Assembly: GCA_050084515.1 (NCBI GenBank)
Contig: CM114271.1
Location: 44,392,001-44,456,000, forward strand
Source: Blasia pusilla
Lineage: Eukaryota
DNA length: 64,000 nt
Direction of reading: 5' to 3'
Under the pieces are notes generated by a model. That model had not been told where the DNA came from. It worked only from the letters and a program-made list of their open reading frames with translations, and searched no databases. Below are positions 1 through 64,000 of the stretch, in pieces. The translations under genes and the position numbers were made by a program. Every line of letters begins with the position of its first letter. Position 1 is the first letter of the stretch.

Positions 1-699
1 TGTATTCCAACTGTTACTTTTTAGAACTTTTTGCTATAATTCTACACACTTACATGACAATTATACAAACTTGCTCTATCCATACAGATTTATTTTTGTT
101 TTCTTATTTGTGTCATATTACTGCACTATTGAAGATTTGCTTCCTTTCATTCAATTTCATTTTTTCCCTCTCAAAGTTCTGCTTTCCTCCACTATATCTA
201 ATTATCATTTATACATTTCATTTCTCATGTACACTGCTTGAAATCTGCCACATTTACTCAAGATCACATTTTCAATAGAGATGCAAAATTGCATGATCAT
301 AAATTACATTTCCTAAGTATCTCTTCAATATGTTCTACAAAAGTTCAATTTATTTTCACATTAAAGCTTCCTCACTCTACAAGTGATTTCTTATATATTT
401 TAACTCCACAATTATTTTACTCATATCTAAATAAATGTACAACATTCCTTCATACAAAAGTGTTCACCATAAATTTTCTTACATACTCAAAAGACATAAG
501 AGATAAATTTGTCCAAGTTTATTTTTTTAACCTTATCATTCATATTTCCATCATCGGATCCATTCATATTCTATTCACATATTCCATTTCTTTACTATTG
601 GACTTAACAAAACTTGTCCATTTAGAATACTCTACACGCTACTCACACTAAAATCATTTCTATAACCCCTTTAGGCCGCACACTAGTTTAAGTGTAATT

Positions 700-1050
700 G
701 CCTTTCCATTTTGGTAAATTAGTGTTTGACCTACTATTATAGGTTAGGGTTGGGAAAGTGACTTGTGTGCAAAGATCACCAACGAAAGAGTTTAAGGAGA
801 GGAAAATATATACCCAAGAAGAATGAGTTTGGGAGCTCATTCTCTTTGTTGAACCTCCTGTCACGAGATGGCCAAGCTATGATCTTTATTGTCTTGTGAG
901 TAACTCAAGCCTCTTATGAGAAGAGTGGGTTTGGTTAAGAGAGAAAAAAAAAAGCAATTTTGATTTATCCCATTTAATTCGAGATATTTGGTACATGAAA
1001 GTCTATGCGCATAACATGAATCAGTACGACATCTCGTATTTATGCGTGCG
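700..1050 (+). repeat. Degenerate solo A-B terminal unit of the split-repeat retrotransposon group
   Basis: Patchy similarity to repeat A of the 2323 element (e.g. cttgtgagtaactcaagcctcttatgagaagagtgggtttgg vs 2715-2760), then gagatatttggtac, like the start of repeat B. Boundaries approximate. Confidence 0.45.
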
Positions 1051-1541
1051 TGAAAGGTAATAGCAATATATGTTGTGTAGTGATAGGTATGTCCTCAACA
1101 CATTTCTTACTCTACTCTACTTCTTTCTACTACACTCTCAACCACTATTCTAACTACACACTCCACCTTATGCATGTAAAGATACAACCCCAAGGTGAAC
1201 ACTTTGCCCTCGCCCTACGTTGGATCTTGATGCACTTTTTGCTCATGTTACGCCTCTAGCTTTGTGTTGTGCCTCTACTTCTATGTTTGGTCTCTAGTTG
1301 TACTCCCATACCCGTTGGTTGTTAGTTATGATTATCCTCTTGCTCTTATGTAGGTCTGTTATCTTTGACTACATGATTGCATTTCTATCCTTGTGACACT
1401 CATTGGATTTTTATTTAGTTACTCTGCTATTTCTTCATACAAACTGAGGGCTTAATCATGCTTAGTTCTGCATGTTTGCTTCTTGCAGGGCTTGCAGCTC
1501 AAGTTTTATCACCAAAGCTCATCTTGGTGCTCGCCCTTTGC

Positions 1542-1544
<3 letters not shown>

Positions 1545-1604
<60 letters not shown>
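1545..1604 (+). repeat. (AG)n microsatellite
   Basis: Perfect AG dinucleotide run. Confidence 0.98.
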
Positions 1605-1608
<4 letters not shown>

Positions 1609-4469
1609 TGATAGGTCTTGAAATTGTTGAAAATTCTTTGGCCAAGGAGACCTATTGAAAGAGAGTGGAATTGAGGGGAAGAGAGACTACGACTAGGGTC
1701 CCCAAAGAGATTAGTAAGTAGTTATGTGATTCTTGTATGGGATCAATAATGTTCAACATTTGATTTCTAGTACAGATCATGATAGATCTCCAAGTTGATC
1801 TCACGAAGATCTAATTTTTAATGTTAACCACGTCCGCCTAAGTCTTTGCAAGCTATATAGTCAATTTGACTTTTTGGTATTCTATATTCCTATTGTGACA
1901 TATTTTGGAACTTCCCTTTGATCTACCAAGCTTGTCATACATTTGAACTCTTGATCCTCGTCTCTAGATAGAACTATGTAGCCAAAGCCTATTCTAGAGT
2001 TGAGAAGTTGCTAAAGAGTCAAACTTGAGCCGTTTGGATCTATTTCCTTTTGAGGTTTGTTTGGAGCATCAAGGTCTTGATCAAATCCAAAGGCTTCACA
2101 AGGGACAAGTAGTATTCCTAATCCAACAAGTTCAAATTTTTTTATGAGTTGGAACTTATTAAAGGGTTTTACTCTAGAGTTATATCTCCAAGTCTTACAA
2201 AAAAATCTTATAAGGGACTTCAAGGATTTGATTTTAAAATGCATTATGGTGTGCCATCTCCAAGTTTGATACAATACTCCTTGCATTGACATGTTGAGGA
2301 GTATTCAAGACGTTGAAGATTTTGTCACGACTTTTAGGATAGATCGGCGAGATCTAGTAGAATGCCTTCAGGGATACTGGAGGACAGCCTTAGGAGATCA
2401 AGGATGACCTATTGAGGCCATGGATAATCTGCGAGAGCAGATTTTCCCTTCGTTTCGGCTCATTTGGAGCCATATAGAGAACTTACTATTTTGGGTAACT
2501 TTCCATTTGGTGCATAGTTGACTTTCCACTTTGGGAAGTGGCCTTTGACCCGCTACAGCGGGTCAGGAGCCAAGGAGGTGACCTGCAAGCATATGCTACC
2601 AAGGGGAGAGCGTGGAAGAGGGAAGGGGGTATACCTCAAGGAGGGAGAGCTGGAGACCTCATTCTCTCTTTGTTAAACCACTTGGCAAGAGGCAGAGTAG
2701 CTATGGTCTCTTGCCTTGTGAGTGTAACCCAAGCCTCTCATTAGGAGAGTGGGTTTTGTTTGACGTTGAAAGAGACATGTGAGAGTGCACACATTTGAGA
2801 GCTATGGTGTTGAGAGAGATGAGATCTTATTTTACAAAGAGAGAATGAGTGAGTGACAGAGCTTCATGGGGGAGCTCGATGGTTGCTCAATGTGTGTTGC
2901 AGGTTGGGGGACCATGTTTCTCGCTTCATGGCTCATGGGAGTGCTCATCGGAGCAAGAGCCGTGTGAGTTTGCTATTTTTCTTTGCTGATTTTCGTACGG
3001 GAGAGTGGCATGCGGAAGCGCTGCCCAGTTTTTTTTATAGGAATTGAGTATGCAAGCGGATTGCTCCATGCTAGTGCTCTTGGGAGCACCGTGTAGCTTG
3101 CTGGTTTGTTTTGTGGCACGTTTTCAATTTCTGTGGGAAGAAATCAACGCGGAAGCGCTGTTAAAATTTCTGTAGGAGAAGAGACATTGGGATTTACGAC
3201 AATCCCTGTCAGTTTTTTTTGGAAGGTCCCCGTACGACAGTTATCCTCGTATGACAATCCCCGTCAATTTTTATCCCCATCAAAATAATTTTTGACGCCG
3301 TCGTAGATCGTGAAGTTGTACACGTTGTACAACAAACGGTACGCAATTTGGAGCTGCGAGCAAAAAGATATGGCCGATTTTGCAATTTGCCAATTTTTAG
3401 GGTGAAAAAATCCAAACCCTAAACCAGCTACCACCGTCGTTGTCCGCTCCGTTCGCGTCTGCGTCGCCGCTACCGCTTGTTGCGGTTGCCGTTGTCAGTT
3501 ATTGTTGCCGCCATCACCGTTGCTTGCCGCTACTGTCACCACCACCGCCGTTGTTAATTTCCATTATGGTGGCCAACACGAGTTGTCGTTGCCGCCACCC
3601 TTGGTCAAGACCACAACCAGTCACCACCACCATATAAGGGCGGGTAGGGCCGCCACTGCCGTACTTTTATGTATAAGTCTTTGTCACTCGTTAACTTGCA
3701 ACTCTGATAAGGTGACCTTTCTGGATCCATGGGATCGCAGTTTCTTTTCCATTTTGCTATATTGTGATTGATAGCCGCTCGAGGACGATCGAATACCGTG
3801 CCGTGATGCCCGTAGCCGCAACGGGTCGCCAATTGCCGCGTTGTGCCGCTCGTGGCCGCACCCCACCGTCTTGATTGCGGAGCCGCACCATCACTAGGAG
3901 CTGATTATGTTTTGTTGACTGAGGAAGGTATGCCGTCAAGTGCCGCACTCCATTCCTGAGTACTGTGCCGTTTGTAGCAGTTCCATGCCGCCAGTGCTGT
4001 ACTGTTTCATTGGACTTGCATCACACATCGAGGAGATGTGAGCATCGTCAGTACCGAGGGAGTACGACTTGCTATTTGGAGGAGTTTGTATTCACAATCG
4101 AGCTAGGATCGAGATTTGCAGTTGCAAAGGAGCGACATCGACATTATTATCAGGTTACCCATTCTGGTCTCTTACCCTGCACATTAAGGGAATTCCGGGT
4201 ATTGGACAGTTATTTGGGATATTGGGTTTCGTGCAGATACTGAGAGCATCGTTGATGTATGGATTTAGGGGACATACACTTGTGTGGGATGTCCAAAGTT
4301 GAGGGTATATCCTATCGATGAGATGATAAGACAGTACTCTATTTTCCGCACCACGTCGCTTGTTGCCGCACAACACATGTCTTAGTGACAAAGTGTGGAT
4401 TGAGTGTCATCTGTTTAAGTGAGTTCTTGAGTGATTACTCGTGAGGTTGAGAGTGATCGTGTGAGGGGG

Positions 4470-7400
4470 GCATGAGGGTCATCACAGCATCCCTTCAGGA
4501 CTTTGAGAGGCAAGGTGGTGGATCTGAGAGTAGCTCTAGAGGGTTGACCCAGAGTGGTGCGAGGTTTCAAGAGTCTCCACGTGAGAGGCCACTTTGATCT
4601 CCTTCTGTGACGTCTTCAGACGAGGAGGAGAGTGTAGAGGAGTGTATTAGTGATCCACCGCACACATTGCGTGGTCCTACCAGTTGGGCGTACGAGATGG
4701 ATGATTGGGATAGAGGACCGCGTAAGTTTTTGGGTGCTATAGGCACTATAGAGTTACATGACTTCATTGCAGAGTTAGGAGTTGGTATGACTCACATCGC
4801 GCTCGAAACTCCAGAGAGTTCAACCCGTTTACAACATGAAACGGAATGTTCCAGCATTTAGAGGGGGCAACCATGGACGATTACCATGAGTTCTCGTAGA
4901 GATATGCCCATGAGATTGAGGGGTGGAGACTCTACTATGATCCACACTATGTGTCATGGACTTAGCCGTTTCCAGACGAGGAGCAGAAGTCAGAAGAGGA
5001 TTCCTCCACCAATGATGTTGTAGAAGAGGATTCCTCCACCAATTGGAGCAGTTGCATCATCCACTCGTCCTAGGTTCAACCCTGTGGTTGAGTTCTTCGC
5101 TTAGTTGAGGACGAGCTACCAGGTGGTACAGACGGAGAAGTTGCGGATCATCCACGACATCCAGAGGCGTCCGGGTGAGAGTTTGAGTGAGGCCTGCACC
5201 TGCTTGCGCCGGTTGATTAACGTCACTCAAGGGGTGACACAGGCCCAAGCTATCCAATCATGGTACGCGATGTTGGACCGAATCCTACGGACACGGGTGC
5301 CAGAAGGGGTGCTTCTTAGGAACATTTCCCCTACGTTGAGAGATGTTTTTAGGACTGCCGAGAATATTGAGCGCAACATGGCAGAGGAGACCGTAGCCAT
5401 TATAGATTCTCGGCGAGAGTAGTCACGATTGTCTGCACCATTAGTGTAGCAACGTGGATTTCGAGATAGGTCTGTGCCACCATGAGCTCAGGGAGTATAC
5501 CGGGAGGCCGTGCCGTAGAGACCTATGCCTTCATATGTGGCTCACCAGTAGCCGCCTACGATTACTTGTTGGTCGTGTGGTGGAGCCCATCATCAGCGCA
5601 ATTGCACTCTTTAGGATCATGGACGCGTGCCTTAGCATGGAGGAGGAGATAATGTTGCACCAAGAGATTATCAGTGTGACTATTTTCAGAGGTTCGCTCA
5701 CACACGCGCCATGTGTTTCAGCTTGCATCCTGAGTTATGCTTGGATCGAGGGCCATAGAAGGCACCACAGCAAGTTGCCGGTCCGAGAGGGCCTAGAGAT
5801 CGTGCACCATGTGGTCCCGTTGGAGGCCGAGGAGTTGGATTCGCCCGAGGGGATGTAGTTGCCCGTGGATGAGATAAAGTCCCACCACCTAGACGCGTGG
5901 AGGAAGACGTCGGGCGTGAGGCTGGGATGGCTGCTCAGATACAACAGCTACAACATCAGATTGCCGCTATAGCATTTAGGTTACCCAATGTCGGATTTGT
6001 GGCATCGACGTCTTATGGAGCCGCGAGAGATATGGAGGATCCTAGTTGGATGTGTGGGGTTGCCCAAATGGAGGCCGTCGGAGTTGTTATGCATGGAGGA
6101 GTCGTAGAGTTAGATCCACAGCAAGGAGAAGCCAAGAAACAGACCAGATTTTCTCAGTCCTTCACATTGTCCGAGGCGATGAGGACCCCATCGATGGATC
6201 CTGATCAGAGTTCTCGGAGAGTTGGTGATGTTGTTGGTGTGCAAGCACAGAGGGCGATGGAAGAAGCAAGTGCAACGACTCCTATTACTGATGCTCAGAG
6301 GAGCATTTGTCGAGTACATTATTGGGGCGGCAACTATTGTGTATCGTGCTTCTTTATTTTCTGCTTCGATGTTATGACGTTGGGAGGTACGCCCACCGAG
6401 GGTTTTTTGGCTGGCCGCTACGCTATGTGAGCGTGGAGTTGGAGTTCCTACATCACGTTCAGAGATAATTGCGGAGAAGATGATGGACCTGCCCTTGGAG
6501 CCGATGCTTGAGCCGTCCACATCACATTCATGGCAGGCTGCGACTTCTAGGATGGCGGAGATGCCCGCTAGACTTGCGATAGAGCATGCCATGGTTTCTC
6601 CTGATGTTGTGTTGCTGGGTAACCGGAGAGAGGTCTTCCAGTTGGTGAGTCCTGGAGGTACAGCTTTTAGTCCGCAGCGCATCTTGTTGGATTCAGGAGC
6701 GCAACCCCTAATATTTGGAAAAGCGGCATTCAAAGGATTGGGCTTCACGAGAGTCGATATGGAGCGTTGTCCATTCCGGATACATACATCCTTGGGTGGA
6801 GCAAATACCACACATTATATTACCGACATGATGTCGTGGTGAGGATTCATCTGGGACATCCTACATATGAGTTTGTGGTGGCCAAGGCGATAGTTACTAA
6901 TGTAGAGTCCTACGACGTCTAGGTTGATGGAGCAGTGTTGTACACGATGGGATTTTCTCTGGATTACTGGGAGGGGTCAGCATCCTACAGACCAAGATGG
7001 AAGTCCGGTGATGGACGACTTTGTTCATTACCTATTTGATTTATAGGTGCAATGATCGAGCGACGGCCAGAAGAGATGGCGACCTTAGCAGCATTTAGCA
7101 ACGCCATCACTTGGCATAGTGATTTGATTGAGGAACATGTCCATGCAGAGAACACTCTCATTCTTGACATTTCTATGGAGATGAGTGTCATAGTAGCCGC
7201 ATCAGTCCGTGGAGGAGAGGTGCCTCTTTGGGGTTCGATTGAGGAGCTTCGACGCTTCACCATGTGGCGTAGTTATGCCTCTGGTTCCATGCCTTGTTGT
7301 TTGCATCCTCTATCCTGGGTTACGAGAGTTCCCTATCGAGGGACATTTCATTATTGGGGACGCAAGACTTGGAGCAGGTAGGGACCATAGATTTGGTCAT

Positions 7401-10400
7401 TACAAATTGGACGTATCAGGGCCAATCGAGTGCTAGATGAGGTAGCGGGTTAGCATACTCTCGGTCCAGGTTGTTTTGGGAGATGATGCGGATTTTGCGA
7501 TATTTACAGGAGCATCAGTCCCGATCTCCAACATATATTCTGGAGAATGTGCCGATTTAGGGCGAATCGCGATCCCGCGTGGTGACGAATGCACACCATG
7601 TGAGCGCATAGATAGGCCCGGTAGTGTTGCTGGATGTAGCGGGTGTAGTTTCACGAGTACATCGCCCATGGCTTTGGTGGACCAACTTAATGCCCCATGA
7701 GATTTTGCGGAGGGTGTATGCGAGAATGGAACATCCCTCCGATTTATTGGTGGATTCTATCATGGATTTAGGTCGTCGATCATAAGCAGTGAGGCACAAT
7801 GATCGACCGCCGCTGACTGTGGTCAATAAGATTGGCATGCCACGGGCAATCTTTCCCACATTGGTGAGTTTTCCTACTTCCTATGCATTCAAGGAGGTCA
7901 GACCTAGCTTGGTTTGGGATGACCAGGTACACGGTTGGTGGAGCCTAACGCCGATGAGCGTGAGCGAACAATGAGATTTCCCACATGAGTGACGACAATA
8001 TCGTCACTATCAGAGGCATCACGATGTCATGTCTTAGGTCATGCGATGGACCTGAACTGCTTGACATAGATTTTTCAGATTAGAAGTAGCTGAGCAGCGT
8101 CGTTTGCAGATGCGATAGATCACAGTTGTTGCGTTGGTGAGCCCCATGCCTACCCAGACGGTTGAGGAAGTGGTTGGGGGCAAGATCTGAGGAGATCGAC
8201 ACAGCATGGATGATTAGGAGAGACATCTTTGGACTTTGGGATGTTTTGCAGGTAGGCCAGAAGATAGTAGCCACAGCATTGAGCATCGTTTTTGGTACTG
8301 CACATAGAGATCTGATTTTACAGTCGACTGTAGGGGAGCAGTCGAGTTTTGTTGCAAGACGGGGTTGCACCATAGAAACCATCTACACCCGCGCTGGAGA
8401 GTTGTGCGGTAGTCACGATGGAGACTTGATAGCAAGATATGGACCCTAAGTTGACAGGAGGAGAGCGGCGCCGGATACATCAATTCGTGAGCACTTATAG
8501 GAGTTTTTTTACATTTAGCATGCATGATTTGGGTACGCTGAAGTGTCCAGAGATCCACATTGAGTTGTCGAGTGACACGCCGATCTTCCGAAGACCTTAC
8601 AGGTACAGGGACATGGAGAGGGCTCTGATTCAGAGTAGGAGACAAGACTTGGTTGGAGGAGAACTATTGGAGATATCGCATGGAGAATATGCATCTGCCA
8701 CTGTCATGTCCGTCAAGTGTAGCTCGTATGAGGGTGAGTGCTTGTTGCGGTGTGGACTTTCGCATATTTTAGATGTTATTTATTCGGCAACCCCTTTATT
8801 ATTATTACTGATCATTAGCCACTTAAGTGGTTCATGGACTCCGACAAGCTTACAGGGAAGCTTGCGAGGTGAGCTCTTTTGTTGCAGGAGTATGACTTTC
8901 AGGTAGTGCATAGACCTGAGATGCTCTACCATTATGCATATGATTTGAGCCGTAACCCAGGCCCGAGTTAGCGAAATGCGATTGGAGCTCGTTGGCACTG
9001 TGAGAGTGATGAGGAGTTTCGTTCCAGGATGGCCCGCGTTAGTCTGTTTGGGTTTGTTGGCTATGGAGAGCCTGATTGCTGAGACTTCAATGATGAGGTT
9101 TGATGGAGAGTTCTTAGATCCAAAGGTTGGCGAGGAGACGACAGGTGGCCGAGACATTCACGATGATGGAGTGGTCTTGGAGTACTTACGTACGGGCAAC
9201 GTCGCGAGCACAATGGGTGCTAGAGAGCAAGATCAGATCTTACAACAAGCCAAATGGTTCCAATGGGAGGGGACACATATGTTGCGAGTTTTGGAGAATG
9301 GTAGAATGCGTGTAGTGCCTCATCCTTTGTAGAGAGTACGTTTGGTGCATCATGCCCACAAGGAGTTGGATCATTTTGGAGTGAAGCGGACATACAACTT
9401 GCTCTAGAGACATTATTGGTGGTGAGGCATGCAGACTGACGTTCAACAATTTATTGCTAGGTGTATGGTTTGTGATCGGGTCCGAGCATCGTTCAATGCT
9501 CCAACTCCACAGTCACATCCACTTCCGATCATGGGTTTAGGTTATAAATGGAGTTTGGATTTTGCAGGACCTTTGTCTTTGACGGAGGGCCATACTCGTT
9601 ACGTGTTGGTGATGGTCGAGCACTTCTCAAAATGGATAGAGTTGGTTACATTGCCTGACAAAGCGAGTGAGGGAGTAGCGTATGCCTTCCTAGATCAAAT
9701 GTTGAGTTATTATGGCACACCAGTTGAGATATTAAAAGACCAAGATACAAAGTTTCGCGGGGAGTTTCAAGCCTTCGCTGATCAGGCGCTGATCGACCAC
9801 TGCACCACTTTGCGGGATCATCCTGAGACGGATGGACTAACAGAGAGGGTTGTGCATACGATGAAGAGAGGATTACGCAAGTATGGCTTGTAGAGAGGTC
9901 ACCTAGCAGATTGGGACCTTCAATTTTCGTGATTAGCAATGGGATACAAATTCAGCAAATAGACATCCTTAGCGTTTTTCTCATCGTATTTGTTGTTTTA
10001 TGGCTGAGAGCCAGATTTACTTACGGCCATTTGTCGAGATGTTGGTGAGGTGTTGAACCTTGATGACCTTGATGTATGGATGCAAGCATGTTCTAAGAGG
10101 GTTGAGTTATTTTGGATAGTGATGCCCATGGTGTTTGAGAACTTGGCGATTGCGCTTCATTGGGATACGTTGAGATATACGACTATTTGGGGAGGTGGTT
10201 ATAGATCTAATATCTGGAGGTTTCATCAAGGAGACTCTGTCTACTTGCAACAGACATCATTCAAAATGTTGGATGTTACTGTAGGGCGCACCATCTTGAG
10301 AGTGTATGAAGTTTTGTCATCCGCTGTTCTCTTATTGGAGGGACGCGAATGTATGGTTTGGAAGGACCATGTGCGTAACTATGCGCCATGTCATCTTCCG

Positions 10401-10604
10401 AACATTAACGATACAGTTGATCCGAGCTTAGCGGTAGTTCTTGGAGGCTTGCGATGTATGTTGTGTGGTTCTGCCCGTGGTGCAATTACTATGTTAATAT
10501 GTGATGGGTGTTCGAGAGGATGGCATATGGCATGTCTGACGCCACCTCTCACTAAGATTCTTGAAAGACGACGGATGTGTCCCAGATATACATATAGTAG
10601 GTAG
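4470..10604 (+). pseudogene. E1 gag-pol remnant (Gag, PR, partial DNMT, RT largely deleted, RNase H tail, IN, PHD)
   Basis: Fragmented ORFs 4607-5422 (gag), 6480-6842 (PR DSG), 8439-8906 (RT N-term fused to RNase H tail by a deletion at ~8715), 9429-9893 (IN core), 10050-10604 (IN C-term plus CMLC..LICDGCSRGWHMACL..MC PHD). Many stops and frameshifts. Confidence 0.85.
7262..8080 (+). pseudogene. E1 C5-cytosine methyltransferase remnant, motif I deleted
   Basis: Reads IDLVITNWTYQGQ (decayed motif IV, ~7388), YILENVP (motif VI, ~7534), LWWTNL (motif VIII) and ASRCHVLGHAMDLNCL (motif X). Motif I is missing relative to the copies at 44990 and 51950. Confidence 0.75.
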
Positions 10605-11562
10605 TTCTAGATTTTGACTTGTGTCTATAACATGGATGACAAGAAGGCCACTAAGAATGGGACCACATGAGCACAAGGCCTTTTTGCTTTTAGTGTCCGA
10701 GAGATGTATGTCATGATAGGTAGGGATAGATGATTATCTAGAGTTAGAGGGACCTAATCATCAGCTAGAGGGACGATTGGAGATATTTTAGTACTTCTTG
10801 CCTCGTTGTTTGGATACATTAGTTAGCATGGGATCGTGCGTGTTTGTGTGTATGTTCGTTGACAACGATGTGTGTTGTGTATGCGCACGATAGTTGTCAC
10901 GACCTTTAGGATCGATGGGTGAGATCTAGTAGAGCGCCTTCGAGGATACTTGAGGACAACCTTAGGAGGGTGAGAATCATTTGTTGAGGCCATGGGTAAT
11001 CTGCGAGAACAGGTTTTCCCTTCGTTTCGGCTCATTTGGAACCATATAAAGAACTTACTATTTTTGGTAAGTTTCCATTTGGAGCACAATTGACTTTCCA
11101 ATTTTGAAAGTGGCCCTTGACTCGATACGGTAGGTCAAGAACCAAGGAGGTGACCTACAAGCATAGATTATCGAGGAGAGAACTTGAAAGAGGGAAGAGA
11201 ATATATCTCAAGTAGCGAGAGCTTAAGAGGCACGAAGCGACGGAGTTATGGTCCCTTGCCTTGTGAATGTAACTCAAGCCTCTCATGAGTTTGGTTTGAC
11301 ATTGAAAGAGACATATGAGAACTATGGTGTTGAAAGAAATGGGATTTTTTTTATTGGAGATATTTTAGTACTTCTTGTCCCGTAATTTGGATGTCATGAG
11401 TTAGGATGACATCGTGCATGTTTGTTGACAGCAATGTATATTATGCAACGATGTGTATACGTACGAATATTCTTCTTGAAACCTTATTCTCTTATGATGC
11501 TTAAGATTGAATATTACTCCAATTTTCAAGTTGATCCACCATAGTCCGCGCTCATTGGAATT

Positions 11563-12572
11563 TTTGCGACCCTCATAACCAAATAAACACCAAACAAACG
11601 CCAATCGAAATGTCATAATTTTAGTGGGCTCACGCTACGATGATTATGTTTTTGAGAGGTCTCTTGGAAAAATCCAAGAGACGAAATGCGCATTAGAGTT
11701 TGTACGTTTCATGCGTTTATGTTCGCAACCAAGAAACCTGGATCAAACGTGAACCAAGACTTGGGAGGAGTTAAATCTAAGAAGGTTGGTTGTCAAAGAG
11801 GTGAGAATCAGATTTGAAACTTGACTAGCGTTTGAGGATTTTAAATGTGTTCCGGACCATAACGTTTAGTCCTAAGATGCGTTTGGGACAAGTAAGATGG
11901 CGTTCGAAATATCATGCCAAGAAAATTACAACACACTAAAGATCTCAAAAAATGCTCAACAAAGCTTGAGATATTTGTTGAAAATGATTATGAGGAATCG
12001 TGTTGAGAGCCAAATAAACAGCCCGATTGTCTTTCCCTACATTTAAAGGGAAGGCAAAGATTCCCAAAATTACTAGTAAAGGGGAGTATCTCCAAAGATT
12101 CTTGGAATCCGAACCCCACTTTGAGCACCCAATGGCATCTTAAGGGCATAGGATGGAACGAGAATTTGGCGTTGGAATTCGAAACCCAAACCTAATCTAA
12201 GGGAGTGGATTTCATAAACCACATGGATTCCAACCCGTGATTCATTTTCATGAGTCGTGGTCAGAGACTCATTGGATGTGTATTGGACAGTCGGGACCTC
12301 CAAACATGCAAACGTCACTTGAAGTTCCTGAACTGACCATAAAGTCTATCTCAAGTCTTGAAAGACTTATCTGTATTATAAACCGCGAAACTAAGAAGAT
12401 TGAGATTTATAAGAGACCACGTCAAGAACTTAGAAATTTAGAATGTTGGTTGACCAAGACCCGACTCACATGAGTGTGTGTTTGGATGCAGATCACGATT
12501 GAAAACGTATTCTATTGAACGCACGCTTCCACAACAATAAAAATTTACGTTCAATAAAAGTAGGTGCAAGGA
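11563..12572 (+). mobile_element. Degenerate solo LTR related to the chromovirus at 37577-44969
   Basis: Collinear with the reverse complement of the LTR 37577-38606, from gcgaccctcataaccaaa... to gaacgcacgcttc...gtaggtgca. Same ~1-kb length; no internal domain adjacent. Confidence 0.8.
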
Positions 12573-13043
12573 AGGAACATCATATTATGATGGTGAAGTT
12601 TTTAGGGCTCTCTCATAAGTATTGGTACACTTGGAGATCTAACTCCATAGTGACTTTGTGATGAATTTACAATATCATAACCTTTTTCATCGAATTCTTG
12701 CCTTATGTTGATCTCTTAGTTATCTTCTTGATCAGTGTGAAATTGAGAAGAAGTTGAGAAGTAGTGATATTGATGTCTCTCCATGCAAACATAAGACAAC
12801 TTTTTGGTGATAGGGAAGAATAATGGTGTTGTTTCTTCAACCACAAGGGTTTATTCAAAACCCTAAGCCCCATGCAGCTTCACCTTACTGCTCCATGGGG
12901 TTCCTCGCATCCCAAAATTACTGCTTCCCCAAGTGGTAATTTGGGGAAGAAGAGAACCCCATGCAACAATAAGTTGTGAGTGTGGTAGTGCCTTTTATAA
13001 TACGTATGCCTTGCTTACAGGCATGAATATGCTTTGTGGTAAC

Positions 13044-14600
13044 TTAGGTTCGAAGCTGATTAACAACCGGGATATCGGTATCTTTAGAGGTTTGGCTTGG
13101 GCAACGAGGTATATAACAACATATTTCACATGAAATTCTAGCCATAGGATGATGTGAAGATCTAAGTCTAGCATGAAATAATACTGCGCACTCAACAGGT
13201 GCATCTTTCCACAAAAATTCAACATTGCACTTACACACAAGAATTTCAATATCGCCTATCTCAGGCCACCTTGTATCAGAGACCTCATATGAGGTAGGAG
13301 TCGAGAAGAAATTAGGCATCCCCCATTTTGCAACCATTTCCTTCAGGTCCCTTAGTTGGCGGCGATGCCAAGATGGGCTACGTGGCAACTGAGAACTGAA
13401 ACTATATTTGGATAACCACCGAAAGTAGAGCTGCTGGTCAGGTTGATCGGGTTGTGCTGTACGGAGCACATCAAGTTCATGACTAAGGACACATGTTTTG
13501 GATGAGGAAGAAAACGTTATGGATTGTGGCAACTCATGCATGATAAGGAGATTTGGTTTACATAAAGTGAAGACACTAAATAATTGCTTTACACAGCTGC
13601 GAATATAGTCAATGAAGGATGATTGTCCGCGAAAATATCCTCTCAGGTAGGGAAATAAGAAAGGGAATACCCCTGTTTCTATAGCTAATTGTTCATCAAG
13701 AGATACACCATTCCTGTCACAGAGGAATTGCTCTCTATAGTGTGTCGAATTGCGCAAAATATCCTCCCACTATGAAAAATATCATATGACTACCACTTCT
13801 TAATGGGCAAGGAGTACTGAACATCCTGTAGTACGTTAAGTTCTGTACTATAGGGGGCGCTTGACATGCTATGTGTGAGTTGCCTCTTTTCTTGTGAGGC
13901 TTGAAGATTCTTCTGAACTAACGAAGAAGGAAGTATAACTAAGCCACATGTAAGGTCAGGGAGTTCAATTAGGGGCATGTATTCTAAGTAAAAGTCGTTA
14001 ATATGTAGGTTCACTAATAGAACTTGTCTGACCTTCCTATACAGGTATTCAGTAGTATTAGAAGAAGGTGAATGTTGTCCCCAGCCAACCAGCGTGCAAC
14101 CAATCAGAGAACTTACTTCAGAAAATCCCCTATGAAAACCATTATACTTTGTTTCAATTCCCAGCCTGCAGTTTACAAAAGAGAGTAGTTGCAGATGAAG
14201 TGGATTTACAACGAGTAAGTCTCGCATATACACAAGTGCCATGTATACGTACATTATACGTGGTGTGACCTCCATCCTTTATATAGGCTTGGCATGCGTA
14301 AAATTTCCCATGGGAAGGTATTATCCACTCGGCCATGTATCCGTTGCATAAAGCATATGGAGGGTAGCTTTCTATAGTGAGCAGAGTCATTTTCAAGTTA
14401 CCATTGTTGTATGAAATCGTCCCACAATAACCACAACACCTCATTTGTTTTGTGAGAGATGAACACTCAGCAATCCATTTTTCTTGTAGTGTACATATGA
14501 TTGGCCACACAGTTGCACTAGCATGTTGTCGTAATCTCTTGGAATTGGCTTGTCTGATTTTTTGCATGTGTTCTACACTTCTGCAGCCTGTGGCCATTAT
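13044..14600 (-). mobile_element. Helitron-like Rep (RepHel N-terminal) remnant
   Basis: ORF 13044-13757 has GVFPFLFP..RG and SPSWHRRQLRDLKEMVAKWGMPNFFST...WPEI...DAPVECA, typical of the Helitron Rep N-terminal region. Upstream Cys-rich ORF (CCGYCG). No helicase part visible. Confidence 0.7.
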
Positions 14601-15584
14601 GTAGTCTGATACCCCTCGCGTGCCTTTCTATGACAGACCGTGTCATAGCAAGTTTATTGTGTATAGTAGTACATACTAAGAAGATAATGCAAGATGTAGT
14701 GAGATGTAGGTGTGAAGCTGGGAAGGAGTACACAATGATAGCAAATATCCTTCAATGTTGGACTGATGGGGCGATAAATTTCTGATGTCGTATAGAATTT
14801 TTAATCACTGGATATCAAAAAGAATCTATACACGGCTTGCTGGAAGTGGTTTAGTACCCCAGAAGAAGTAGATGGTTACCATGAGGTAACTACTGTTGGA
14901 TGTACTGAATTAGTGGCAGTACTTCAGTATATCCATGGAGGAAACCCAAGTGGATTAAGGTAGACATTAGCAAGAGTTATGTGCGGTATACATGAATTGG
15001 CCAGATATGAACAGAAGGCTTACTTTTTGGAACAACGTATTGATATATTGTGTGGACTATATGTAACATCGATTCAGTTCTGTGTACAAATAAGGTGAAT
15101 CCAAAGGACTACGTTCTATATAGCCAATAGTTCTACCTGATTGTAGAAGCTTAGGATTCTTGAACTATGGTAATGAGGAATGAAATCTTCTGCTGCATGT
15201 GCACGAAAAGCTGGAGTACAGTTAATGTGGTATCTGTGGAATCGAGTAGAGTAAGACAAAGGACATTATATCCAAGAAGTTACTCCGCTTTATAAGGTCT
15301 ATATTGCTCTATGTAGAATTCACCTAAGTGTGTCATAGCAGACAACAATGTCATCGGTTCATGTATACATAAGTGGAGTTGAAGTTTCTCAGCTTGTAAG
15401 TTGTCTAATAGGTTTGGGGATAGTATAATTGAAAAGTTGTGATTTTAGATCAACTTTGATATAATAGATCAAACTATGAAAGTTGATCTATTATATGGTA
15501 ACACATAAGTAGTAGGCTGCCAGAAGTGCGGTAGATGGTTTATGAAGTATATGGTAAGAAATACATCTCTTGTGCAGAGAGGTT

Positions 15585-16820
15585 ATGCTGAAACTATCTG
15601 GCGGTGACGCTCTAACTGTTAATACAATCTCTAGGGTACTGAATGTGTTGAAAAGGTCCGTCCAAAGTTGTTGCAGTGCAAAGTAATGCGCAAGGGGTAT
15701 CCCAATCAGGTGAAGTATATGGTGTTGTAATGAGCTCCTTGATTGACCCTTGGAAGCACCGGATGAACACTTTATATGTTGAGCACTCAGAGTATATGAG
15801 AGTATCTCTGTCCTCCACTTGCTACCCCTTTCACCTCCTCCTCTCTATACACATCCGACCCTCGAGCACCCTCCAATCAGGGTGTAGGGGCTATGTCTAT
15901 GATCACAAGGCTATAAGAGGCACTAATGAATGAGGACAGTCTCTTTCTCGCTCAGTCCCAAGGATCTTTCAGGTCCAAGGGCACAATGTATCAGTTGTTG
16001 GTTAAAGATGAATTACAACGATACAGTGTGGAAGGTAAGCCCGAAAGTCGCAACAGAGTATAAGTGGAGGGGACTTGGTCACATAAAGCATTACAGGGAG
16101 GTTCTAAATAGTACTTTGTTGCGTGTGCAGTTTCAGTGAATGACTATAAAAATGGGAATGTGTTATCGATTGTTGAGTTACTGAACGTAGTCTTCTTCAG
16201 GGCATAAGCAACAGGAAAAATTTTGTATCCCGGGAGCATATGCTGAAATTGCTTAGCTGAAGACGTTGTAACTATTAACAAATTCACTAGGCTGAATGTG
16301 TTAGAAAGGTCCGCCCGAAGCCGCTGCACTGGAAAGTAATGCGCGACGTATATCCTAATCAGGTAAAGTATATGGTGTTGTAATGAGCTTGTTGAATGAC
16401 ACTTGGAAGCACCGAATCAGCACTTCACCTCTTTTTCCCTACACCCATCCGAATCTTGAACACTTTGCAATCAGGGTGCAGGGTTTATGCCCACGATCAC
16501 AAGGCTGTAATAGGCACTAATGAATTAGGACCGTCTCTTTTTCTCTCACTCCCATGGATCTTTCAGGTCCACGGGCAGAGTGTATCAATTGTTGGTTAAA
16601 GATGAACCAGAACGATACAGTGTAAGGTAAGCCCTGAAGTCCCGATAGAAGATATGTGGAGAGGACTTGGTCACATAAGCAGTACAGGGAGGCTTATGAA
16701 TAGTACTTTGTTGCGTGTGCAGTTTCAGTGAATGAGTAGAAAAATCTGAATGTGGTATGGACTGTTGAGTTACTGAACACTGTCTTCTTCAGGCCATAAG
16801 CAACAGGAAAAACTTGTACC
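15585..16820. repeat. Diverged tandem duplication (~0.6 kb x2)
   Basis: aaagtaatgcgc...aatcagg..aagtatatggtgttgtaatgagct at ~15680 and ~16333; tagtactttgttgcgtgtgcagtttcagtgaatga at ~16109 and ~16701. Confidence 0.85.
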
Positions 16821-19017
16821 CAGCATGCACTCCTACTAGCAGAAAGAAGACATGCAAAATTTTCTATGAATCCGATAGCAATAGTATAAAATAAATAGAC
16901 TAAGTTGACTGGAAGAAAACATACCTTAGGTGCTGATATCTACTGCGCTACACTTCTAGAACTTCAGCTACAACAACAAGATTAAAGTTAGTGGGATGGC
17001 AATGTTAGGAGTAACAATACCTTGTTCTACCGAGAAAGCATGAAATAACAACCACTAGTGCATGAATGTGTGCACGTATGCATAGCAATAGAGTAGATTG
17101 CAATACGTTGTGTGGAACAAAAGCAGCCTACCTTCACTTACCGGCTGTAGTGAACAAGACGGTCGACAGACGATGTAGACTATAAAGTCGAACAAGGCTT
17201 TGAGCGCAGAGAGCTTGAACCAGTGGTGAGTAGGAAGGACAGAAGAAAATGCTCAACTCGGAGGAAACTGAAAGGAGTGGCGGGCACGAATGCAAAATAG
17301 CAAGTATGGATTGCACAAATCTGTTTACTTGTAGACCCCACGCGAAGCTCACAAGATAAGACATAGCGATAGCCCGTCACTAGAATGAAAAAAAGTGAAG
17401 AGGAGTGCAAATAGAGATAGGAAAGGAACTGATCTGTAGCGGTCCCATATACAAGTAAGAGACATGTCCGGCTGCATTCAATTTGCGGCATCGCTCAGTG
17501 AACGGGGGAAGTAGTGAATCAATGTACTGTACGAAGCTCGTATGTCATAGGTGGCTCAGAAAATATATGTCGATCGCTACCATGAGGATTGTATACGATA
17601 TATACCTATCGGTGGTCTAGATGTGGGCTAAAATTGTGAAACTACAACAGCAAGCAAGAAGGTGAGTAATACAGGGAACTACTGCAGTATGTTGTGGTGG
17701 AAGTAGAAAAACTTGCATACAATGCAATTCGTCGGGAGACTGGGCTGCTAGGTGCTACAATGTGCAGGGCGCTGTTACACAAATAAAGACGCCCTAAATT
17801 CACGAACGACATTCAATCAATGAATTAAACTAGAGCTCTTGCAGAAAACGACAGGAGACATCGGCGACTATGCATACTCATTGGCCGAGAAGAAAGCAAG
17901 AAATGGAAGATCAGGTTAGTTGAGGAGAATTTTGCATTCCGTTGCCGCTCTAGGCAGATGCGGCAGCTAAAATTCGTTCAGAGCCCCGACGAGAATGGAA
18001 AGATTTTCAAAAACACTTCGATTCGGTTTTTTTCAGGAATGCAGAATCGTCGCCACACACTTCGCAACCTGCCCTGCGACACCATACCCATCATTTCACG
18101 TAACTTACATTCAATGTGGAAAACCTCGGGGTGTGAATCGTGATCTGTTCAATGCTCAAGATACAAACATAGTCAGATCTCAATGCCGCCCTGAAAACTC
18201 ATTCCAATCCAACCGTGTAGCAACCAGCACGTACATCAGTTTGCCACGTGGATGTACTCTCCTTTCTTTGCAGCAGCTAGCAACCAGTTCACTTGCCAAT
18301 CGTAAGGGCCGTAATTACAAACACTAAAACATGTTTGTGAAAAGAAGGAGAGGAAAGCTTGAAACATATCTCATCAAATATGAGGTAAGAAATGACAAAT
18401 TTCAAAAAAAATTTAATATGGAATTGGAATTTTCCTCCATGGGTTTATATTCTCATACAATAGTGTTTATAACAACCAAATAATAACCTTACATCATGAA
18501 GATCGTCACAAATGAGAGAACCCTATATTAAATAATATCTCTCTTATTGATAGAATGGCTTGATAATTAGGTCATTTCAATTCATGACCTCCCAAGAACA
18601 AAAAATAAGAACTTGTTGGAGTAGTTTCACCACACTTAAGTGTATAAATATGTTGGCATAAGCATCAGAAACTACGAGAGAAAAGTTATAATAAGTCTAC
18701 AAAAATTTGTGAAAAGATGCGTTGGTAAAACACTGTCATATGTAGGAAGGTAGTGATAGTGCATAAGGTTCATGATTGGATGTGTTACAATATGTGAAGT
18801 ATGGGGAGTTTTCTATTATGCAAGTTCTCAAAAAAAAATTCCTTTTTTTCCCCTATCTACACTTCTTATTTCTTCCCCTCTTCGTTTTTTTCTTTAACTT
18901 TCCTTGACATATTTTGAGATTTATTTACAAAATAAAGAGTAAATTTATAAACTATAGAGATAACTCACTTTATTATAAACATAAACCTCAAAAAAGAACA
19001 AGGAAAGGTAATATCAT

Positions 19018-19695
19018 TGTCGTGCACATACACATTGTTGCAAAACATACATGGCTATCACAAATCAAACACACAAATATTAGACCAACTCAATCATCCA
19101 TCAAATACAAACACAAAAGTAAGTTGTTACTAAAATATTCCCGATAAAATAGATGCAAATCTCACAAAACATGGCTCTCATCATCTCATGCATACATAAC
19201 ATCTTTATTTTTGGAAAATGGGGGTCATTTATAAGGCAAGGAGCACCATAGCCTTGCCTCATTCTGAAGAGGTTCAACAAAAACATAATGAGCTCAAAGA
19301 GCTCATTCTCCTCTCTCCCCAAGATCTCCACACATGACCTACGCATGCAAATCACCAGTCTTTATTCTATTGCTCGAACCAACCCCAGTCAACAAGAATT
19401 TTAGTCGGACCCTTATGTCTAATTTCAAATTGATTTTTTTTTAACTTGACCCTAAACTTACACTAGTGGTCAAGAGACGCTTTTCACAAATACCACGTAA
19501 GAGATCATATAATTGGGGAACTTACCCAAAATGATTAGTTCTTCAAATAGCCTCCAAATGGGCCTAAACCAATAGGGGATTTGCAATTTTAGGTCACCCT
19601 TCTCCTCGGTAGGTTATCCATGATCTACTAGACTCGACCTCTAGTCTCCATTGAAGCGTCATGCGACAACTTGCCCTTCCACTATAGATGTGACA
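19018..19695 (-). mobile_element. Solo A-B terminal unit (solo-LTR-like) of the split-repeat group
   Basis: Minus strand begins TGTCACA and ends GTGTATGTGCACGACA. Contains the A-like catttggaggctatttgaagaactaatcattttgggtaag and the B-like gggaatattttagta. Flanked by tcat / acat (3 of 4 match). Confidence 0.7.
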
Positions 19696-21769
19696 ACATC
19701 CTAAGAAGGAAAAGAAGCAAGGGTGAAAAAATGCCAAAAGGCTAACACAACAATCGATCTACCAAGCTACAAAAATCAAAAGCTTAAAACAAATCTGACA
19801 CAAACATTAGTGATTGGTCAGACATGAATGAAAGGTGAGATGAGCGGCCACTTAAACTCGACACAACAACACCAACACTTGCGCAAATTGTATTTCCAGC
19901 AAGATATATAATTAAAAAATTAGTAGTAACATCAGAGAATGGCTTACAAAAGGACAAGCTGATTACATTATTTCAAATTAGCTCATCCCTTCAAATAACG
20001 AAGAGAGAAGGGAGTGGAGGTTTTAGTACACAAATATGTGCTCGTCCTTGGTTATAATCCTTCTCTTTTAGGTTATTTGAAGGAGCAAGCTAATAATTCT
20101 CAAGAAATGGTAAACACGTGTTTTCAAAAACATCAAAGGATACACATAAATATCTAATAACTTCCACTATAAAAAGGATAAATCCATTATCTCTCTATCT
20201 TAACTTTTTGATCCTTGTTACATTACCCACAATTATGATTCCACAAAAATGGACCAATTTTTCCTTTAGACAAATGTGTATAAACATGGATTAGAAATGA
20301 GGTCAATACTTTTTGCTTGTGGTGGGAGATGGATGAGGGCTAAGGAAGGGAGTGGGGATGAGTGGATTCCAAGTCTTTGCTAAATATCTACACCTCCGTC
20401 TTATATAAATTCCCCTTGCACTTTATTTGAAAAGTTCAACCATTCACTCATGGTAAACATGTTACTACCATTACTTAACGAAAATTCGGAAGATCTTTTG
20501 AATGAATCCTTTTTGCCAAGAAGATGGCTACTATCTTACTTGTAGGAACTTTTAAATATATAAGAAAATTATCATACTGAAGAGTGGGTGTCAAAAGAAT
20601 TAATGATATAAAGTCAAAAGATTCTTATAATATTTCATTCATTACTTTCTTATGTGCTTAATGATAGGCTATATTCTATGTGCATAGAACTGATACTCTA
20701 CTACCATCATTTACCAAAAGTTAACTGATTTGTAAATGAAGTCCAGGCAGCTTTCATACTTATATAAGATGCAGACATATCAAATTGAATGTGTCCGCAA
20801 TTACCCAATCCAAGAGGAGATTCTTGGTCGCGATGGTGACTAGACCTCCGTGATAAAAAACTGACCACTTGATAATGGTCATCGCATGTGTAAATAATAT
20901 GATAAAATACTTCAGCATCCTTTATCCTGTTGAGTTGGCGGAGTACAACTCTCCTCCATTCAAATTGAGTTTGTGCAGTGTGCTCTAGGGCATTAAGTTT
21001 GTGTCATCTTCTCATCCATACACAGGTAGCTCAATCAACCCTGGAAATGGAGATCGACGGGTAGGTGACGTCTCTTTGGGGCCATTTACATCAAGAAGCA
21101 GCCACAACCTGCTAACCAGGATACTGCCAAGGTCGAATGCATATTTTAGGAAAGACATAAGAGCTGCACACCCAACCTACTAACTAACGAGCTCCCGGTC
21201 CAAATTCAGAAGGAATTCGTTTTGAAACCCATAAATTTCCAATGTATATACACGTCATCTTTGAAGAGTTAAGATGGAGCCAAATGAAACAGTTCAAGGA
21301 CATCTATACATGTAGACTCCACCTCTATATATATATATACAAGCTGCTGCGAGCTACCCACAACATGAATGGCCCCTAAAACCTGATCTACACAGATAAA
21401 CAAGCTGTTTATAGACATAATGGACCTTCACGCTCCAGATGTACATATTCTACCTTCCCACACCAACAAATCTCCATAATAATTTCAACTGAGGGTCCCT
21501 GCTCACTCAAGCGAATCTTTATAAACACTATATACAAGCCCACACTTTGGCAATACACTGACCCATGCATGTGTGCTCAATGAAAAAATGACTGCCGTTG
21601 ATTTTGAGTCTCATTCACTCTGAGTTGGTCATGTCTGCACAAATATAAAGTTAGTTAGGTGAATGGAAAACATTCTTTGGATGGACCGCAATAAAGTAGT
21701 CATTTTGCGCAAAAGAAGGCCCTCTTACCCTGGCCAAACTCTCCTGTTCTTCCCAAAAAGAAACGTTAC

Positions 21770-24552
21770 CTGCTTTTGCTGGCGTCTCTTCTTGGTCCTC
21801 AGCTGACTTAGCTCATCTCTGAGACGTGCTGCAGCAAGTGAATACAAACCCAGATTTATGGACTGGGGACTAGTCAACAACCTAGCATATCTAACTCTCA
21901 AGCTCCTCCAACTATGATATCCACTGAATGCGTGGCAAATTGCACAAAACACTATGAAATTCATTACACCATACCTGCATCACTGTAGCGCTCCTCAACA
22001 GCAGCCATCATCATGCTCCGGACAAGAACAAATTCTTCTGCTGCAGCGCATTCCTCTGCCTCAGGTCTGTGTAACAACGGCCCTCATGAGTAATGAAAAT
22101 CTACAAGTGCAAACACTCATCAATTTGAAGGAAGAGTACTCAAAAGAATTGGGAAATGAGTAAACTGTATCCGACCGAAAGATCTGTCAAAAGATACCTA
22201 TCAAGTTCTGTGAGTACTATTCCGACATTGACTCGCGAAATGCGAGAGGGAAGTCTCGCTGGGTCACTGACAATCCTGACCCCATCACCGTAAGCAAGGT
22301 CCTTATTGACTTGGATTGGGATCTGCAACAACTCCAAACAAAAAACGAGAAATGAGACTCTTAACCACCTGTGCCCTTACTTACCATAAAACGAATTTTC
22401 ATCTCCCCTCCCATTTGCTTACCAGTAAAGAAAGCTCGTTCGGCATCCTCCATTTTCAAACCAGACGAGTTGCCCACAACTCTACAACAGACACATAATT
22501 CACTTATTGGACGGAGCAAATAATTTTCAAACCTTGCATCGCACGGCTAGATTGATTGCATCAGATGGCCGGAGATCCAAAGACACCATCTTCTGCATCT
22601 CCTCCCCTATCTGCAATAACCAGGGATTTCATTGCCAAGCTCAATACCCAACTATTGACTTAACATCGCCAATATTCATAAACAGAGAGAAGACCAGGAA
22701 AAAAAGGCTGAATATTTGAGATTCACCTTCGTCACATAGATTCGTGCATAGTACGCTTCATGTACTCTCCGAGTTACTCGGACAAGTTTGGGCTACAGGG
22801 ACAAAGTCACAATTCAGTGGCCAGGTCAAGCAGTCACAAGACAAGTCATAATCTCTGATATATGATTCCAATTTAACAGCTGATTCAAAATTGGCTCATG
22901 GCTTCTTCTCAGCTGAAATCATCCATGGGATAGGCGAGTTACCTCGTAGCCCATTAGTTCAAGCATGTCCTTCATTACTTGGTATACAGTTGGCCTGGCC
23001 TGTGTAAGGAAGAGAAGCTCCACAAATTATTGCGATGGTGGAAGGACAGTTTGGCAAGACAGCTCTCAGTGACGCCTCTCTCAGTAATGTCGAGCAATGC
23101 AACAGACTGCAAACCACATAAAGATTTTGATGCATATTTTGATTTCTTTTAGAAAAAGCCTGACAAATTCTACAAAAAATCACTTGGTTTCACGTGGTCT
23201 TGATAAAAGACATACAACTTGAACGTTCCGGACTGCCTCCATGAGCATAGTGCTTGGCAATTCCACTGAAAGAAACAAGTAATCTTTCATCAGAAAAAAA
23301 TGGAATCTAGAAAAAAATTATTCAAAAAGCAGCCTATCATCTACGCAATACACAACCAAATGAGGATAGACAACTTTCAAGGGCGTGCTCCTCATGGTCA
23401 AGGACCCTCTGAAGAAGAAATGCCTACCAATGAAATTCGTGGCATCCGTGTAACGAAAGATTAGTTTCACATGAGAAACAGTAAGGGAAATCCACTTACG
23501 GACAATAATCGGCAACAACAAATCGCTGCCATCCTCAATCTTGAGTACAATGGCGGGTTGTGGAGCATAATCTGGAAGATGTCCTCCTTCTGGGTTGGTA
23601 TGGACGCATTTAACAAATCTTCCGTCTCGCATTTTGATGAGGAATCCTTCTGAACCACTCTTCACCTCCACTGCGCACAACCAAAGGAAAGAAAATTAAG
23701 GAGGTGCCCTTCAACGAACAAGACACCCACGTAAGCCTAAGGCGCGACAGATGTGAGCCCCGTCAGCGCACGGATCTAGACGTTCTCAAAAGCCTTAACT
23801 GCCTGATAAACAAAACGAAGTCGTTTCAGCACCACGGCTTCGGTTTGTTCTAGTACCGACATACAACACCATTAATTACGTAGGCCATGGGGGCAGTGTT
23901 GCCCAGGGACTCCTCCGAAGGGACCTTTCCTAGACCGACATTTTGCTACCCTCCCTCATAATCTGAAGGTTCCAAAACCGATAATACAATCTACTATCCG
24001 AGAATACGATGGACCTCAGGCTATCCGAGAACCACAACCTCTACACCTGGTTTGAGAAAAGACTATTGAGGGAATCTCACTCGCGTCAAAACATTCAGAC
24101 CAAGAAGGAAGATCGCTTCTTAATTAAGACAGGTAACAGCCATCCGTTTCCAATTTTTTCTCGAGAAGGGCTTCAAAACGAGGTTATATCTGTAGAGCAT
24201 TGAATAAACTGTCTACAAACGAAAACCAGCACATTCCTAATTTAGGTGTACAAAGACACCAAGCAGACTGTCGCGTCATCTCACCTGCTTCGACTACAGA
24301 CGAGTTGACATAGTCTTCGTCGTTTTCACTGAAGCCCTCGGCAGCAGAGCTGTTGTTATTGTTGAAAGACATACTCGAGTTGCACTGCGATGAACGGTTC
24401 TCCGTCCTTTCCCAACGCAACCATCCTCTCTGCTGCACCGACCTCCTACCCGCACCAAGTTTACATGGGCTCAACGAGACCAGACGCCCTTCCGTTCGCT
24501 TAGTATAAAAAGAGGCCGAGGGAGCCACTGCCGACTGCAAAACCACCGCCAT
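21770..24552 (-). CDS. BBD: Bifunctional nuclease (DUF151/DNase-RNase domain + C-terminal UVR), BBD1/BBD2-like; exons 24552-24285, 23670-23500, 23265-23216, 22999-22943, 22792-22727, 22610-22533, 22322-22198, 22066-21975, 21828-21770; last exon/stop uncertain
   Basis: GT-AG introns join in frame to give ...VVEAVEVKSGSEGFLIKMRDGRFVKCVHTNPEGGHLPDYAPQPAIVLKIEDGSDLLLPIIVLELPSTMLMEAVRNVQVARPTVYQVMKDM...VRVTRRVHEAYYARIY...DLRPSDAINLAVRCKIPIQVNKDLAYGDG...AAVEERYSDAARLRDEL, the plant BBD pattern. Confidence 0.92.
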
Positions 24553-27500
24553 CGCTCTCGAATTCCCCCACCCTGCTAAAAGTCGCTGCGAACCGACCAA
24601 TCAAGCCCACGGCCACTAAGCAAACTGATGAATGCGTCTCCTAAGAAGATGAATTGGAGAGTCCCTTCCTTCTTCACGTCCTCTCGGCACCTATCTTCCT
24701 CATCCCAGCAGACCAATAAGCGATCAATTGATCCTAGCGCCGATTGCGACTCCGCCCGTCTCCACTGTCTCAATTGCAGCCGTCGCTAAGCAGGGTACAA
24801 ATACGAAACGCACTTCAAAATCAGGCCGCGCTCGCTTGCTGGCGAAGGCTGCGCATTCCCTGAACACCCAACGCAACACTGTCGAGAGTCGATCTGCGAG
24901 ATACAGAATCGAAGAGAAGCAATCAATCAGATGTTTCGGGACGAAGCGTGCTGTACTTGTTGTCTCTCGCTTCTTGCGGTCTTGTGCGTTCCAGGACAAG
25001 GCGACCCCCGAACATGACGGGCGCTCGAGCCGGCCGGGAGGATAAAATTCCCTTTCCCCCGCCTATCGCTTTTCGCGAAGCCGGGCAGCCTGGAAACTAA
25101 AAAATAAATAATAGTAATAATAACAATAAAGAAAGTTTGGATAACTATAATAAAAATGCGAATACGCACGAAAACATTTGCACGAAATTACGATTTCGTT
25201 TGAACCCGAACTGGTAACCTTTACAATGAAATGAAACGATGAAGTCGAAGCTTTGTCTCGGGACGCCGACTTGCAGGCCACGTGTCGATAATGCTATGGA
25301 GCTCTGCCCGGAAATGCAGATCTGGTTCTTATCGGTGCCGGAATACAGGTGTGCCGTCGTCAGCTGAATATATGGCGGCACGTTCCGCTGGGTTTTCTTA
25401 CCGCCACTGTAAATATCTCGGGCATGCCACGGTCATGGGATGGTTTGAAAACTCCTGAGTCCCTCACCCGTCCATGTGAATGATGCCGATATGGATATGT
25501 GGAATGATTCGTTCAATCCGGGCTTGACCACCATACAATCTGAAGCGTCAATTAACTGCGGTCAAATTTTCAACCCTACATCCTCTAAAAGTACCTCAAC
25601 CCACCTGGCTATGGTTTTCACACCGGTCCGGAGGACCATGTGGATAGAGGTACTTTTAGGGGCAGTCCCCATGGAATATATGGCAAAGGTCTTGTCGAGA
25701 AATGGTTTGTCATTAGTTACAACGATTTTCTATTGCGCATAACGGATCTCCACAGCTTTGTAGCCTGTCCAAGCCAATGAGCTTTGTGGCGAGCTTAGGT
25801 TGTGGGAGACGTCAACGATAGAGGCCCATTTAGTGGTAGTCACATCTCTCTAGGTGTTGCTAATATTGTCTCTATTGTCGGTGTATACAGCCGATAGGGG
25901 GTTGCTCCATCTTCTTTTTCCGGGCTGGTTGTGGCCTTCACATACTCGACTCTTCGAGTCCCCCCTTTTTGGAATTCCGGATGGGTTTTCCATCACCCAC
26001 TTTTTTTATTGAGACGTCTTTTCCCTCTTTTGGGTCATAAGCCGAAGGCCTCGAACTTGGTTTGGCAAGATGGATGGTACTTTCAAGCTACTTCACCAAC
26101 GGTAATGCAAGGTGTAGCAGTTTCCAATGTCTTGAACTTCTTACATACCATTGGGCTCCATAACCAACGTCAGGCACTTTCATCTGCTGTAATGAAGGAA
26201 ATAGTACTAGGCAATTCTGTCCCCTCCGGCCTCATATCGGATCATGGTGCAAGTTGAGCTTATGCATGTGGGTCGGAAGTCAATTGTTTGAATAGTCAAC
26301 CATGTATCGAAATTCTATGAGATCTTGGAACAAGCTGCGGTCCTTCTCCAACCCAAGGATTTGCTTGATGATTCTACGCCATGATTTTTATAGCGTAGAA
26401 TGACCAAAGACCACTCTTTGGTCTGTGGAATCTCAATCGTCGAATCTTCATCGTAAACATCCTACGACCAATGAAAAGCTCCATAGGGAGTGCCCCTTAA
26501 AGGGCATGTCTAGTAGTCTACAAAGGGTGGAAAGAAAATTGACCGTAGTTACTTAACGCCGCAAATCACAATGCATAGTGGTAAAACCTTGGTTTGTATC
26601 GAGATCTTCCCATGAGTTGCTTTTCTTACAAATTCTAGTAATCGGTGTCTTGTGCTCCGCACGAGTGAAAGAAGCATGCCTTCTCATCTAGTTTAGTTAT
26701 ATAAAACTAAGGTATCGGAGGGGACATGTGTCAAAACCATATACAACCCCAAAGGATAGGTGTCGAGTAGAGAGATGTTTGTTACTCAAACCTCTATTGT
26801 TAATAATATTATAGATTCTAAATGAGTATAAACTTCTAAAAATATTGGTCCTTATCATCTAGCAAGAGGTAATTTTTTATAGATTATATTTCTTGTGGTG
26901 ATCGAATATTTTGCAGTTGCTTTCTTACATTATAATACAAACAAAAAACTGAATCTTAAACCAAAAGCACAAAAAATATGGAATTAAGATTGAGATGTAT
27001 GTGCATCCACGCCTCTTTATGTGGAAAAAAAGGAGGAAAATTCACAATTACTACGATGTGTCTCATGTGTATACATTTGAGGTATGTAGACTTGCCATGT
27101 GAAGGGTTGGAACGAAATTAGGATATAACACTTGGATGTGTCTTGTGTAGGGACTAGTAAGAATGCTTGTATGATGCATCAGCATAAAAACTTAAACATT
27201 AAAATGATGGAATTTGAAGAGTTTATTTTTATGCAATAATATCCGACAAATCTGCAAACACCTATACATAATTGCCTCATTCATATGAATTTTTTTGTTG
27301 TGTCTCTTATCAAAGGATAGTATGACATCCAATTTTGATTAAACACTTCCTTCTCTTTTCAGGATTTTTTGGCAAGTACCCATATTTTTATTTAAAATCA
27401 TTAATAGAATAATGATATATATGATATAAATTTTGGAGCTCACCTTCCCTAGATTAGACCCATCGTGGGATCCGTGATACAATGCGATTTACATTTATGG

Positions 27501-28171
27501 AGTCGGAATTCTCTCTTGTAGAGTGGGCTAGGATTGATAAGAGATCACAAATTGAGATTTTGTTGCAAATTATCTCTTGATTCTCCATAATCATCTAGAT
27601 TCCCAAAGTTGGGTGGATCACTAGTGCTAAAAAGGTACGAGAGAAGAACTAGAGTTGCTCCTTGAGATATCGACACTTATGTTTTGATAGCGATTTGATT
27701 AGAGAGCTGTGAAGAAGTGAGAAGGAGAGATCTCATTCTATTGGAACTTAAGTTTCGATACAACCTGTTGGCTGACGTGGTTCAAAAGGGCAAGGAACGC
27801 CGCTATGTGGTGTATCTTTCCCTACATGAGAGATTGAACAAGTTAGGTGCAACTATTTTGGAATATCTAGCATTAGTATTTTGTAGCGGTTGTTGTGAAG
27901 TATTTGGGATTTGCTATCTACGGAGCTAGTGGAGTGGAGGGATGGGAACTTAAGTTTTGATTTAGGTGTGAGAGGTGAGCTCCCTCCACGAAGCAATCAA
28001 GGAGTAGATCGGCGTAAGAGGGAATTAGAACTCAAGTTATGATTTAGCAATGATTAAGTGACAATACCTTTGAATTATGCGGTGGTCATCTCCACATCGT
28101 GACGAGACATGCCGTATGTGACAATAGAGCAATTGAGGAAGTTAGAACTTGAGTTCCAATTTGATCATAGT

Positions 28172-31100
28172 TTAGCCTTCACGTGTTGTAGCTGTATGGT
28201 GATCATCCCTAGAGCATAGCACAACATGTTCCATATGACAAGGAAGCAATTGAGAAAATGTCGTAGGTGTCATCTGTTGCAAGTAGACATAGTCTCCTTG
28301 ATGAAACCTCTGGATATTAGGTCGATAACGACCTCCCCGAATAGTCGCATACCTCAACGTATCCCAATGTTACGCAATAGCCAAGTTCCCAAATGCCATG
28401 GGCATGACTCTCCGAAACAACTCAGCCCTTTGAGAACATGCTCGTATCCATACATCAGGGTCATCATGATTCAACACCTCACCAACATCTCGACGAATGG
28501 CCGCAGGTAAATCTGGCTCTCGGCCATAAAGCAACAAGTATGGTGAGAAAGACGCTAAGGATGCTTTCCTGCTGAATCTATATCCCATCGCCAACCACGG
28601 CAACTGAAAGGTCCCAATCTCCTAGGTGATCTCTCTACAAGCCATACTTGTGTAGTCCTCTCTTCACCGTCTGCACCACTCGCTCCGCTAGTCCATCCGC
28701 CTCAAGATGACCTCGCGAAGTAGTGCGGTGGTCGATGAGTGCCTGATCACACAAGGCCTGAAACTCCCCTCGGAACTCTGTATCCTGGTCTGTCAACGCC
28801 TCAGTTGGTGCGCCGTAATGACTCAACACTCGATCTAGGAAGGCATACGCTACTCCCTCACTTGCTTTGTCAGGCAATGCAACCAACTCTATCCACTTCG
28901 AGAAGTGCTCGACCATCACCAACACATAACGACTATGGCGCTCCGTCAAAGGCAAAGGTCCTACAAAATCCAAACTCCATCTATAACCTAAACCCATGAT
29001 TGGAAGTGGATGCAACTGTGGAGTCAAACCATTGAACGATGCTCAAATTCGATCACACACCATGCACTGGCAACAAACTACTGAATGTCACTCTGCATGC
29101 CTTGCCACCAATACTGAATCTGGAGCAAGTTGTATGTCCGCTTCACTCCAAAATGACCCAACTCCTCGAGGGCATGACGCACCAAACGTGCTCTATATGA
29201 AGGATGAGGCACTACACGCACTCTACCATCCTCCCACATTATATTTATATATATATATGTCCCCTCCCACCGGAACCGTCTAGCTCGCTATAGGATCCGA
29301 TCCCGCTCTCTAGCACCCATTGTGCTCGCGAAGCTATTGGTACGCAGGTACTCCAAGACCACTCCATCGTCGTGAATATCTCGGCCACCTTTTGTCTCCT
29401 CATCGGCCTCTGGATCTAAGGAATATCCATTAAACCTCGCCTTCGAAGTCTCGGCAATTTGGCTCTCCATAGCCAACAAGCCCAAATAGGCTGACGCATG
29501 CCATCTTGGCACCAACTCCTCATCACTCTCACCATGCCAACAAGCTCCAATCGCATCTCGTTGACTCGCGCATGATATACGGCCCAAACCATCTGCATCT
29601 TGGTTGAGCATCCCAGGTGTATGCACCACCTTAAAGTCATACTCCTACAACAAAAGAGCCCACCTCACAAGCTTCCCTGTAAGCTTGTCGGACTCCATCA
29701 ACCACTTAAGTGGCTGATGATCAGTAATGATAGTAAAGGGATTGCCGAATAGGTAACATCTAAAATGAGCGACAACCCACACTACAACCAAGCATTCACC
29801 CTCATACAAGCTATACTTTGCCTTTGCAATGTTGTTCGAGCGACTAGCATAAGCCACCACGAACTCTCTACCATCATCGTCATGTTGGGTGAGCACGGCT
29901 CCAAGCCCCAACATGCTCCAATCGGTATGCAAGTAGAAATTATGATCCATGATTGGTCTCCTCAATATGAGCGCGGACGTCATTCTGTCCTTGAGCATGT
30001 GAAATGCTCTCTCTTGCTCATCCCCCCAGTGCCACTCCTAATCCACCTTGGTCATCAAGGTTAGCGGCTTCGCAATCGAATTGAAACCCTTGACGTGCCG
30101 TCGATAGAAGTTCGCCAATCCCATGAATGCACGAACTCGACTCACATCTGTAGGGCGTGGAATACGTGAAATAGCCTCTACCTTCTTCTATTGCACACCA
30201 AAGCCCCAAGGGTATATCGTATGACCCAAGTACTCAATGTGGTCGTAGAGGAACTTGCACTTGCCTAGATATAGCTTCAGCCCATGTAACTGCAATCGAC
30301 AGAACACCTCCTCTAGATGTCGCTCATGCTCCTCAACCGTGGCACTAAAGACTACGATGTCATCAATATAACACCTAGCAAAATCCAGACCTGCCAAGAT
30401 CCTATCCATGACCCTCTGAAACTCAACCAGGCGTTCTTTAACCTAAATGGTAAGAACCGCCAGTAGTACAAACAATCCTTCCCGTGAGGATCGATGCCCA
30501 AAAATATCGTCTTTTGCCTATCCTCCAATCTGATATGCAACTCATGGTATCCAGCTCGCAAATCCAATCAACTGAACACCTTTGCATGCCCAATCGCATC
30601 AAAGATCTCCTCAGCGGTGGGCATGGCATACCTGTCAGCCTTTTTCTACCGATTGATAGATCGGTAATCTCCACACATTCGCATATCAGTCCAGTTGCCA
30701 TGCACATCCTTCTTGGCGGGCATGACAGTGGCAGTTGCATACTCTCCATGCGACATCTCCACTAGTTCTGCTCCAACCAAGTCCTGGCTCCTACTCTGAA
30801 TCATAGCCCTCTCCATGTCACTTTACTTGTAGGGTTGACAGAAGTTTGACGTGTCACTCGACAATTCAATGCGGATCCCTAGACCCTTCAGCGTACCCAA
30901 ATCATGCATACTAAATGCAAAATAGCTCCTATAATTCCTAAGGAACTGGTGTATCCGACGCCGCTCTCCTCCTATCAACTTAGGGCCCATATCTGGCTCC
31001 CAAGTCTCCATCGTGACTATGATAGGACTCTCCGGTACGAATGTCGGTGGTTGTTATGGTGCAATCCCGTTTGGGACAATAGAACTCCCATCTCCACGTG

Positions 31101-32280
31101 CAGTACATGGAGCCACGCTCGATGTTGTGGCTATCATCTCTTGGAGTACATGCAAAACATCCCAAGAAGTCCAAGGGTGTGTCTCTCGATCACCCCTAGT
31201 GTGTCGATCTCCTCGGGTCTCGCCCCCCAGCCACTGCCTCAACCGTCTCTATAGGCATGGGGCTCACCAACGCAACAACTATGATCTGTCACATCCTCAA
31301 ACTACGCTGCTCAACTACTCCTAACCTGAAAATCCATCTCAAGCAATTCAAGTCCATCGCCTAACCCAAGACATGATGTCATGATGCCTTCGATAGTGAT
31401 GGTACTGCCGTCACTCCTATGGGGAATCCCATCGCTCGCTCTCGCTCATTGACGTTGGGCTCCACCAACCTATGTACTTGGTCATCCTAAACCAAGCCAG
31501 GTCCGGCCTCCTTGAATGCATGGGAAGTGGGAAAACTCACCAATGTGGGAAAGGCAGCTCGTGGCATGCCAACTCTTCATAGCAGCAATCTTGCCTACCA
31601 AGGGTTCCTCTGACCCGTCACACTCTAGTGCAAATATCTCGCTCCATGCGGTCTCCACATGCTCAATGGCTAAGCGTCAAAGCTCCTCAGTCAAGCCCCA
31701 AAGCGGCACCTCTCCTCCACGAACTGATGCGGCTACAATGACACTCCTCTCCATAAAAATGTCAAGAACGGGAGTATCCTCTGCATGGACATGTTTCTCA
31801 ATCAAATCACTAGGCCAAGTGATGGCACTGCTAAATGCTGCTAAGGTCACCATCTCTCCAGGCCATCGCTCGATCACTGCACCTATCAATCGAATGGGTA
31901 ATGAGCTAAGGCGCCCATCACCTGACTGCCATCTTGGTATGTAGGACGCTGACTCCTTCCAGTAATCCAGGGAAAACCCCATTGGGTATAACACTGCTCC
32001 ACCAACCAAGACGTCGTAGGACTCTACATCAGTCACTATGCCCTTGGCTTACACCACGGACACCGCGTAGGATGTCCCGGGCGAATCCTCACCACGACCT
32101 CATGTCACGTCATATATTGTGTGGAACTCGCTCCACCCAAGGATGTATGTATTCAGAATGGACAACGCTCCACATCGGCTCTCGTCAAGCCCAATCCTCT
32201 GAATGACGCTTTCCCCAATATCAGGGGTTATGCTCCTAAATCCAACAAGACGCGCTGCGGACTAAAAGCTCTACCTCCGA
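28172..32280 (-). mobile_element. Copy X: truncated E1-family element (PR, RT, RNase H, IN) with the DNMT core deleted
   Basis: RT YIDD (ORF 30188-30409), RNase H LHTDWS (29645-29998), IN (28635-29027), PR region ~32000-32270. At ~31575 the sequence jumps from the equivalent of 52011 to 51270 of copy Y. Confidence 0.85.
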
Positions 32281-32808
32281 GACACCATGCATTTGGCAAC
32301 AAACTGCTGAACGTCAGTCTGCATGCCTGGCCACCAATACTGAATCTAGAGCAAGCTATACGTCTGCTTCACTCCAAAATGACCCAACTCCTGGTAGGCA
32401 TGACGCACCAAATGTGCTCTCTATGAAGGATGAGGCACTACACGCACACTACCGTCCTCCCACACTCGCAACACATGTGTGCCCTCCCACCGAAAGCGTC
32501 TAGCTCGCTGTAGGATCCCATCCTGCTCTCTAGCACCCATTGTGCTTGCAATGCTGCCAATATGTAGGTACTCCAAGACCATTCTATCATCTTAAATATC
32601 TCAGCCACTTGTCGTCTCCTCACCGACCTCTGGATCTAATGACTCTCCATCAGACCTCGCCATCGAAGTCTCAGCAATTTGGCTCTCCATAGCCAACAAG
32701 CCCAAATAGGCTGACACATGCCATCCTGGCAATGACTCCTCCTCATCACTCTCACCATGCCAATGAGCTCTAGTTGCATCTCGCTAACTTGGGCATGGGT
32801 TACGGCTC
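32281..32808 (-). mobile_element. Copy Y, 3' part (IN N-terminus), separated from its 5' part by insertion of E3
   Basis: Repeats the IN N-terminal sequence of 29060-29590. Ends gggttacggctc, which continues as (actc)aaacc at 50058. Confidence 0.8.
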
Positions 32809-34686
32809 TATCATGACCATACGGATTATGTCGTAGAGTATAGCGTGCTAGTAGAGGCCGTACCTTATGTAGGGTCGTAGTGTCTAGGTAGAAATGCGGT
32901 TTCATACATAGGGTTGGGGGTTACTCCGTTGAGGGTGACTTTTCCAATAGGGCCCGCTCTTAGGTTGGAGGATATAGTGTGGAGTGCACTCAAAGAACAG
33001 TAAGTTCTTTGAGTTGAGCATGTTGCGTTGGGAGTTAGCCTTGGTAGTGAGTAGAGCTCTTGGCTATGGTGGTTCCCGCAAGCTTTGACCTGGATTCTCC
33101 CATTGTGGAGTGGGTTTGGCTCGATTTTATGTGATTCTATATGTGTTTTATGAAAGTAGGTCTTTCACGGATTTCACTCAAAGAATTGGAGTAGATCCAT
33201 TGTAGCTTCGATCGTGGATCAGTACGATCTGGTTAGGGCTGGTTGTGTACTCAGCCGTGGATGTTTGTGGCTTGTGGCCTATGTTGGAGGTGGGAATCTG
33301 GTGCATGGTTGGTTGGGAAAGAAGCGCCTTGCTAAGAGCTTTCCAATGCGCTTTAGATTGCCGGATTTTGTGAAGGGAGTTGGAAGTTATCAAGGATTGA
33401 AGATTCTGGTTCGTGTTCGACGGTTTTCTGATGTGGAGAGCTTGGAGTGCGGAAGCTCTGTTGAAGTTCATCGAGATTGGGTGAGAGGTTCCTGTTGCTA
33501 CCTGTATAGTGATCTCATGTGAAGCTATCTGCTTGAGTGTGTGGAGCGTTGCGGATTTCTGTGTGCATGAATCTGGGCGGAAGCGCTGTCGGATTTGTGA
33601 TTCTTGAGGTGTATGGACAACAAGTTTGTCTGATTTTTAGCTCAGAGTACAGAGCTTGATTGTAGCTGATTTTTTGTGGAGAGATAACTATGGTGGCCAA
33701 TTGAATTCTAGTTGAAATAGATTAAATTTTGGTTGAGGATTTGTGGAGTAATTGCTGATCAAAATTTCATGGACTAGCTCAAGGTCTGGCTATGGTGGAT
33801 AGCAGATCGGAGGGGCCGGTTGGTTGGTGACTCGTCCATTTTTTGAGATGCCTATCCCATTGGGGGTGCCGTGGTTGGGCCTCTCTCCATAGCGAGGCAT
33901 GGCAAATAGGGAAATAGGGGCATTTCTCGAGCATTTCTCGGCGCTTCGAGGCTTCGAGGCAACTCGTGGTAGCTCGGGGTGAGTGGGCATGAGAGGCGGA
34001 GTAAGGAGTAAGGAGCAAGCTTGCTTGGGCGTGAGGAAATTTTTGCAAGATTTTTGAGTTGAGTGTTGCATAAATGGTCACCCATCTTTGGGCTATTCTG
34101 CCTGGAAGATGCTTAACTGCTAAGTTCTTAACTATGCTAGTGTACACACTGGTGTAGCTCATTTGGTGCTATTTGGAGATGTGTTAGGCGCTTTATGCAT
34201 CTCGGGTTTTTGGTTGATGGACCTCTAGCGCATATTACCGTGTGGCCTCTCCATGCAGGTGATATTTTCATGTGCTGCGAGTGCGACTAGCACGTCATCA
34301 ACCAGCGGCGGAGTAGCTATTGCGTTAGAATTGTGTGGTGGGTTTTGTGGATTCAGGGGGCGCCACATTTGGTGGATTGTGTTATCTTGATTTCCATTTG
34401 CGATTGGAGGGTTGTCGTTAGACTTCCTGTGTTTGGATCCCCTCCATCGTTGCTTCTTGCTTGCGCGCCCATTCTTAGGGTTGACGCTGATTTCCAGAGT
34501 AGTTTTACTCCTATGTGCTACCGGTAGTGAGGCTGGAGTGATGACCAGTAGATCATGGGAGGGTATTTTTGGTGATGACAGGTTAGGTTGCCCACATCCA
34601 TAGCTAGTAGAGCTAGAATAGTACAGTGACATCGACGTCACTTGGTTACTTAGTGGTGGTGATTTGGTGGTGGTGCGGCATCGGCG

Positions 34687-36357
34687 TTGGTCATCACGGA
34701 GCTGTCTGGTGGTCGGGTTGGGGACCGTGGTGCGGACAATGGTGGTTTTACACGGAGTGGATTGAGGTATCGGCTACCTTTTCCACTTCCGAAGGTTGAT
34801 GAGGACGAGGACGAGGGTGTTCCAAACACTGAGTCTTCTACGTTGTTATCGAGTGTTGCAGCTCCATTGATTTGGGACATGGACGGGATATATGAGGCCA
34901 TGAAGGGCCCACGAGGATACTCGGGTGCAGTGGGCACCATTGAGTTGGAGGACTTCATTCAGGAGTTTGATACATGGTGTGATATGCAAATGTTGCGGAA
35001 CGCCACGTTGTTTACACCCTTCTTGGCTTGGAAGGGGTTGTTTCAGCACTTGGAGGGACCACCCATGGACGATTACCATGAGTTTAGGAGGGACCATGTT
35101 GCTGAGATTGAGGCATGGAGACAATATTGGTCTCTAGGCTATGTGTCTATCACCCATGGTGGTATTGGTAGTAGTGCTCCTACTGTGCTAGCCAACCCGA
35201 CGTTGAGTGGTACGAGTACGAGTCGGAGTGGGGGTACCAGTGGAGGTACCCATGGAGGTACTAGTGGGGGTACTAGTGGAGGTACTAGTCCCCCACCATC
35301 GTTCAGCCCGGTTGCAGAGTTCTTCGAGAGGTTGAAGAAGAACTATCAGGGAGTGAAGATAGAGAAGTTGAGGAGTCTTCAAGAATTTGAGCGAAACACT
35401 GGTGATAGTCTTCGTGAGGCATACACTCGTATGCGACGCTTGATTTCACGTACCCAGGGTGTGACTGAGGCTCAAGCAGTCCTATTTTGGTATGGGATCT
35501 TGGACAGAGAATTACGCCGCATGGTACGTGATGCTACTCTTATGAGTGATGATTCATCCACATTGCGCCATGTGTTTGCTCTATCTGAGAAGATTGAGCT
35601 TAACATGGTCGAGGAGAGAGTGGTGACATCCGCATTCAATAGGGATACAACAACTACTTCTCGTGTTCAACAGTCCACCTCACAGTCTTGTAGTAATGGT
35701 GGTGGTGGTAGTAGTAGTGGGAGTCGTGGGGGGTACACACGACCTCTGTTAGGTCCTAGAGGGACACTTGCGCAGAGACCATTGCCTTCATTTGTTGCCC
35801 CGCAGCAAGGACAGTCATGTTGGACATGTGGAGGTGATCATGTCAGGAGGTTTTGTCCCCAAGAGGATGGGAGACAAACTTTGGAGGATAGACCTCAATC
35901 AGCCCCAACTCAGTGTGATTATTGTGGGAGACCAGGTCATCCTCGAGAGCGTTGCTTTGATCTTCATCCAAAGTTGAGATCAGACCGCGGTTGTGGTGGA
36001 GTAGCTCCAAGAGGCCGAGGTGGTAAAGGTGGTAGGGGTGGTAGAGGTGGACCAGTGGTTGGAGAGCCTACGGTGGCTACCCCTACCACTACGACAAAGT
36101 CAGCTATGGCTGCCATGATTGAGCAATTGGAGCAGAGGTTGGCTAATATGGCTGGTATCCAACATAGAGCAGGTTCAGGAGCAGGGGCTTCCACCTCTTA
36201 TAGAGGGGATGATCTCTCTTATATGGCAAGTGCAGCACAGGCTGAGGCATCATCTGCAGTAACGAGAGGAACCACTCGAGCGTCAGAGCCACATGGTGCT
36301 ACTGTGGAGTTGGACCAACAGAGGGGTAAAGTTGGGAGGCATGCTAGGCTCCCCTAG
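34687..36357 (+). CDS. gag: E3 Gag (open frame, 556 aa)
   Basis: Two zinc knuckles (CWTCGGDHVRRFC, CDYCGRPGHPRERC), an RGG tract and a GGTS repeat. Homologous to the E1/Y gag (GAVGTIEL.DFI.EF..WCD). True start codon uncertain. Confidence 0.8.
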   Translation: MVITELSGGRVGDRGADNGGFTRSGLRYRLPFPLPKVDEDEDEGVPNTESSTLLSSVAAPLIWDMDGIYEAMKGPRGYSGAVGTIELEDFIQEFDTWCDMQMLRNATLFTPFLAWKGLFQHLEGPPMDDYHEFRRDHVAEIEAWRQYWSLGYVSITHGGIGSSAPTVLANPTLSGTSTSRSGGTSGGTHGGTSGGTSGGTSPPPSFSPVAEFFERLKKNYQGVKIEKLRSLQEFERNTGDSLREAYTRMRRLISRTQGVTEAQAVLFWYGILDRELRRMVRDATLMSDDSSTLRHVFALSEKIELNMVEERVVTSAFNRDTTTTSRVQQSTSQSCSNGGGGSSSGSRGGYTRPLLGPRGTLAQRPLPSFVAPQQGQSCWTCGGDHVRRFCPQEDGRQTLEDRPQSAPTQCDYCGRPGHPRERCFDLHPKLRSDRGCGGVAPRGRGGKGGRGGRGGPVVGEPTVATPTTTTKSAMAAMIEQLEQRLANMAGIQHRAGSGAGASTSYRGDDLSYMASAAQAEASSAVTRGTTRASEPHGATVELDQQRGKVGRHARLP

Positions 36358-37576
36358 TCATTCTTGTTGTCTGAGGTGCTTAGGACTCCATCCATGGTCT
36401 ACGCAGCCTATTGAGCCTACAGTGGGGACTGAGGCATCTACATCGCGTGTAGTAGACATGGATGCAGCATCCAATGCAGCATCCAATGCAGTATTGTGGA
36501 TGGCAACTTCAGTGTTGGGATCCCCATTATTTTCAGCCACTAAGTTGATGGCCTTAGGAGTTGACTTAGCTCATATATTTCAGCTAGCAGCCACGTTGTG
36601 TGAACGTGGGAGTGTTACTACTACACGTGCTGTGGTGGATGAGGGTGTTGCGATGGAGCAACCCTCTATGTCAGGTGTAGCATTGAGTACCACTACTACT
36701 TGGCAGGCAGTAGCGGCAAAGATGGATGCATTACCAGCCCGGCCAGCCATTGATTGTGAGAGGCTTACACATGGTGTATGTATGTTGGACAACCGGAGTG
36801 GGATATTCTGATTGGTGAGTCATATAGGACAGGTGTATAGACCAGATAGAGTCTTGTTAGACTTTGGTGCCCCACCTTTGATGTTGGGAAAGGCGGCATG
36901 TATTGGTTTGGGTATTCGGAGGTTAGAGCTTGAGCCTTGCCCATTCCAGATTTAGACATCACTTGGAGGAGCCAATGATAGGTCTCATTTCATGACACGG
37001 GATAAGTTTTCTATACAGTTGAGATCAGATCATGCGACTGATAGCTCCAGGTTGGGAGTACCTGCAGTGGTCACATCAGCCGAGTCGTATGATGTACTAG
37101 TTGGAGGAGCAATATTATACCCGATGGGTTTTCATATGGACTACTGGACTGAGACAGTGTCTTATAGACCTGTTTGGCAGTCTGGGGATGGACGTATGAG
37201 CCAGGTTCTTGTGAGATTTTTTTATGGGGCTCGACTAGGAGGGTCTTCCCCAACGGTGTTAGCATCTGTGGCTGGTTTTTGTGCAGTAGTCACTTGGCCA
37301 GGAGACTTTTTGGAGGGTAACCTTTCTGCTATGGGTTCTTCTATGCATGAGGAGGTAGAGGAGGTCCCTAGTTTTGCAGCAGTGGTATCCTCATCATTGG
37401 ATGTGCCACTTTGGAGTTCAAGCGGTGCACTACGGCAGGAGGCTGATCGCCTAGTGTAGGAGGCTTGGTGTAAGGCTGTTATACCTCACGAGGAAGAGGA
37501 GGCTCCATGGCGGACTCCTACTTCTGGTCCAATTGGGTTATCCCTTTGGATACTACACCCATTGTATGGCAGTATC
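36358..37576 (+). pseudogene. E3 pol, 5' part: aspartic protease region
   Basis: RVLLDFGAPPLMLGKA at ~36850 (DSG in E1) and YDVLVGG; a few stops. Interrupted at 37577 by the chromovirus. Confidence 0.8.
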
Positions 37577-38606
37577 TGTCGTGCGCCTACTCTCCTTGAA
37601 CGTTTATCTTGTTTGTTGCGAAGCGTGCGTTCAGTAGGTCACGCTCTCAACGATGATTTGCATCCAAACACGCACTTTGGTTAGTCGGGTCTTGGATCAA
37701 TCAGCGGGATTACTTTCCGAGTTCTCGTCTCGGACTCTCATCAAGCTCAACGTTCCTAGTTTTACGGTTTCCAACACGGGCAAATCCCGAAAGACTTGGG
37801 ACAGACTTTCTGGTCGGTTTAGGAAATTGAAACGGCATTTCGCGCCTAGCGGTTCCAATCGTCCGATGGACATCCAATGAGTTCCTCACCAAGACTCGCA
37901 CGAAGTGAATCTCGGGTTGGAATCCAAGTGTGGCGTACAAAGTCCACTCCCTTGGATCAGGTTTGGGTTTTGAGTTCCAACGCCAAACTCCCGTTCCATC
38001 CCGTGCCTCTGAAACGCCGTTTGGCGCCCAAAGTGGGGATTCGTTTCCCGAGACATCTCGGAGAGAATCCTCCCTTACTAGTACTTCTGGGGATCTCCGG
38101 GGGCCCCCTACATTTAGGGAAAGACACCCGGGCCTCTCCAATTGGCCCTCAACCCGATTGCTCTTTCAATCGTTTTTGGCCAATATCTCAGCCTGTACTT
38201 ATGTGTTTGCTGAGATCTTTAGTGCGTCGGAAGCGTCTCAAGATCAGCTTTCCAACGCGCCCTTATTTGTCCCAAACGCATATCGGATCTCAACGTTATG
38301 GTCTTAAACACAGTCAGATTCTCCCAAACGCTAGTGGTGTTTCAAATTGGTTCTCACCTCTTTGGCAACCAACCTCCCAAGACTCAACTCATCTCAAGTC
38401 TTGGCTCGCGTTGGGTCTAGGTTTCCAAGTCGCGACCACTAAGGCATGAAACGCACAACTCTGTTCCGCATTTCGTCTCTTAGACTTTTCCAAGAGACTT
38501 TTCCAAACGCCTCTCCAAAGCGCAAACCTTGCAGCGTGAGTTCCTTTGAGTTCTGATGTTTCGCTTGGTGCCTATTTGGTGTTGTTTGGTTTAGAGGGTC
38601 GCGACA
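37577..38606 (-). repeat. 3' LTR of chromovirus
   Basis: TGTCGTGCGCC...GGTCGCGACA, direct repeat of 43939-44969. Confidence 0.97.
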
Positions 38607-38619
38607 CTCACCCCTCCTT
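38607..38619 (-). other. Polypurine tract of chromovirus
   Basis: Minus strand AAGGAGGGGTGAG abutting the 3' LTR. Confidence 0.85.
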
Positions 38620-39299
38620 AGAAGGTTGATGTCCTCATCAACGCAAACCTTATTAATGTTAAGTTCTGGGAAGCCGACCCCTTAACACTAAATCGCGTTC
38701 TGGTAGCTAACTCGCAATTCCTCTTTTGGCTTAAGTCTTAGGTTGTCTCTTGCAGCACTTAGACTTATTAGCTTATTTTTTTCGATTAGCCTAGACCAGT
38801 TTTGCACAACTAATCTAAACTATCAAACTAAGCTCACTAAGTCTGCAACCTAACACTTCACTCACTATTTGTAAACAACCGCCTATCTACCTAGCCAACT
38901 CGTACTACTTTTGGGTCACTTATATTCCACCTAGGCGTGCACTAAGTTCAGTCATGCAACATGAATGAGATCACCATAAACCCCAAGAAAGACTCATCTG
39001 CCCCGCCGACGTTAGGGCAAGCCCAAATGCTACTACTTCAACACTTGGTCATGATCTAGATACCTTATCTGAATACAAGCTCTCACCTCAAATACTCATT
39101 GTTTGGTCTCCTTGACTTACATCCTAAGCATATGAAGAACTACTCATTGCCTTGCACAAACCAAACTCAAAATTACAATACAAGCATCGAATCTCCAAAT
39201 CCATGTCTTCTTTATTGCAACAACTAAACATTTATAGTTACAACGGGTTATCGGCCCAAGCTTTCCGGTCACAAGTTATGTCCATTGCTTCACCATGTA

Positions 39300-42200
39300 C
39301 TAACGCATGTGCCTTTCTTTCATCCATCTGATGTCACGCAATGCTTCTTGCGCGTGTTCAAGATCCGCCTCCGCAATCCAAGTCGCCTCTTTCACATGGT
39401 AGCCTTTCCACTTGACCAAGTACTCGTACTTGGTGGCTCTACGTCTCGAACGCAGAATGGTCTCAACCTCAAACTCTGGTTCCTCATTTCTGATGACCGG
39501 TTGTGGTCTCAACATCCTCCTTCGCTCCGGACGCACATTGTCTTGAAGACACTTCTTCAATAATGACACATGGAAAGTCGGGTGAATCTTGAACTTGTTT
39601 GGCAGCTCCAATGTGTACACATCCTCAAACGGCTTTGCCTTGATCACATATGGTCCAGCATACTTGGCTAACAATTTCGCGAACAATTCCTTCGGAAGAG
39701 TGAGATTCTTTCCACTCAACCACACTTGTTCCCCAACTTGGAAACTCACTTGGCGCCGACTTTTGTTAGCATGCTTCACGTACCTTAGTTGAGCCTTGGC
39801 GAGACTTTTCCTCGCTCGCTCTTGTCGTTCTTGCATTTCCACTAACAAACATTCCGCCGTTGCTTGACGAGTGTGTGTCGATGTAGCGCCCTTCGAAAGA
39901 GCTAAGTCAAGAGGCCCTTCTGGTTCTCTTTGATACGCCAGAAGAAATAGAGATTCTCCGGTTGCATAATGCTTAGTCGAGTTGTAACAATACTCAGCCA
40001 TACTTAACCACTTGGCCCAATCTCTCTGGTCTGCACTCACGTAATTCCGTAAGTATTGGTTTACGACCGAGTTTACTTTTTCCGTTTGCCCATCCGTTTG
40101 AGGATGGAAGGCCGTACTAAAGTTGAGTTTGGTCCGGAACCTCATGAATAGATGTTTCCAAAAGGCACTGGTAAACTTCGGATCTCGATCGGACACAATG
40201 CTCCTAGGCAATCCGTGCGCTCGCCACCAACCATCCAAGTATAGTCGGGAAGTCGTGTAGGCCGTCGCAGACTCTCTTGTCGGCACAAACCTCCCCAACT
40301 TGCTAAACCGATCAACTATCACAAGTATAGCATTCTATCCCTTAGATTCCGGAAGACTCGTAATGAAATCCATGCTAATGCTTTGCAAGGGTCCCTCCGG
40401 GATTGGCAAAGGATGAAGTAAGCCTTGTTTCTTTGCATAAGAAACGCAGTTCGCCTGACAGGTCATGCATGTTTTCACATATTGAGCAACATCTTCCTTC
40501 ATGTTGGGCCAGAAGAACCTTTTGGTCAAAACAGCAAGAGTGGATTTCTCCCCTTTGTGTCCCGCCAAAAGTCCATCATGACATTCCACAAACACCTTGG
40601 TCCGTAGCTTGCCTTGGCCTACATAGATCCTGCTCTGCTTAAACCTTAGCAAGCCGTGTCTCAAACTCAGATTGGCCACCTTCTCGCCCCGCTCTAACTT
40701 CCCAAGGTACTCCCTCGCTTGCGCATCCTTCATGCATCCTTCACGAATCCTTCTTTCCAGGTCTGTTTCATTAGGGAACATTGCTCCCAACACATGTGTC
40801 GTCGATGGCATGTGCTCATCCCTGCGACTTAACGCATCTGGAATGACATTGTCTTTCCCCGGCTTGTGGATTAGCTCCACATTCATCAATGCCAAGGTAT
40901 CATGCCACCGAAGTTGCTTTGGCGTTACGCGATCCTCGGTCTCAAAATACTTGAGCGATATGTTATCGGTGAATACTTGAGTCCTGTGAAGTCCCAGATA
41001 GTGACGCCACTCCTCAAGCAGTGAACCACCGCAAACAACTCTTTCTCATGAGTAGGCCATCTCCTTTCAGTGTCGCTAAGCTTCTTGCTCTCGTATGCAC
41101 CAACATTCCCGCAATCGCGAAATCACTAGCATCTGTGTGCACTTCGAACGGTTGGTCAAACTCTGGCAATTTCACAACTGGCGCCTGCGAGAGGATCTCT
41201 TTGACTCGATTGAACGATTTATCCACTTCCTCGATCCATGTAGTATTGGCAAACTTTGCGGTCCAATCCGTGAGAGGTTTCACTATTCCCGAAAAGTTCT
41301 TCACGTATGTCCGGTAAAACTGGACTGCTCCGATGAACCTTCTCATCCCCTTCACCGTGGAAGGCGGTTCCAATTCGGCAATTGCGCTTACCTTCTCCAT
41401 GTCTCGACTCACTCCATCCGCACTAACCACATGCCCCAAGAACTTGATCTTCGTCAAACCGAACTCACTCTTATCCGCATTCGCATACAGCTTGCTCGCC
41501 CTAAGTTTCTCAAACACCGTCTTCAAATGTCGAGCGTGCTCCTCTAGTGTTTTCGAATATATGAGTATGTCATCTATATAGATGATCACAAACTCATCCG
41601 TGTCCTTATGAAAGATGGAGTTCATCAAAGTGCTAAACGTTGGAGGCGCATTACAAAGACCAAAAGGCATCACCACAAACTCAAACGAACCGTATCTCGT
41701 TCTACACGCAGTCTTCTCTACATCCGCTTTGGCAATCCGAATCTGCTAATATCCTGATTTCATGTCAATCCGGATGAAATACTTGGCACCCAAAAATCGA
41801 TCAAAGAGGTCATCCATCCTTGGTAGAGGATAGTTGATCCTTACCGTCACTTTATTCAGCGCTCGATAATCAACACAGAGTCTCAACTTCCCATCCTTCT
41901 TCTTTACAAAGAGGACGGGTGCCCCATAAGGTGACTTGCTTGTTCGGATGTAAACCCTCTCTAGGAGTTCACCCAAATATTTCTTCAACTCAGCAAGTTC
42001 CTCTTGATTCAACCTATATGATGCTTTTGAAGGTGGTTGAGATCCTAGTATCACCTCAATCTTATGATCAACCGCCCTATGTGGTGGCAACTCAGTCGGA
42101 AGCTCCTTAGTCAAAACATCTCCAAATTCTTTCACAACTCTTTTGAGTGTTTAAGGGATTCCCCTTGAAGCTGAGTTCTGATCTCTGCATCTCGCGCTTG

Positions 42201-43850
42201 CATCATCCTCTACTTGTCTCATCAAGCAAAGGAATCCTTCCTCTAACTCGGCCAAACTCGTCCTCGTGATGGCGTTCACCAACTCCGTCTCCCTAGGCAC
42301 CTCACGAACCAATATGACGTCCGTCCGTTTTCCGTTAACCAAGATGCTCAACCTCAAAGGTCTTCGCCTCAGTTCTACCTCATACGCATCCAAGAACGTG
42401 TTCCCCAAGACTCCGTCGATACCGTCCATGTCGCAAACTGTGAAATTCTCCTTCAACTCAAATACTCCGCATCTCACAACTAGCCCTAAAACCATATCTG
42501 AAGTTTGGTGGGACTTGCCTCCCGCGAATCCTACCCTAATGGGTTCATCCGTCTTGGTGGTTGGTAATCCCAACGTTGTCACAATTCTCGGACTCAAGAA
42601 TGAGTGCGAAGCACCTGTATCAACGAGCAACATCACATCGCGATTAGCGATCCTCGATCCTAGGTAAACCAAATTGGGCGTTCTCTTGGTGACTTGTAGA
42701 GATGTATCTAGATCTCCCTCCAATAAATGCTTAGCGGCAAATGCAATCATACTCGGTTTACTAACCTTGGGCCTAACACATTCCTTAGCCATATGTCCGG
42801 GTTTGCCACAGTTGTAGCAAATCACTTTGGCATTCGTTGACTTCGTAAACGGCGGCCCTTTTGGCTTTGCGTTGATTTCCACTCGTTTCGCTGCTGGGGC
42901 AAGAGACCCTACGTGGTCGCGCTCACCCCCATTCCAAAACCCTCTTGGATGTCCCTTTGTTTTTCAGAAACTTAGAAAAACTTTTTGGCTCAAAGGGTTT
43001 CGGGTGTTGGACTTCATCGTCCCCAATCCGCTCTGCTAGTCTCAAAAGATCCGCGCACGTCTCTGGGATGTGAGGCATACAAAAGAGGGCCTTTTTGGCA
43101 CTCGGTTTGAGTCCACTTAGGAAGATCACCTTTTTTGTATGTTCATCCGTGGAAAGTGCACTCATGAGTGCACTAAACTCTCGCACATAAGCGCCAAGGG
43201 ATCCACTCTGGCGCAACCTCACCACCTCCATGCCATCGCGATAGTCCTGATATTCCGGAGTGAATCGGTTCCCAATCAACTCCTTGAAATCTTCCCAACT
43301 CAATGTTTTCCCACGACCTAGATGTTCTTTACGGTGAGCCGTCCACCAATGGAGAGCGTGATCCTTGAAACGTGACGCTCTGATCACTTTGTCTTGTTAA
43401 ATGCTCCGCTTTTGCGCTTCGAAATAAAGTTCACTTTCCGAGAACGCCCCATTCTTGTGAATGGCATAGGCAAATTAGTCTTACAAAGCTTCTTGCCGGA
43501 ACTAGAGGCTCCATTTGACTTGAATTCTCATATCACCTTGCTCTGTTCGGCCATCTGGTCCGCCATCACCTTCATCAATCCCATCATTTGGATATAAAAG
43601 GCCGGATCGTTTAAGTTTGGACCCAAAGGTCCCGCGGAAAGATTTTCGGTTGGAACATCCTCATGTCTGGGACTCGGCACTTTGGGCGTCGCAAATTCCA
43701 CCTCTGGCTCTCGGTCCGTCATTGATTCGTCCCTCGACTTTTTTGCTTTGACTCGCGATTTCCTCGGTTCTTCGCCTTTGGTCGCCATTTGCGAGTCTTC
43801 GCTTTCTCAGATCTCCTCCTCGCCTCTTGCGTTCCTCCTCGGCATCGTGG
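39300..43850 (-). pseudogene. Chromovirus gag-pol (Gag, CCHC, PR, RT, RNase H, IN, chromodomain) with a few stops/frameshifts
   Basis: CYNCGKPGHMAKEC; LLVDTGASHSF; YIDDILIYS; VHTDASDFAI; HDGLLAGH..CMTCQ; IVSDRDPKFTS; GPY; chromodomain EFEVETILRSR...YEYLVKWKGY..EATW. Confidence 0.93.
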
Positions 43851-43924
43851 TCTTCCGGCTACCTTGAGTTCTCCCCAAACGTCCAGATCTTCAACGACCC
43901 CAAGTTCATGCTCAACAAGGATAA

Positions 43925-43936
43925 GCTCTGATACCA
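43925..43936 (-). other. Primer-binding site complementary to initiator tRNA-Met
   Basis: Minus strand TGGTATCAGAGC, 2 nt inside the 5' LTR. Confidence 0.95.
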
Positions 43937-43938
43937 CG

Positions 43939-44969
43939 TGTCGTACGCCTACTCTCCTTGAACGTTTACCTTGTTTGTTGCGGAAGCGTGCGTTTAGTAG
44001 GTCACACTCTCAACGATGATTTGCATCCAAACACGCACTTCGGTTAGTCGGGTCTTGGATCAATCAGCGGGATTACTTTCCGAGTTCTCGTCTCGGACTC
44101 TCATCAAGCTCAACGTTCCTAGTTTTGCGGTTTCCAACACGGGCAAATCCCGAAAGACTTGGGACAGACTTTCTGGTCGGTTTAGGAAATTGAAACGGCA
44201 TTTCGCGCCTAGCGGTTCCAATCGTCCGATGGACATCCAATGAGTTCCTCACCAAGACTCGCACGAAGTGAATCTCGGGTTGGAATCCAAGTGTGGCGTA
44301 CAAAGTCCACTCCCTTGGATCAGGTTTGGGTTTTGAGTTCCAACGCCAAACTCCCGTTCCATCCCGTGCCTCTGAAACGCCGTTTGGCGCCCAAAGTGGG
44401 GATTCGTTTCCCGAGACATCTCGGAGAGAATCCTCCCTTACTAGTACTTCTGGGGATCTCCGGGGGCCCCCTACATTTAGGGAAAGACACCCGGGCCTCT
44501 CCAATTGGCCCTCAACCCGATTGCTCTTTCAATAGTTTTTGGCCAATATCTCAGCCTGTACTTATGTGTTTGCTGAGATCTTTAGTGCGTCGGAAGCGTC
44601 TCAAGATCAGCTTTCCAACGCGCCCTTATTTGTCCCAAACGCATATCGGATCTCAACGTTATGGTCTTAAACACAGTCAGATTCTCCCAAACGCTAGTGG
44701 TGTTTCAAATTGGTTCTCACCTCTTTGGCAACCAACCTCCCAAGACTCAACTCATCTCAAGTCTTGGCTCGCGTTGGGTCTAGGTTTCCAAGTCGCGACC
44801 ACTAAGGCATGAAACGCACAACTCTGTTCCGCATTTCGTCTCTTAGACTTTTCCAAGAGACTTTTCCAAACGCCTCTCCAAAGCGCAAACCTTGCAGCGT
44901 GAGTTCCTTTGAGTTCTGATGTTTCGCTTGGCGCCTATTTGGTGTTGTTTGGTTATGAGGGTCGCGACA
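43939..44969 (-). repeat. 5' LTR of chromovirus
   Basis: TGTCGTACGCC...GGTCGCGACA. Confidence 0.97.
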
Positions 44970-44979
44970 CTATCCGCTG

Positions 44980-45930
44980 GAGGGTATTTGTGTATTAGAT
45001 CTCTTTGGTGGGATAAGCTATGGTTTGGCTGCAGTGTTGTAGGACGGTACTCCTGTGCGGAGATACGTGTATGTGGAGCAAGATGAGACGGCCTAGAGAG
45101 TCTCATCCAGACATATTGGTCAGTTGATGCGGAGATATCCTGAGTTGTTGCCACTATCAGCTTTTCGTGGGTACCGACGTGCTTAGCCGTCACACATTGC
45201 ATTGTTGGGGGCGTAGGACCTTGAGAGGATTGGTTGTGTGGATTTGGTGATTGCTGGATGGCCATGTCAGGGTCATACACATGCTGGTCGTGATGAGGGA
45301 TGACACGACCCTAGGTCTCGATGGTTTTGGGAGATGTTACGGGTGTTATGACATCTTCAGGTTCATTAGGCACGTGCTCCACCTTACATTCTGGAGAAGG
45401 TTCCATTCTTGGGTGACACTCGGACCCAGATGATGGCGAGTGTTCATGAGGTGCGGTCTTGGATTGGACCAACGATGTTGTTGGATGCAGCACGAGTTGG
45501 CTCGCGTGCACATCGTCCACACTTGTGGTGGAAAAACTTGTTGCCTAGGGAGGTTCTACGTTGAGCATATGATGCAATCCAGTGAGATCCTTGCCTTGCA
45601 GTGGATAGTATCTTGGATACTGGGCGACTTTCTTAGGTGGTGAGGGTTATTGATCGGTCACCCATGACAGTGGTGAACCGTGTGGGCCAGCCTAGGATGG
45701 CACTACCCACATTTTTGAGTTTTCCCTCGTCACATGCCTACAGGGAAGGTGGTCACGGGCTTGTATGGGATTCTCATGTGCGACTGTTGGTGGAGCCTAA
45801 CGCTGATGAGAGAGAGTGTGCTATGGGATTTGCTACTGGTGTGACAGCGGTTGCTTCCATTTCTGAGGCTTCACGACGTCATGTGTTACTTCAGGCCATG
45901 GACCTAAATTGTTTGACCTGGATTTTGAGT
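44980..45930 (+). pseudogene. E3 DNMT3-like C5-cytosine DNA methyltransferase domain (within pol)
   Basis: Motifs in canonical order: ICVLDLFGGISYGL (I), YVYVEQD (II), DLVIAGWPCQGH (IV, catalytic PC at 45262-45267), YILEKVP (VI; ENV in other copies), LDAARVGSRAHRPHLWWKNL (VIII), ERECAMGF...SRRHVLLQAMD (IX/X). Several in-frame stops. Confidence 0.88.
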
Positions 45931-46208
45931 CTTGGTATGGCCGAGCAGCGTCGACTTTGGACCATGTCTATGGATCTTCCACCCCTTGTGATGAGCTCGA
46001 TGGCTATTGGGACACTAGAGACATTGGCTGGGGGCAAGGAGAATAGTATTTTGCATCCTTAGAGTAAATGGGATGTAATGGCTGGGCATGTGGAGTTCGT
46101 TGCTCATGCTGATGGAGGAGTTATTTGCTCAAATGATGGTGTAGCTAAGGGTGTACCATCTTGTGAGGGGATTGCCTAGCAGCCAATGCGTCGTCCTCTC
46201 CCTCTAGT

Positions 46209-49200
46209 GTGCCAATGGAGGAGACTTGGGAGCCATTACTTGGGCCCAAGCTTACGGGAGGTGAGAAACGACGCTTGACACAGTTCCTACGTGCTTATAG
46301 GAGTTGTTTTGCCATTAGCATGAAGGAGTTGGGTGCTTGGGTTGGACCCGGTATACAGATTGATTTGGCTAGTGATATGCCAATCTTTCATCGTCCCTAC
46401 CGATATAGTGATATGGAGAGGGACCTGATTCAGAGTAGGACGTTGGACCTTTTAGAGGCTGGATTAGTGGAGTTGTCGCATGGAGAGTATGCGCCAACCA
46501 CTGTCATGCCTGCTAAAAAGGATGTGCATGGCAACTACATGGATAGGTGGATGTGTGGAGATTATTGTCCTATCAATCGGCAGACCAAGGCTGATAAGTA
46601 TGCCATGCCTACACCTGAGGAGATCTTTGATGTGGTGGGACAGGCAAAGATTTTCAGTAGTTTGGATCTTTGGGGAGGATACCATCAGTTGCCGATTCGA
46701 GAGAGTGACAAGGCCAAGACAACATTTTGGGGTGTCAACTCTCATGGCAAGTATTGTTTGTACCAGTGGAAATTCTTACCCTTTGGGTTGAAGAATGCAC
46801 CTGCCGAGTTTCAGAGAGTGATGGACAAGATCCTAGCAAGGTTGGATTTTGTTTGGTGTTACATTGATGATATCTTGGTGTTCAGTAACACGGTGGAGGA
46901 GCATCAGATAAATTTGCATATTGTGTTTGAGCGGTTGAAAGCTCATGGTCTACGTTTGCATCCAGGAAAGTGTAAGTTCTTCCATGAGGATGTTGAGTAC
47001 TTAGGTCATGTGATCTATCCAGGTGGTTTGGGAGTTCATCAAGCAAAGGTGGAGGCTATTGCACTTATTCCTCATCCGGTAGATGTGAGTAGAGTTCAAG
47101 CATTCATGGGATTGGCGAACTACTATCAGAGGTATGTGAAGAGATTTAGTGCTATGGCCAAGCCTTTGAACCAATTTCTGAAATCGGATGAGGAGTGGCA
47201 TTGGGGAGATGATCAAGAGAGAGCTTTTGTGGAGCTCAAGGCCCAGTTGGTGGCGGCGCCTATCTTGAGGAGACCTATTAGAGGGCGCCTATTTCAGTTA
47301 CACACTGATTGGAGTAGGTTGGGACTTGGAGCGGTGTTGACACAACATGATGATGAGCACATGGAGTTTGTGGTGGCCTATGCAAGTTGTTCGAATAATG
47401 CAACGGAGTCGCGCTATAGTTAATATGAGGGAGAGTGCTTGGCAGTAGTGTGGGCTGTGGCACACTTTAGGTGTTACTTGTTTGGCACACAGTTTACCCT
47501 TGTTACTAATCACCAGCCGCTCAAGTGGTTGATGGAGTGTGACAAGCTTACAGGGAAGCTTGCACGGTGGGCTCGTATCTTTCAGGAGTATGACTTCCAG
47601 GTGGTACATAGATCTGGAGTTGCAACCTTGATGCTGATGGGTTGAGTAGGAACCCATGTACTAGCCAAGAGGATACAACTGGGGCTAGATGGCATGGTGA
47701 GGTTGATGAGGAGATGGTGCCGGGTTGGCATGCATCTGCCTTTTTATGTTGGTTAGGGGTGGACTCTAGTATGGAGGACCACATGATATCTTACTCTAGT
47801 CAGACGGTAGATGGCGAGTCTTTAGATCCTAAGGTTGGAGATGGTGGTACGGATCAGCGTGATATTCATGATGATGCGTTGGTGTTGGAGTTCCTATTGA
47901 CCAGTAGGGTGCTAGACATAGTGAGTGCCAAGGAGCAAGACCGTGTTCTTCAACGTGCTAGGAGGTATCGATTGGAGGAAACACATATTCTTCTTGTGTG
48001 GGAGGATGGTAGAGTACGAGTGGTGCCGCATTTGGCTCAGAGAGAGCGCATTGTGCGACATGCTCATGAGGAGTTGGGACATTTTGGGGTAAAGCGTACG
48101 TATAGCTTACTCCTTGGCCAATATTGGTGGCGTGGCATGCATACTCAAGTGCAGCAGTTGGTATCACATTGTATGGTTTGTGACCGGGTGAGGGCATCAT
48201 TCAATGCACCTACACCACAGTTACACCCATTGCCTATTATGGGGTTGGGTTACCGTTGGAGTGTGGACTTTGCGGGACCGTTACCGTTGACTGTACGACA
48301 TTATCGATATGTGTCGGTGATAGTGGAGCACTTCTCCAAGTGGATTGAGTTGGTGGCATACCTAACAAGGCAAGTGAGGGAACCGCGTATGCGTTTCTTG
48401 ATAGAGTGCTTAGTCATTTTGGTGCACCAGCTGAGGTGTTGACCGACCAGGGTATAGAGTTTCAGGGTGAGTTTCAGGTCTTATGTGACAAGGTGTTGAT
48501 TGATCATCAGACCACGTATCGAGATCATGAAGAAGCGGATGGTTTGGCTGAGCGTGTGGTTCAGACGGTGAAGAGGGCATTGCGCAAGTATGGCCTACAA
48601 AAGGGGCATCTTGGAGACTGGGATATTCAGTTGCCATGGTTAGCCATGGGGTTTAGGTTTAGTCGCCAAGCATCCTTGGCTTCCTTCTCACCTTATTTTC
48701 TGTTATACGGCCGAGATCTAGACTTGCCAGCAACAATTCGTCGGGAGTCTAGTGAGGTGGTGAACCTTGATGACCCAGAGATGTGGATGAGAGTGTGTTC
48801 TCATTAGGCAGAGCTCTTTCGGAGAGTTATGCCAACAACCTTTGAGAATCTTGCCATTGCTCAACATAGGGATACGTTGCGGTATGCAACCATTCGGGAT
48901 GGAGGTTATTGGCCATCGATTTGTAGGTTCCATATGGGGGACTATGTCTATTTGCAGCAGATTGCACCGACAACGTTGGATGTGACGGCAGGCCGCACTA
49001 TTTTACGAGTGCGCAAAGTGTTAGCTTATGGAGTTCTTGTGTTGGAGGGTTGTGATGGCGTTGTTTGGAAGGACCATGTGCGTAATTGTGCCCCATGCCA
49101 TCTTCCAAATGTGGATGGTACTATTGATCCAAGCTTAGCCATGATACGTGCTAGCTTGAGGTGTATGTTGTGTGGGTCTGCTGGTAACGCAGCTCGTATG

Positions 49201-49302
49201 TTGGTGTGTGATCGGTGTTCTAGGGGTTGGCACATGATGTGCTTGACTCCATGTATGGATGTTGTTCCTACTGGAAGGTGGATTTGTTCTCGATGTACTT
49301 AG
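46209..49302 (+). pseudogene. E3 pol, 3' part: RT - RNase H - DDE integrase - PHD finger
   Basis: LPFGLKNAP, YIDDIL, LHTDWS; HAHEELGH..CMVC zinc finger, WSVDFAGP, LTDQG, DGLAERVVQTVK; terminal C4HC3 CMLC...LVCDRCSRGWHMMCL...WICSRC at ~49162-49296. Confidence 0.92.
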
Positions 49303-50057
49303 GAGGGATAGATGACTTGATCTTTGCATGATATGGATTACAGATGTGCGAGTAACGATGGGGCAACCTAGCACCCGGCCTTCTGATTGGTGCACCCACG
49401 AAGGTGTATAGCATGTAGTAGATGTATATGGCTACTTGGGAGTTAGAGGGACCTAACCGCCAGTTAGAGGGGTGAGTTTTGGTACACTTGTGTTTGTGGA
49501 TGCTCTCGTCTATGTTATCTATGTATGTGATTAAGGTTTGTCAACAATGTATGTTGTACGACGATTTGGATTCGCACGACAGGTGTCATGACCATACGGA
49601 TTATGTCGTAGAGTATAGTCTGCTAGTAGAGGCCGTACCTTATGTAGGGACGTAGTGTCTAGGTAGAGATGCGGTTTCATACATAGGGTTGGGGGTTACT
49701 CCGTTGAGGGTGACTTTTCCAGTAGGGCCCGCTCTTAGGTTGGAGGATATAGTGTGGAGTGCACTCAAAGAACAGACAGTTCTTTGAGTTGAGCATGTTG
49801 CGTTGGGAGTTAGCCTTGGTAGTGAGTAGAGCTCTTGGCTATGGTGGTTCCCGCAAGCTTCGCCCTGGATTCTCCAATCGTGGAGTGGATTTGGCTCGAT
49901 TGTATGTGATTCTATATGTGTTTTATGACAGTAGGTCTTTCACGGATTTTAGTTGTGGTACACTTGTGTTTGTGGATGCTCTCGTCTGTGTTATGTATGT
50001 ATGTGAGTATGGTATGTCAGTGATGTATGTTGTATTATGATGTGGATTTGCACGACA

Positions 50058-53000
50058 ACTCAAACCAGCTGTATCCAGGTTGAGCGTCCCAGATCTATGC
50101 ACCACATGGAAGTTATAATTCTGCAACAAAAGAGCCCACCTTGCAAGCTTCCCCTCTAAGCTTGTCGGACTCCATCAACCACTTAAGTGGCTAATGATCA
50201 GTAATGACGATAAAGGGATTGTCGAATAGATAACATCTGAAATGTGCTACAGCCTACACTGCAGCCAAGCACTCACCCTCATTCGAGCTATACTTACCCT
50301 CATCGCATCAAAGATCTTCTCAGGGATGGGCATGGCATACCTATCGGACTTTGTCTCTTGATTGATAGGTTGGTAATCTCCACACATCCGTCTATCCGTC
50401 CAATTGCCATGCACATCCTTCTTGGCGGGCATGACAGTGGCAGTTGCATACTCTCCATGCGACATCTCTACTAGTCCTGCTCCAACCAAGTCCTGGCTCC
50501 TACTCTGAATCACAGCCCTCTCCATGTTTTGTACCTATAGGGTCTTCGAAAGATCGGTGTGTCACTCCACAACTCAATGGAGATCCTGGACCCTTCAGCG
50601 TACCCAAATCATGTATACTAAATGCAAAACAACTCCTATAACTCCTAAGGAATTGGTGTATCCGACGCCGCTCTACTCCTATCAACTTAAGGCCCATATC
50701 TGGCTCCCAAGTCTCCATCGTGACTACGATAGGACTCTCCGGTACGAATGTCGGTGGTTGTTATGGTGCAACCCCGTCTCAGAAAATAGAACTCTCATCT
50801 CCACGTGCAGTACCCGGAACCACGCTTGATGTTGTGGCTATCATCTCTTGGCATACATACAAAACATCCCAAGAAGTCCAAGGGTGTGTCTCTCGATCAC
50901 CCCTAGTGTGTTGATCTCCTTGGGTCTTGCCCCTAGCCACTGCCCCAACTGTCTCTGTAGGCATGGGGCTCACCAACGCAACAACTGTGATCTGTCACAT
51001 CCTCAAACGATGCTGCTCAGCTACTACTAAGCTGAAATCCATTTCAAGCAATTCAAGTCCATCGCCTAATCCAAGACATGACGTCATGATGCATTCAATA
51101 GTGACGATACTGTCGTCACTCCTGTGGGGAATCCCATCGCTCGCTCTCGCTCATCGGCGTTGGACTCCAACAACCTCTGTACTTGGTCATCCCAAACCAA
51201 GCCAGGTCCGCCCATAGGAAGCGGGAAAACTCACAAATGTGGGAAAGGCTGCTCATGGCATGCCAATCCTCTTGACCACAATCAATAGCGGTTGATCATT
51301 GTGCCTCACTGTCTATGATCGACGGCCCGGATCCAATGTAGAATCCACCAACAAATCGGAGGGATGCTCCACTCTCGCATAAGCCCTCCGCAACACCTCA
51401 TGTGGTACCAAGTTGGTCCATAAAAGACGCGGGCATTGTGCTCTAGAACCTACACTCGCCGCATCTAACAACATTGCCGTGCCGATCCATGCGCGCACTT
51501 GATGTGCACTCGTCACCATGCGGGACCTCGAATTGCCCAAAATTGGCACATTCTCCAAAATATATCCTGGACAATGAGGTTGATGCTCATGTAAATGTCG
51601 CAAGATCCGCATCATCTCCCAAAACAACCTCAACCGAGCGTCAGCTAACCCGCTACCTCGTCCAACACTCGATTAGCCCTGACACGTCCAACCAGCAATG
51701 ACAAAGTCTATGGTCCCTACCCGCTCCAAGTCATGCGCCCCCTACAATAAAATATCCCTTGGTAGTGAACTGTGGGAACCCTAAATGGCGGACGCTGACA
51801 ACAAGTTGGGAAAACGGAGGCGTATTAGCACCACATGGTGAAGTGAAGCGTGCCTCACAACATCATCAATCTCCACATACACATACTGCTGCACGCGCAC
51901 TCCAGCGTGCAAAAAAGCAGCTAACCTAGTGTTCATCCCTCCAAAGAGATCCAACACTCGAATTCCCTCCTTTGGGATGCACCACACAATCAGGGTGGTG
52001 TCCAAAGGGGTCATAGCAGCACTCTTGCCTACCAGGGGTTCCTCTGACCCGTCACACTCTAGTGCAAACGTCTCGCTCCACGCGGTCTACACATGCTCAA
52101 TGGCTAAGCGTCGAAGCTCCTCAGTCGAGCCCCAAAGCACTGCTCTCCTCCATAGACAAATGCGGCTACCATGACACTCCTCTTCATGGAAATGTCAAGA
52201 ACGGGAATATCCTCTGCATAGACATGTCCCTCAATCAAATCACTAGGCCAAGTGATGGCACTGCTAAATGCTGCTAAGGTCGCCATCTCTCCAGGCCGTC
52301 ACTCGATCACTGCACCTATCAATCGAATGGGTAATGAGCTAAGGCACCCATCACTTGACTGCCATCCTGGTCTGTAGGATGCTGACTCTTCCCAATAATC
52401 CAGGGAAAACCCCATTGGGTATAACACTGCTCCACCAACCAGACGTCGTAGGACTCTACATCAATCACTATCCCCTTGGCTTGTACCACGGACTCATTTG
52501 TAGGATGTCCCGGCGAATCCTCACCACGACCTCCTGTCACGTGATATATTGTGTGGAACTCGCTCCACCCAAGGATGTCTGTATCCGGAATGGACAATGC
52601 TCCACATCGGCTCTCGTCAAGCCCAATCCTCTGAATGACGCTTTCCCCAACATCACGAGTTGCGCTCTTGAATCCAATAAGACATGCTGCGAATTAAAAG
52701 CTCTACCTCTAGGATTCACCAACAGGAAGACCTCTCCCTGGTTATCAAGCGACACAACACCAGAAGCCATGGCACGCTCGATCGTGGATCTAGCGAGCAT
52801 CTCCGCCATCCTAGTAGCCGCAGCCTACCATAAATTTGAAGTGGACGGCCTGGGCATCCGCTCCAAGGGCAGATCCATCACCTCCTCTGCAATCACCTAT
52901 GAATGTGATGCAAGAACTCCAACTCCATGCTCATATAGTGTAGCGTCCAACCGAAAAACCTTGGCGGGCATACCTCCCAATGTCATAACATCGGAAGCAG

Positions 53001-55260
53001 AAAATAAAGAAGCGCGATACAAAACAGTGGCCGCCCCCACCAACGTGCTCGACACATGCCCCTCTTGAGCATCAAGAATAGGAGTCGTCGCACTCGCTTC
53101 TCCCATCGCCCTCTGTGCCTGCACACCAAAAGCATCACCAACTCTCTAGGAACTCTGATCAGGACCCATCGATGGGGTCCTCATTGCCTTGGACAACGTG
53201 AAAAATTGAGGAAGCATGGTCTGTTTTCTAGCTTCATTTAGCTGTGGATCCAACTCAGCGGCTTCTCCACGCGTCAAAATTGCGGCGGCCTCCATTTGGG
53301 CAACCCCGCACATCCAACCAGGATCCTCCATATCTTTGGTTCCTCCATATGATGTCGATGCCATGGATGTGGCATCGGGTAACCTCAATGCCACAACGGC
53401 AATCTGCTCTTGTAGCTGCTGTATGTGATCAGCCATCCGAGCCTCACGTCCGACGTCTCCCTTGATGCGTCTAGGTGGTGAGACTCTACCTCCTCCACGT
53501 GCAGCTCCACCACCCTGTCGGGAAACTCCAACTCCTCGTCTCCCAACAGGACCACCTGGTGCACGACCTCTAGCCCCACTTGGACCGGCTACTCGCTCTG
53601 GTGTCCTCTCTGACCCTCGGTCCGATTGTAACTCAGGATATAAATTGAAACACCTGGCGCGTGTATGACCATACCTCTGAAAATGGTCATACTGATAACC
53701 TCTTGTTGCAGCACCATCTCCTCCTCCATGCTAAGGCACACGTCCATGACACTAACGAGTGCAATCGCGTTGATGATGAGCTCCACCACATGACCAACAA
53801 GTAATAGTAGGCGACTGCTGCTGAGCCACATATGAAGGTGCAGGTCTCTATGGCACGGCCTCTTGCTATCCTCCCTCAGTCGTGGTGCCACAATCAACCT
53901 ATCTCGGAGTCCATGTTGCTGCACAGGTGGTGCATATCATCGTGACTGCTCTCACCCAGAACCCATGGTGGCTACGCTCTCCTCTGCCATGTTGCGCTCA
54001 ATGTTCTCGGCGGTCCTAAAAACATCTCTCAAAGTAGGGGAGGTGTTCATAAGCACCCAACTTCTCCGTCCATACCCCTTGGTAGCTCACCCTCAACTCA
54101 GCAAATAACTCAACCACGGGGTTGAACCTCGGACGAACCTGACTAGATGGTGCAACTGCTCCAATGCGAGTGACCCCTCCTAAAACATCACTAGTGGAAG
54201 AGGAAGTAGCCTCTCCTAACTCCTCCTCCTCATCTGGGAACGGCTCCGTCTATGACACATAGTGTGGGTCATAGTAGAGTCGCCATGCCTCAATCTCCTG
54301 GGCATATCTGTGGGAGAACTCATGGTAATCGTCCATGGGCACCCCCTCCAAATACTAGAACATACCTTTCCATGTTGTAAACGGGTTGAACTCTCTAGAG
54401 TTCCTAGTCCGCTCTGAGTCACACCAACTCCTAAACTCTGCAATGAAGTCTTGTAGCTCTATAGTGCCTACAGCACCCGAAAATCTACGCGGTCCTCTAC
54501 CGCGGTCATCCATCTCGTACGCCCAACTGGCAGGACCACTCAATGTGTACAGTGGGTCACTAAAACACTCCTCTACATGCTCACTCTCATCTGAAGATGA
54601 TACAGAAGGAGATTGAGGTGGTCTCTCACGTGGAGACCCTCGAAACCTCGCACCACTCCAGGTAAACCCTCTAGAGCTACTCTCAGGTCCACTACCTCGC
54701 CTCTCAAAATCCCAAAAGGACGCGGTGATGGCCCTCGTGCCCCTCTCATACCATCACTCTCAATCTCGTGAGTAATCCCTCAATCACTCAAACTAAACAT
54801 TCGGCACTCAATCTCCACTCTCTCACTGAGACGTGTATTGTGCGGCAACAAGCAGCGTGGTGCGGAAAATCAACCGATCTATTGTCTCATTGACAAACCA
54901 TCCTCAACTCTGGACATCCCACACAGGTCTATGTATCCTAAAACCATAGATCATCCATGCTACTAGCATTAACACGAAACCCAATATCCCAAATAACTTC
55001 CCAATATCCGGAAATCCCTCACACGTGCAAGGTAAGAGACCAGAATGGGTAACCTGACAATAATGTGGATATTGCTCGTCGGCAACTGCAAATCTCGACC
55101 CCAACTTGGTCATGAAGACAACTCCTCTAATCAGCAAATCGTACTCCTCTCGTACCGACGTTGCTCGATCCTTCTCGATTTATGGTGCAAGTCCAACTGT
55201 TCGATGCGGCACTAGCGGCACGGAACGGCTACAAATGGCACGGCACTCGGCGGCATATCC
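50058..55260 (-). mobile_element. Copy Y, 5' part: E1-family 5' UTR, gag, PR, DNMT, RT (mostly deleted at ~50297), RNase H tail
   Basis: Reverse-complement homology to E1 3930-8900. DNMT motifs IRVLDLFGGM (ORF 51781-52014), DFVIAGWTCQG, YILENVP and RAQCPRLLWTNL (ORF 51313-51633). Confidence 0.88.
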
Positions 55261-55269
55261 TCCTCAATG

Positions 55270-55570
55270 AGAAATTTACATGCTCTGCACCTTAGTGAAG
55301 GAGCGCACAAGGTCATTCCAAACCATATCATCGCGTCCCTCCAATAAGAGAACATCACGTGGCAAAACCTCATGCTCTCTCAAGATAGTGCGCCTTGCAA
55401 TCACATCCAACATCGTGGGTACCGTCTGTTGCAAGTAGATATAATCTCCCTAATAAAACCTCCAGATAGTCGGTTGATAACCATCTCCCTGAATAGTCGC
55501 ATACCTCAACGAACCCTGATGTTGCGCAATCGCCAAGTTCTCAAACGTCATGGGAATCACTCTAGACCTC
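55270..55570 (-). mobile_element. Isolated integrase C-terminal fragment of the same group
   Basis: Reverse complement matches 10120-10390 (FENLAIAQH..LRYATI..GDYIYLQQ..VWNDLVR). Confidence 0.7.
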
Positions 55571-56128
55571 TGAATTAATATTATATATTTTAATTAGAAA
55601 AGAATTAACTTAATTAAGAATATTTTTTTAATAAATTAAAAATTCAAATGGAAATATGAGGAAACGATTTCCCTTTAAAAAATTGGACTATTTAAATATT
55701 AATTAAAAAAAACTTTTAAAAAATTGGAGAAATATCTAGGTTGTAAAAAGTTGAACATGTTCTAATTAAGACGTTAGTAGTATGCAAATGTATTCTTTCT
55801 TGAATTCTATATGCAAACTCTAATTCTCTTGATAAATAATTTACATTCCAATTCAAAGCATATATAACTTTGATAACAAATTTCTCATCTAGTGTGTAAA
55901 TAGAGGATACAATTTTGATTTTTCCATACTTGAAATGATTGACACAAGGGATTTTTTTTATATGCGCTTATGATTATATTTATAATGTAGGCTTCAATTG
56001 TTTATAAATAGTGATTGACGATATCCTATTGACAATAGGAATACAAATTCAATTTAGACAAAAATGCCACAAAAATATATCCATGTAATGCTTACTTAGG
56101 TCTAAATTTTCAAAGTTGGATCATATAC

Positions 56129-56748
56129 AAGGTTGCATGTGCACAAAGTCTACGTCTGCGGATATCTCCTTGTCCGTGGACTTACGTCTATTATATAGAA
56201 GGATTTATCCATGTGGGCCCAAAATCCCCCTTCTTTCTCATTCCCCTCTTTTTCCTGTGTGTTTCATATTAACGCGTTTCTTCCTCCCCCTTATTGCCCC
56301 ACCTGCCTTTGTTCTACCTTCCACCATAATCTGTAAATATGGGCGCAACCTTTTGCAATTCATGTTTGTGATGTCTATTTAAGATATTAACAAAATAGAG
56401 AAATATCCTAAATTGAAATCCATGTTTATCATGTCATGCCTTCCATTATGAACTATATGTATGAGCCCCATCTCTTGCAATGCATGTCCAAATATGGATT
56501 GCAAGAGGTGGGGCTCACACCTATAGTTCACAATGGAAGGCAAGACAAGGGCGAGTGGGGCAATAAGGGGGCAGGAAGTGGAGGTAGAGGGAGGAAGAAA
56601 TAATAAAGTATGGAACATAAAGGTAAGTTGGGGGAATAAGAAAGAAGATGAAGGTAGGGTCGACATGGATAAGTCCTTCTAAAGGATAGATGTAAGTCCA
56701 CGGACATGGACATCTTTGCGGATATGGATTTTGTCTACATGCGACCTT
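56129..56748. repeat. Long imperfect inverted repeat (foldback/MITE-like), arms ~56129-56380 and ~56475-56748
   Basis: aaggttgcatgtgcacaaagtc...tgtccgtggacttacgtcta...agaaggatttatccatgt matches the reverse complement of 56660-56748. Confidence 0.8.
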
Positions 56749-56763
56749 AGGCCACAAACAATT

Positions 56764-57518
56764 TATCGTGCGCATACCCATCGCTACAAAATCCACGTCG
56801 CTGGCCATATCTATACACCATATGACACCGATCTTCCCAACACACGAGTTGACCCACCCACAAAAAAAGTACACTCACACATATACATCAAGACCACACA
56901 ACAAAAACCAAAGTAAAAATGGTTCGGTGTATCGAGCCACATCCACCCTCAACTATGAGGGTGGATGTGGCTCACACACACACACACACACACACACAAG
57001 AGAGGTGCTCCTAAGGCCCAACATGTAAAATATGGCTTGCGAAAGCCATCTCTTCCTCTCTTATAGCCTTTGGAAGAGCCAAAAGGCTTTTTCCCGAAAA
57101 AATAGCCATCCCAACCGTAATTTGCATGCATATCTTATTGGATGATCGTTGACACTATCAAAGGGTCACCTAACTGAGTAAGAATAAACTAGGGAGATCT
57201 TTAGAGACAATTTTCCCAATGCAACGGATCTCCTGCTAGCCTCATCCGACATCTTAGGACAAAGTTATGCCCGAGCAACCCATTGACCCTTTATGCCGAC
57301 GACGAGGTAGAAATTTACATATCGGCTAACTAAGGTATGACAATCGTCATGTGCATACACATTGCTACACAATCCACATCGTTGGTCACATCTATACATC
57401 ACACAACATCGATCTTCCCAACATATGGGTCAAACCACCCATAAACAAAATACACTCGAGCATATACATCGAGACTATACAATTTCCCCCCTAGTTGGAA
57501 ATTGGGTCCCCCTAACTC
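56764..57518 (-). mobile_element. B-A-B 3' terminus of a third split-repeat family (B1 ~57480-57345; AT; A2 57342-~56900; B2 ~56900-56764)
   Basis: Direct repeat 56764-56900 / 57345-57480. Minus-strand junction ...GCACATGACG-AT-TGTCATACC; outer end ...GCGCACGATA. Preceded by GAGTTAGGGGGACCCAA..CAACTAGGGGG, the motif that precedes B1 in E1 and E3. Confidence 0.72.
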
Positions 57519-57949
57519 CAAACAACAGACATCACATCTACTTGACATGATCTACTACTCTATACACATTTAGCATCAAAATGGTTTTCTTCCCTCTTGG
57601 AAAGGACTCTTCTCAAGTGCAGACAACGACTCTTGCGAATCTTAGATAACAAAGTTCAAACAAAGACCTCAAAGAGACCTCAAGAATAGGCAGCTCATCC
57701 TACTTTCATAACTGAATCTATCACAACGCGTTACTCACTGTCTAATAGCTTTCCTATGCTCTTCTTGATTATCTTATGGAATTCTGAAATCAAAAGACTC
57801 AACTCTCATCCCTACTGCAGCCGCCTAATAAGGTTTCACACTCGATCAACGATGCCATCATCCTTGCAACATCTCCCAACACATACTCTTCGGTGGATCC
57901 ATCTCATCTATCTCCACCTAGAGATATCAACAAGTGTTTGTAGTTGACA

Positions 57950-58800
57950 AGGCAAGTTGTTGGAGAGAAGCACCCATACGAAGGATATTCCCATAGCGGA
58001 TAGTCCCACGGAGAGACATGGCATGATGGATGTCTCTTCCCATATGCATGATGCAAAGATTTCTTTCCCATTTTTGGGTAGAAGCCTTGAGTTGCAAAGG
58101 AGTACAGACAAGCTCGTGAGGCAGGCTTGGAGCCATGCCTGTGTCTTGAAGCAGACAAAGTCTGATGACGATCGTGCTCTTGAAGCGGAGCCTTGATATC
58201 TTTGGATACCACATGTGTTGTGAGGCAACTTTTGGAGCAAGATACGACAGTGTTAGATCTCTTCAGAGGGATCAACAAGGTGGGTAGCTATAATGTAGTA
58301 GTGTTGTAGGATGAGATCAGGATACATCTGTGAATGATGCCTATGTGATCACTGAATCATCACGTGCTTATACACCACTATGCCCTACAAACTGCACCGG
58401 TAGATGGCTCACCCATCCACCATCTGATCGCCAACCTGGCCGATAAGAAATTGTCTCCTTCCAAAATTCAAGGATAAAACTAAGAGGGTACAATATCGTA
58501 CTCCCTACCAACATATCCTACAACTCTTTCGATGTCGTAATCGCTCGAGTGCGCACCATCGCACTGTGTGACTCATGATCTGGTTGGAGTCTAACAACTA
58601 ACTCTTCTTGAGTCATGTACTGCGTGGGTGACACGCCCCCAATAGGGGTCTGTATCTAAAAGGGACAAGGCTCAATGTCACCGTTATATAACCGCAATGC
58701 CAAACACGTCGCCTTCCCTAGCATCAAGGATTGTGCTCTTGAATCAAGTAGGATGTGCTGCATGTGGTATACGTATCCATTGGACTTACCAAGCAAAATA
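57950..58800. pseudogene. Rearranged remnants of a further DNMT-group element: DNMT motif I region on + (~57950-58350), protease region on - (~58420-58800)
   Basis: + strand: STDKLVRQAW..., LDTTCVV...TTVLDLFRGIN. - strand: ILLDSRAQSLMLGKA...DIEPCPF. Confidence 0.6.
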
Positions 58801-58867
58801 CTCAAGCTCAATTATCCAACATCACATTTGGTGTCACCATGGCTCGCTCTATTGCTTAATTTATGGT

Positions 58868-59136
58868 TCAGTCATAATTATAATTTACATGACTACAAGT
58901 TAGCACATCATGCTTTAAAATGACTCAATAATTCCATAGTCATTTTTGAATATGACTAAGTCATGTCCCAAAATTATTCAACCATTTAGTCATATTTCTA
59001 TATGACTAAAATATTATAGTTTTATAGTTGGATATGACTAACAAATGACTACGACATGTTCTAGTCCTACATTTCAGTCATGAAGAACCTTAGTCATTGG
59101 AATCATAGTCATAAAAACCATGATTTTCTTCTAGTG
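58868..59136. mobile_element. CACTA (En/Spm) transposon end with subterminal repeats
   Basis: Ends TTTTCTTCTAGTG (reverse complement CACTAGAAGAAAA), preceded by many TAGTCAT/ATGACTA motifs in both orientations. Confidence 0.75.
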
Positions 59137-60729
59137 TATATACGCACACTGTCGTTGTCTGAGTCTTACTCGATCTTGGTTTCCACTTGGTCATTCCCAT
59201 TTACGGCTCGCATTTCAATTTGAGAGCTATCTCAATGTCGTCACCACAATTTTGCACACATTCTAGCTTTCGCCATCAGAAAAGGTGCGTCCGGTGCCGT
59301 GTGTCATTGACTGCATGGCTCCTCAAGAACACGGAGAAGCTCCATAAATAATGAAGGTCATGATAATAGAAGCCATTGGACCTAAAAAATGAGCAGGAGA
59401 GCTCCGAGAGGGGGTACTCTCGCGGTCGGGGAGAGCACTATGGCTTATTCTCTTTGCCTCGCCCTGTGACTTGTTGGAGCCGTTTCGGAAACTCTACTGC
59501 ATCCACATGAGAAATCTTTGGTTAGTAGATTTCCCTCATAATAGGATGTCAGATATATTGCACCTCGTAGCCACCATCAATTCCATCCTTTGAGTGGCGT
59601 CCTTTGAGTGGCGTTGAAAAGCACTCAATTCTGCATCCTTTGAGTGGCGTTGAAAAGTACTACATTCTGCAGCTCATTCCACTTGCCTCAATTCTCCCCT
59701 CTATCCCTGCCTGCTGCTACTAGTGCCGCGTATTTAGTATACCCGATATACTTGCCCTACGTGGGGTGGGTATTGACTTCTTACTCCAACACCTTTGCCG
59801 CTCTTGAGACTACACGATTCCGTCCAATTGCATCATAAGTGTGGAAACTTGTTTTCCGTCGTGCTTTATCTGCTCACACTTGTCTTTTCCATTTACTCCG
59901 CAATTTCAACTAGGGAACATAGGCTACCAAAGCTCTGTTGATGTCGCAAAGAGGCTTGGAAACTATCTTCGGCCTAAGCCATGGGGAGTGCTTTGCCAGC
60001 CCAGGCACACACCCTCTGTGTAAGTCAAGAGGTACATTCGCATCATTGATGTTCAGGCTCTTAGGCTAGCTTTCCTCGACTCACAATGGAAATTCAGTCG
60101 AATTACAGGAGACCAAGTTTTTGCATCCTTTCTTGTTGTTATGAGCAAGTTTAGCCAACTTGTGTTACATATCGAGCCGCCTAAGCTCCATATCATTTGA
60201 CAACTCCATTTTTTCAGATTCTATCTTTGCAAAGACTTGGGCCAAGCTTGCAATTCTCGAAGCTACATCCTTTCCTGGGCGGACCAACATCTCTTTTAGG
60301 AGCTTTTGAAGGAGGCGCGGTAAGAGGAGAGGAAGAGAGGAAGAGAGGAGAGAGGAGAGAGGAAGAGAGGAGAGAGGAAACTAGGGTCAACGGAAATAGA
60401 TGCTTTTTTTAAAGAAAGTTTCCGTTGGGTTGAAGAGAGGAAAATTTTTGTTTGAAATTTTTTGCACTTTTTTGTTCATATATTAAGGAGTCCCACAATT
60501 TTTTTTTCCTCTTCCATATTTTGGCAACCCCTCTGAGTCCGACGAGTTGCAAATTGCACAAAATTTAGAAAACTGAAAAATCAGTGGAATCATAAGTGTG
60601 GAACCAATCACTTTTTCCATCCAAGGTCTGGAAAAAATCTATCATTGGCCCCGGGCTGAATAGAGTTCAATCTCGAAGTGAAGGTTGAGAAAAAAATAAA
60701 AGTACAATCTAAAACCTCATTTTGCATCC

Positions 60730-61090
60730 TCAAAGTGGTTTGTTTAAAATACTTCGAACTTCTTTGAGGGACAGAATTGGTTGGTGGATTCCTACTCCTA
60801 CCTCCGACTCTCTTAAAACTACCAGCAACACATAGTACATGTGCTTACAAGGGAAATACCTTTTGCCACTTGTCTCTCTTTGGACAAAGTCATCACATGA
60901 ACATGTGGGAAAGCAACAGATGTGCACCACATACACCCCTGTGACACTTGAATTTACAGTGTTATTCCTGACCCAATACATCCTTCCTATTCCATTGCCA
61001 CTCTAGACATCTTTTGTGGCGATGATCTCCATTTTTGCCTCCCGAGCTGATGCAATTCGCTTTGCTCTCTCCACCGTTGGCCTGCACATT
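60730..61090 (-). pseudogene. SWIM zinc-finger-containing coding remnant (probably DNA-transposon derived)
   Basis: YVVHICCFPTCSCDDFV...YFPCKHMYYVLL fits the SWIM CxC-xn-CxH pattern. Confidence 0.65.
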
Positions 61091-63119
61091 CTGGGGGGCT
61101 GGTATTCTGACAGGAGAGAGTAAGAGAGGAGAGGAAGAGAGGAGAGTCTCTCTTAAAAAAAAAAAAAAAAAAAAAAAAAAGGCCAAATCCGCCTCCTCTC
61201 ATCAAAACTTTTTGACATATTTGAAATTTTTGTTTGCTTTAAAATTCAGGAAATCTTTAGAAGAGAGTATTTAGTGGTCCACATTTGGCCCTAAAAAAAC
61301 CTCCACTTTCCTGGGGGTGAGAAAAAAGGAGACATCATAAGACCACCCTAAACATTTTTCCATCACTCTCCATGTGAGCCTAAGTTTCTTAACATTCCCT
61401 GTCTCGGTCAACAAAAAGCAGTGCCCTTGGTATTTTTGTTGGAGAACCACCCGGATGGGTATCTCTCTTTTTGCAAGGATTGTTGCCTGCATCATGGCCT
61501 CCCCTAAATTGCCCCATAACCAACTTTCTGTCGGTTATGAATGGTGTCTGCTCAAGACCGACTTTATGAAATGTGAATAAATCAGATCCTAAGGCGGAGA
61601 AACCGAGAAGCTGCACCCCTCCCAACCCGTAAGAAAGCTCACCATAAGAAAGGAAAGATTTTTAGAAGTGATTTTCTTCCACCCTACACCCACGGCGATC
61701 TAACGGGTTGGGAATCCGAAATGGCAATCCGACAGGTAGTAGGAATCCTGCACATTTTAGACAAGAAAAGAAGCCTACAACTAGTTGGACGAACGAAGGG
61801 GAACGAGCCAAAAGTCAAGAAGCCCGCCACAATGCGTCAGAAGTTGGTCTCATCGAGATAGAGTCTGATCACTCAAGCAGTCAACCTGTCGGAATCCGAC
61901 AGGTTGCCTGGAAATGGTTAAAAAGTTGCAGTGGGCAAAAAGCAAAAAGATGCAACCCGTCGGAATCATACGGGTTGCAGAATTGTAATTCTGAGTAGCT
62001 AAAAGAACACAATCCACAAGTCCAAAAACATATTCCAACAAACTTTAACAAACACCATTATGGGTTGAAAAAATCTCGTCCTTTATTACCTCCGAAGGAA
62101 CCTCGAAAATGTAGATTTCACCTAGTCTATGATTTCTTCAGCCTCGTCATCTACAAATTTACTCCTAACTCTCCTCGGTGACAGTACCAAAGGAATGTCT
62201 TGGGATTCAAGTGGCTCCTCTGGCCGATTGTAGACGGGGATTGAAAATGTTGGCGAATTCGAGAGCCTTGGCCCCCCCCTAGGTACACCATAACGGTCCC
62301 ATGTAACCTGTCTCGAGTCCCACCGCCTTCCTCGGCAAAAAGATACCTTGTATGCGTTCGCAATGTGACACCCATCCAATATCAATATCCGCTCCGTCCC
62401 GGTAATACCATTACGGCAACCGCACGGTAGAAGGAATCCAACACGTCGAGAGAGAAGAAAAGAAGCCCTACGCCGCCTTTACGAGTTGAGGGGAAGGTGC
62501 CAAGGGAAGAAGCCCGCCAGATCGCCTCTTAAGTTGGACCAACAGGAAAGGGTCGATCGGGCAACTGTCGGAATCAGGCAGGTTGCATGGAGGTGGTAAA
62601 AGGGTGCGATGGTCAAAAAGCGAAAAAGTTGCAAGCGAGGAGAAATCCGACGGGTTGCGAGTGGTCATAAAGTGAAAAGTTGCAAGCGGGAGAAATCCGA
62701 CGGGTTGCAAAATAGAAGTCCGTGGAGTACATAGAGGATCACATTCAAAAGACAAAAATGATCAGCAAACATTTACAAGCACCACCATCATTGAAAAAAT
62801 CTTTCGCTTTATATCATCCGAAAAAAGCTCAAAATCGTACATTTGATCTATTCTATGAAATCTTTTGCCTCATTATCAAAAAAACTCCCTACTCCAAACG
62901 CGCTTGCTTTGTCAGGCTGGGTCGTTGAGTTCTTTGAACTCACTCGTCATCGTCGAGAGCTCTTGCAAAATTACTTTCGGCCTTGCCCTCCCGATTTTTG
63001 GAATCGTTGGAAGTGACGATGGAGTCACTACCAAGGGTGGCTCGAATCGAGCTCGGCCGGTGGAGAGTTGTACGCCCCAACGAGCCTTTTGTATTCTCGC
63101 CTTTGCCTCCTTGCAAAGG

Positions 63120-63384
63120 TCAAGCGATTCTGCCTTCCTCGAGGCGAGAATGTTCGTGCCACTCTGCCAGGCGCCTTTGATACTTGCCCTTGAAAGTCCC
63201 ACTAAGTCGAACACCAAGTCACCCGGCCTTGAGCAGAGCTCGATGAGCGCTTGCATCGGGTGGCGACTTTTCCTTCCTCCCAAAAGTGGGGGGTCTTGTC
63301 TTGCATGTAAATTCGGGGAATTGTACAAACTATCTAAGTTGTACCCATCGAGCATGGATCCACATGATCGTGGATCTTGAACAC
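63120..63384 (-). pseudogene. Degenerate SAM-binding region resembling N4/N6 (amino) DNA methyltransferases
   Basis: RKSRHPMQALIELCSRPGDLVFDL...ASIKGAWQSGTNILA resembles the beta-class K...L..LI...S.PGD.V.D..GSG.T..AA...GR..I..E segment. Restoring one base gives ILALEE. Possible acceptor tttcag at ~63385. Confidence 0.45.
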
Positions 63385-64000
63385 CTGAAATTGTGCTCGG
63401 GCGAACGAAGCGAAGAACGAGGGGAGTGGTCCATCTCAGAATCAAAGACGTTGGAAACAATGTCGAAAATAAAGAAGTCGGCTTGAGAACATTTTCAATA
63501 ACTGACTTTGGATCAACCTGTCGGAGTCCGACGGGTTGTTTTATCCTGGACCAACCCGTCGCCTTCCGATGGGTTGGTCACGGAAAAAAACAACCCGTCG
63601 GGCTCCGTTGTTTTTGTCCGTGAGCAACCTGTCGGAAGGCGACGGGTTGTTGGCCTAGAGCAGCCCATGCTCGCCTACGAGCAACCCGTCGCTATCGACG
63701 GGTTGCATCCAAAACAAAATCAACCGGGAAAAACCAAAAGCAAGCGCAACCCGCCGGGTTCGGCGGGTTTGCGTACACCATGATTTTTCCTGTGTATGGG
63801 AAAGATGCAACCCGTCGGAAAACGACGGGTTGCTCTCAGCCGAGCATGGGCTGCTCTAAGCCAGCAACCCAGATTGACTCTCATTATACACATCATTAAA
63901 ATATAATTGAAATTATAGTACAGGAATTGAGCCTTACCCGAATCTGACTCGTCGCGGATCCGAGTGGGTACTCATTTTTTATGATCCACGATTGCGCCGT

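Follow-up and report, generated by a model that had tools for sequence, protein, structure and literature searches.

A Gypsy-DNMT3 type retrotransposon with split direct repeats in Blasia pusilla

Split direct repeats have so far been read as a signature of tyrosine-recombinase elements that make no target duplications. In the charophyte Klebsormidium nitens, KnitGypsy-Dnmt3 combines, by its published description, a Gypsy set of domains with a Dnmt3 placed in Pol, and its repeats are given as "the same as that of a DIRS retrotransposon" (de Mendoza et al., 2018; PMC5890265, Fig. 4c), and a 2026 preprint already uses the label 'streptophytes (Gypsy-DNMT3)'. Among Chlamydomonas transposons, PHD fingers are reported to be a frequent accessory domain (PMC8557442). 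We analysed 64,000 nucleotides of Blasia pusilla (GCA_050084515.1 CM114271.1:44392001-44456000), hereafter the window, and found that the element at 32809-50057, E2, is a streptophyte 'Gypsy-DNMT3' type retrotransposon. An initial annotation knew of no element combining its traits, and would have yielded to any earlier family with the same domain order and ends; going by its published description, KnitGypsy-Dnmt3 is, in substance, such a family. The element type is therefore already known, and what this analysis adds is that the type is abundant in liverwort-like genomes, along with a clearer anatomy of its end repeats.

Extent, coding content and state of the element

E2 is a single insertion with a 4-bp target duplication. 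Set against two sister copies, the older copy that flanks it is unbroken over the 32808/50058 joint, so E2 is exactly 32809-50057; its boundaries, repeats and domains bear out the element initially annotated there. The flanking tetranucleotides, GCTC and ACTC, match at 3/4 bases. E2 inserted into an older copy of its own family, and a chromovirus came later. The target sites and coding parts are as follows.

32805-32808, no strand: left target-site duplication GCTC, a tetranucleotide position present once in the sister copies
34663-36354, plus strand: gag-like ORF of 564 aa with two CCHC-type knuckles, recognized by eye
36407-37504, plus strand: protease-containing pol segment with 3 in-frame stops (tblastn, P0003 residues 6-365, 63% identity)
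37577-44969, minus strand: nested canonical chromovirus, between the E2 protease and DNMT and outside the DNMT family
44990-45924, plus strand: DNMT3-like C5-methyltransferase domain with 10 in-frame stops (P0003 tblastn)
46167-47642, plus strand: reverse transcriptase and RNase H (Pfam; ORFs)
47612-48804, plus strand: integrase, H2C2 zinc domain and DDE core, in two frames (Pfam; tblastn)
48808-49299, plus strand: integrase C-terminal region with a PHD finger (49162-49296) at its end (Pfam)
50058-50061, no strand: right target-site duplication ACTC, its boundary set by the sister copies

Domains were called with Pfam on the window's own ORFs, and the protease and DNMT by tblastn with the Marchantia protein P0003. 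The resulting order is gag, protease, DNMT3-like methyltransferase, RT, RNase H, DDE integrase and a C-terminal PHD finger. Pfam matched RVT_1 (2.1e-30), RT_RNaseH_2 (4.2e-17), Integrase_H2C2 (1.7e-16) and PHD (4.4e-09); the rve match in E2 (4.8e-05) fell under the cut-off (24 vs 32.6 bits) and passes in homologues, and the Pfam search of the gag-like ORF was without a match. P0003 aligned to the DNMT part over 44827-45924 at 64% identity. Motifs I and IV (PCQ) are legible there, ENV is changed to EKV, and the in-frame stops fall between motifs I and X. The Pfam DNA_methylase profile, proposed as a check with the initial annotation, reached its cut-off on no window fragment (best match 51316-51672, minus strand, E 0.0057, 16.6 bits vs a cut-off of 22) but passes on intact homologues. 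The single pol frame first described, from protease through DNMT to PHD finger, stands as an order of domains but not as a continuous frame, which is broken by stops, by the nested chromovirus and by frame changes that leave the RT, RNase H and integrase pieces in different frames.

E2 is a decayed, dead full-length copy, as shown by the 7.4-kb chromovirus nested inside it and the 10 stops in its DNMT. The chromovirus, absent from the initial annotation, has gag, protease, RT, RNase H, integrase, SH3 and chromodomain, with LTRs of ~1033 bp that are 98.9% alike and the target duplication GTATC/CTATC.

Related copies fill the 64-kb window, where the recurrence first claimed for the family takes the form of E1, two minus-strand copies and a protease fragment.

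2323-11469 (about), plus strand: E1, an older copy with A...B-A-B ends, spacer GT and the RT deleted (sequence comparison)
28257-32278, minus strand: further partial copy, protease to integrase, adjoining the interrupted copy (tblastn)
50058-55563, minus strand: older copy interrupted by E2, resuming at 32808-32284 (P0003 tblastn)
58377-58793, minus strand: isolated protease-region fragment (tblastn, P0003 residues 135-274, 45% identity)

E1 belongs to a diverged subfamily, with 65-70% DNA identity to E2, and the best-preserved DNMT fragments of the window sit in the interrupted copy. Every copy of the family in the window is dead, and the window therefore says nothing about current activity.

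Anatomy of the end repeats

E2 ends in A...B-A-B repeats instead of two LTRs; this arrangement, claimed at the outset, recurs in E1 and in metagenome loci. Its parts in E2, all on the plus strand, are listed here.

32809-33174: repeat A1, starting TA (TG in A2) and then TCATGACC
33175-33186: putative primer-binding site ACTCAAAGAA, immediately 3' of A1, complementing 33005-33014
49466-49472: polypurine tract AGAGGGG, 2 nt upstream of B1 (sequence)
49473-49581: repeat B1, 3' end GCACGACA (repeat alignment)
49582-49583: 2-nt spacer GG in the CA-NN-TG palindromic junction (sequence)
49584-49949: repeat A2, 5' start TGTCATGACC (repeat alignment)
49950-50057: repeat B2, adjoining the last base of A2, with CA at the insertion boundary (repeat alignment)

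A1 (32811-33174) and A2 (49586-49949) are 96% identical over 364 bp, and B1 (49475-49581) and B2 (49951-50057) 87% over 107 bp. Within A1, a TATA-like box (32973-32977) precedes GTTCTTTGAGT (33004-33014), which is predicted to form the 5' end of the RNA and to act as its self-primer. The complement between this stretch and the E2 primer site is 10 nt long, a length equalled by 2/500 shuffles. In other genomic copies A is followed by CACTCAAAGAAC, as read at the loose end at 49949; the DNA runs contain such copies with the primer site next to A, and with B-NN-A joints whose spacers differ.

To describe the architecture in relatives we used 80 metagenome loci, 43 of which matched A or B probes. 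In 20/43 pol was followed by B-A-B, with A1 also visible in 10 of these; two locus pairs look duplicated, leaving 18 distinct pol-B-A-B loci, 9 of them with A1. No probe-matched locus had A-B-A upstream of pol. Thirteen loci had pol and then B alone; they may have been inserted directly as A-internal-B or have arisen by B1xB2 deletion. A polypurine run lay ahead of B1 in 15/17 loci and in 11/12 further loci, and the B1-A2 spacer was 2 nt, gap-free, in 15/15 aligned loci, as in E2 and E1. Target duplications matching at >=3/4 bases were present in 10/13 elements, five of them perfect (shifted control, 37/520), and failed in 3/13. A TATAAAA box was found in 14/15 loci (TATGAAA in the other), ~31 nt upstream of the complementary stretch. 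An exact primer-site complement of 9-13 nt occurred in 6/14 loci, each reached by <=6/500 shuffles; by exact match it was absent or weak in the other 8/14, and in L033 the match lay at a non-homologous place. Primer site and complement differ together by subfamily, TCTAGAAAAACTA/TAGTTTTTCTAGA and ACTCAAAGAAC/GTTCTTTGAGT, and locus L017 carries two compensatory changes relative to E2.

Across relatives, then, the polypurine tract lies directly before B1, the primer site lies directly after A1, and the end of B (CA) and start of A (TG) meet as a palindrome, CA-NN-TG. At the A2-B2 joint, the base that precedes the primer site is fused to the base that follows the polypurine tract, so that a U5 end meets a U3 start. 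This joint varies in length in 8/15 loci, and the B1-NN-A2 length is constant. The three '-2' joints fall in three separate clades, each beside a '0' sister, and in locus L029, whose B1 is full length, B2 ends early, at an internal CA motif, and the target duplication is a perfect ACCT.

Replication route and accessory domains

A textbook LTR cycle needs an extra step to produce ends of the E2 type, in agreement with the non-standard route first suggested. We infer from these sequences that reverse transcription makes ordinary B·A LTRs, that the integrase takes its ends within U3 and that the provirus would then be circularly permuted. The RNA would start within A1, end within A2 and prime itself in the manner of Tf1, a self-priming chromovirus, and reverse transcription would yield a linear cDNA of the ordinary kind, with B·A (U3-R-U5) as its LTR. 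The ends recognized by integrase would lie inside U3 rather than at the LTR tips. The U5 end would become joined to the U3 start, whether in a two-LTR circle, by template switching or by end joining, and the joined form would be opened at the palindrome by nicks 3' of each CA, 2 nt apart, leaving ends of the processed type. Integration would then give A-internal-B·A-B, so that the provirus is circularly permuted and one LTR is divided between its two ends.

As a whole, comprising identity, anatomy, mechanism and accessory domains, this is the best explanation and probably correct. We are more tentative, with slightly less than even confidence, about the claim that this is a DDE-integrase retroelement whose provirus is circularly permuted relative to its cDNA, with the A2-B2 joint remade at each insertion, and that it carries both a histone reader and a DNMT and is spread from chlorophytes to liverworts and mosses. 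If true, the family would link how LTR elements replicate with how split-repeat DIRS/Ngaro elements do, and be a natural case of integration out of a junction-bearing cDNA form; its end anatomy is a concrete and testable proposal for how a DDE integrase could make split direct repeats. Several observations count against the mechanism. Random opening of a two-LTR circle predicts equal numbers of A-B·A-internal-B proviruses, and 0 were seen vs 20 of the observed kind. B1 and B2 of E2 are less alike than A1 and A2. Replication slippage in the AT-rich run could also be the source of the A2-B2 length differences.

Alternatively, the A1...B1-A2-B2 order may be passed on through an RNA running from inside A1 to inside B2, as in the model for PAT/Ngaro tyrosine-recombinase elements, with the missing tips rebuilt from the internal B1-A2 junction and the DNA then inserted by the DDE integrase. 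Such inheritance directly explains why one permutation only is seen (20 pol-B-A-B loci vs 0 with A-B-A upstream of pol), and the layout is that of textbook DIRS-type split direct repeats as given in PMC8969392. However, because the polypurine tract adjoins B1 and the primer site adjoins A1, standard priming would set B·A as the LTR and leave the B2 tail of the RNA uncopied, and it is the A2-B2 joint, not the B1-NN-A2 joint, whose length differs between sister copies. We consider this route unlikely, while still giving it some weight.

The P0003 DNMT stretch matched DNMT3A, 3B and 3C at E values from 3e-08 (DNMT3A) to 7.5e-05, and non-DNMT3 enzymes far worse (HaeIII 0.0024, DRM2 0.13, DNMT2 0.25); its closest solved relatives are DNMT3A and 3B, and its motif order is unpermuted (I, IV, VI, VIII, X). 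The best PDB matches of the PHD finger were KMT2C (1e-15), DPF2 (5e-15), CHD4 (1e-13) and ATXR5 (1.4e-12), followed by KDM5B (6e-11), PHF21A (7e-10) and AIRE (4e-07), and by sequence likeness we take it to resemble the H3K4me0-reading class (AIRE/BHC80/CHD4/DPF). Sitting where chromoviruses have their chromodomain, the finger probably anchors the integrase to some state of the histone H3 tail, and the DNMT probably methylates new cDNA or provirus.

Both domains might instead be passengers that contribute nothing to transposition, such as remnants of one capture event that decay neutrally. The position of the DNMT varies among relatives, either ahead of the RT or after RNase H; Pfam calls no DNMT in many of the clade's predicted proteins; and the Klebsormidium DNMT is described as giving no methylation in yeast, a result that its authors call inconclusive (PMC5890265). 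Against neutral decay, the catalytic residues persist in 36 to 40 of 40 homologues spanning 27-100% identity: the motif IV Cys in 36/40 (the remaining 4 are gaps), the ENV Glu in 40/40 and Asn in 39/40, and the motif VIII arginines in 37/40 and 39/40. Moreover, 21/40 homologues without a Pfam flag (including P0103, absent from the tree below) align over the whole domain, and Ka/Ks values given for Klebsormidium copies are < 0.2 (de Mendoza et al., 2018; PMC5890265). We consider the passenger reading improbable.

Elsewhere, split direct repeats typify tyrosine-recombinase retrotransposons, which raises DIRS/Ngaro-like replication through circular cDNA and a recombinase, the integrase domain being vestigial. 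This is very improbable and largely refuted: Pfam found no tyrosine-recombinase family on any ORF searched; the 1.5-kb leader of E2 holds no ORF > 78 aa; termini are TG...CA; 10/13 elements have the 4-bp duplications that DIRS elements lack; and intact homologues keep the H2C2 and rve domains. The reading of E2 as an ordinary LTR element with an A·B LTR, whose 5' copy lost its B part by deletion, has A2-B2 spanning TG to CA like a normal LTR in its favour, but it deserves hardly any credence and is refuted by recurrence, the identical 'loss' being needed in E1, E2 and 10 metagenome loci; the conserved primer-site motif immediately after A1 and the polypurine tract ahead of B1, not A2, also speak against it.

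Relatives and known systems

The initial annotation had proposed a distinct gypsy-like lineage with a DNMT3-like domain, a PHD-tipped DDE integrase and split repeats, and the domains, repeats and RT clade agree. The pol order (protease, RT, RNase H, integrase with H2C2 and DDE), the TG...CA termini and a 4-5 bp duplication, as in Ty3/gypsy elements, are present in E2; two identical flanking LTRs are absent. The TG...CA inverted termini and the 4-bp target duplication show that E2 was inserted by a DDE integrase. In an RT tree (FastTree, midpoint-rooted, built from the hits of one search only, without curated references or a non-gypsy outgroup), one split (99*) unites 79/115 rows, from Marchantia, Calypogeia, Klebsormidium, Closterium and Haematococcus. 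This clade holds all DNMT-flagged rows and all PHD-flagged rows except P0090; the chromodomain rows in the tree, 4/4, fall outside it (five were flagged, and P0103 was dropped from the tree). Its two Klebsormidium proteins both lack a DNMT part. The nearest non-family matches are chromodomain-bearing gypsy proteins.

The closest named relatives of E2 are land-plant (liverwort and moss) proteins, which extends DNMT-carrying retrotransposons from one charophyte to land plants. About 20 unnamed Marchantia polymorpha gene models, and likewise Calypogeia and Sphagnum proteins, are pieces of the element, some of the Marchantia pieces bearing the UniRef name 'DNA (cytosine-5-)-methyltransferase'; some of the DNMT3-type genes counted in bryophytes may therefore be transposon copies. 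In the DNA runs containing the window sequence the family is very abundant, with 112,914 contigs in one run.

KnitGypsy-Dnmt3, as described in PMC5890265, shares with E2 the Dnmt3-type domain in Pol, the Gypsy domains and the A-coding-B-A-B repeats, but its host is Klebsormidium nitens rather than Blasia pusilla. E2 has a PHD finger, a term with 0 occurrences in the main text of that paper, and the polypurine tract, primer site, palindrome and target duplications described here are not part of its passages on KnitGypsy-Dnmt3. SymbioDIRS-Dnmt3 is described there as also carrying Dnmt3. PAT/Ngaro-type DIRS elements, SymbioDIRS-Dnmt3 among them, have the same A1-internal-B1-A2-B2 layout, but use a tyrosine recombinase and make no target duplications, whereas the E2 family has a DDE integrase, TG...CA termini and 4-bp duplications. 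The PHD accessory domain likens E2, by description, to REM1 and other Chlamydomonas PHD transposons, for which the account in PMC8557442 reports neither the DNMT nor the split repeats of E2. Chromoviruses share the protease-RT-RNase H-integrase order and a chromatin-reader module at the integrase C-terminus, and in self-priming ones (REXdb notes such clades) the primer site, as in E2, complements the RNA's own 5' end and not a tRNA. E2 differs from them in having a PHD finger in place of the chromodomain, an added DNMT, and split repeats instead of two LTRs.

An insertion at 32809-50057 and its domains

Self-comparison of the window revealed a nest of related elements. One minus-strand copy is interrupted, running from 55563 to 50059 and then from 32808 to 32284. 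When aligned to two sister copies it showed no gap across the 32808/50058 break, so 32809-50057 is a single insertion, here called E2, whose boundaries are exactly those proposed in the initial annotation. At 32278-32284, where the interrupted copy ends (equivalent to position 9469 of E1, an older diverged copy), another copy begins directly at the equivalent of E1 position 6654, so that two family members adjoin either as a partial tandem or at a recombination joint. E2 itself contains a further insertion:

37577-44969, minus strand, nested chromovirus between the E2 protease and DNMT

This chromovirus is fairly young and canonical, with LTRs of about 1033 bp that are 98.9% alike, a 5-bp target duplication (GTATC/CTATC) and Pfam matches to Retrotrans_gag, zf-CCHC, aspartyl protease, RVT_1, RNase H, Integrase_H2C2, rve, SH3_Tf2-1 and Chromo. 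Its termini, TGTCGTG...CGCGACA, are similar to those of the split-repeat family, and an LTR-length piece 73% alike lies at 11566-12568, adjoining the E1 end. Elsewhere in the window we noted a minus-strand ORF at 13047-13769 matching Helitron_like_N (E 1.7e-06; 28.8 bits against a cut-off of 28.9) and, at 15584-16815, two to three units in tandem, each some 590-650 bp long and 79-86% alike.

Apart from this chromovirus, the order of E2 is a gag-like ORF (564 aa), protease, DNMT, RT and RNase H, integrase and a terminal PHD finger. Pfam searches of single ORFs in the window bore out part of the domain reading in the initial annotation, recovering RVT_1 (2.1e-30), H2C2 of the integrase (1.7e-16) and the PHD finger (4.4e-09); rve (4.8e-05) and PF00145 fell below their cut-offs. 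No DNMT, protease or gag fragment in the window exceeded its Pfam cut-off, and the top DNMT score (E 0.0057) came from a fragment of the interrupted copy, not from E2. The E2 DNMT segment is 64% identical to P0003, a Marchantia homologue that does pass PF00145. Motif I can still be read in E2, as can PCQ in motif IV; ENV is mutated to EKV, and 10 stop codons interrupt the frame. This copy is dead.

Liverwort relatives and the DNMT and PHD domains

At 70-79% identity, the proteins closest to the E2 RT ORF belong to two liverworts, Calypogeia fissa and Marchantia polymorpha; next come matches in Klebsormidium, Closterium, Sphagnum and Haematococcus and in many metagenome proteins that unite PF00145, RVT_1, rve and PHD. 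A search with the P0003 DNMT stretch returned 30 proteins, comprising 20 Marchantia gene models together with Calypogeia and two Sphagnum species. In a quick, midpoint-rooted FastTree of 115 RT rows, built from the hits of a single search without curated references, a 79-row clade (support 99) took in every DNMT-flagged row and included the window, Marchantia, Calypogeia, Klebsormidium, Closterium and Haematococcus. All PHD-flagged rows except P0090 fell within this clade, and the chromodomain rows lay outside it. We uphold the proposal of a distinct lineage with unconventional replication.

The view that a DNMT, a PHD-tipped DDE integrase and split repeats form an unprecedented combination does not stand. 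De Mendoza et al. 2018 (PMC5890265) describe, from Klebsormidium nitens, KnitGypsy-Dnmt3, an LTR Gypsy element that encodes a Dnmt3 in its Pol ORF, and a figure legend of theirs assigns DIRS-type repeats to it; the combination is thereby already in print for a charophyte host. The main text of that paper has zero occurrences of 'PHD', 'Marchantia' or 'circular'; its Supplementary Figs 13-14 may show the PHD finger or further detail of the repeats. A 2026 preprint (10.64898/2026.05.21.726589) has the wording 'streptophytes (Gypsy-DNMT3)', and PHD fingers are described as common in Chlamydomonas transposons (PMC8557442). Literature searches turned up no account of Gypsy-DNMT3-type elements from liverworts or mosses and no paper that names six Marchantia gene ids; going by the search listings and by excerpts from two papers, there was also none that reports split direct repeats on a Gypsy element. 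We file the window family as a land-plant Gypsy-DNMT3, for which land-plant membership is an addition to the published record and the PHD finger possibly another.

In two metagenome relatives, P0060 and P0063, the domains run RT, RNase H, DNMT, integrase, PHD and are followed by an extra 350-residue C-terminal region with an SPPF/APPL-type motif. This region may be a second methyltransferase of N6/N4 type; dual-methyltransferase LTR elements are reported from other lineages in the same 2026 preprint.

Against solved methyltransferases, the P0003 DNMT stretch matched DNMT3A, 3B and 3C best (3e-08), far ahead of all others, such as HaeIII (0.0024) and DRM2 (0.13). Among 40 domain-spanning homologues (27-100% identity), the ENV glutamate was present in all 40, the motif IV cysteine in 36 (the remaining four are gaps) and the motif VIII arginines in 37 and 39. 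This conservation of catalytic residues argues for a working enzyme in live copies. The sole experimental test of a Gypsy-DNMT3 domain detected no methylation in yeast and was termed inconclusive (PMC5890265). For the window PHD finger, the closest domains were those of KMT2C, DPF2/3, CHD4, ATXR5, KDM5, PHF21A and AIRE. PHD fingers of the KMT2C/DPF/CHD4/AIRE-like class are mostly readers of the unmodified H3 tail, and such a role for the window finger is a lead that its sequence offers.

Split repeats and their joints

The split direct repeats proposed for the family were found in E2, in the order A1...B1-A2-B2, and again in E1 (2323 to about 11469), whose DNA is only 65-70% alike to that of E2. 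In E2, A1 and A2 (364 bp) are 96% alike, differing at 14 of 364 positions, and B1 and B2 (49475-49581 and 49951-50057; 107 bp) are 87% alike, differing at 14 of 107. CpGs kept in B1 are gone from B2. Comparing the window with other family copies in run X1, A or T in the window against G or C in the other copies was commoner (A>G 70, T>C 54) than the opposite pattern (G>A 44, C>T 28). The CpG loss and the A/T excess fit decay by cytosine deamination.

We retrieved 80 metagenome loci with a polyprotein profile, 43 of which matched A/B probes. Pol was followed by B-A-B in 20 loci, 10 of them with A upstream as well (two pairs among the B-A-B loci are apparently the same sequence assembled twice), and by B only in 13; A-B-A upstream of pol occurred in none of the probe-matched loci. 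The family is very abundant in DNA contigs of the organism holding the window sequence. Other copies there show A followed by CACTCAAAGAAC, and B-NN-A joints with other spacers, and the contigs of the four sequencing runs compared contained no form of joint beyond those of the metagenome loci.

Two sets of marks recur along these ends. The first resembles the signals of reverse transcription. A G run ends exactly at the start of B1 in 15 of 17 loci, as well as in 11 of another 12 (in E2, AGAGGGG lies 2 nt upstream of B1). B2 starts at a constant nucleotide immediately 3' of the final base of A2, and that final base corresponds to the base preceding a conserved motif in A1. This motif, which follows A1, is complementary to a stretch within A over 13 nt in L012, 11 nt in L014 and L029 and 10 nt in E2 and L039; in 6 of 14 loci the complementarity was matched by at most 6 of 500 shuffles. 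In 14 of 15 aligned loci there is a TATAAAA box, about 31 nt upstream of the complementary stretch; in the E2 subfamily the upstream box reads TATAAAG or TATAG. The paired sequences differ between the two subfamilies with pairing kept in both, and in L017 two changes from the E2 sequence compensate each other. A like layout is that of self-priming elements, Tf1 among them, with a primer site complementary to the element's own RNA-start stretch. REXdb also lists gypsy clades without tRNA primer sites.

The second set resembles the signals of integration. A starts with TGTCATG and B ends with CACGACA, forming inverted repeats. Where B1 adjoins A2 the sequence reads CA-NN-TG, and the spacer measures exactly 2 nt in E2 (GG), in E1 (GT) and in every one of the 15 aligned loci. 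The four bases outside the A start and the B end match at three or more positions in 10 of 13 elements, five of them perfectly (shifted control, 37 of 520). B ends with two copies of CGTCAC(G/A)ACA, 15 nt apart; in L029 (about 9320-9340) the terminal B2 reaches only as far as the inner copy, and the ACCT duplication is perfect. This suggests that the right end is fixed by where integrase cuts.

The 13 loci in which unrelated DNA comes after pol and a single B are L002, L009, L075, L010, L016/L019, L023, L030, L045, L046, L052, L056 and L079. L002, L009 and L075 also have a single A upstream, and their duplications are TACA/TACA, TTTT/TTTT and AGAT/AGAC, respectively. These A-internal-B forms may be a second product, from direct insertion of singly cut cDNA, or may reflect later B1xB2 deletions.

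A proposed route of replication

If reverse transcription is LTR-like, the G run at B1, the B2 start and the primer complement would define B·A as the repeat unit, in which U3 would begin at the polypurine tract and take in B and the first half of A, and R-U5 would make up the rest as far as the primer site. The inverted TG/CA termini and 4-bp duplications indicate that integrase would instead join the A start and the B end to the target, and the two registers would lie one B length apart. At the A2|B2 joint a U5 end would then stand precisely beside a U3 start, as in a two-LTR circle, end-to-end joining or a template switch. Opening such a joined form at the palindrome of one LTR would yield A-internal-B·A-B, as found; by geometry, if each strand were nicked just 3' of its CA, the two cuts would stand 2 nt apart and the ends would carry 2-nt 5' overhangs like those of processed retroviral DNA. 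The provirus would thus be a circularly permuted cDNA with one LTR split between its ends.

In 8 of 15 loci the A2|B2 joint departs from the usual length, while B1-NN-A2 is invariant, and in a tree of the inherited flank the three '-2' joints each belong to a separate clade. This variation, with L029, fits a joint made anew at each insertion; slippage is a possible alternative, as the joint lies in AT-rich sequence. Against a permuted provirus, the complementary primer stretch has decayed in many copies, and if a two-LTR circle were opened at random, a second permutation would be expected, which is absent from the loci. Because of that absence, a simple two-LTR circle opened at either palindrome is insufficient. 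Renewal of the 2-nt spacer each cycle, considered because it differs between sister loci, was rejected: C-to-T and G-to-A transitions at a CAGCTG (CHG) site connect the spacers GC, AC, GT and AT, and their variety is accounted for by ordinary decay.

The reasoning behind a permuted provirus is the 'split LTR' reasoning applied to PAT and Ngaro elements, extended here to a family with a DDE integrase and target duplications.

Follow-up and report, generated by a model that had tools for sequence, protein, structure and literature searches.

The locus examined here raises the question of what a cytosine methyltransferase domain is doing between the protease and the reverse transcriptase of a retrotransposon, and whether it belongs there at all. 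In the window, by which we mean the whole 64,000-nucleotide stretch of Blasia pusilla DNA that was analysed, the domain lies within the remains of a Ty3/Gypsy element. Our main reading, to which we give a probability of about 0.88, is that this element is a member of the published Gypsy-DNMT3 kind, a kinship indicated by architecture and terminal repeats rather than by a tree. Neither the kind of element, known since 2018, nor the idea that such elements methylate themselves is new. What is new is a branch that has liverworts and Sphagnum as its closest named relatives, the position of the DNMT at the C-terminus of ORF1, 5' of a conserved UAG, in elements with a PHD-ended integrase, and the finding that a sister architecture, RT-RH-DNMT-IN-PHD, is plentiful in green algae. 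Retrotransposons that carry the class of enzyme by which they are normally silenced represent a rare reversal of the conflict between host and transposon.

The domain occupies positions 44972-46059 of the + strand. All of its motifs share one frame, that of base 44701, and follow the canonical order: motif I (VLDLFGGIS, 44992-45018), YVEQD (45070-45084), motif IV (GWPCQ, 45256-45270) with the catalytic Pro-Cys unbroken, motif VI (ILEKVP, 45388-45405) in which ENV reads EKV, motif VIII (SRAHRPHLWWKNL, 45502-45540) and two parts of motifs IX-X (ERECAMGF, 45808-45831, and RRHVLLQAMD, 45874-45903), each on the + strand. With its stops read as X, the domain scores 26.8 bits against PF00145, above the cut-off of 22 (E 4.3e-6), and when it was used as a phmmer query against the PDB the top match was DNMT3A (E 5.9e-7), colinear over query positions 11-221. 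These results bear out the initial annotation, which had read the motifs as those of a DNMT3-like catalytic domain in non-permuted order. No introns are present in the domain. Its left edge is no natural domain border: a nested element's 3' LTR runs up to and includes base 44971.

A profile of the family likewise matched DNMT3A best in the PDB (74.5 bits and E 6.8e-20, the colinear alignment covering positions 34-219 and 309-339), with 66 bits for DNMT3B/3C, 37-46 for DRM, 29 for Dnmt2 and 28.6 for M.HhaI; DNMT1 and CMT were absent from these matches at E up to 0.01. Chains of plant DRM2 (PDB 4onj, 7l4c) came next after those of DNMT3, and DRM aligned to the profile through its C-terminal half only, residues ~228-351 of DRM2 being matched to the N-terminal half of the family domain. 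Matching through one half is expected of a permuted enzyme, and DRM is circularly permuted. For the fold, the query was an AlphaFold model (pLDDT 78, pTM 0.83) of the intact relative P0002, which is 76% identical to the focal domain; in Foldseek all rows listed for it down to rank 50 were DNMT3A, DNMT3B or DNMT3C chains, with E-values from 3.9e-18 and a TM-score by target length of about 0.8 for catalytic-domain chains. On its best sequence and predicted-fold matches, rather than on a tree, the domain is classed as DNMT3-like and non-permuted, as had been proposed at the outset in preference to the permuted DRM type. In a protein database the focal domain found 112 near-length matches (E 3.6e-162 to 1.4e-17). 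Together with the PF00145 and phmmer scores, these put the domain well outside what chance would produce. A search of representative proteins returned 14432 at E ≤0.001, 2648 at 1e-10 and 517 at 1e-30; the best 150 of the 14432 were all of the family type, at 255 bits or more, and host DNMT3 was absent from these 150. Matches in the ESM Atlas were to generic C5-methylase clusters only, phage ones among them.

The focal element spans 32811-50057 on the + strand and reads A1, leader, Gag (CCHC), PR, DNMT, UAG, RT, RNase H, IN, PHD, B1, A2, B2. ORF1 starts with Gag, which has two CCHC knuckles (34879-36396; tblastn, 65% identity to amino acids 1-488 of the Marchantia protein P0115), and continues into the protease region (36398-37576; tblastn, 61% identity to amino acids 487-851 of P0115), which is frameshifted relative to Gag, holds three stops, reads DFG at the active-site DSG and gave no Pfam protease match. 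Beyond the DNMT, the native ORF1 stop lies at 46177-46179 in the context UAG CAG CCA, with a frameshift just 3' of it. RT and RNase H map to 46167-47660 (Pfam RVT_1, 106 bits; RT_RNaseH, 110 bits), and the integrase to 47612-48807, where an H2C2 zinc domain (Integrase_H2C2, 60.5 bits) is joined to a DDE core; one frameshift is present, and the rve core scores 24 bits, below the Pfam cut-off of 32.6. The C-terminal extension of the integrase (48808-49302) has a terminal PHD finger (36.7 bits against a cut-off of 24).

The repeats of the element form a split A/B set and not two identical LTRs. The 5' terminal repeat A1 (32811-33174) is 364 nt long and 96.2% identical to A2 (49586-49949), and the 107-nt B1 (49475-49581), with the purine tract AGAGGGGTG directly 5' of it, is 86.9% identical to B2 (49951-50057), where the element ends in ...CACGACA. 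The ends (TGTCATG...CACGACA) are thus of the TG..CA type, and the flanks match at three of four bases as a target duplication (GCTC/ACTC); relatives have 4-bp duplications of CATA (L051 and L035, at the same site), GGTC (L039) and CCAA (L045). The A-coding-B-A-B arrangement of the window element recurs in four of the ten loci examined (L035, L039, L045 and L051), and an A pair was seen in seven of the ten.

The focal copy is a fossil and has no function at present, its broken frame being a point on which the initial annotation laid no stress. Between 44974 and 46176 there are 11 premature stops, ten of them inside the DNMT domain and one at 46060-46062, and these, together with EKV for ENV in motif VI, DFG for DSG in the protease and the frameshifts, mean that the copy is dead and that no enzyme can be made from it. 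Strand-specific deamination was considered as the cause of its G+T-rich coding strand and rejected: the intact locus L003 shares the skew (0.23), L027 has it weakly (0.11) and L039 lacks it, which makes it a trait of subfamily composition and not of decay. Just 5' of motif I, ORF1 is interrupted by a chromodomain Gypsy element on the - strand (37577-44971), which matches the Pfam families Chromo, SH3_Tf2-1, rve, Asp_protease_2 and zf-CCHC and whose LTRs (37577-38608 and 43939-44971; 1033 nt) are 98.9% identical. This nested chromovirus is younger than the focal element.

In all, four DNMT-bearing copies lie within the 64-kb window, and those other than the focal one are broken too. Copy A (4712-10592, + strand), of the same family but another subfamily, reads NWTYQG at motif IV, keeps ENV, has several stops and gave no PF00145 match in the Pfam scan. 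In copy B (28256-32359, - strand) the DNMT is reduced to its C-terminal third, at 31576-31217. Copy D (50301-54519, - strand) scores 33.4 bits against PF00145 and has GWTCQG at motif IV, an unbroken ENV and stops; it ends inside RT. The initial annotation would have been weakened had no genomic copy kept an intact PC and ENV. No copy in the window has both in an open frame, the dipeptide at motif IV being TY in copy A and TC in copy D, each alongside ENV, but relatives elsewhere keep both. In an alignment of 18 relatives, from which the focal copy was left out, no row departs from the Pro of Pro-Cys or the Glu of ENV (E183), while their partners Cys and Asn (N184) are nearly invariant.

Of 80 metagenome loci that were kept, the 43 longer than 7 kb were mapped for domain order. 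The Gag-to-PHD order of the focal element recurs in them, so that the original placing of the domain, after the protease and before RT in a Gypsy element, holds both for the focal copy and for the family. That the domain would simply be part of Pol was not borne out. The intact locus L027 has an ORF1 of 1369 amino acids, then an in-frame stop, then an ORF2 of 1047 amino acids; a stop follows the DNMT in 22 of 25 class-1 and both of two class-2 junctions among the metagenome loci, and the Marchantia proteins P0114 and P0115 also terminate at this position. In a third subfamily (36-42% identity) the stop is absent. The DNMT is thus the C-terminal domain of an ORF1 that reads Gag-PR-DNMT, and a conserved in-frame UAG precedes RT-RH-IN; from this position it would be made with Gag and not only as a part of Pol. 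The commonest stop context is UAG CAA CCC, and UAG CAG UUA also occurs beside the UAG CAG CCA of the window. Plant viruses use the readthrough motif CAR-YYA, which UAG CAA CCC fits incompletely.

Most relatives are dead as well, a stop-free DNMT being found in five of 58 single-piece regions from metagenome loci. As far as pairs with useful dS go, omega is 0.15-0.29 and not near 1, the value across subfamilies that had been named at the outset as speaking against the annotation: it is 0.15 for the intact pair L027 and L029, and 0.27-0.29 for the focal copy against L003 and L005 at dS 0.65-0.71. The domain has therefore been under purifying selection during the history of the family. Class medians, from which 18 pairs with the focal copy are excluded for saturated dS, are 0.54 and 0.35 for the DNMT and 0.45 and 0.32 for the RT of the same elements; dS between subfamilies is saturated for most pairs. 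Near-identical class-1 copies give 0.5-0.9, as is expected from decay after insertion. Copy number is very high in the source of DNA run X1, where ~99,000 contig pieces match a 4.5-kb stretch at 85% identity or more. Runs X17, X19 and X20, whose RNA label is a guess and which may contain DNA, have 34, 65 and 21 pieces, respectively, at 85% or more over DNMT and pol.

How an intact member might use its enzyme can be pictured as follows. Gag-PR-DNMT would be the main product, with a fusion to RT-RH-IN-PHD made when a ribosome occasionally reads through the UAG. As part of the main product, the DNMT would go into the particle with Gag, and it may then carry out de novo methylation of the element's own DNA, as cDNA or once freshly inserted. 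Such predicted self-methylation we put at somewhat below an even chance; de Mendoza et al. (2018; PMC5890265) had already proposed packaging followed by methylation of the cDNA or insertion site. The PHD finger of the integrase may read a histone tail and so influence the choice of insertion site, by analogy with the chromodomain of chromoviruses.

Other uses of the domain are conceivable. One, which we consider unlikely, is that DNMT and PHD act on the host, marking or selecting regions of its chromatin or spreading methylation near insertions, so that the gain to the element would be a shaped insertion neighbourhood. The joining of a DNMT and a PHD finger of the histone-reading type in one element, in both architectures, is consistent with this, as is the very high copy number seen in run X1; however, K. 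nitens has such elements and yet an ordinary plant-like methylome, according to the text of PMC5890265.

There is also a small chance that the family's DNMT acts not on its own DNA but on RNA, placing m5C on the genomic RNA, or serves as a non-catalytic module for binding nucleic acid. Retroelements usually put nucleic-acid-binding functions at the C-terminus of the Gag-containing ORF, which is where the DNMT is found. De Mendoza et al. suggest RNA methylation for LINE-borne DNMTs, and in their hands the DNMT of the Klebsormidium Gypsy element gave no DNA methylation in yeast, in an assay that was inconclusive (PMC5890265). Against this, conservation of the catalytic residues extends across the family, the nearest enzymes are the DNA methyltransferases DNMT3A/3B and not Dnmt2 (74 versus 29 bits), and the enzymes of SymbioDIRS-Dnmt3 do methylate CG in DNA, de novo and in yeast (PMC5890265). 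That the domain is instead a host DNMT3 gene or pseudogene outside the element can be dismissed as extremely improbable, for although broken elements crowd the window and chance neighbours are common there, the PR-DNMT-RT order and frame repeat in dozens of independent loci and in intact L027, proteins of Marchantia, Calypogeia and Sphagnum have the same arrangement, the junction stop is conserved, and there are four copies in the window alone and no introns.

The kind of element was first described in 2018 as KnitGypsy-Dnmt3 of Klebsormidium nitens (de Mendoza et al., Nat Commun; PMC5890265) and was later named "streptophyte Gypsy-DNMT3" (bioRxiv 10.64898/2026.05.21.726589); PMC12344493 also mentions Gypsy-DNMT3 elements. 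Like the focal element, KnitGypsy-Dnmt3 is described as a Gypsy LTR element of a streptophyte host, with a non-permuted, intronless domain of the DNMT3 type in its polyprotein, A-coding-B-A-B repeats (PMC5890265, Figure 4c legend) and a DNMT under purifying selection. It differs in host, the closest named hosts of the present family being the bryophytes Marchantia, Calypogeia, Riccia and Sphagnum, and no Klebsormidium-named protein was found among the database matches to the focal domain or among the 219 relatives of the algal-type protein P0139. In the accessible text of PMC5890265 the words Marchantia, liverwort, Sphagnum and PHD do not occur, nor are an ORF1 stop after the DNMT or 4-bp target duplications mentioned for KnitGypsy-Dnmt3. 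We found no published naming of Gypsy-DNMT3 elements in liverworts or mosses, although the supplements of PMC5890265 and PMC12344493 may list copies. Liverworts and mosses abound in such elements, which include the annotated Marchantia polymorpha genes Mp_4g09160 and Mp_8g17980, and what is predicted as a 'DNA (cytosine-5)-methyltransferase' protein in the genomes of bryophytes and algae is often a transposon ORF. Experiments to date have been in Symbiodinium and one charophyte; Marchantia and its like offer tractable hosts for work on self-methylation, readthrough and PHD-guided integration.

SymbioDIRS-Dnmt3 of Symbiodinium shares with the focal element a domain of the DNMT3 type in a retrotransposon polyprotein and A-coding-B-A-B repeats (PMC5890265), but is a DIRS element with a tyrosine recombinase, whereas the present family has a DDE integrase with H2C2, TG..CA ends and 4-bp duplications.

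The green-algal Gypsy elements (e.g. Haematococcus lacustris P0244 and P0250), represented by 219 database matches, share a homologous DNMT (for P0139, 35% identity and E 7.5e-54) and a homologous, PHD-ended integrase (39-44% identity over IN-PHD), but place the DNMT between RNase H and integrase, where the focal family has it after the protease. The only species name among the relatives of P0139 is H. lacustris (two proteins), along with a few unnamed EukProt entries and one with a bacterial metagenome-bin label. A single branch divides the two architectures (SH-aLRT 94) in a quick DNMT tree of 89 rows with SH-aLRT support only, drawn at random from type I (30 of 32), type II (45 of 184) and unlabelled domains (10 of 56), together with a few named proteins and the focal copy. 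It is tempting to speculate, though we hold it doubtful, that the present family is the land-plant branch of an old Gypsy clade found across the green lineage and equipped with a DNMT3 and integrase-PHD kit, that the DNMT moved once, in bryophytes, out of its place between RNase H and integrase and onto the end of Gag-PR, where it would be made at Gag level before a UAG that is leaky in the manner of plant viruses, and that these elements may covertly supply bryophyte genomes with de novo methylation activity and may confound counts of 'DNMT3 genes'.

Among cellular enzymes, the best match, mammalian DNMT3A/3B (PDB 2qrv, 6brr, 6u91), has its motifs in the same order, with VIII and IX likewise only a short distance apart; the family DNMT is ~20-23% identical to it, lacks PWWP and ADD and is fused to Gag-PR. 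Chromoviruses, finally, are Gypsy elements whose integrase ends in a chromodomain. Like the focal element, they (the one at 37577-44971 among them) carry a domain of the chromatin-reader type on the integrase C-terminus; the reader is a chromodomain in chromoviruses and a PHD finger in the focal element.

The methyltransferase motifs quoted in the initial annotation are all present on the forward strand, in one frame (that of base 44701) and in canonical order: motif I (VLDLFGGIS, 44992-45018), YVEQD (45070-45084), motif IV (GWPCQ, 45256-45270), motif VI (ILEKVP, 45388-45405, in which ENV has become EKV), motif VIII (SRAHRPHLWWKNL, 45502-45540) and motifs IX-X (ERECAMGF, 45808-45831; RRHVLLQAMD, 45874-45903). 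When this frame was translated with X substituted for every stop (P0001), it matched Pfam PF00145 at 26.8 bits, above the cut-off of 22, and its best relatives by sequence among solved structures were DNMT3A catalytic domains (E 5.9e-7, colinear over residues 11-221), followed by DRM (E 0.005) and M.HhaI (E 0.06). Because the motif set, the PF00145 match and the DNMT3A relatives coincide, the observation is real and not a product of chance. A profile of 18 family members run against all PDB sequences likewise found DNMT3A first (74.5 bits, E 6.8e-20), then DNMT3C and DNMT3B (~66 bits), DRM of tobacco (46 bits) and Arabidopsis (37 bits), Dnmt2 (29 bits) and M.HhaI (28.6 bits); neither DNMT1 nor CMT appeared at E <=0.01. 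DNMT3A aligns colinearly, its chain residues 8-173 and 238-268 pairing with profile positions 34-219 and 309-339, whereas DRM aligns only through residues ~228-351, as its permuted order predicts. An AlphaFold model of an intact relative 76% identical to the focal copy (P0002; mean pLDDT 78.3, pTM 0.83) was compared with the PDB by Foldseek, and the matches listed down to rank 50 were DNMT3A, DNMT3B and DNMT3C chains only, with E from 3.9e-18 and TM ~0.8 on target length for catalytic-domain chains. Since the best hits by sequence (DNMT3A first) and by fold (the P0002 model) are DNMT3 chains, the assignment of the focal-family domain as DNMT3-like and non-permuted is supported, to the extent that best hits can carry it.

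The element around the domain was mapped by a tblastn search whose query was the full-length protein P0115 of Marchantia (Mp_4g09160, 1278 aa); this placed Gag, with two CCHC knuckles, at 34879-36396 (+) and the protease region at 36398-37501 (+); after a gap the match restarts at ~44972 with the DNMT. The gap is filled by a second Gypsy element, nested there on the reverse strand and complete (37577-44971), with LTRs of 1033 nt (37577-38608 and 43939-44971) that are 98.9% identical; it carries a chromodomain and is therefore a chromovirus. The left edge of the annotated domain is thus merely the point at which the older element resumes. The nested chromovirus is young, with largely open ORFs and a CpG observed/expected ratio of 0.92; in the DNMT-bearing element that it interrupts the ratio is 0.42-0.55. 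On the 3' side of the DNMT, Pfam identified RVT_1 and RT_RNaseH (46167-47660), Integrase_H2C2 with a weak rve match (47612-48807) and, at the extreme end of the integrase, a PHD finger (48808-49302), all on the forward strand. This finger suggests putative histone-guided insertion. A PHD finger replaces the chromodomain at the integrase end in bryophyte-type and algal-type DNMT elements alike, the latter being the protein P0139 and most matches to it.

The focal copy is decayed. Its DNMT frame is broken by 11 premature stops between 44974 and 46176, and at seven of the ten inside the domain intact relatives have a codon starting with C (CAA, CAG, CGA, CGT or CGG), so that by sequence comparison the stop positions match the pattern expected of C-to-T decay. 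Elsewhere the Gag and protease frames differ, the protease has three stops and DFG in place of DSG, and a frameshift lies directly past the ORF1 stop. The coding strand of the focal subfamily is rich in G and T (GC skew +0.18 to +0.26), such stretches lying at 2000-10600, 32800-38000 and 45000-50000 (+) and at 28000-32000 and 50000-56000 (-); among relatives the skew is present in intact locus L003, weaker in L027 and absent in L039. None of the three other copies in the window has an open frame. Copy A (4712-10592, +) reads NWTYQG at motif IV, copy B (28256-32359, -) has lost all but the last third of its DNMT, and copy D (50301-54519, -) reads GWTCQG with ENV intact and matches PF00145 at 33.4 bits. 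Copies A (7261-7929, +) and D (51214-52086, -) form one subfamily (dS 0.38), and both have Thr for the motif IV proline (TYQ and TCQ), a change that may be older than their insertion. An ORF at 13047-13769 (-) matches Helitron_like_N at 28.8 bits, just below the cut-off of 28.9; the window is a transposon nest with a Helitron-like fragment.

Protein searches returned 112 relatives of near length and 27 longer ones, and the species names among them are exclusively those of bryophytes: Marchantia polymorpha (many, 58-70% identical), Calypogeia fissa, Riccia sorocarpa and four Sphagnum species. In Marchantia, the long proteins (1248-1278 aa) consist of Gag-PR-DNMT and end after the DNMT. In a scan of JGI metagenome contigs at least 600 stretches matched, 243 of which encode a relative; the 80 loci kept fall into three classes of identity to the focal copy (~55-70%, ~45% and ~33-42%), and all 43 mapped loci longer than 7 kb have the order Gag-PR-DNMT-RT-RH-IN-PHD. 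Locus L027 is intact: its ORF1 (1369 aa) and ORF2 (1047 aa) are separated by a single in-frame stop. In one DNA run (X1, organism A) ~99,000 contig pieces match 44972-49474 (4.5 kb) at >=85% identity, so the family is highly repetitive in that organism. One of the protein hits, P0139, has a different order, RNase H-DNMT-IN-PHD; its DNMT part, used as query, retrieved 219 proteins 804-2561 aa long, most of them with the order RT-RH-DNMT-IN-PHD, the sole species name among them being that of the chlorophyte Haematococcus lacustris. All 381 collected proteins have a DNMT match, placed between protease and RT in 57 (PR-DNMT/DNMT-RT), between RNase H and integrase in 185 (RH-DNMT/DNMT-IN) and found alone in 139, counts that reflect the choice of query and not nature. 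When 89 DNMT domains were placed in a quick maximum-likelihood tree, one branch parted the two orders (SH-aLRT 94), and the focal copy grouped with Marchantia and Calypogeia proteins and P0002 (99% support). Among 1.84 billion cluster representatives, 517 matched in a profile search at E <=1e-30; the family is large.

The initial annotation had taken the DNMT to be part of Pol, a placement that the comparison of 58 DNMT-RT junctions (25 class 1, two class 2, 31 class 3) corrects. A single stop, in frame with RT, stands at an equivalent alignment position in 22 of the 25 class-1 junctions, the other three being frameshifted, and in both class-2 junctions. Its context is UAG (UAA twice) CAA CCC in class 1 and UAG CAG UUA in class 2, and the window has UAG CAG CCA (46177-46179, +). 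The tobamovirus-type leaky-stop motif is UAG-CAR-YYA; UAG CAG UUA and UAG CAG CCA agree with it and UAG CAA CCC fits in part. The CAR-YYN context downstream of the conserved UAG (L001-L035 and L051) resembles plant-virus leaky stops. No such stop was found in any of the 31 class-3 junctions, for example that of L039 in the most divergent subfamily, and 12 of these are stop-free altogether. In the focal subfamily the DNMT thus forms the C-terminus of ORF1; it would be made together with Gag, and RT-RH-IN-PHD would need readthrough of the stop.

Of 58 single-piece DNMT regions in the metagenome loci five are stop-free (L003, L005, L027, L029 and L039), and for RT three of 19. By the Nei-Gojobori method, with stop codons skipped, the focal copy against L003 and L005 gave dN 0.19, dS 0.65-0.71 and omega 0.27-0.29, and intact L027 against L029 gave omega 0.15 at dS 0.25. 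A dN/dS near 1 across subfamilies, which the initial annotation had named as grounds for refutation, was not found, omega being 0.15-0.29 for these pairs (dS 0.25-0.71), with between-subfamily dS mostly saturated. Class medians for the DNMT were 0.54 (153 of 171 pairs usable) and 0.35 (629 of 703), and for the RT of the same classes 0.45 and 0.32; near-identical class-1 copies (dS ~0.06) had omega 0.5-0.9, as expected of post-insertion decay. Selection maintained the DNMT domain about as strongly as the RT.

The repeats of the focal element are laid out as A-coding-B-A-B on the forward strand, with A1 (32811-33174) and A2 (49586-49949) 96.2% identical and B1 (49475-49581) and B2 (49951-50057) 86.9% identical. 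Among ten long loci examined, seven have the A pair, and four, covering two subfamilies, also have the B pair flanking A2 (L035, L039, L045 and L051). In these four and in the window element, repeat A starts with TGTCATG and B ends with CACGACA, which together form an imperfect TG..CA-type inverted pair; B1 is immediately preceded by a G-rich purine tract, and the B1-A2 spacer is two variable bases. The loci are flanked by 4-bp duplications, CATA (L051 and L035, same site), GGTC (L039) and CCAA (L045); the flanks of the window element, GCTC/ACTC, match at three of four bases. The insertion is of the integrase type, in a DDE-integrase element that bears DIRS-like split repeats (A..B-A-B).

As to function, we favour, at a probability of roughly 40%, the reading that the DNMT would serve the element by methylating the element's own DNA. 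That it acts instead on host chromatin seems unlikely, and an RNA or non-catalytic role is less probable still. This kind of element and the mechanistic idea of the initial annotation have both been published before. De Mendoza et al. (2018; PMC5890265) reported DNMT3 domains in a K. nitens Gypsy element and in Symbiodinium DIRS elements, purifying selection on the domain and, in yeast, de novo CG methylation by the DIRS enzymes, the yeast assay of the Gypsy enzyme being inconclusive; they proposed that such elements could methylate the DNA made by their own reverse transcription. Two later papers speak of 'streptophytes (Gypsy-DNMT3)' (PMC12344493; bioRxiv 10.64898/2026.05.21.726589). The literature available in part named no Gypsy-DNMT3 element in liverworts or mosses, no ORF1 stop and no PHD finger, although supplements may hold such data. 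The presence of a DNMT3-like domain in a retroelement is confirmed and its initial interpretation only partly supported. The focal element belongs to a known kind; this copy is a fossil and a new member from a bryophyte-type branch, and some of its anatomy is worth recording.

Follow-up and report, generated by a model that had tools for sequence, protein, structure and literature searches.

Results

Split-repeat elements in the window

The window, by which we mean the whole 64-kb stretch of DNA that was analysed, contains on its plus strand an element, E3 (32809-50057), with a segment A alone at its 5′ end and the series B-GG-A-B at its 3′ end (Table 1). In a self-BLAST of the window, A1 (32811-33174) and A2 were 96% identical over 364 nt, and B1 and B2 86.9% identical over 107 nt. 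The sequence downstream of A1 is unrelated to B, and no B-like segment was found there. The same layout occurs in E1, with a GT spacer, and in a third 3′ end, with an AT spacer. No pol was detectable beside this third end (56764-57530), and its 5′ end lies beyond the window.

E3 sits in a minus-strand copy of the E1 family, copy Y. When both halves of Y were aligned with E1 and copy X, the break fell precisely on the TG-type start of A1 (here TATC, by a G-to-A change) and on the terminal CA of B2. The flanking tetranucleotides, GCTC and ACTC, agree at 3 of 4 positions in the alignment to uninterrupted copies. The uninterrupted site is itself present in the raw reads of two runs that bear one organism label, as the two joints 32804→50058 and 32805→50059, carried by 119+148=267 reads in run X9 and by 115+186=301 reads in run X10. 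Because the joints fall at these positions, B2 belongs to the inserted unit and A1 has no B on its left. Two contigs of run X2 span the boundary between A1 and the primer binding site (PBS). The first-pass annotation had described E3 as ending in B1-GG-A2-B2 with A only at its 5′ end, and its coordinates and letters were correct. It had assigned the same layout to E1 and to the 56764-57518 end, which is borne out, the latter on the minus strand, and it had proposed an insertion into copy Y with TG..CA-type ends and a gctc/actc near-duplication, which the alignment and the empty-site reads of both runs confirm.

Table 1. Features of the split-repeat elements and of their neighbours in the window.
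Feature	Coordinates	Strand	Basis or details
Left target-site duplication of E3 (GCTC)	32805..32808	+	alignment to E1 and copy X; empty-site joints in reads
E3 A1, starts TATCATGACC (TG mutated to TA)	32809..33175	+	self-BLAST, sequence comparison
TATA-like motif within E3 A1	32972-32977	+	sequence
Predicted self-primer within E3 A1	33004-33014	+	complementarity to PBS
Predicted R-U5 portion of E3 A1	up to 33175	+	positions of PBS and self-primer
Predicted PBS of E3	33176..33186	+	pairs with 33005-33014: 10 nt and one G-U pair
E3 5′ ORFs (564, 182 and 167 aa), presumed gag/protease region, broken by nested element	34663..37459	+	
E3 pol, several frames	46167..49302	+	RVT_1, RNase H, Integrase_H2C2, rve, C-terminal PHD finger
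E3 RVT_1 and RT_RNaseH_2	46167-47423	+	
E3 RT_RNaseH	47424-47642	+	
E3 Integrase_H2C2	47612-48442	+	
E3 rve	48349-48807	+	
E3 conserved purine-rich block (polypurine tract, PPT)	49438..49474	+	ends ...TAGAGGGGTG, abuts B1
E3 B1 (5′ part of U3 in reverse-transcription terms)	49475..49581	+	ends GCACGACA
E3 spacer GG, 2 nt	49582..49583	+	inside CA-nn-TG palindrome
E3 A2	49584..49950	+	starts TGTCATGACC
E3 B2, right end of integrated element	49951..50057	+	ends ...GCACGACA
Right target-site duplication of E3 (ACTC)	50058..50061	+	alignment, empty-site reads
E1 A1	2323..2833	+	predicted self-primer at 2658-2673
Predicted PBS of E1	2834..2849	+	16 nt complementary to 2658-2673
E1 polypurine block	10740..10775	+	ends ...TAGAGGGACG
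E1 3′ end	10776..11469	+	B1 10776-10892, GT, A2 10895-11352, B2 11353 to about 11466-11469
Third element, 3′ end	56764..57530	-	polypurine block 57483-57530 (reads ...AGGGGGGAAA), B1 57345-57482, AT, A2 56902-57342, B2 56764-56901
Copy X of E1 family, pol fragments	28253..32278	-	
Copy Y of E1 family, split by E3	50058..55563	-	other part 32284-32808
Nested chromodomain Ty3/gypsy element	37577..44971	-	ordinary 1033-bp LTRs, 99% identical

The chromodomain element nested in E3 stands outside the split-repeat system. It is young, its ends are TGTCGTGC...GCGACA, and it encodes gag, protease, reverse transcriptase (RT), integrase and a chromodomain. Its empty site was seen as the joint 37572→44971 in 431 reads of run X9, and most E3-family copies are without it.

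Some further observations were made in the window. Immediately upstream of copy Y's 5′ part is a 3′ fragment of an E1-family pol (PHD region; 55285-55581, minus strand), and the region therefore holds a rearranged or truncated fourth copy. The coding strand of the segments 4000-11000, 28000-32000, 33000-37500 and 45000-50000 is strongly G/T-rich, with a GC skew of +0.15 to +0.29 that flips with orientation. An ORF at 13044-13769 (minus strand) weakly matched Helitron_like_N (E = 1.7e-6, just under the Pfam cut-off), and tandem-like direct repeats are present at 15584-16815 (period of about 590-650 bp) and at 61735-62894 (about 700 bp).

Coding capacity and protein relatives

The pol of E3 has the order RT - RNase H - integrase and is colinear in tblastn with proteins P0005 and P0014; matches to rve and PHD were also found in the ORFs of E1. 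In both elements the C-terminal end of pol is a PHD finger (PF00628), and a chromodomain is found only in the nested 37577-44971 element. The PHD finger, standing in the place of a chromodomain, points to chromatin-guided targeting.

A total of 65 stop-to-stop ORFs from both strands of E3 were scanned, 23 of them of at least 150 aa (some from other elements) and 42 of at least 70 aa. No match to a tyrosine recombinase (PF00589) was obtained among these 65 ORFs. The 5′ ORFs of E3 gave no Pfam match at E ≤ 0.05, whether to gag, to protease or to any other family; protease domains are present in some of the RT relatives of E3. The DNA methyltransferase domain PF00145 was not found in the ORFs of E3 or E1.

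The closest RT relatives of E3 are from the liverworts Calypogeia (76%) and Marchantia (70-79%), together with Sphagnum. Next come Klebsormidium, Closterium and Haematococcus, with identities of 45% and 40% for K. nitens proteins. Most of these relatives combine integrase and PHD finger. The host is presumably a bryophyte-like plant with a large genome. As a separate observation, many of the relatives (for example P0003, P0006, P0009, P0015 and P0020), Marchantia proteins included, have a pol that also contains, next to integrase and PHD finger, a domain of C-5 cytosine methyltransferases (PF00145), which extends to liverworts and metagenome lineages an observation made in K. nitens.

The A...B-A-B layout recurs in related elements

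A scan of metagenome contigs by RT alignment yielded 80 loci, on which, as on the window, the A and B segments of three families were mapped. The split-repeat elements among them have RT identities to E3 of 38-82%. The order A...B-nn-A-B was found in 8/8 elements in which both ends are visible and the 3′ end is complete (E1, E3, L002, L004, L015, L022, L023 and L037), and 7 more loci (L008, L010, L012, L014, L017, L027 and L028) have a B-A-B 3′ end with the 5′ end out of view. These counts include the near-duplicates L022/L023, L014/L015 and L027/L028; distinct metagenome elements amount to 5 that are full-length A...B-A-B and 5 further with the B-A-B 3′ end alone. Since the same order of A and B recurs in distinct metagenome elements, the E3-type layout is more than chance, and since these elements are related at low RT identity, the comparison of sequences says that it is not a deletion product. 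The count of A...BAB against AB...AB copies that the first-pass annotation had suggested was run on metagenome relatives and on the host reads. A full A-B unit at both ends, in which case the annotation would have taken E3 and E1 for products of ordinary LTR elements, was not the rule: B directly follows none of the 16 5′ A copies mapped on the 80 loci and the window. Nor was any A-B-nn-A-internal-B copy seen among about 20 elements.

Wherever the junction is cleanly readable, that is in 13 distinct elements, the spacer in CA-nn-TG is 2 nt long, L027, degenerate at this point, being the sole exception. Its letters vary: besides those of the window, we found GT in L022, GC in L002, L006, L010, L012, L014/L015 and L017, AC in L004 and L008, and AA in L037. 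A structure that is programmed rather than due to chance nesting, as had been proposed from three copies, is supported by this clade-wide constancy. The series PPT-B-nn-A is also found after pol in four more distant loci (L026, L030, L031 and L066; B2 is outside this count). As a palindrome scan with 8-bp arms returns chance matches too, only those located after a PPT downstream of pol were kept.

Target duplications of 4 bp flank 6/6 elements examined. Four are perfect (AAGG in L002, TTTA in L022, ATGT in L037 and TACA in L011), and two, in E3 and L015, match at 3 of 4 positions. The integrated ends are of the TG...CA type, TGTCATG...CACGACA. Together with the rve and Integrase_H2C2 domains and the lack of a tyrosine recombinase match in the 65 ORFs, these duplications support the DDE integration that had been suggested at the outset, and the order A1-internal-B1-A2-B2 is indeed the Ngaro-like one proposed with it.

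Some copies have a shorter 3′ end. L006 reads A...B-A and is ended by the locus edge. L011 reads A...B; it is a complete A-internal-B copy (L011:4730-13369) with its perfect TACA duplication. In L021 (8022-8190) and L025 (8459-8636), a single B lies directly against flanking DNA, without A2 or B2. The single-B copies L011, L021 and L025 could be recombinants between B1 and B2, or integrations of one-LTR circles.

The 17.6-kb E3 stretch attracted 114,282 of 12,431,861 sampled X9 reads (about 0.9%), with a depth over E3 of about 760-1430x. Among the 15 best-supported read joints listed, 262 further joints and 9066 further loose ends existing, none leads from the B end into the sequence that follows A1 or from the PPT into A2.

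Some candidates were set aside. L043 and L053 had been read as A...BAB with a B of 57 nt, a reading that was dropped as this "B" is RT coding sequence around an inserted repeat; in their true 3′ end the PPT-B is interrupted by another insertion. The identical contig ends of L030 and L048, considered as evidence of circles, were rejected and taken as assembly loops of repeated elements. Separately, L043:14172-14950 has a CA-TA-TG junction (GGGTTACA TA TGTAGCCC) between apparent head-to-tail copies of a different repeat, the pair having inserted into the B segment of an L015-like element (group 2).

The integrated copy and the reverse-transcription repeat have different ends

A run of G directly precedes B1 in every element (5-9 G in the metagenome groups). 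This PPT forms a conserved island shared by the families: in each run, some 600 reads of the E1 family match 49439-49472 only, and among the loose ends listed they leave it into E1-type B. Because the PPT, the expected site of the plus-strand primer, directly precedes B1, U3 starts with B.

The predicted PBS lies directly after A1 in group 1 (E3, E1 and L002) and 2 nt after it in group 2 (L015, L022 and L037). It is complementary to a site inside A, 125-176 nt upstream, and the sequences involved differ between lineages. In E3 the complementarity spans 10 nt and one additional G-U pair; its length is 16 nt in E1, 17 in L002, 8 in L004, 11 in L015, 13 in L022 and 10 in L037; in a control of 2000 random placements in the window, at least 10 nt were reached in 1.1% and at least 13 nt in 0.25%. 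A TATA box is found 25-32 nt upstream of the self-primer site. From the TATA box and the complementarity, the transcript is predicted to start some 30 nt past the TATA box in A, and its end is placed alike. The elements would therefore be self-priming, their PBS pairing with the first 10-17 nt of the predicted transcript. In RNA folds, the 5′ end is closed on the PBS in both the MFE and the centroid structures, with z = -0.5 for E3 and -4.2 for E1. Given the self-priming PBS and the TATA box, the core promoter, R and U5 all lie in A, and U5 ends where A ends.

At the A2/B2 boundary, the end of U5 is followed by the start of U3 with no extra letters, in the same register in 10/11 elements. No diagnostic column distinguishes B1 from B2 in either group, and element-specific states are shared by both. 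B1 and B2 are thus renewed from one template in each cycle, and a separate inheritance, with B2 derived from the parent's B2, was rejected on the same ground.

By the positions of these signals, the repeat made by reverse transcription is B-nn-A, and not A+B. The integrated copy, unlike this repeat, is bounded by the TG of A and the CA of B. Because its ends are permuted with respect to the B-nn-A repeat, the genomic copy reads A - PBS - internal - PPT - B-nn-A - B. Where B1 meets A2, the two integrase ends stand 2 bp apart and form a palindrome (e.g. CATGACA-nn-TGTCATG). The first-pass annotation had compared CA-nn-TG to the junction of a 2-LTR circle: this holds in that it joins two integrase ends, with the refinement that in terms of reverse transcription its place is inside U3, the true U5/U3 junction being A2/B2. 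A circular intermediate, which the annotation had put forward as possible, would fit the route proposed below.

We considered whether the elements are after all ordinary LTR elements, with an LTR made of A+B at both ends, of which the copies seen would be products of deletion, recombination or nesting. The A+B unit has the TG...CA ends and the terminal inverted repeats of a normal LTR, and E1 and E3 are degenerate, frameshifted copies. Such an origin would, however, leave unexplained the lack of B after every 5′ A, a PBS located at the end of A1 or 2 nt beyond and co-varying with the self-primer, a PPT placed before B1 and not before A2, and the recurrence of one layout in elements at 38-79% RT identity. 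The absence of a B-to-post-A1 joint among the 15 listed, at a depth of about 1000x, speaks against it as well, and we regard this explanation as very improbable.

We give equally little credit to the idea that the split repeats have no part in transposition and come about in the host genome once the element is integrated, through gene conversion or unequal recombination. The A-internal-B copies (L011, and the 3′ ends of L021 and L025) indicate that recombination between repeats probably occurs. Host events would nevertheless not be expected to give the 2-nt spacer, the PPT before B1 and the clean U5/U3 abutment again in many independent lineages, nor element-specific states common to B1 and B2.

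A proposed route through joined LTRs

According to the textbook account, an LTR retrotransposon integrates its linear cDNA by the ends, and circles with joined LTRs lead nowhere. In the present elements the ends used by the integrase do not coincide with those of reverse transcription, so that either a joined-LTR intermediate or an unknown priming trick seems required. Our preferred reading is that these elements form a clade of self-priming Ty3/gypsy elements with a PHD integrase, which opens head-to-tail joined LTR DNA at CA-nn-TG. We infer this mechanism from the anatomy, and estimate its probability at roughly 0.6.

Standard strand transfers would yield a linear (B-nn-A)-PBS-internal-PPT-(B-nn-A) molecule. 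Its own termini (AGTT.../...ATTTC in E3) would lack the TG/CA inverted repeat and hence would not be integrase substrates. Since the right LTR must be followed by another B, a head-to-tail LTR-LTR junction would be needed; the two LTRs might be ligated, which gives a 2-LTR circle, or the reverse transcriptase might switch templates from end to end. Integrase would then nick both strands at one CA-nn-TG, 2 bp apart, producing recessed CA-3′OH ends with 2-nt 5′ overhangs, and the permuted molecule would be inserted. A copy of R at the 3′ end is retained in A...BAB products only, so that only these could found new copies; L011 and other A-internal-B copies would be dead ends, and for L011, L021 and L025 both one-LTR circles and B1xB2 recombination would fit.

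A different possibility is that reverse transcription alone makes a linear A...B-nn-A-B cDNA, which is inserted by ordinary end-processing integration. The classical TG...CA integrated ends with their 4-bp duplications are what such a cDNA would leave, and the uniform A2/B2 register is that of a templated product. The scheme demands, though, an extra plus-strand primer ending at nn and a second copying of B after A2. The sequence before A2 (the end of B and nn) is neither purine-rich nor conserved, no template carries B beyond U5, and the end of U5 shares no microhomology with the end of the PPT that could drive a jump by homology. This route therefore appears unlikely to us.

The split repeats also invite a path of the DIRS/Ngaro kind, in which the internal B-A serves as template to restore a single-copy circle, which then enters the genome by recombination rather than by DDE strand transfer. 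The layout is indeed the A1-internal-B1-A2-B2 described for DIRS elements with split direct repeats (PMC8969392, PMC5890265). Against this, E3 encodes rve and H2C2 domains and no tyrosine recombinase in its 65 ORFs, and 4-bp target duplications are found here where DIRS elements are described without them (PMC8969392). Moreover, a single-copy circle opened at one site cannot yield a duplicated A and a duplicated B. We hold this path to be highly improbable, if slightly less so than deletion from ordinary LTR elements or rearrangement in the host.

Returning to the joined-LTR route, some points weigh against it. A remaking of A2/B2 by host end-joining on each occasion would be expected to leave some length variation, yet the register is uniform in 10/11 elements. 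A 2-LTR circle contains two identical att sites, and a cut at the other one would produce A-B-nn-A-internal-B; no such copy was seen among about 20 elements, so that an unexplained choice of site or strong selection is needed. In addition, B1 and B2 of E3 differ at 14/107 positions and A1 and A2 at 14/364 (13% against 4%; Fisher p = 0.0016), which is unexpected if the B copies were identical at insertion. Transitions make up about half of the changes in the B pair and in the A pair alike, and B1 and B2 of E3 each share states with different family members; the excess may be due to CpG hot spots, or to B copies of different origin.

A stronger version of the proposal is that integration throughout this bryophyte/streptophyte-alga clade always requires joined LTR DNA, as 2-LTR circles or in an equivalent form, the DDE integrase opening a palindromic att site in U3. 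We advance it tentatively, as a serious possibility that we stop short of favouring.

Discussion

With respect to Ty3/gypsy elements, E3 has the expected order of pol domains, a DDE-type 4-bp duplication and TG...CA ends, but no identical LTRs at its very ends, the 5′ end being A only and the PPT preceding B1 and not the terminal unit. With DIRS elements it shares the split direct repeats, but neither the tyrosine recombinase nor the absence of a target duplication. The chromodomain that chromoviruses have at the integrase C-terminus is missing from E3 and E1.

The nearest description is that of KnitGypsy-Dnmt3 from Klebsormidium nitens (de Mendoza et al. 2018), which has Gypsy domains and repeats reported to be "the same as that of a DIRS retrotransposon" (PMC5890265). 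Both the Gypsy domain composition and the A-coding-B-A-B repeats described there are found in the E3/E1 family (PMC5890265). KnitGypsy-Dnmt3 carries a Dnmt3-type cytosine methyltransferase in pol, whereas the ORFs of E3 and E1, in a bryophyte-like genome, show none. The text and legend that describe KnitGypsy-Dnmt3 give no PPT or PBS positions, spacer, target duplication or mechanism (PMC5890265). In the searchable literature, the name was not found beyond that article, and no other description of the anatomy or mechanism of PHD-integrase or split-repeat Gypsy elements was found in literature exclusive of supplements and subscription journals. The E3/E1 family is thus a new case of a barely described Gypsy type with DIRS-like repeats, already noted once (PMC5890265). 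New here are its occurrence in bryophyte-like genomes and in numerous metagenome lineages, the location of PPT, PBS and TATA box, a palindromic att site with a 2-nt spacer in U3, target duplications of 4 bp, and the argument, which results from these, for joined LTRs as the substrate of integration.

Tf1 primes itself over 11 nt, and Tf1/sushi and Tcn1 elements have ordinary LTRs and chromodomains. What Tf1/sushi and the plant Tcn1 Ty3/gypsy elements have in common with E3 is self-priming, through a PBS complementary to the start of their own transcript and without a tRNA (Neumann 2019, PMC6317226). The likeness is one of features; E3-type elements differ in their permuted repeats and in the PHD finger at the end of their integrase.

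The junction of retroviral circles is U5/U3, and the circles are generally regarded as side products. Circle junctions of bacterial IS elements (IS3/IS30 type) are likewise palindromic and DDE-cut. In retroviruses the 2-LTR circle junction resembles CA-nn-TG: two ends a few bp apart form a palindrome that a DDE enzyme cuts, as is reported for the integrases of HIV-1 and foamy virus (PMC1905944, PMC1180852). The E3-type palindrome differs in lying inside U3 and in being present in every genomic copy.

As to Ngaro/PAT-type DIRS elements, they share the A1-internal-B1-A2-B2 order, with an internal copy of the joined ends (PMC8969392, PMC7192593), while they use a tyrosine recombinase and are described as making no target duplication (PMC8969392). 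In E3-type elements the integrase is of the DDE type, the ends are TG...CA and the target duplication measures 4 bp, and the 65 ORFs of E3 gave no tyrosine recombinase.

On the practical side, LTR-finding software that expects two identical terminal repeats will mis-annotate or misdate such elements. The family is abundant and ancient. Whether a DDE integrase can make productive use of a circle junction is an old question that becomes testable in bryophytes, and relatives occur in the model liverwort Marchantia. If joined LTR DNA is indeed obligatory for integration, these elements would stand naturally between classical LTR elements, DIRS elements that use circles, and episomal pararetroviruses, and would be a natural counterpart of the once-abandoned model of retroviral integration in which the circle junction is the att site.
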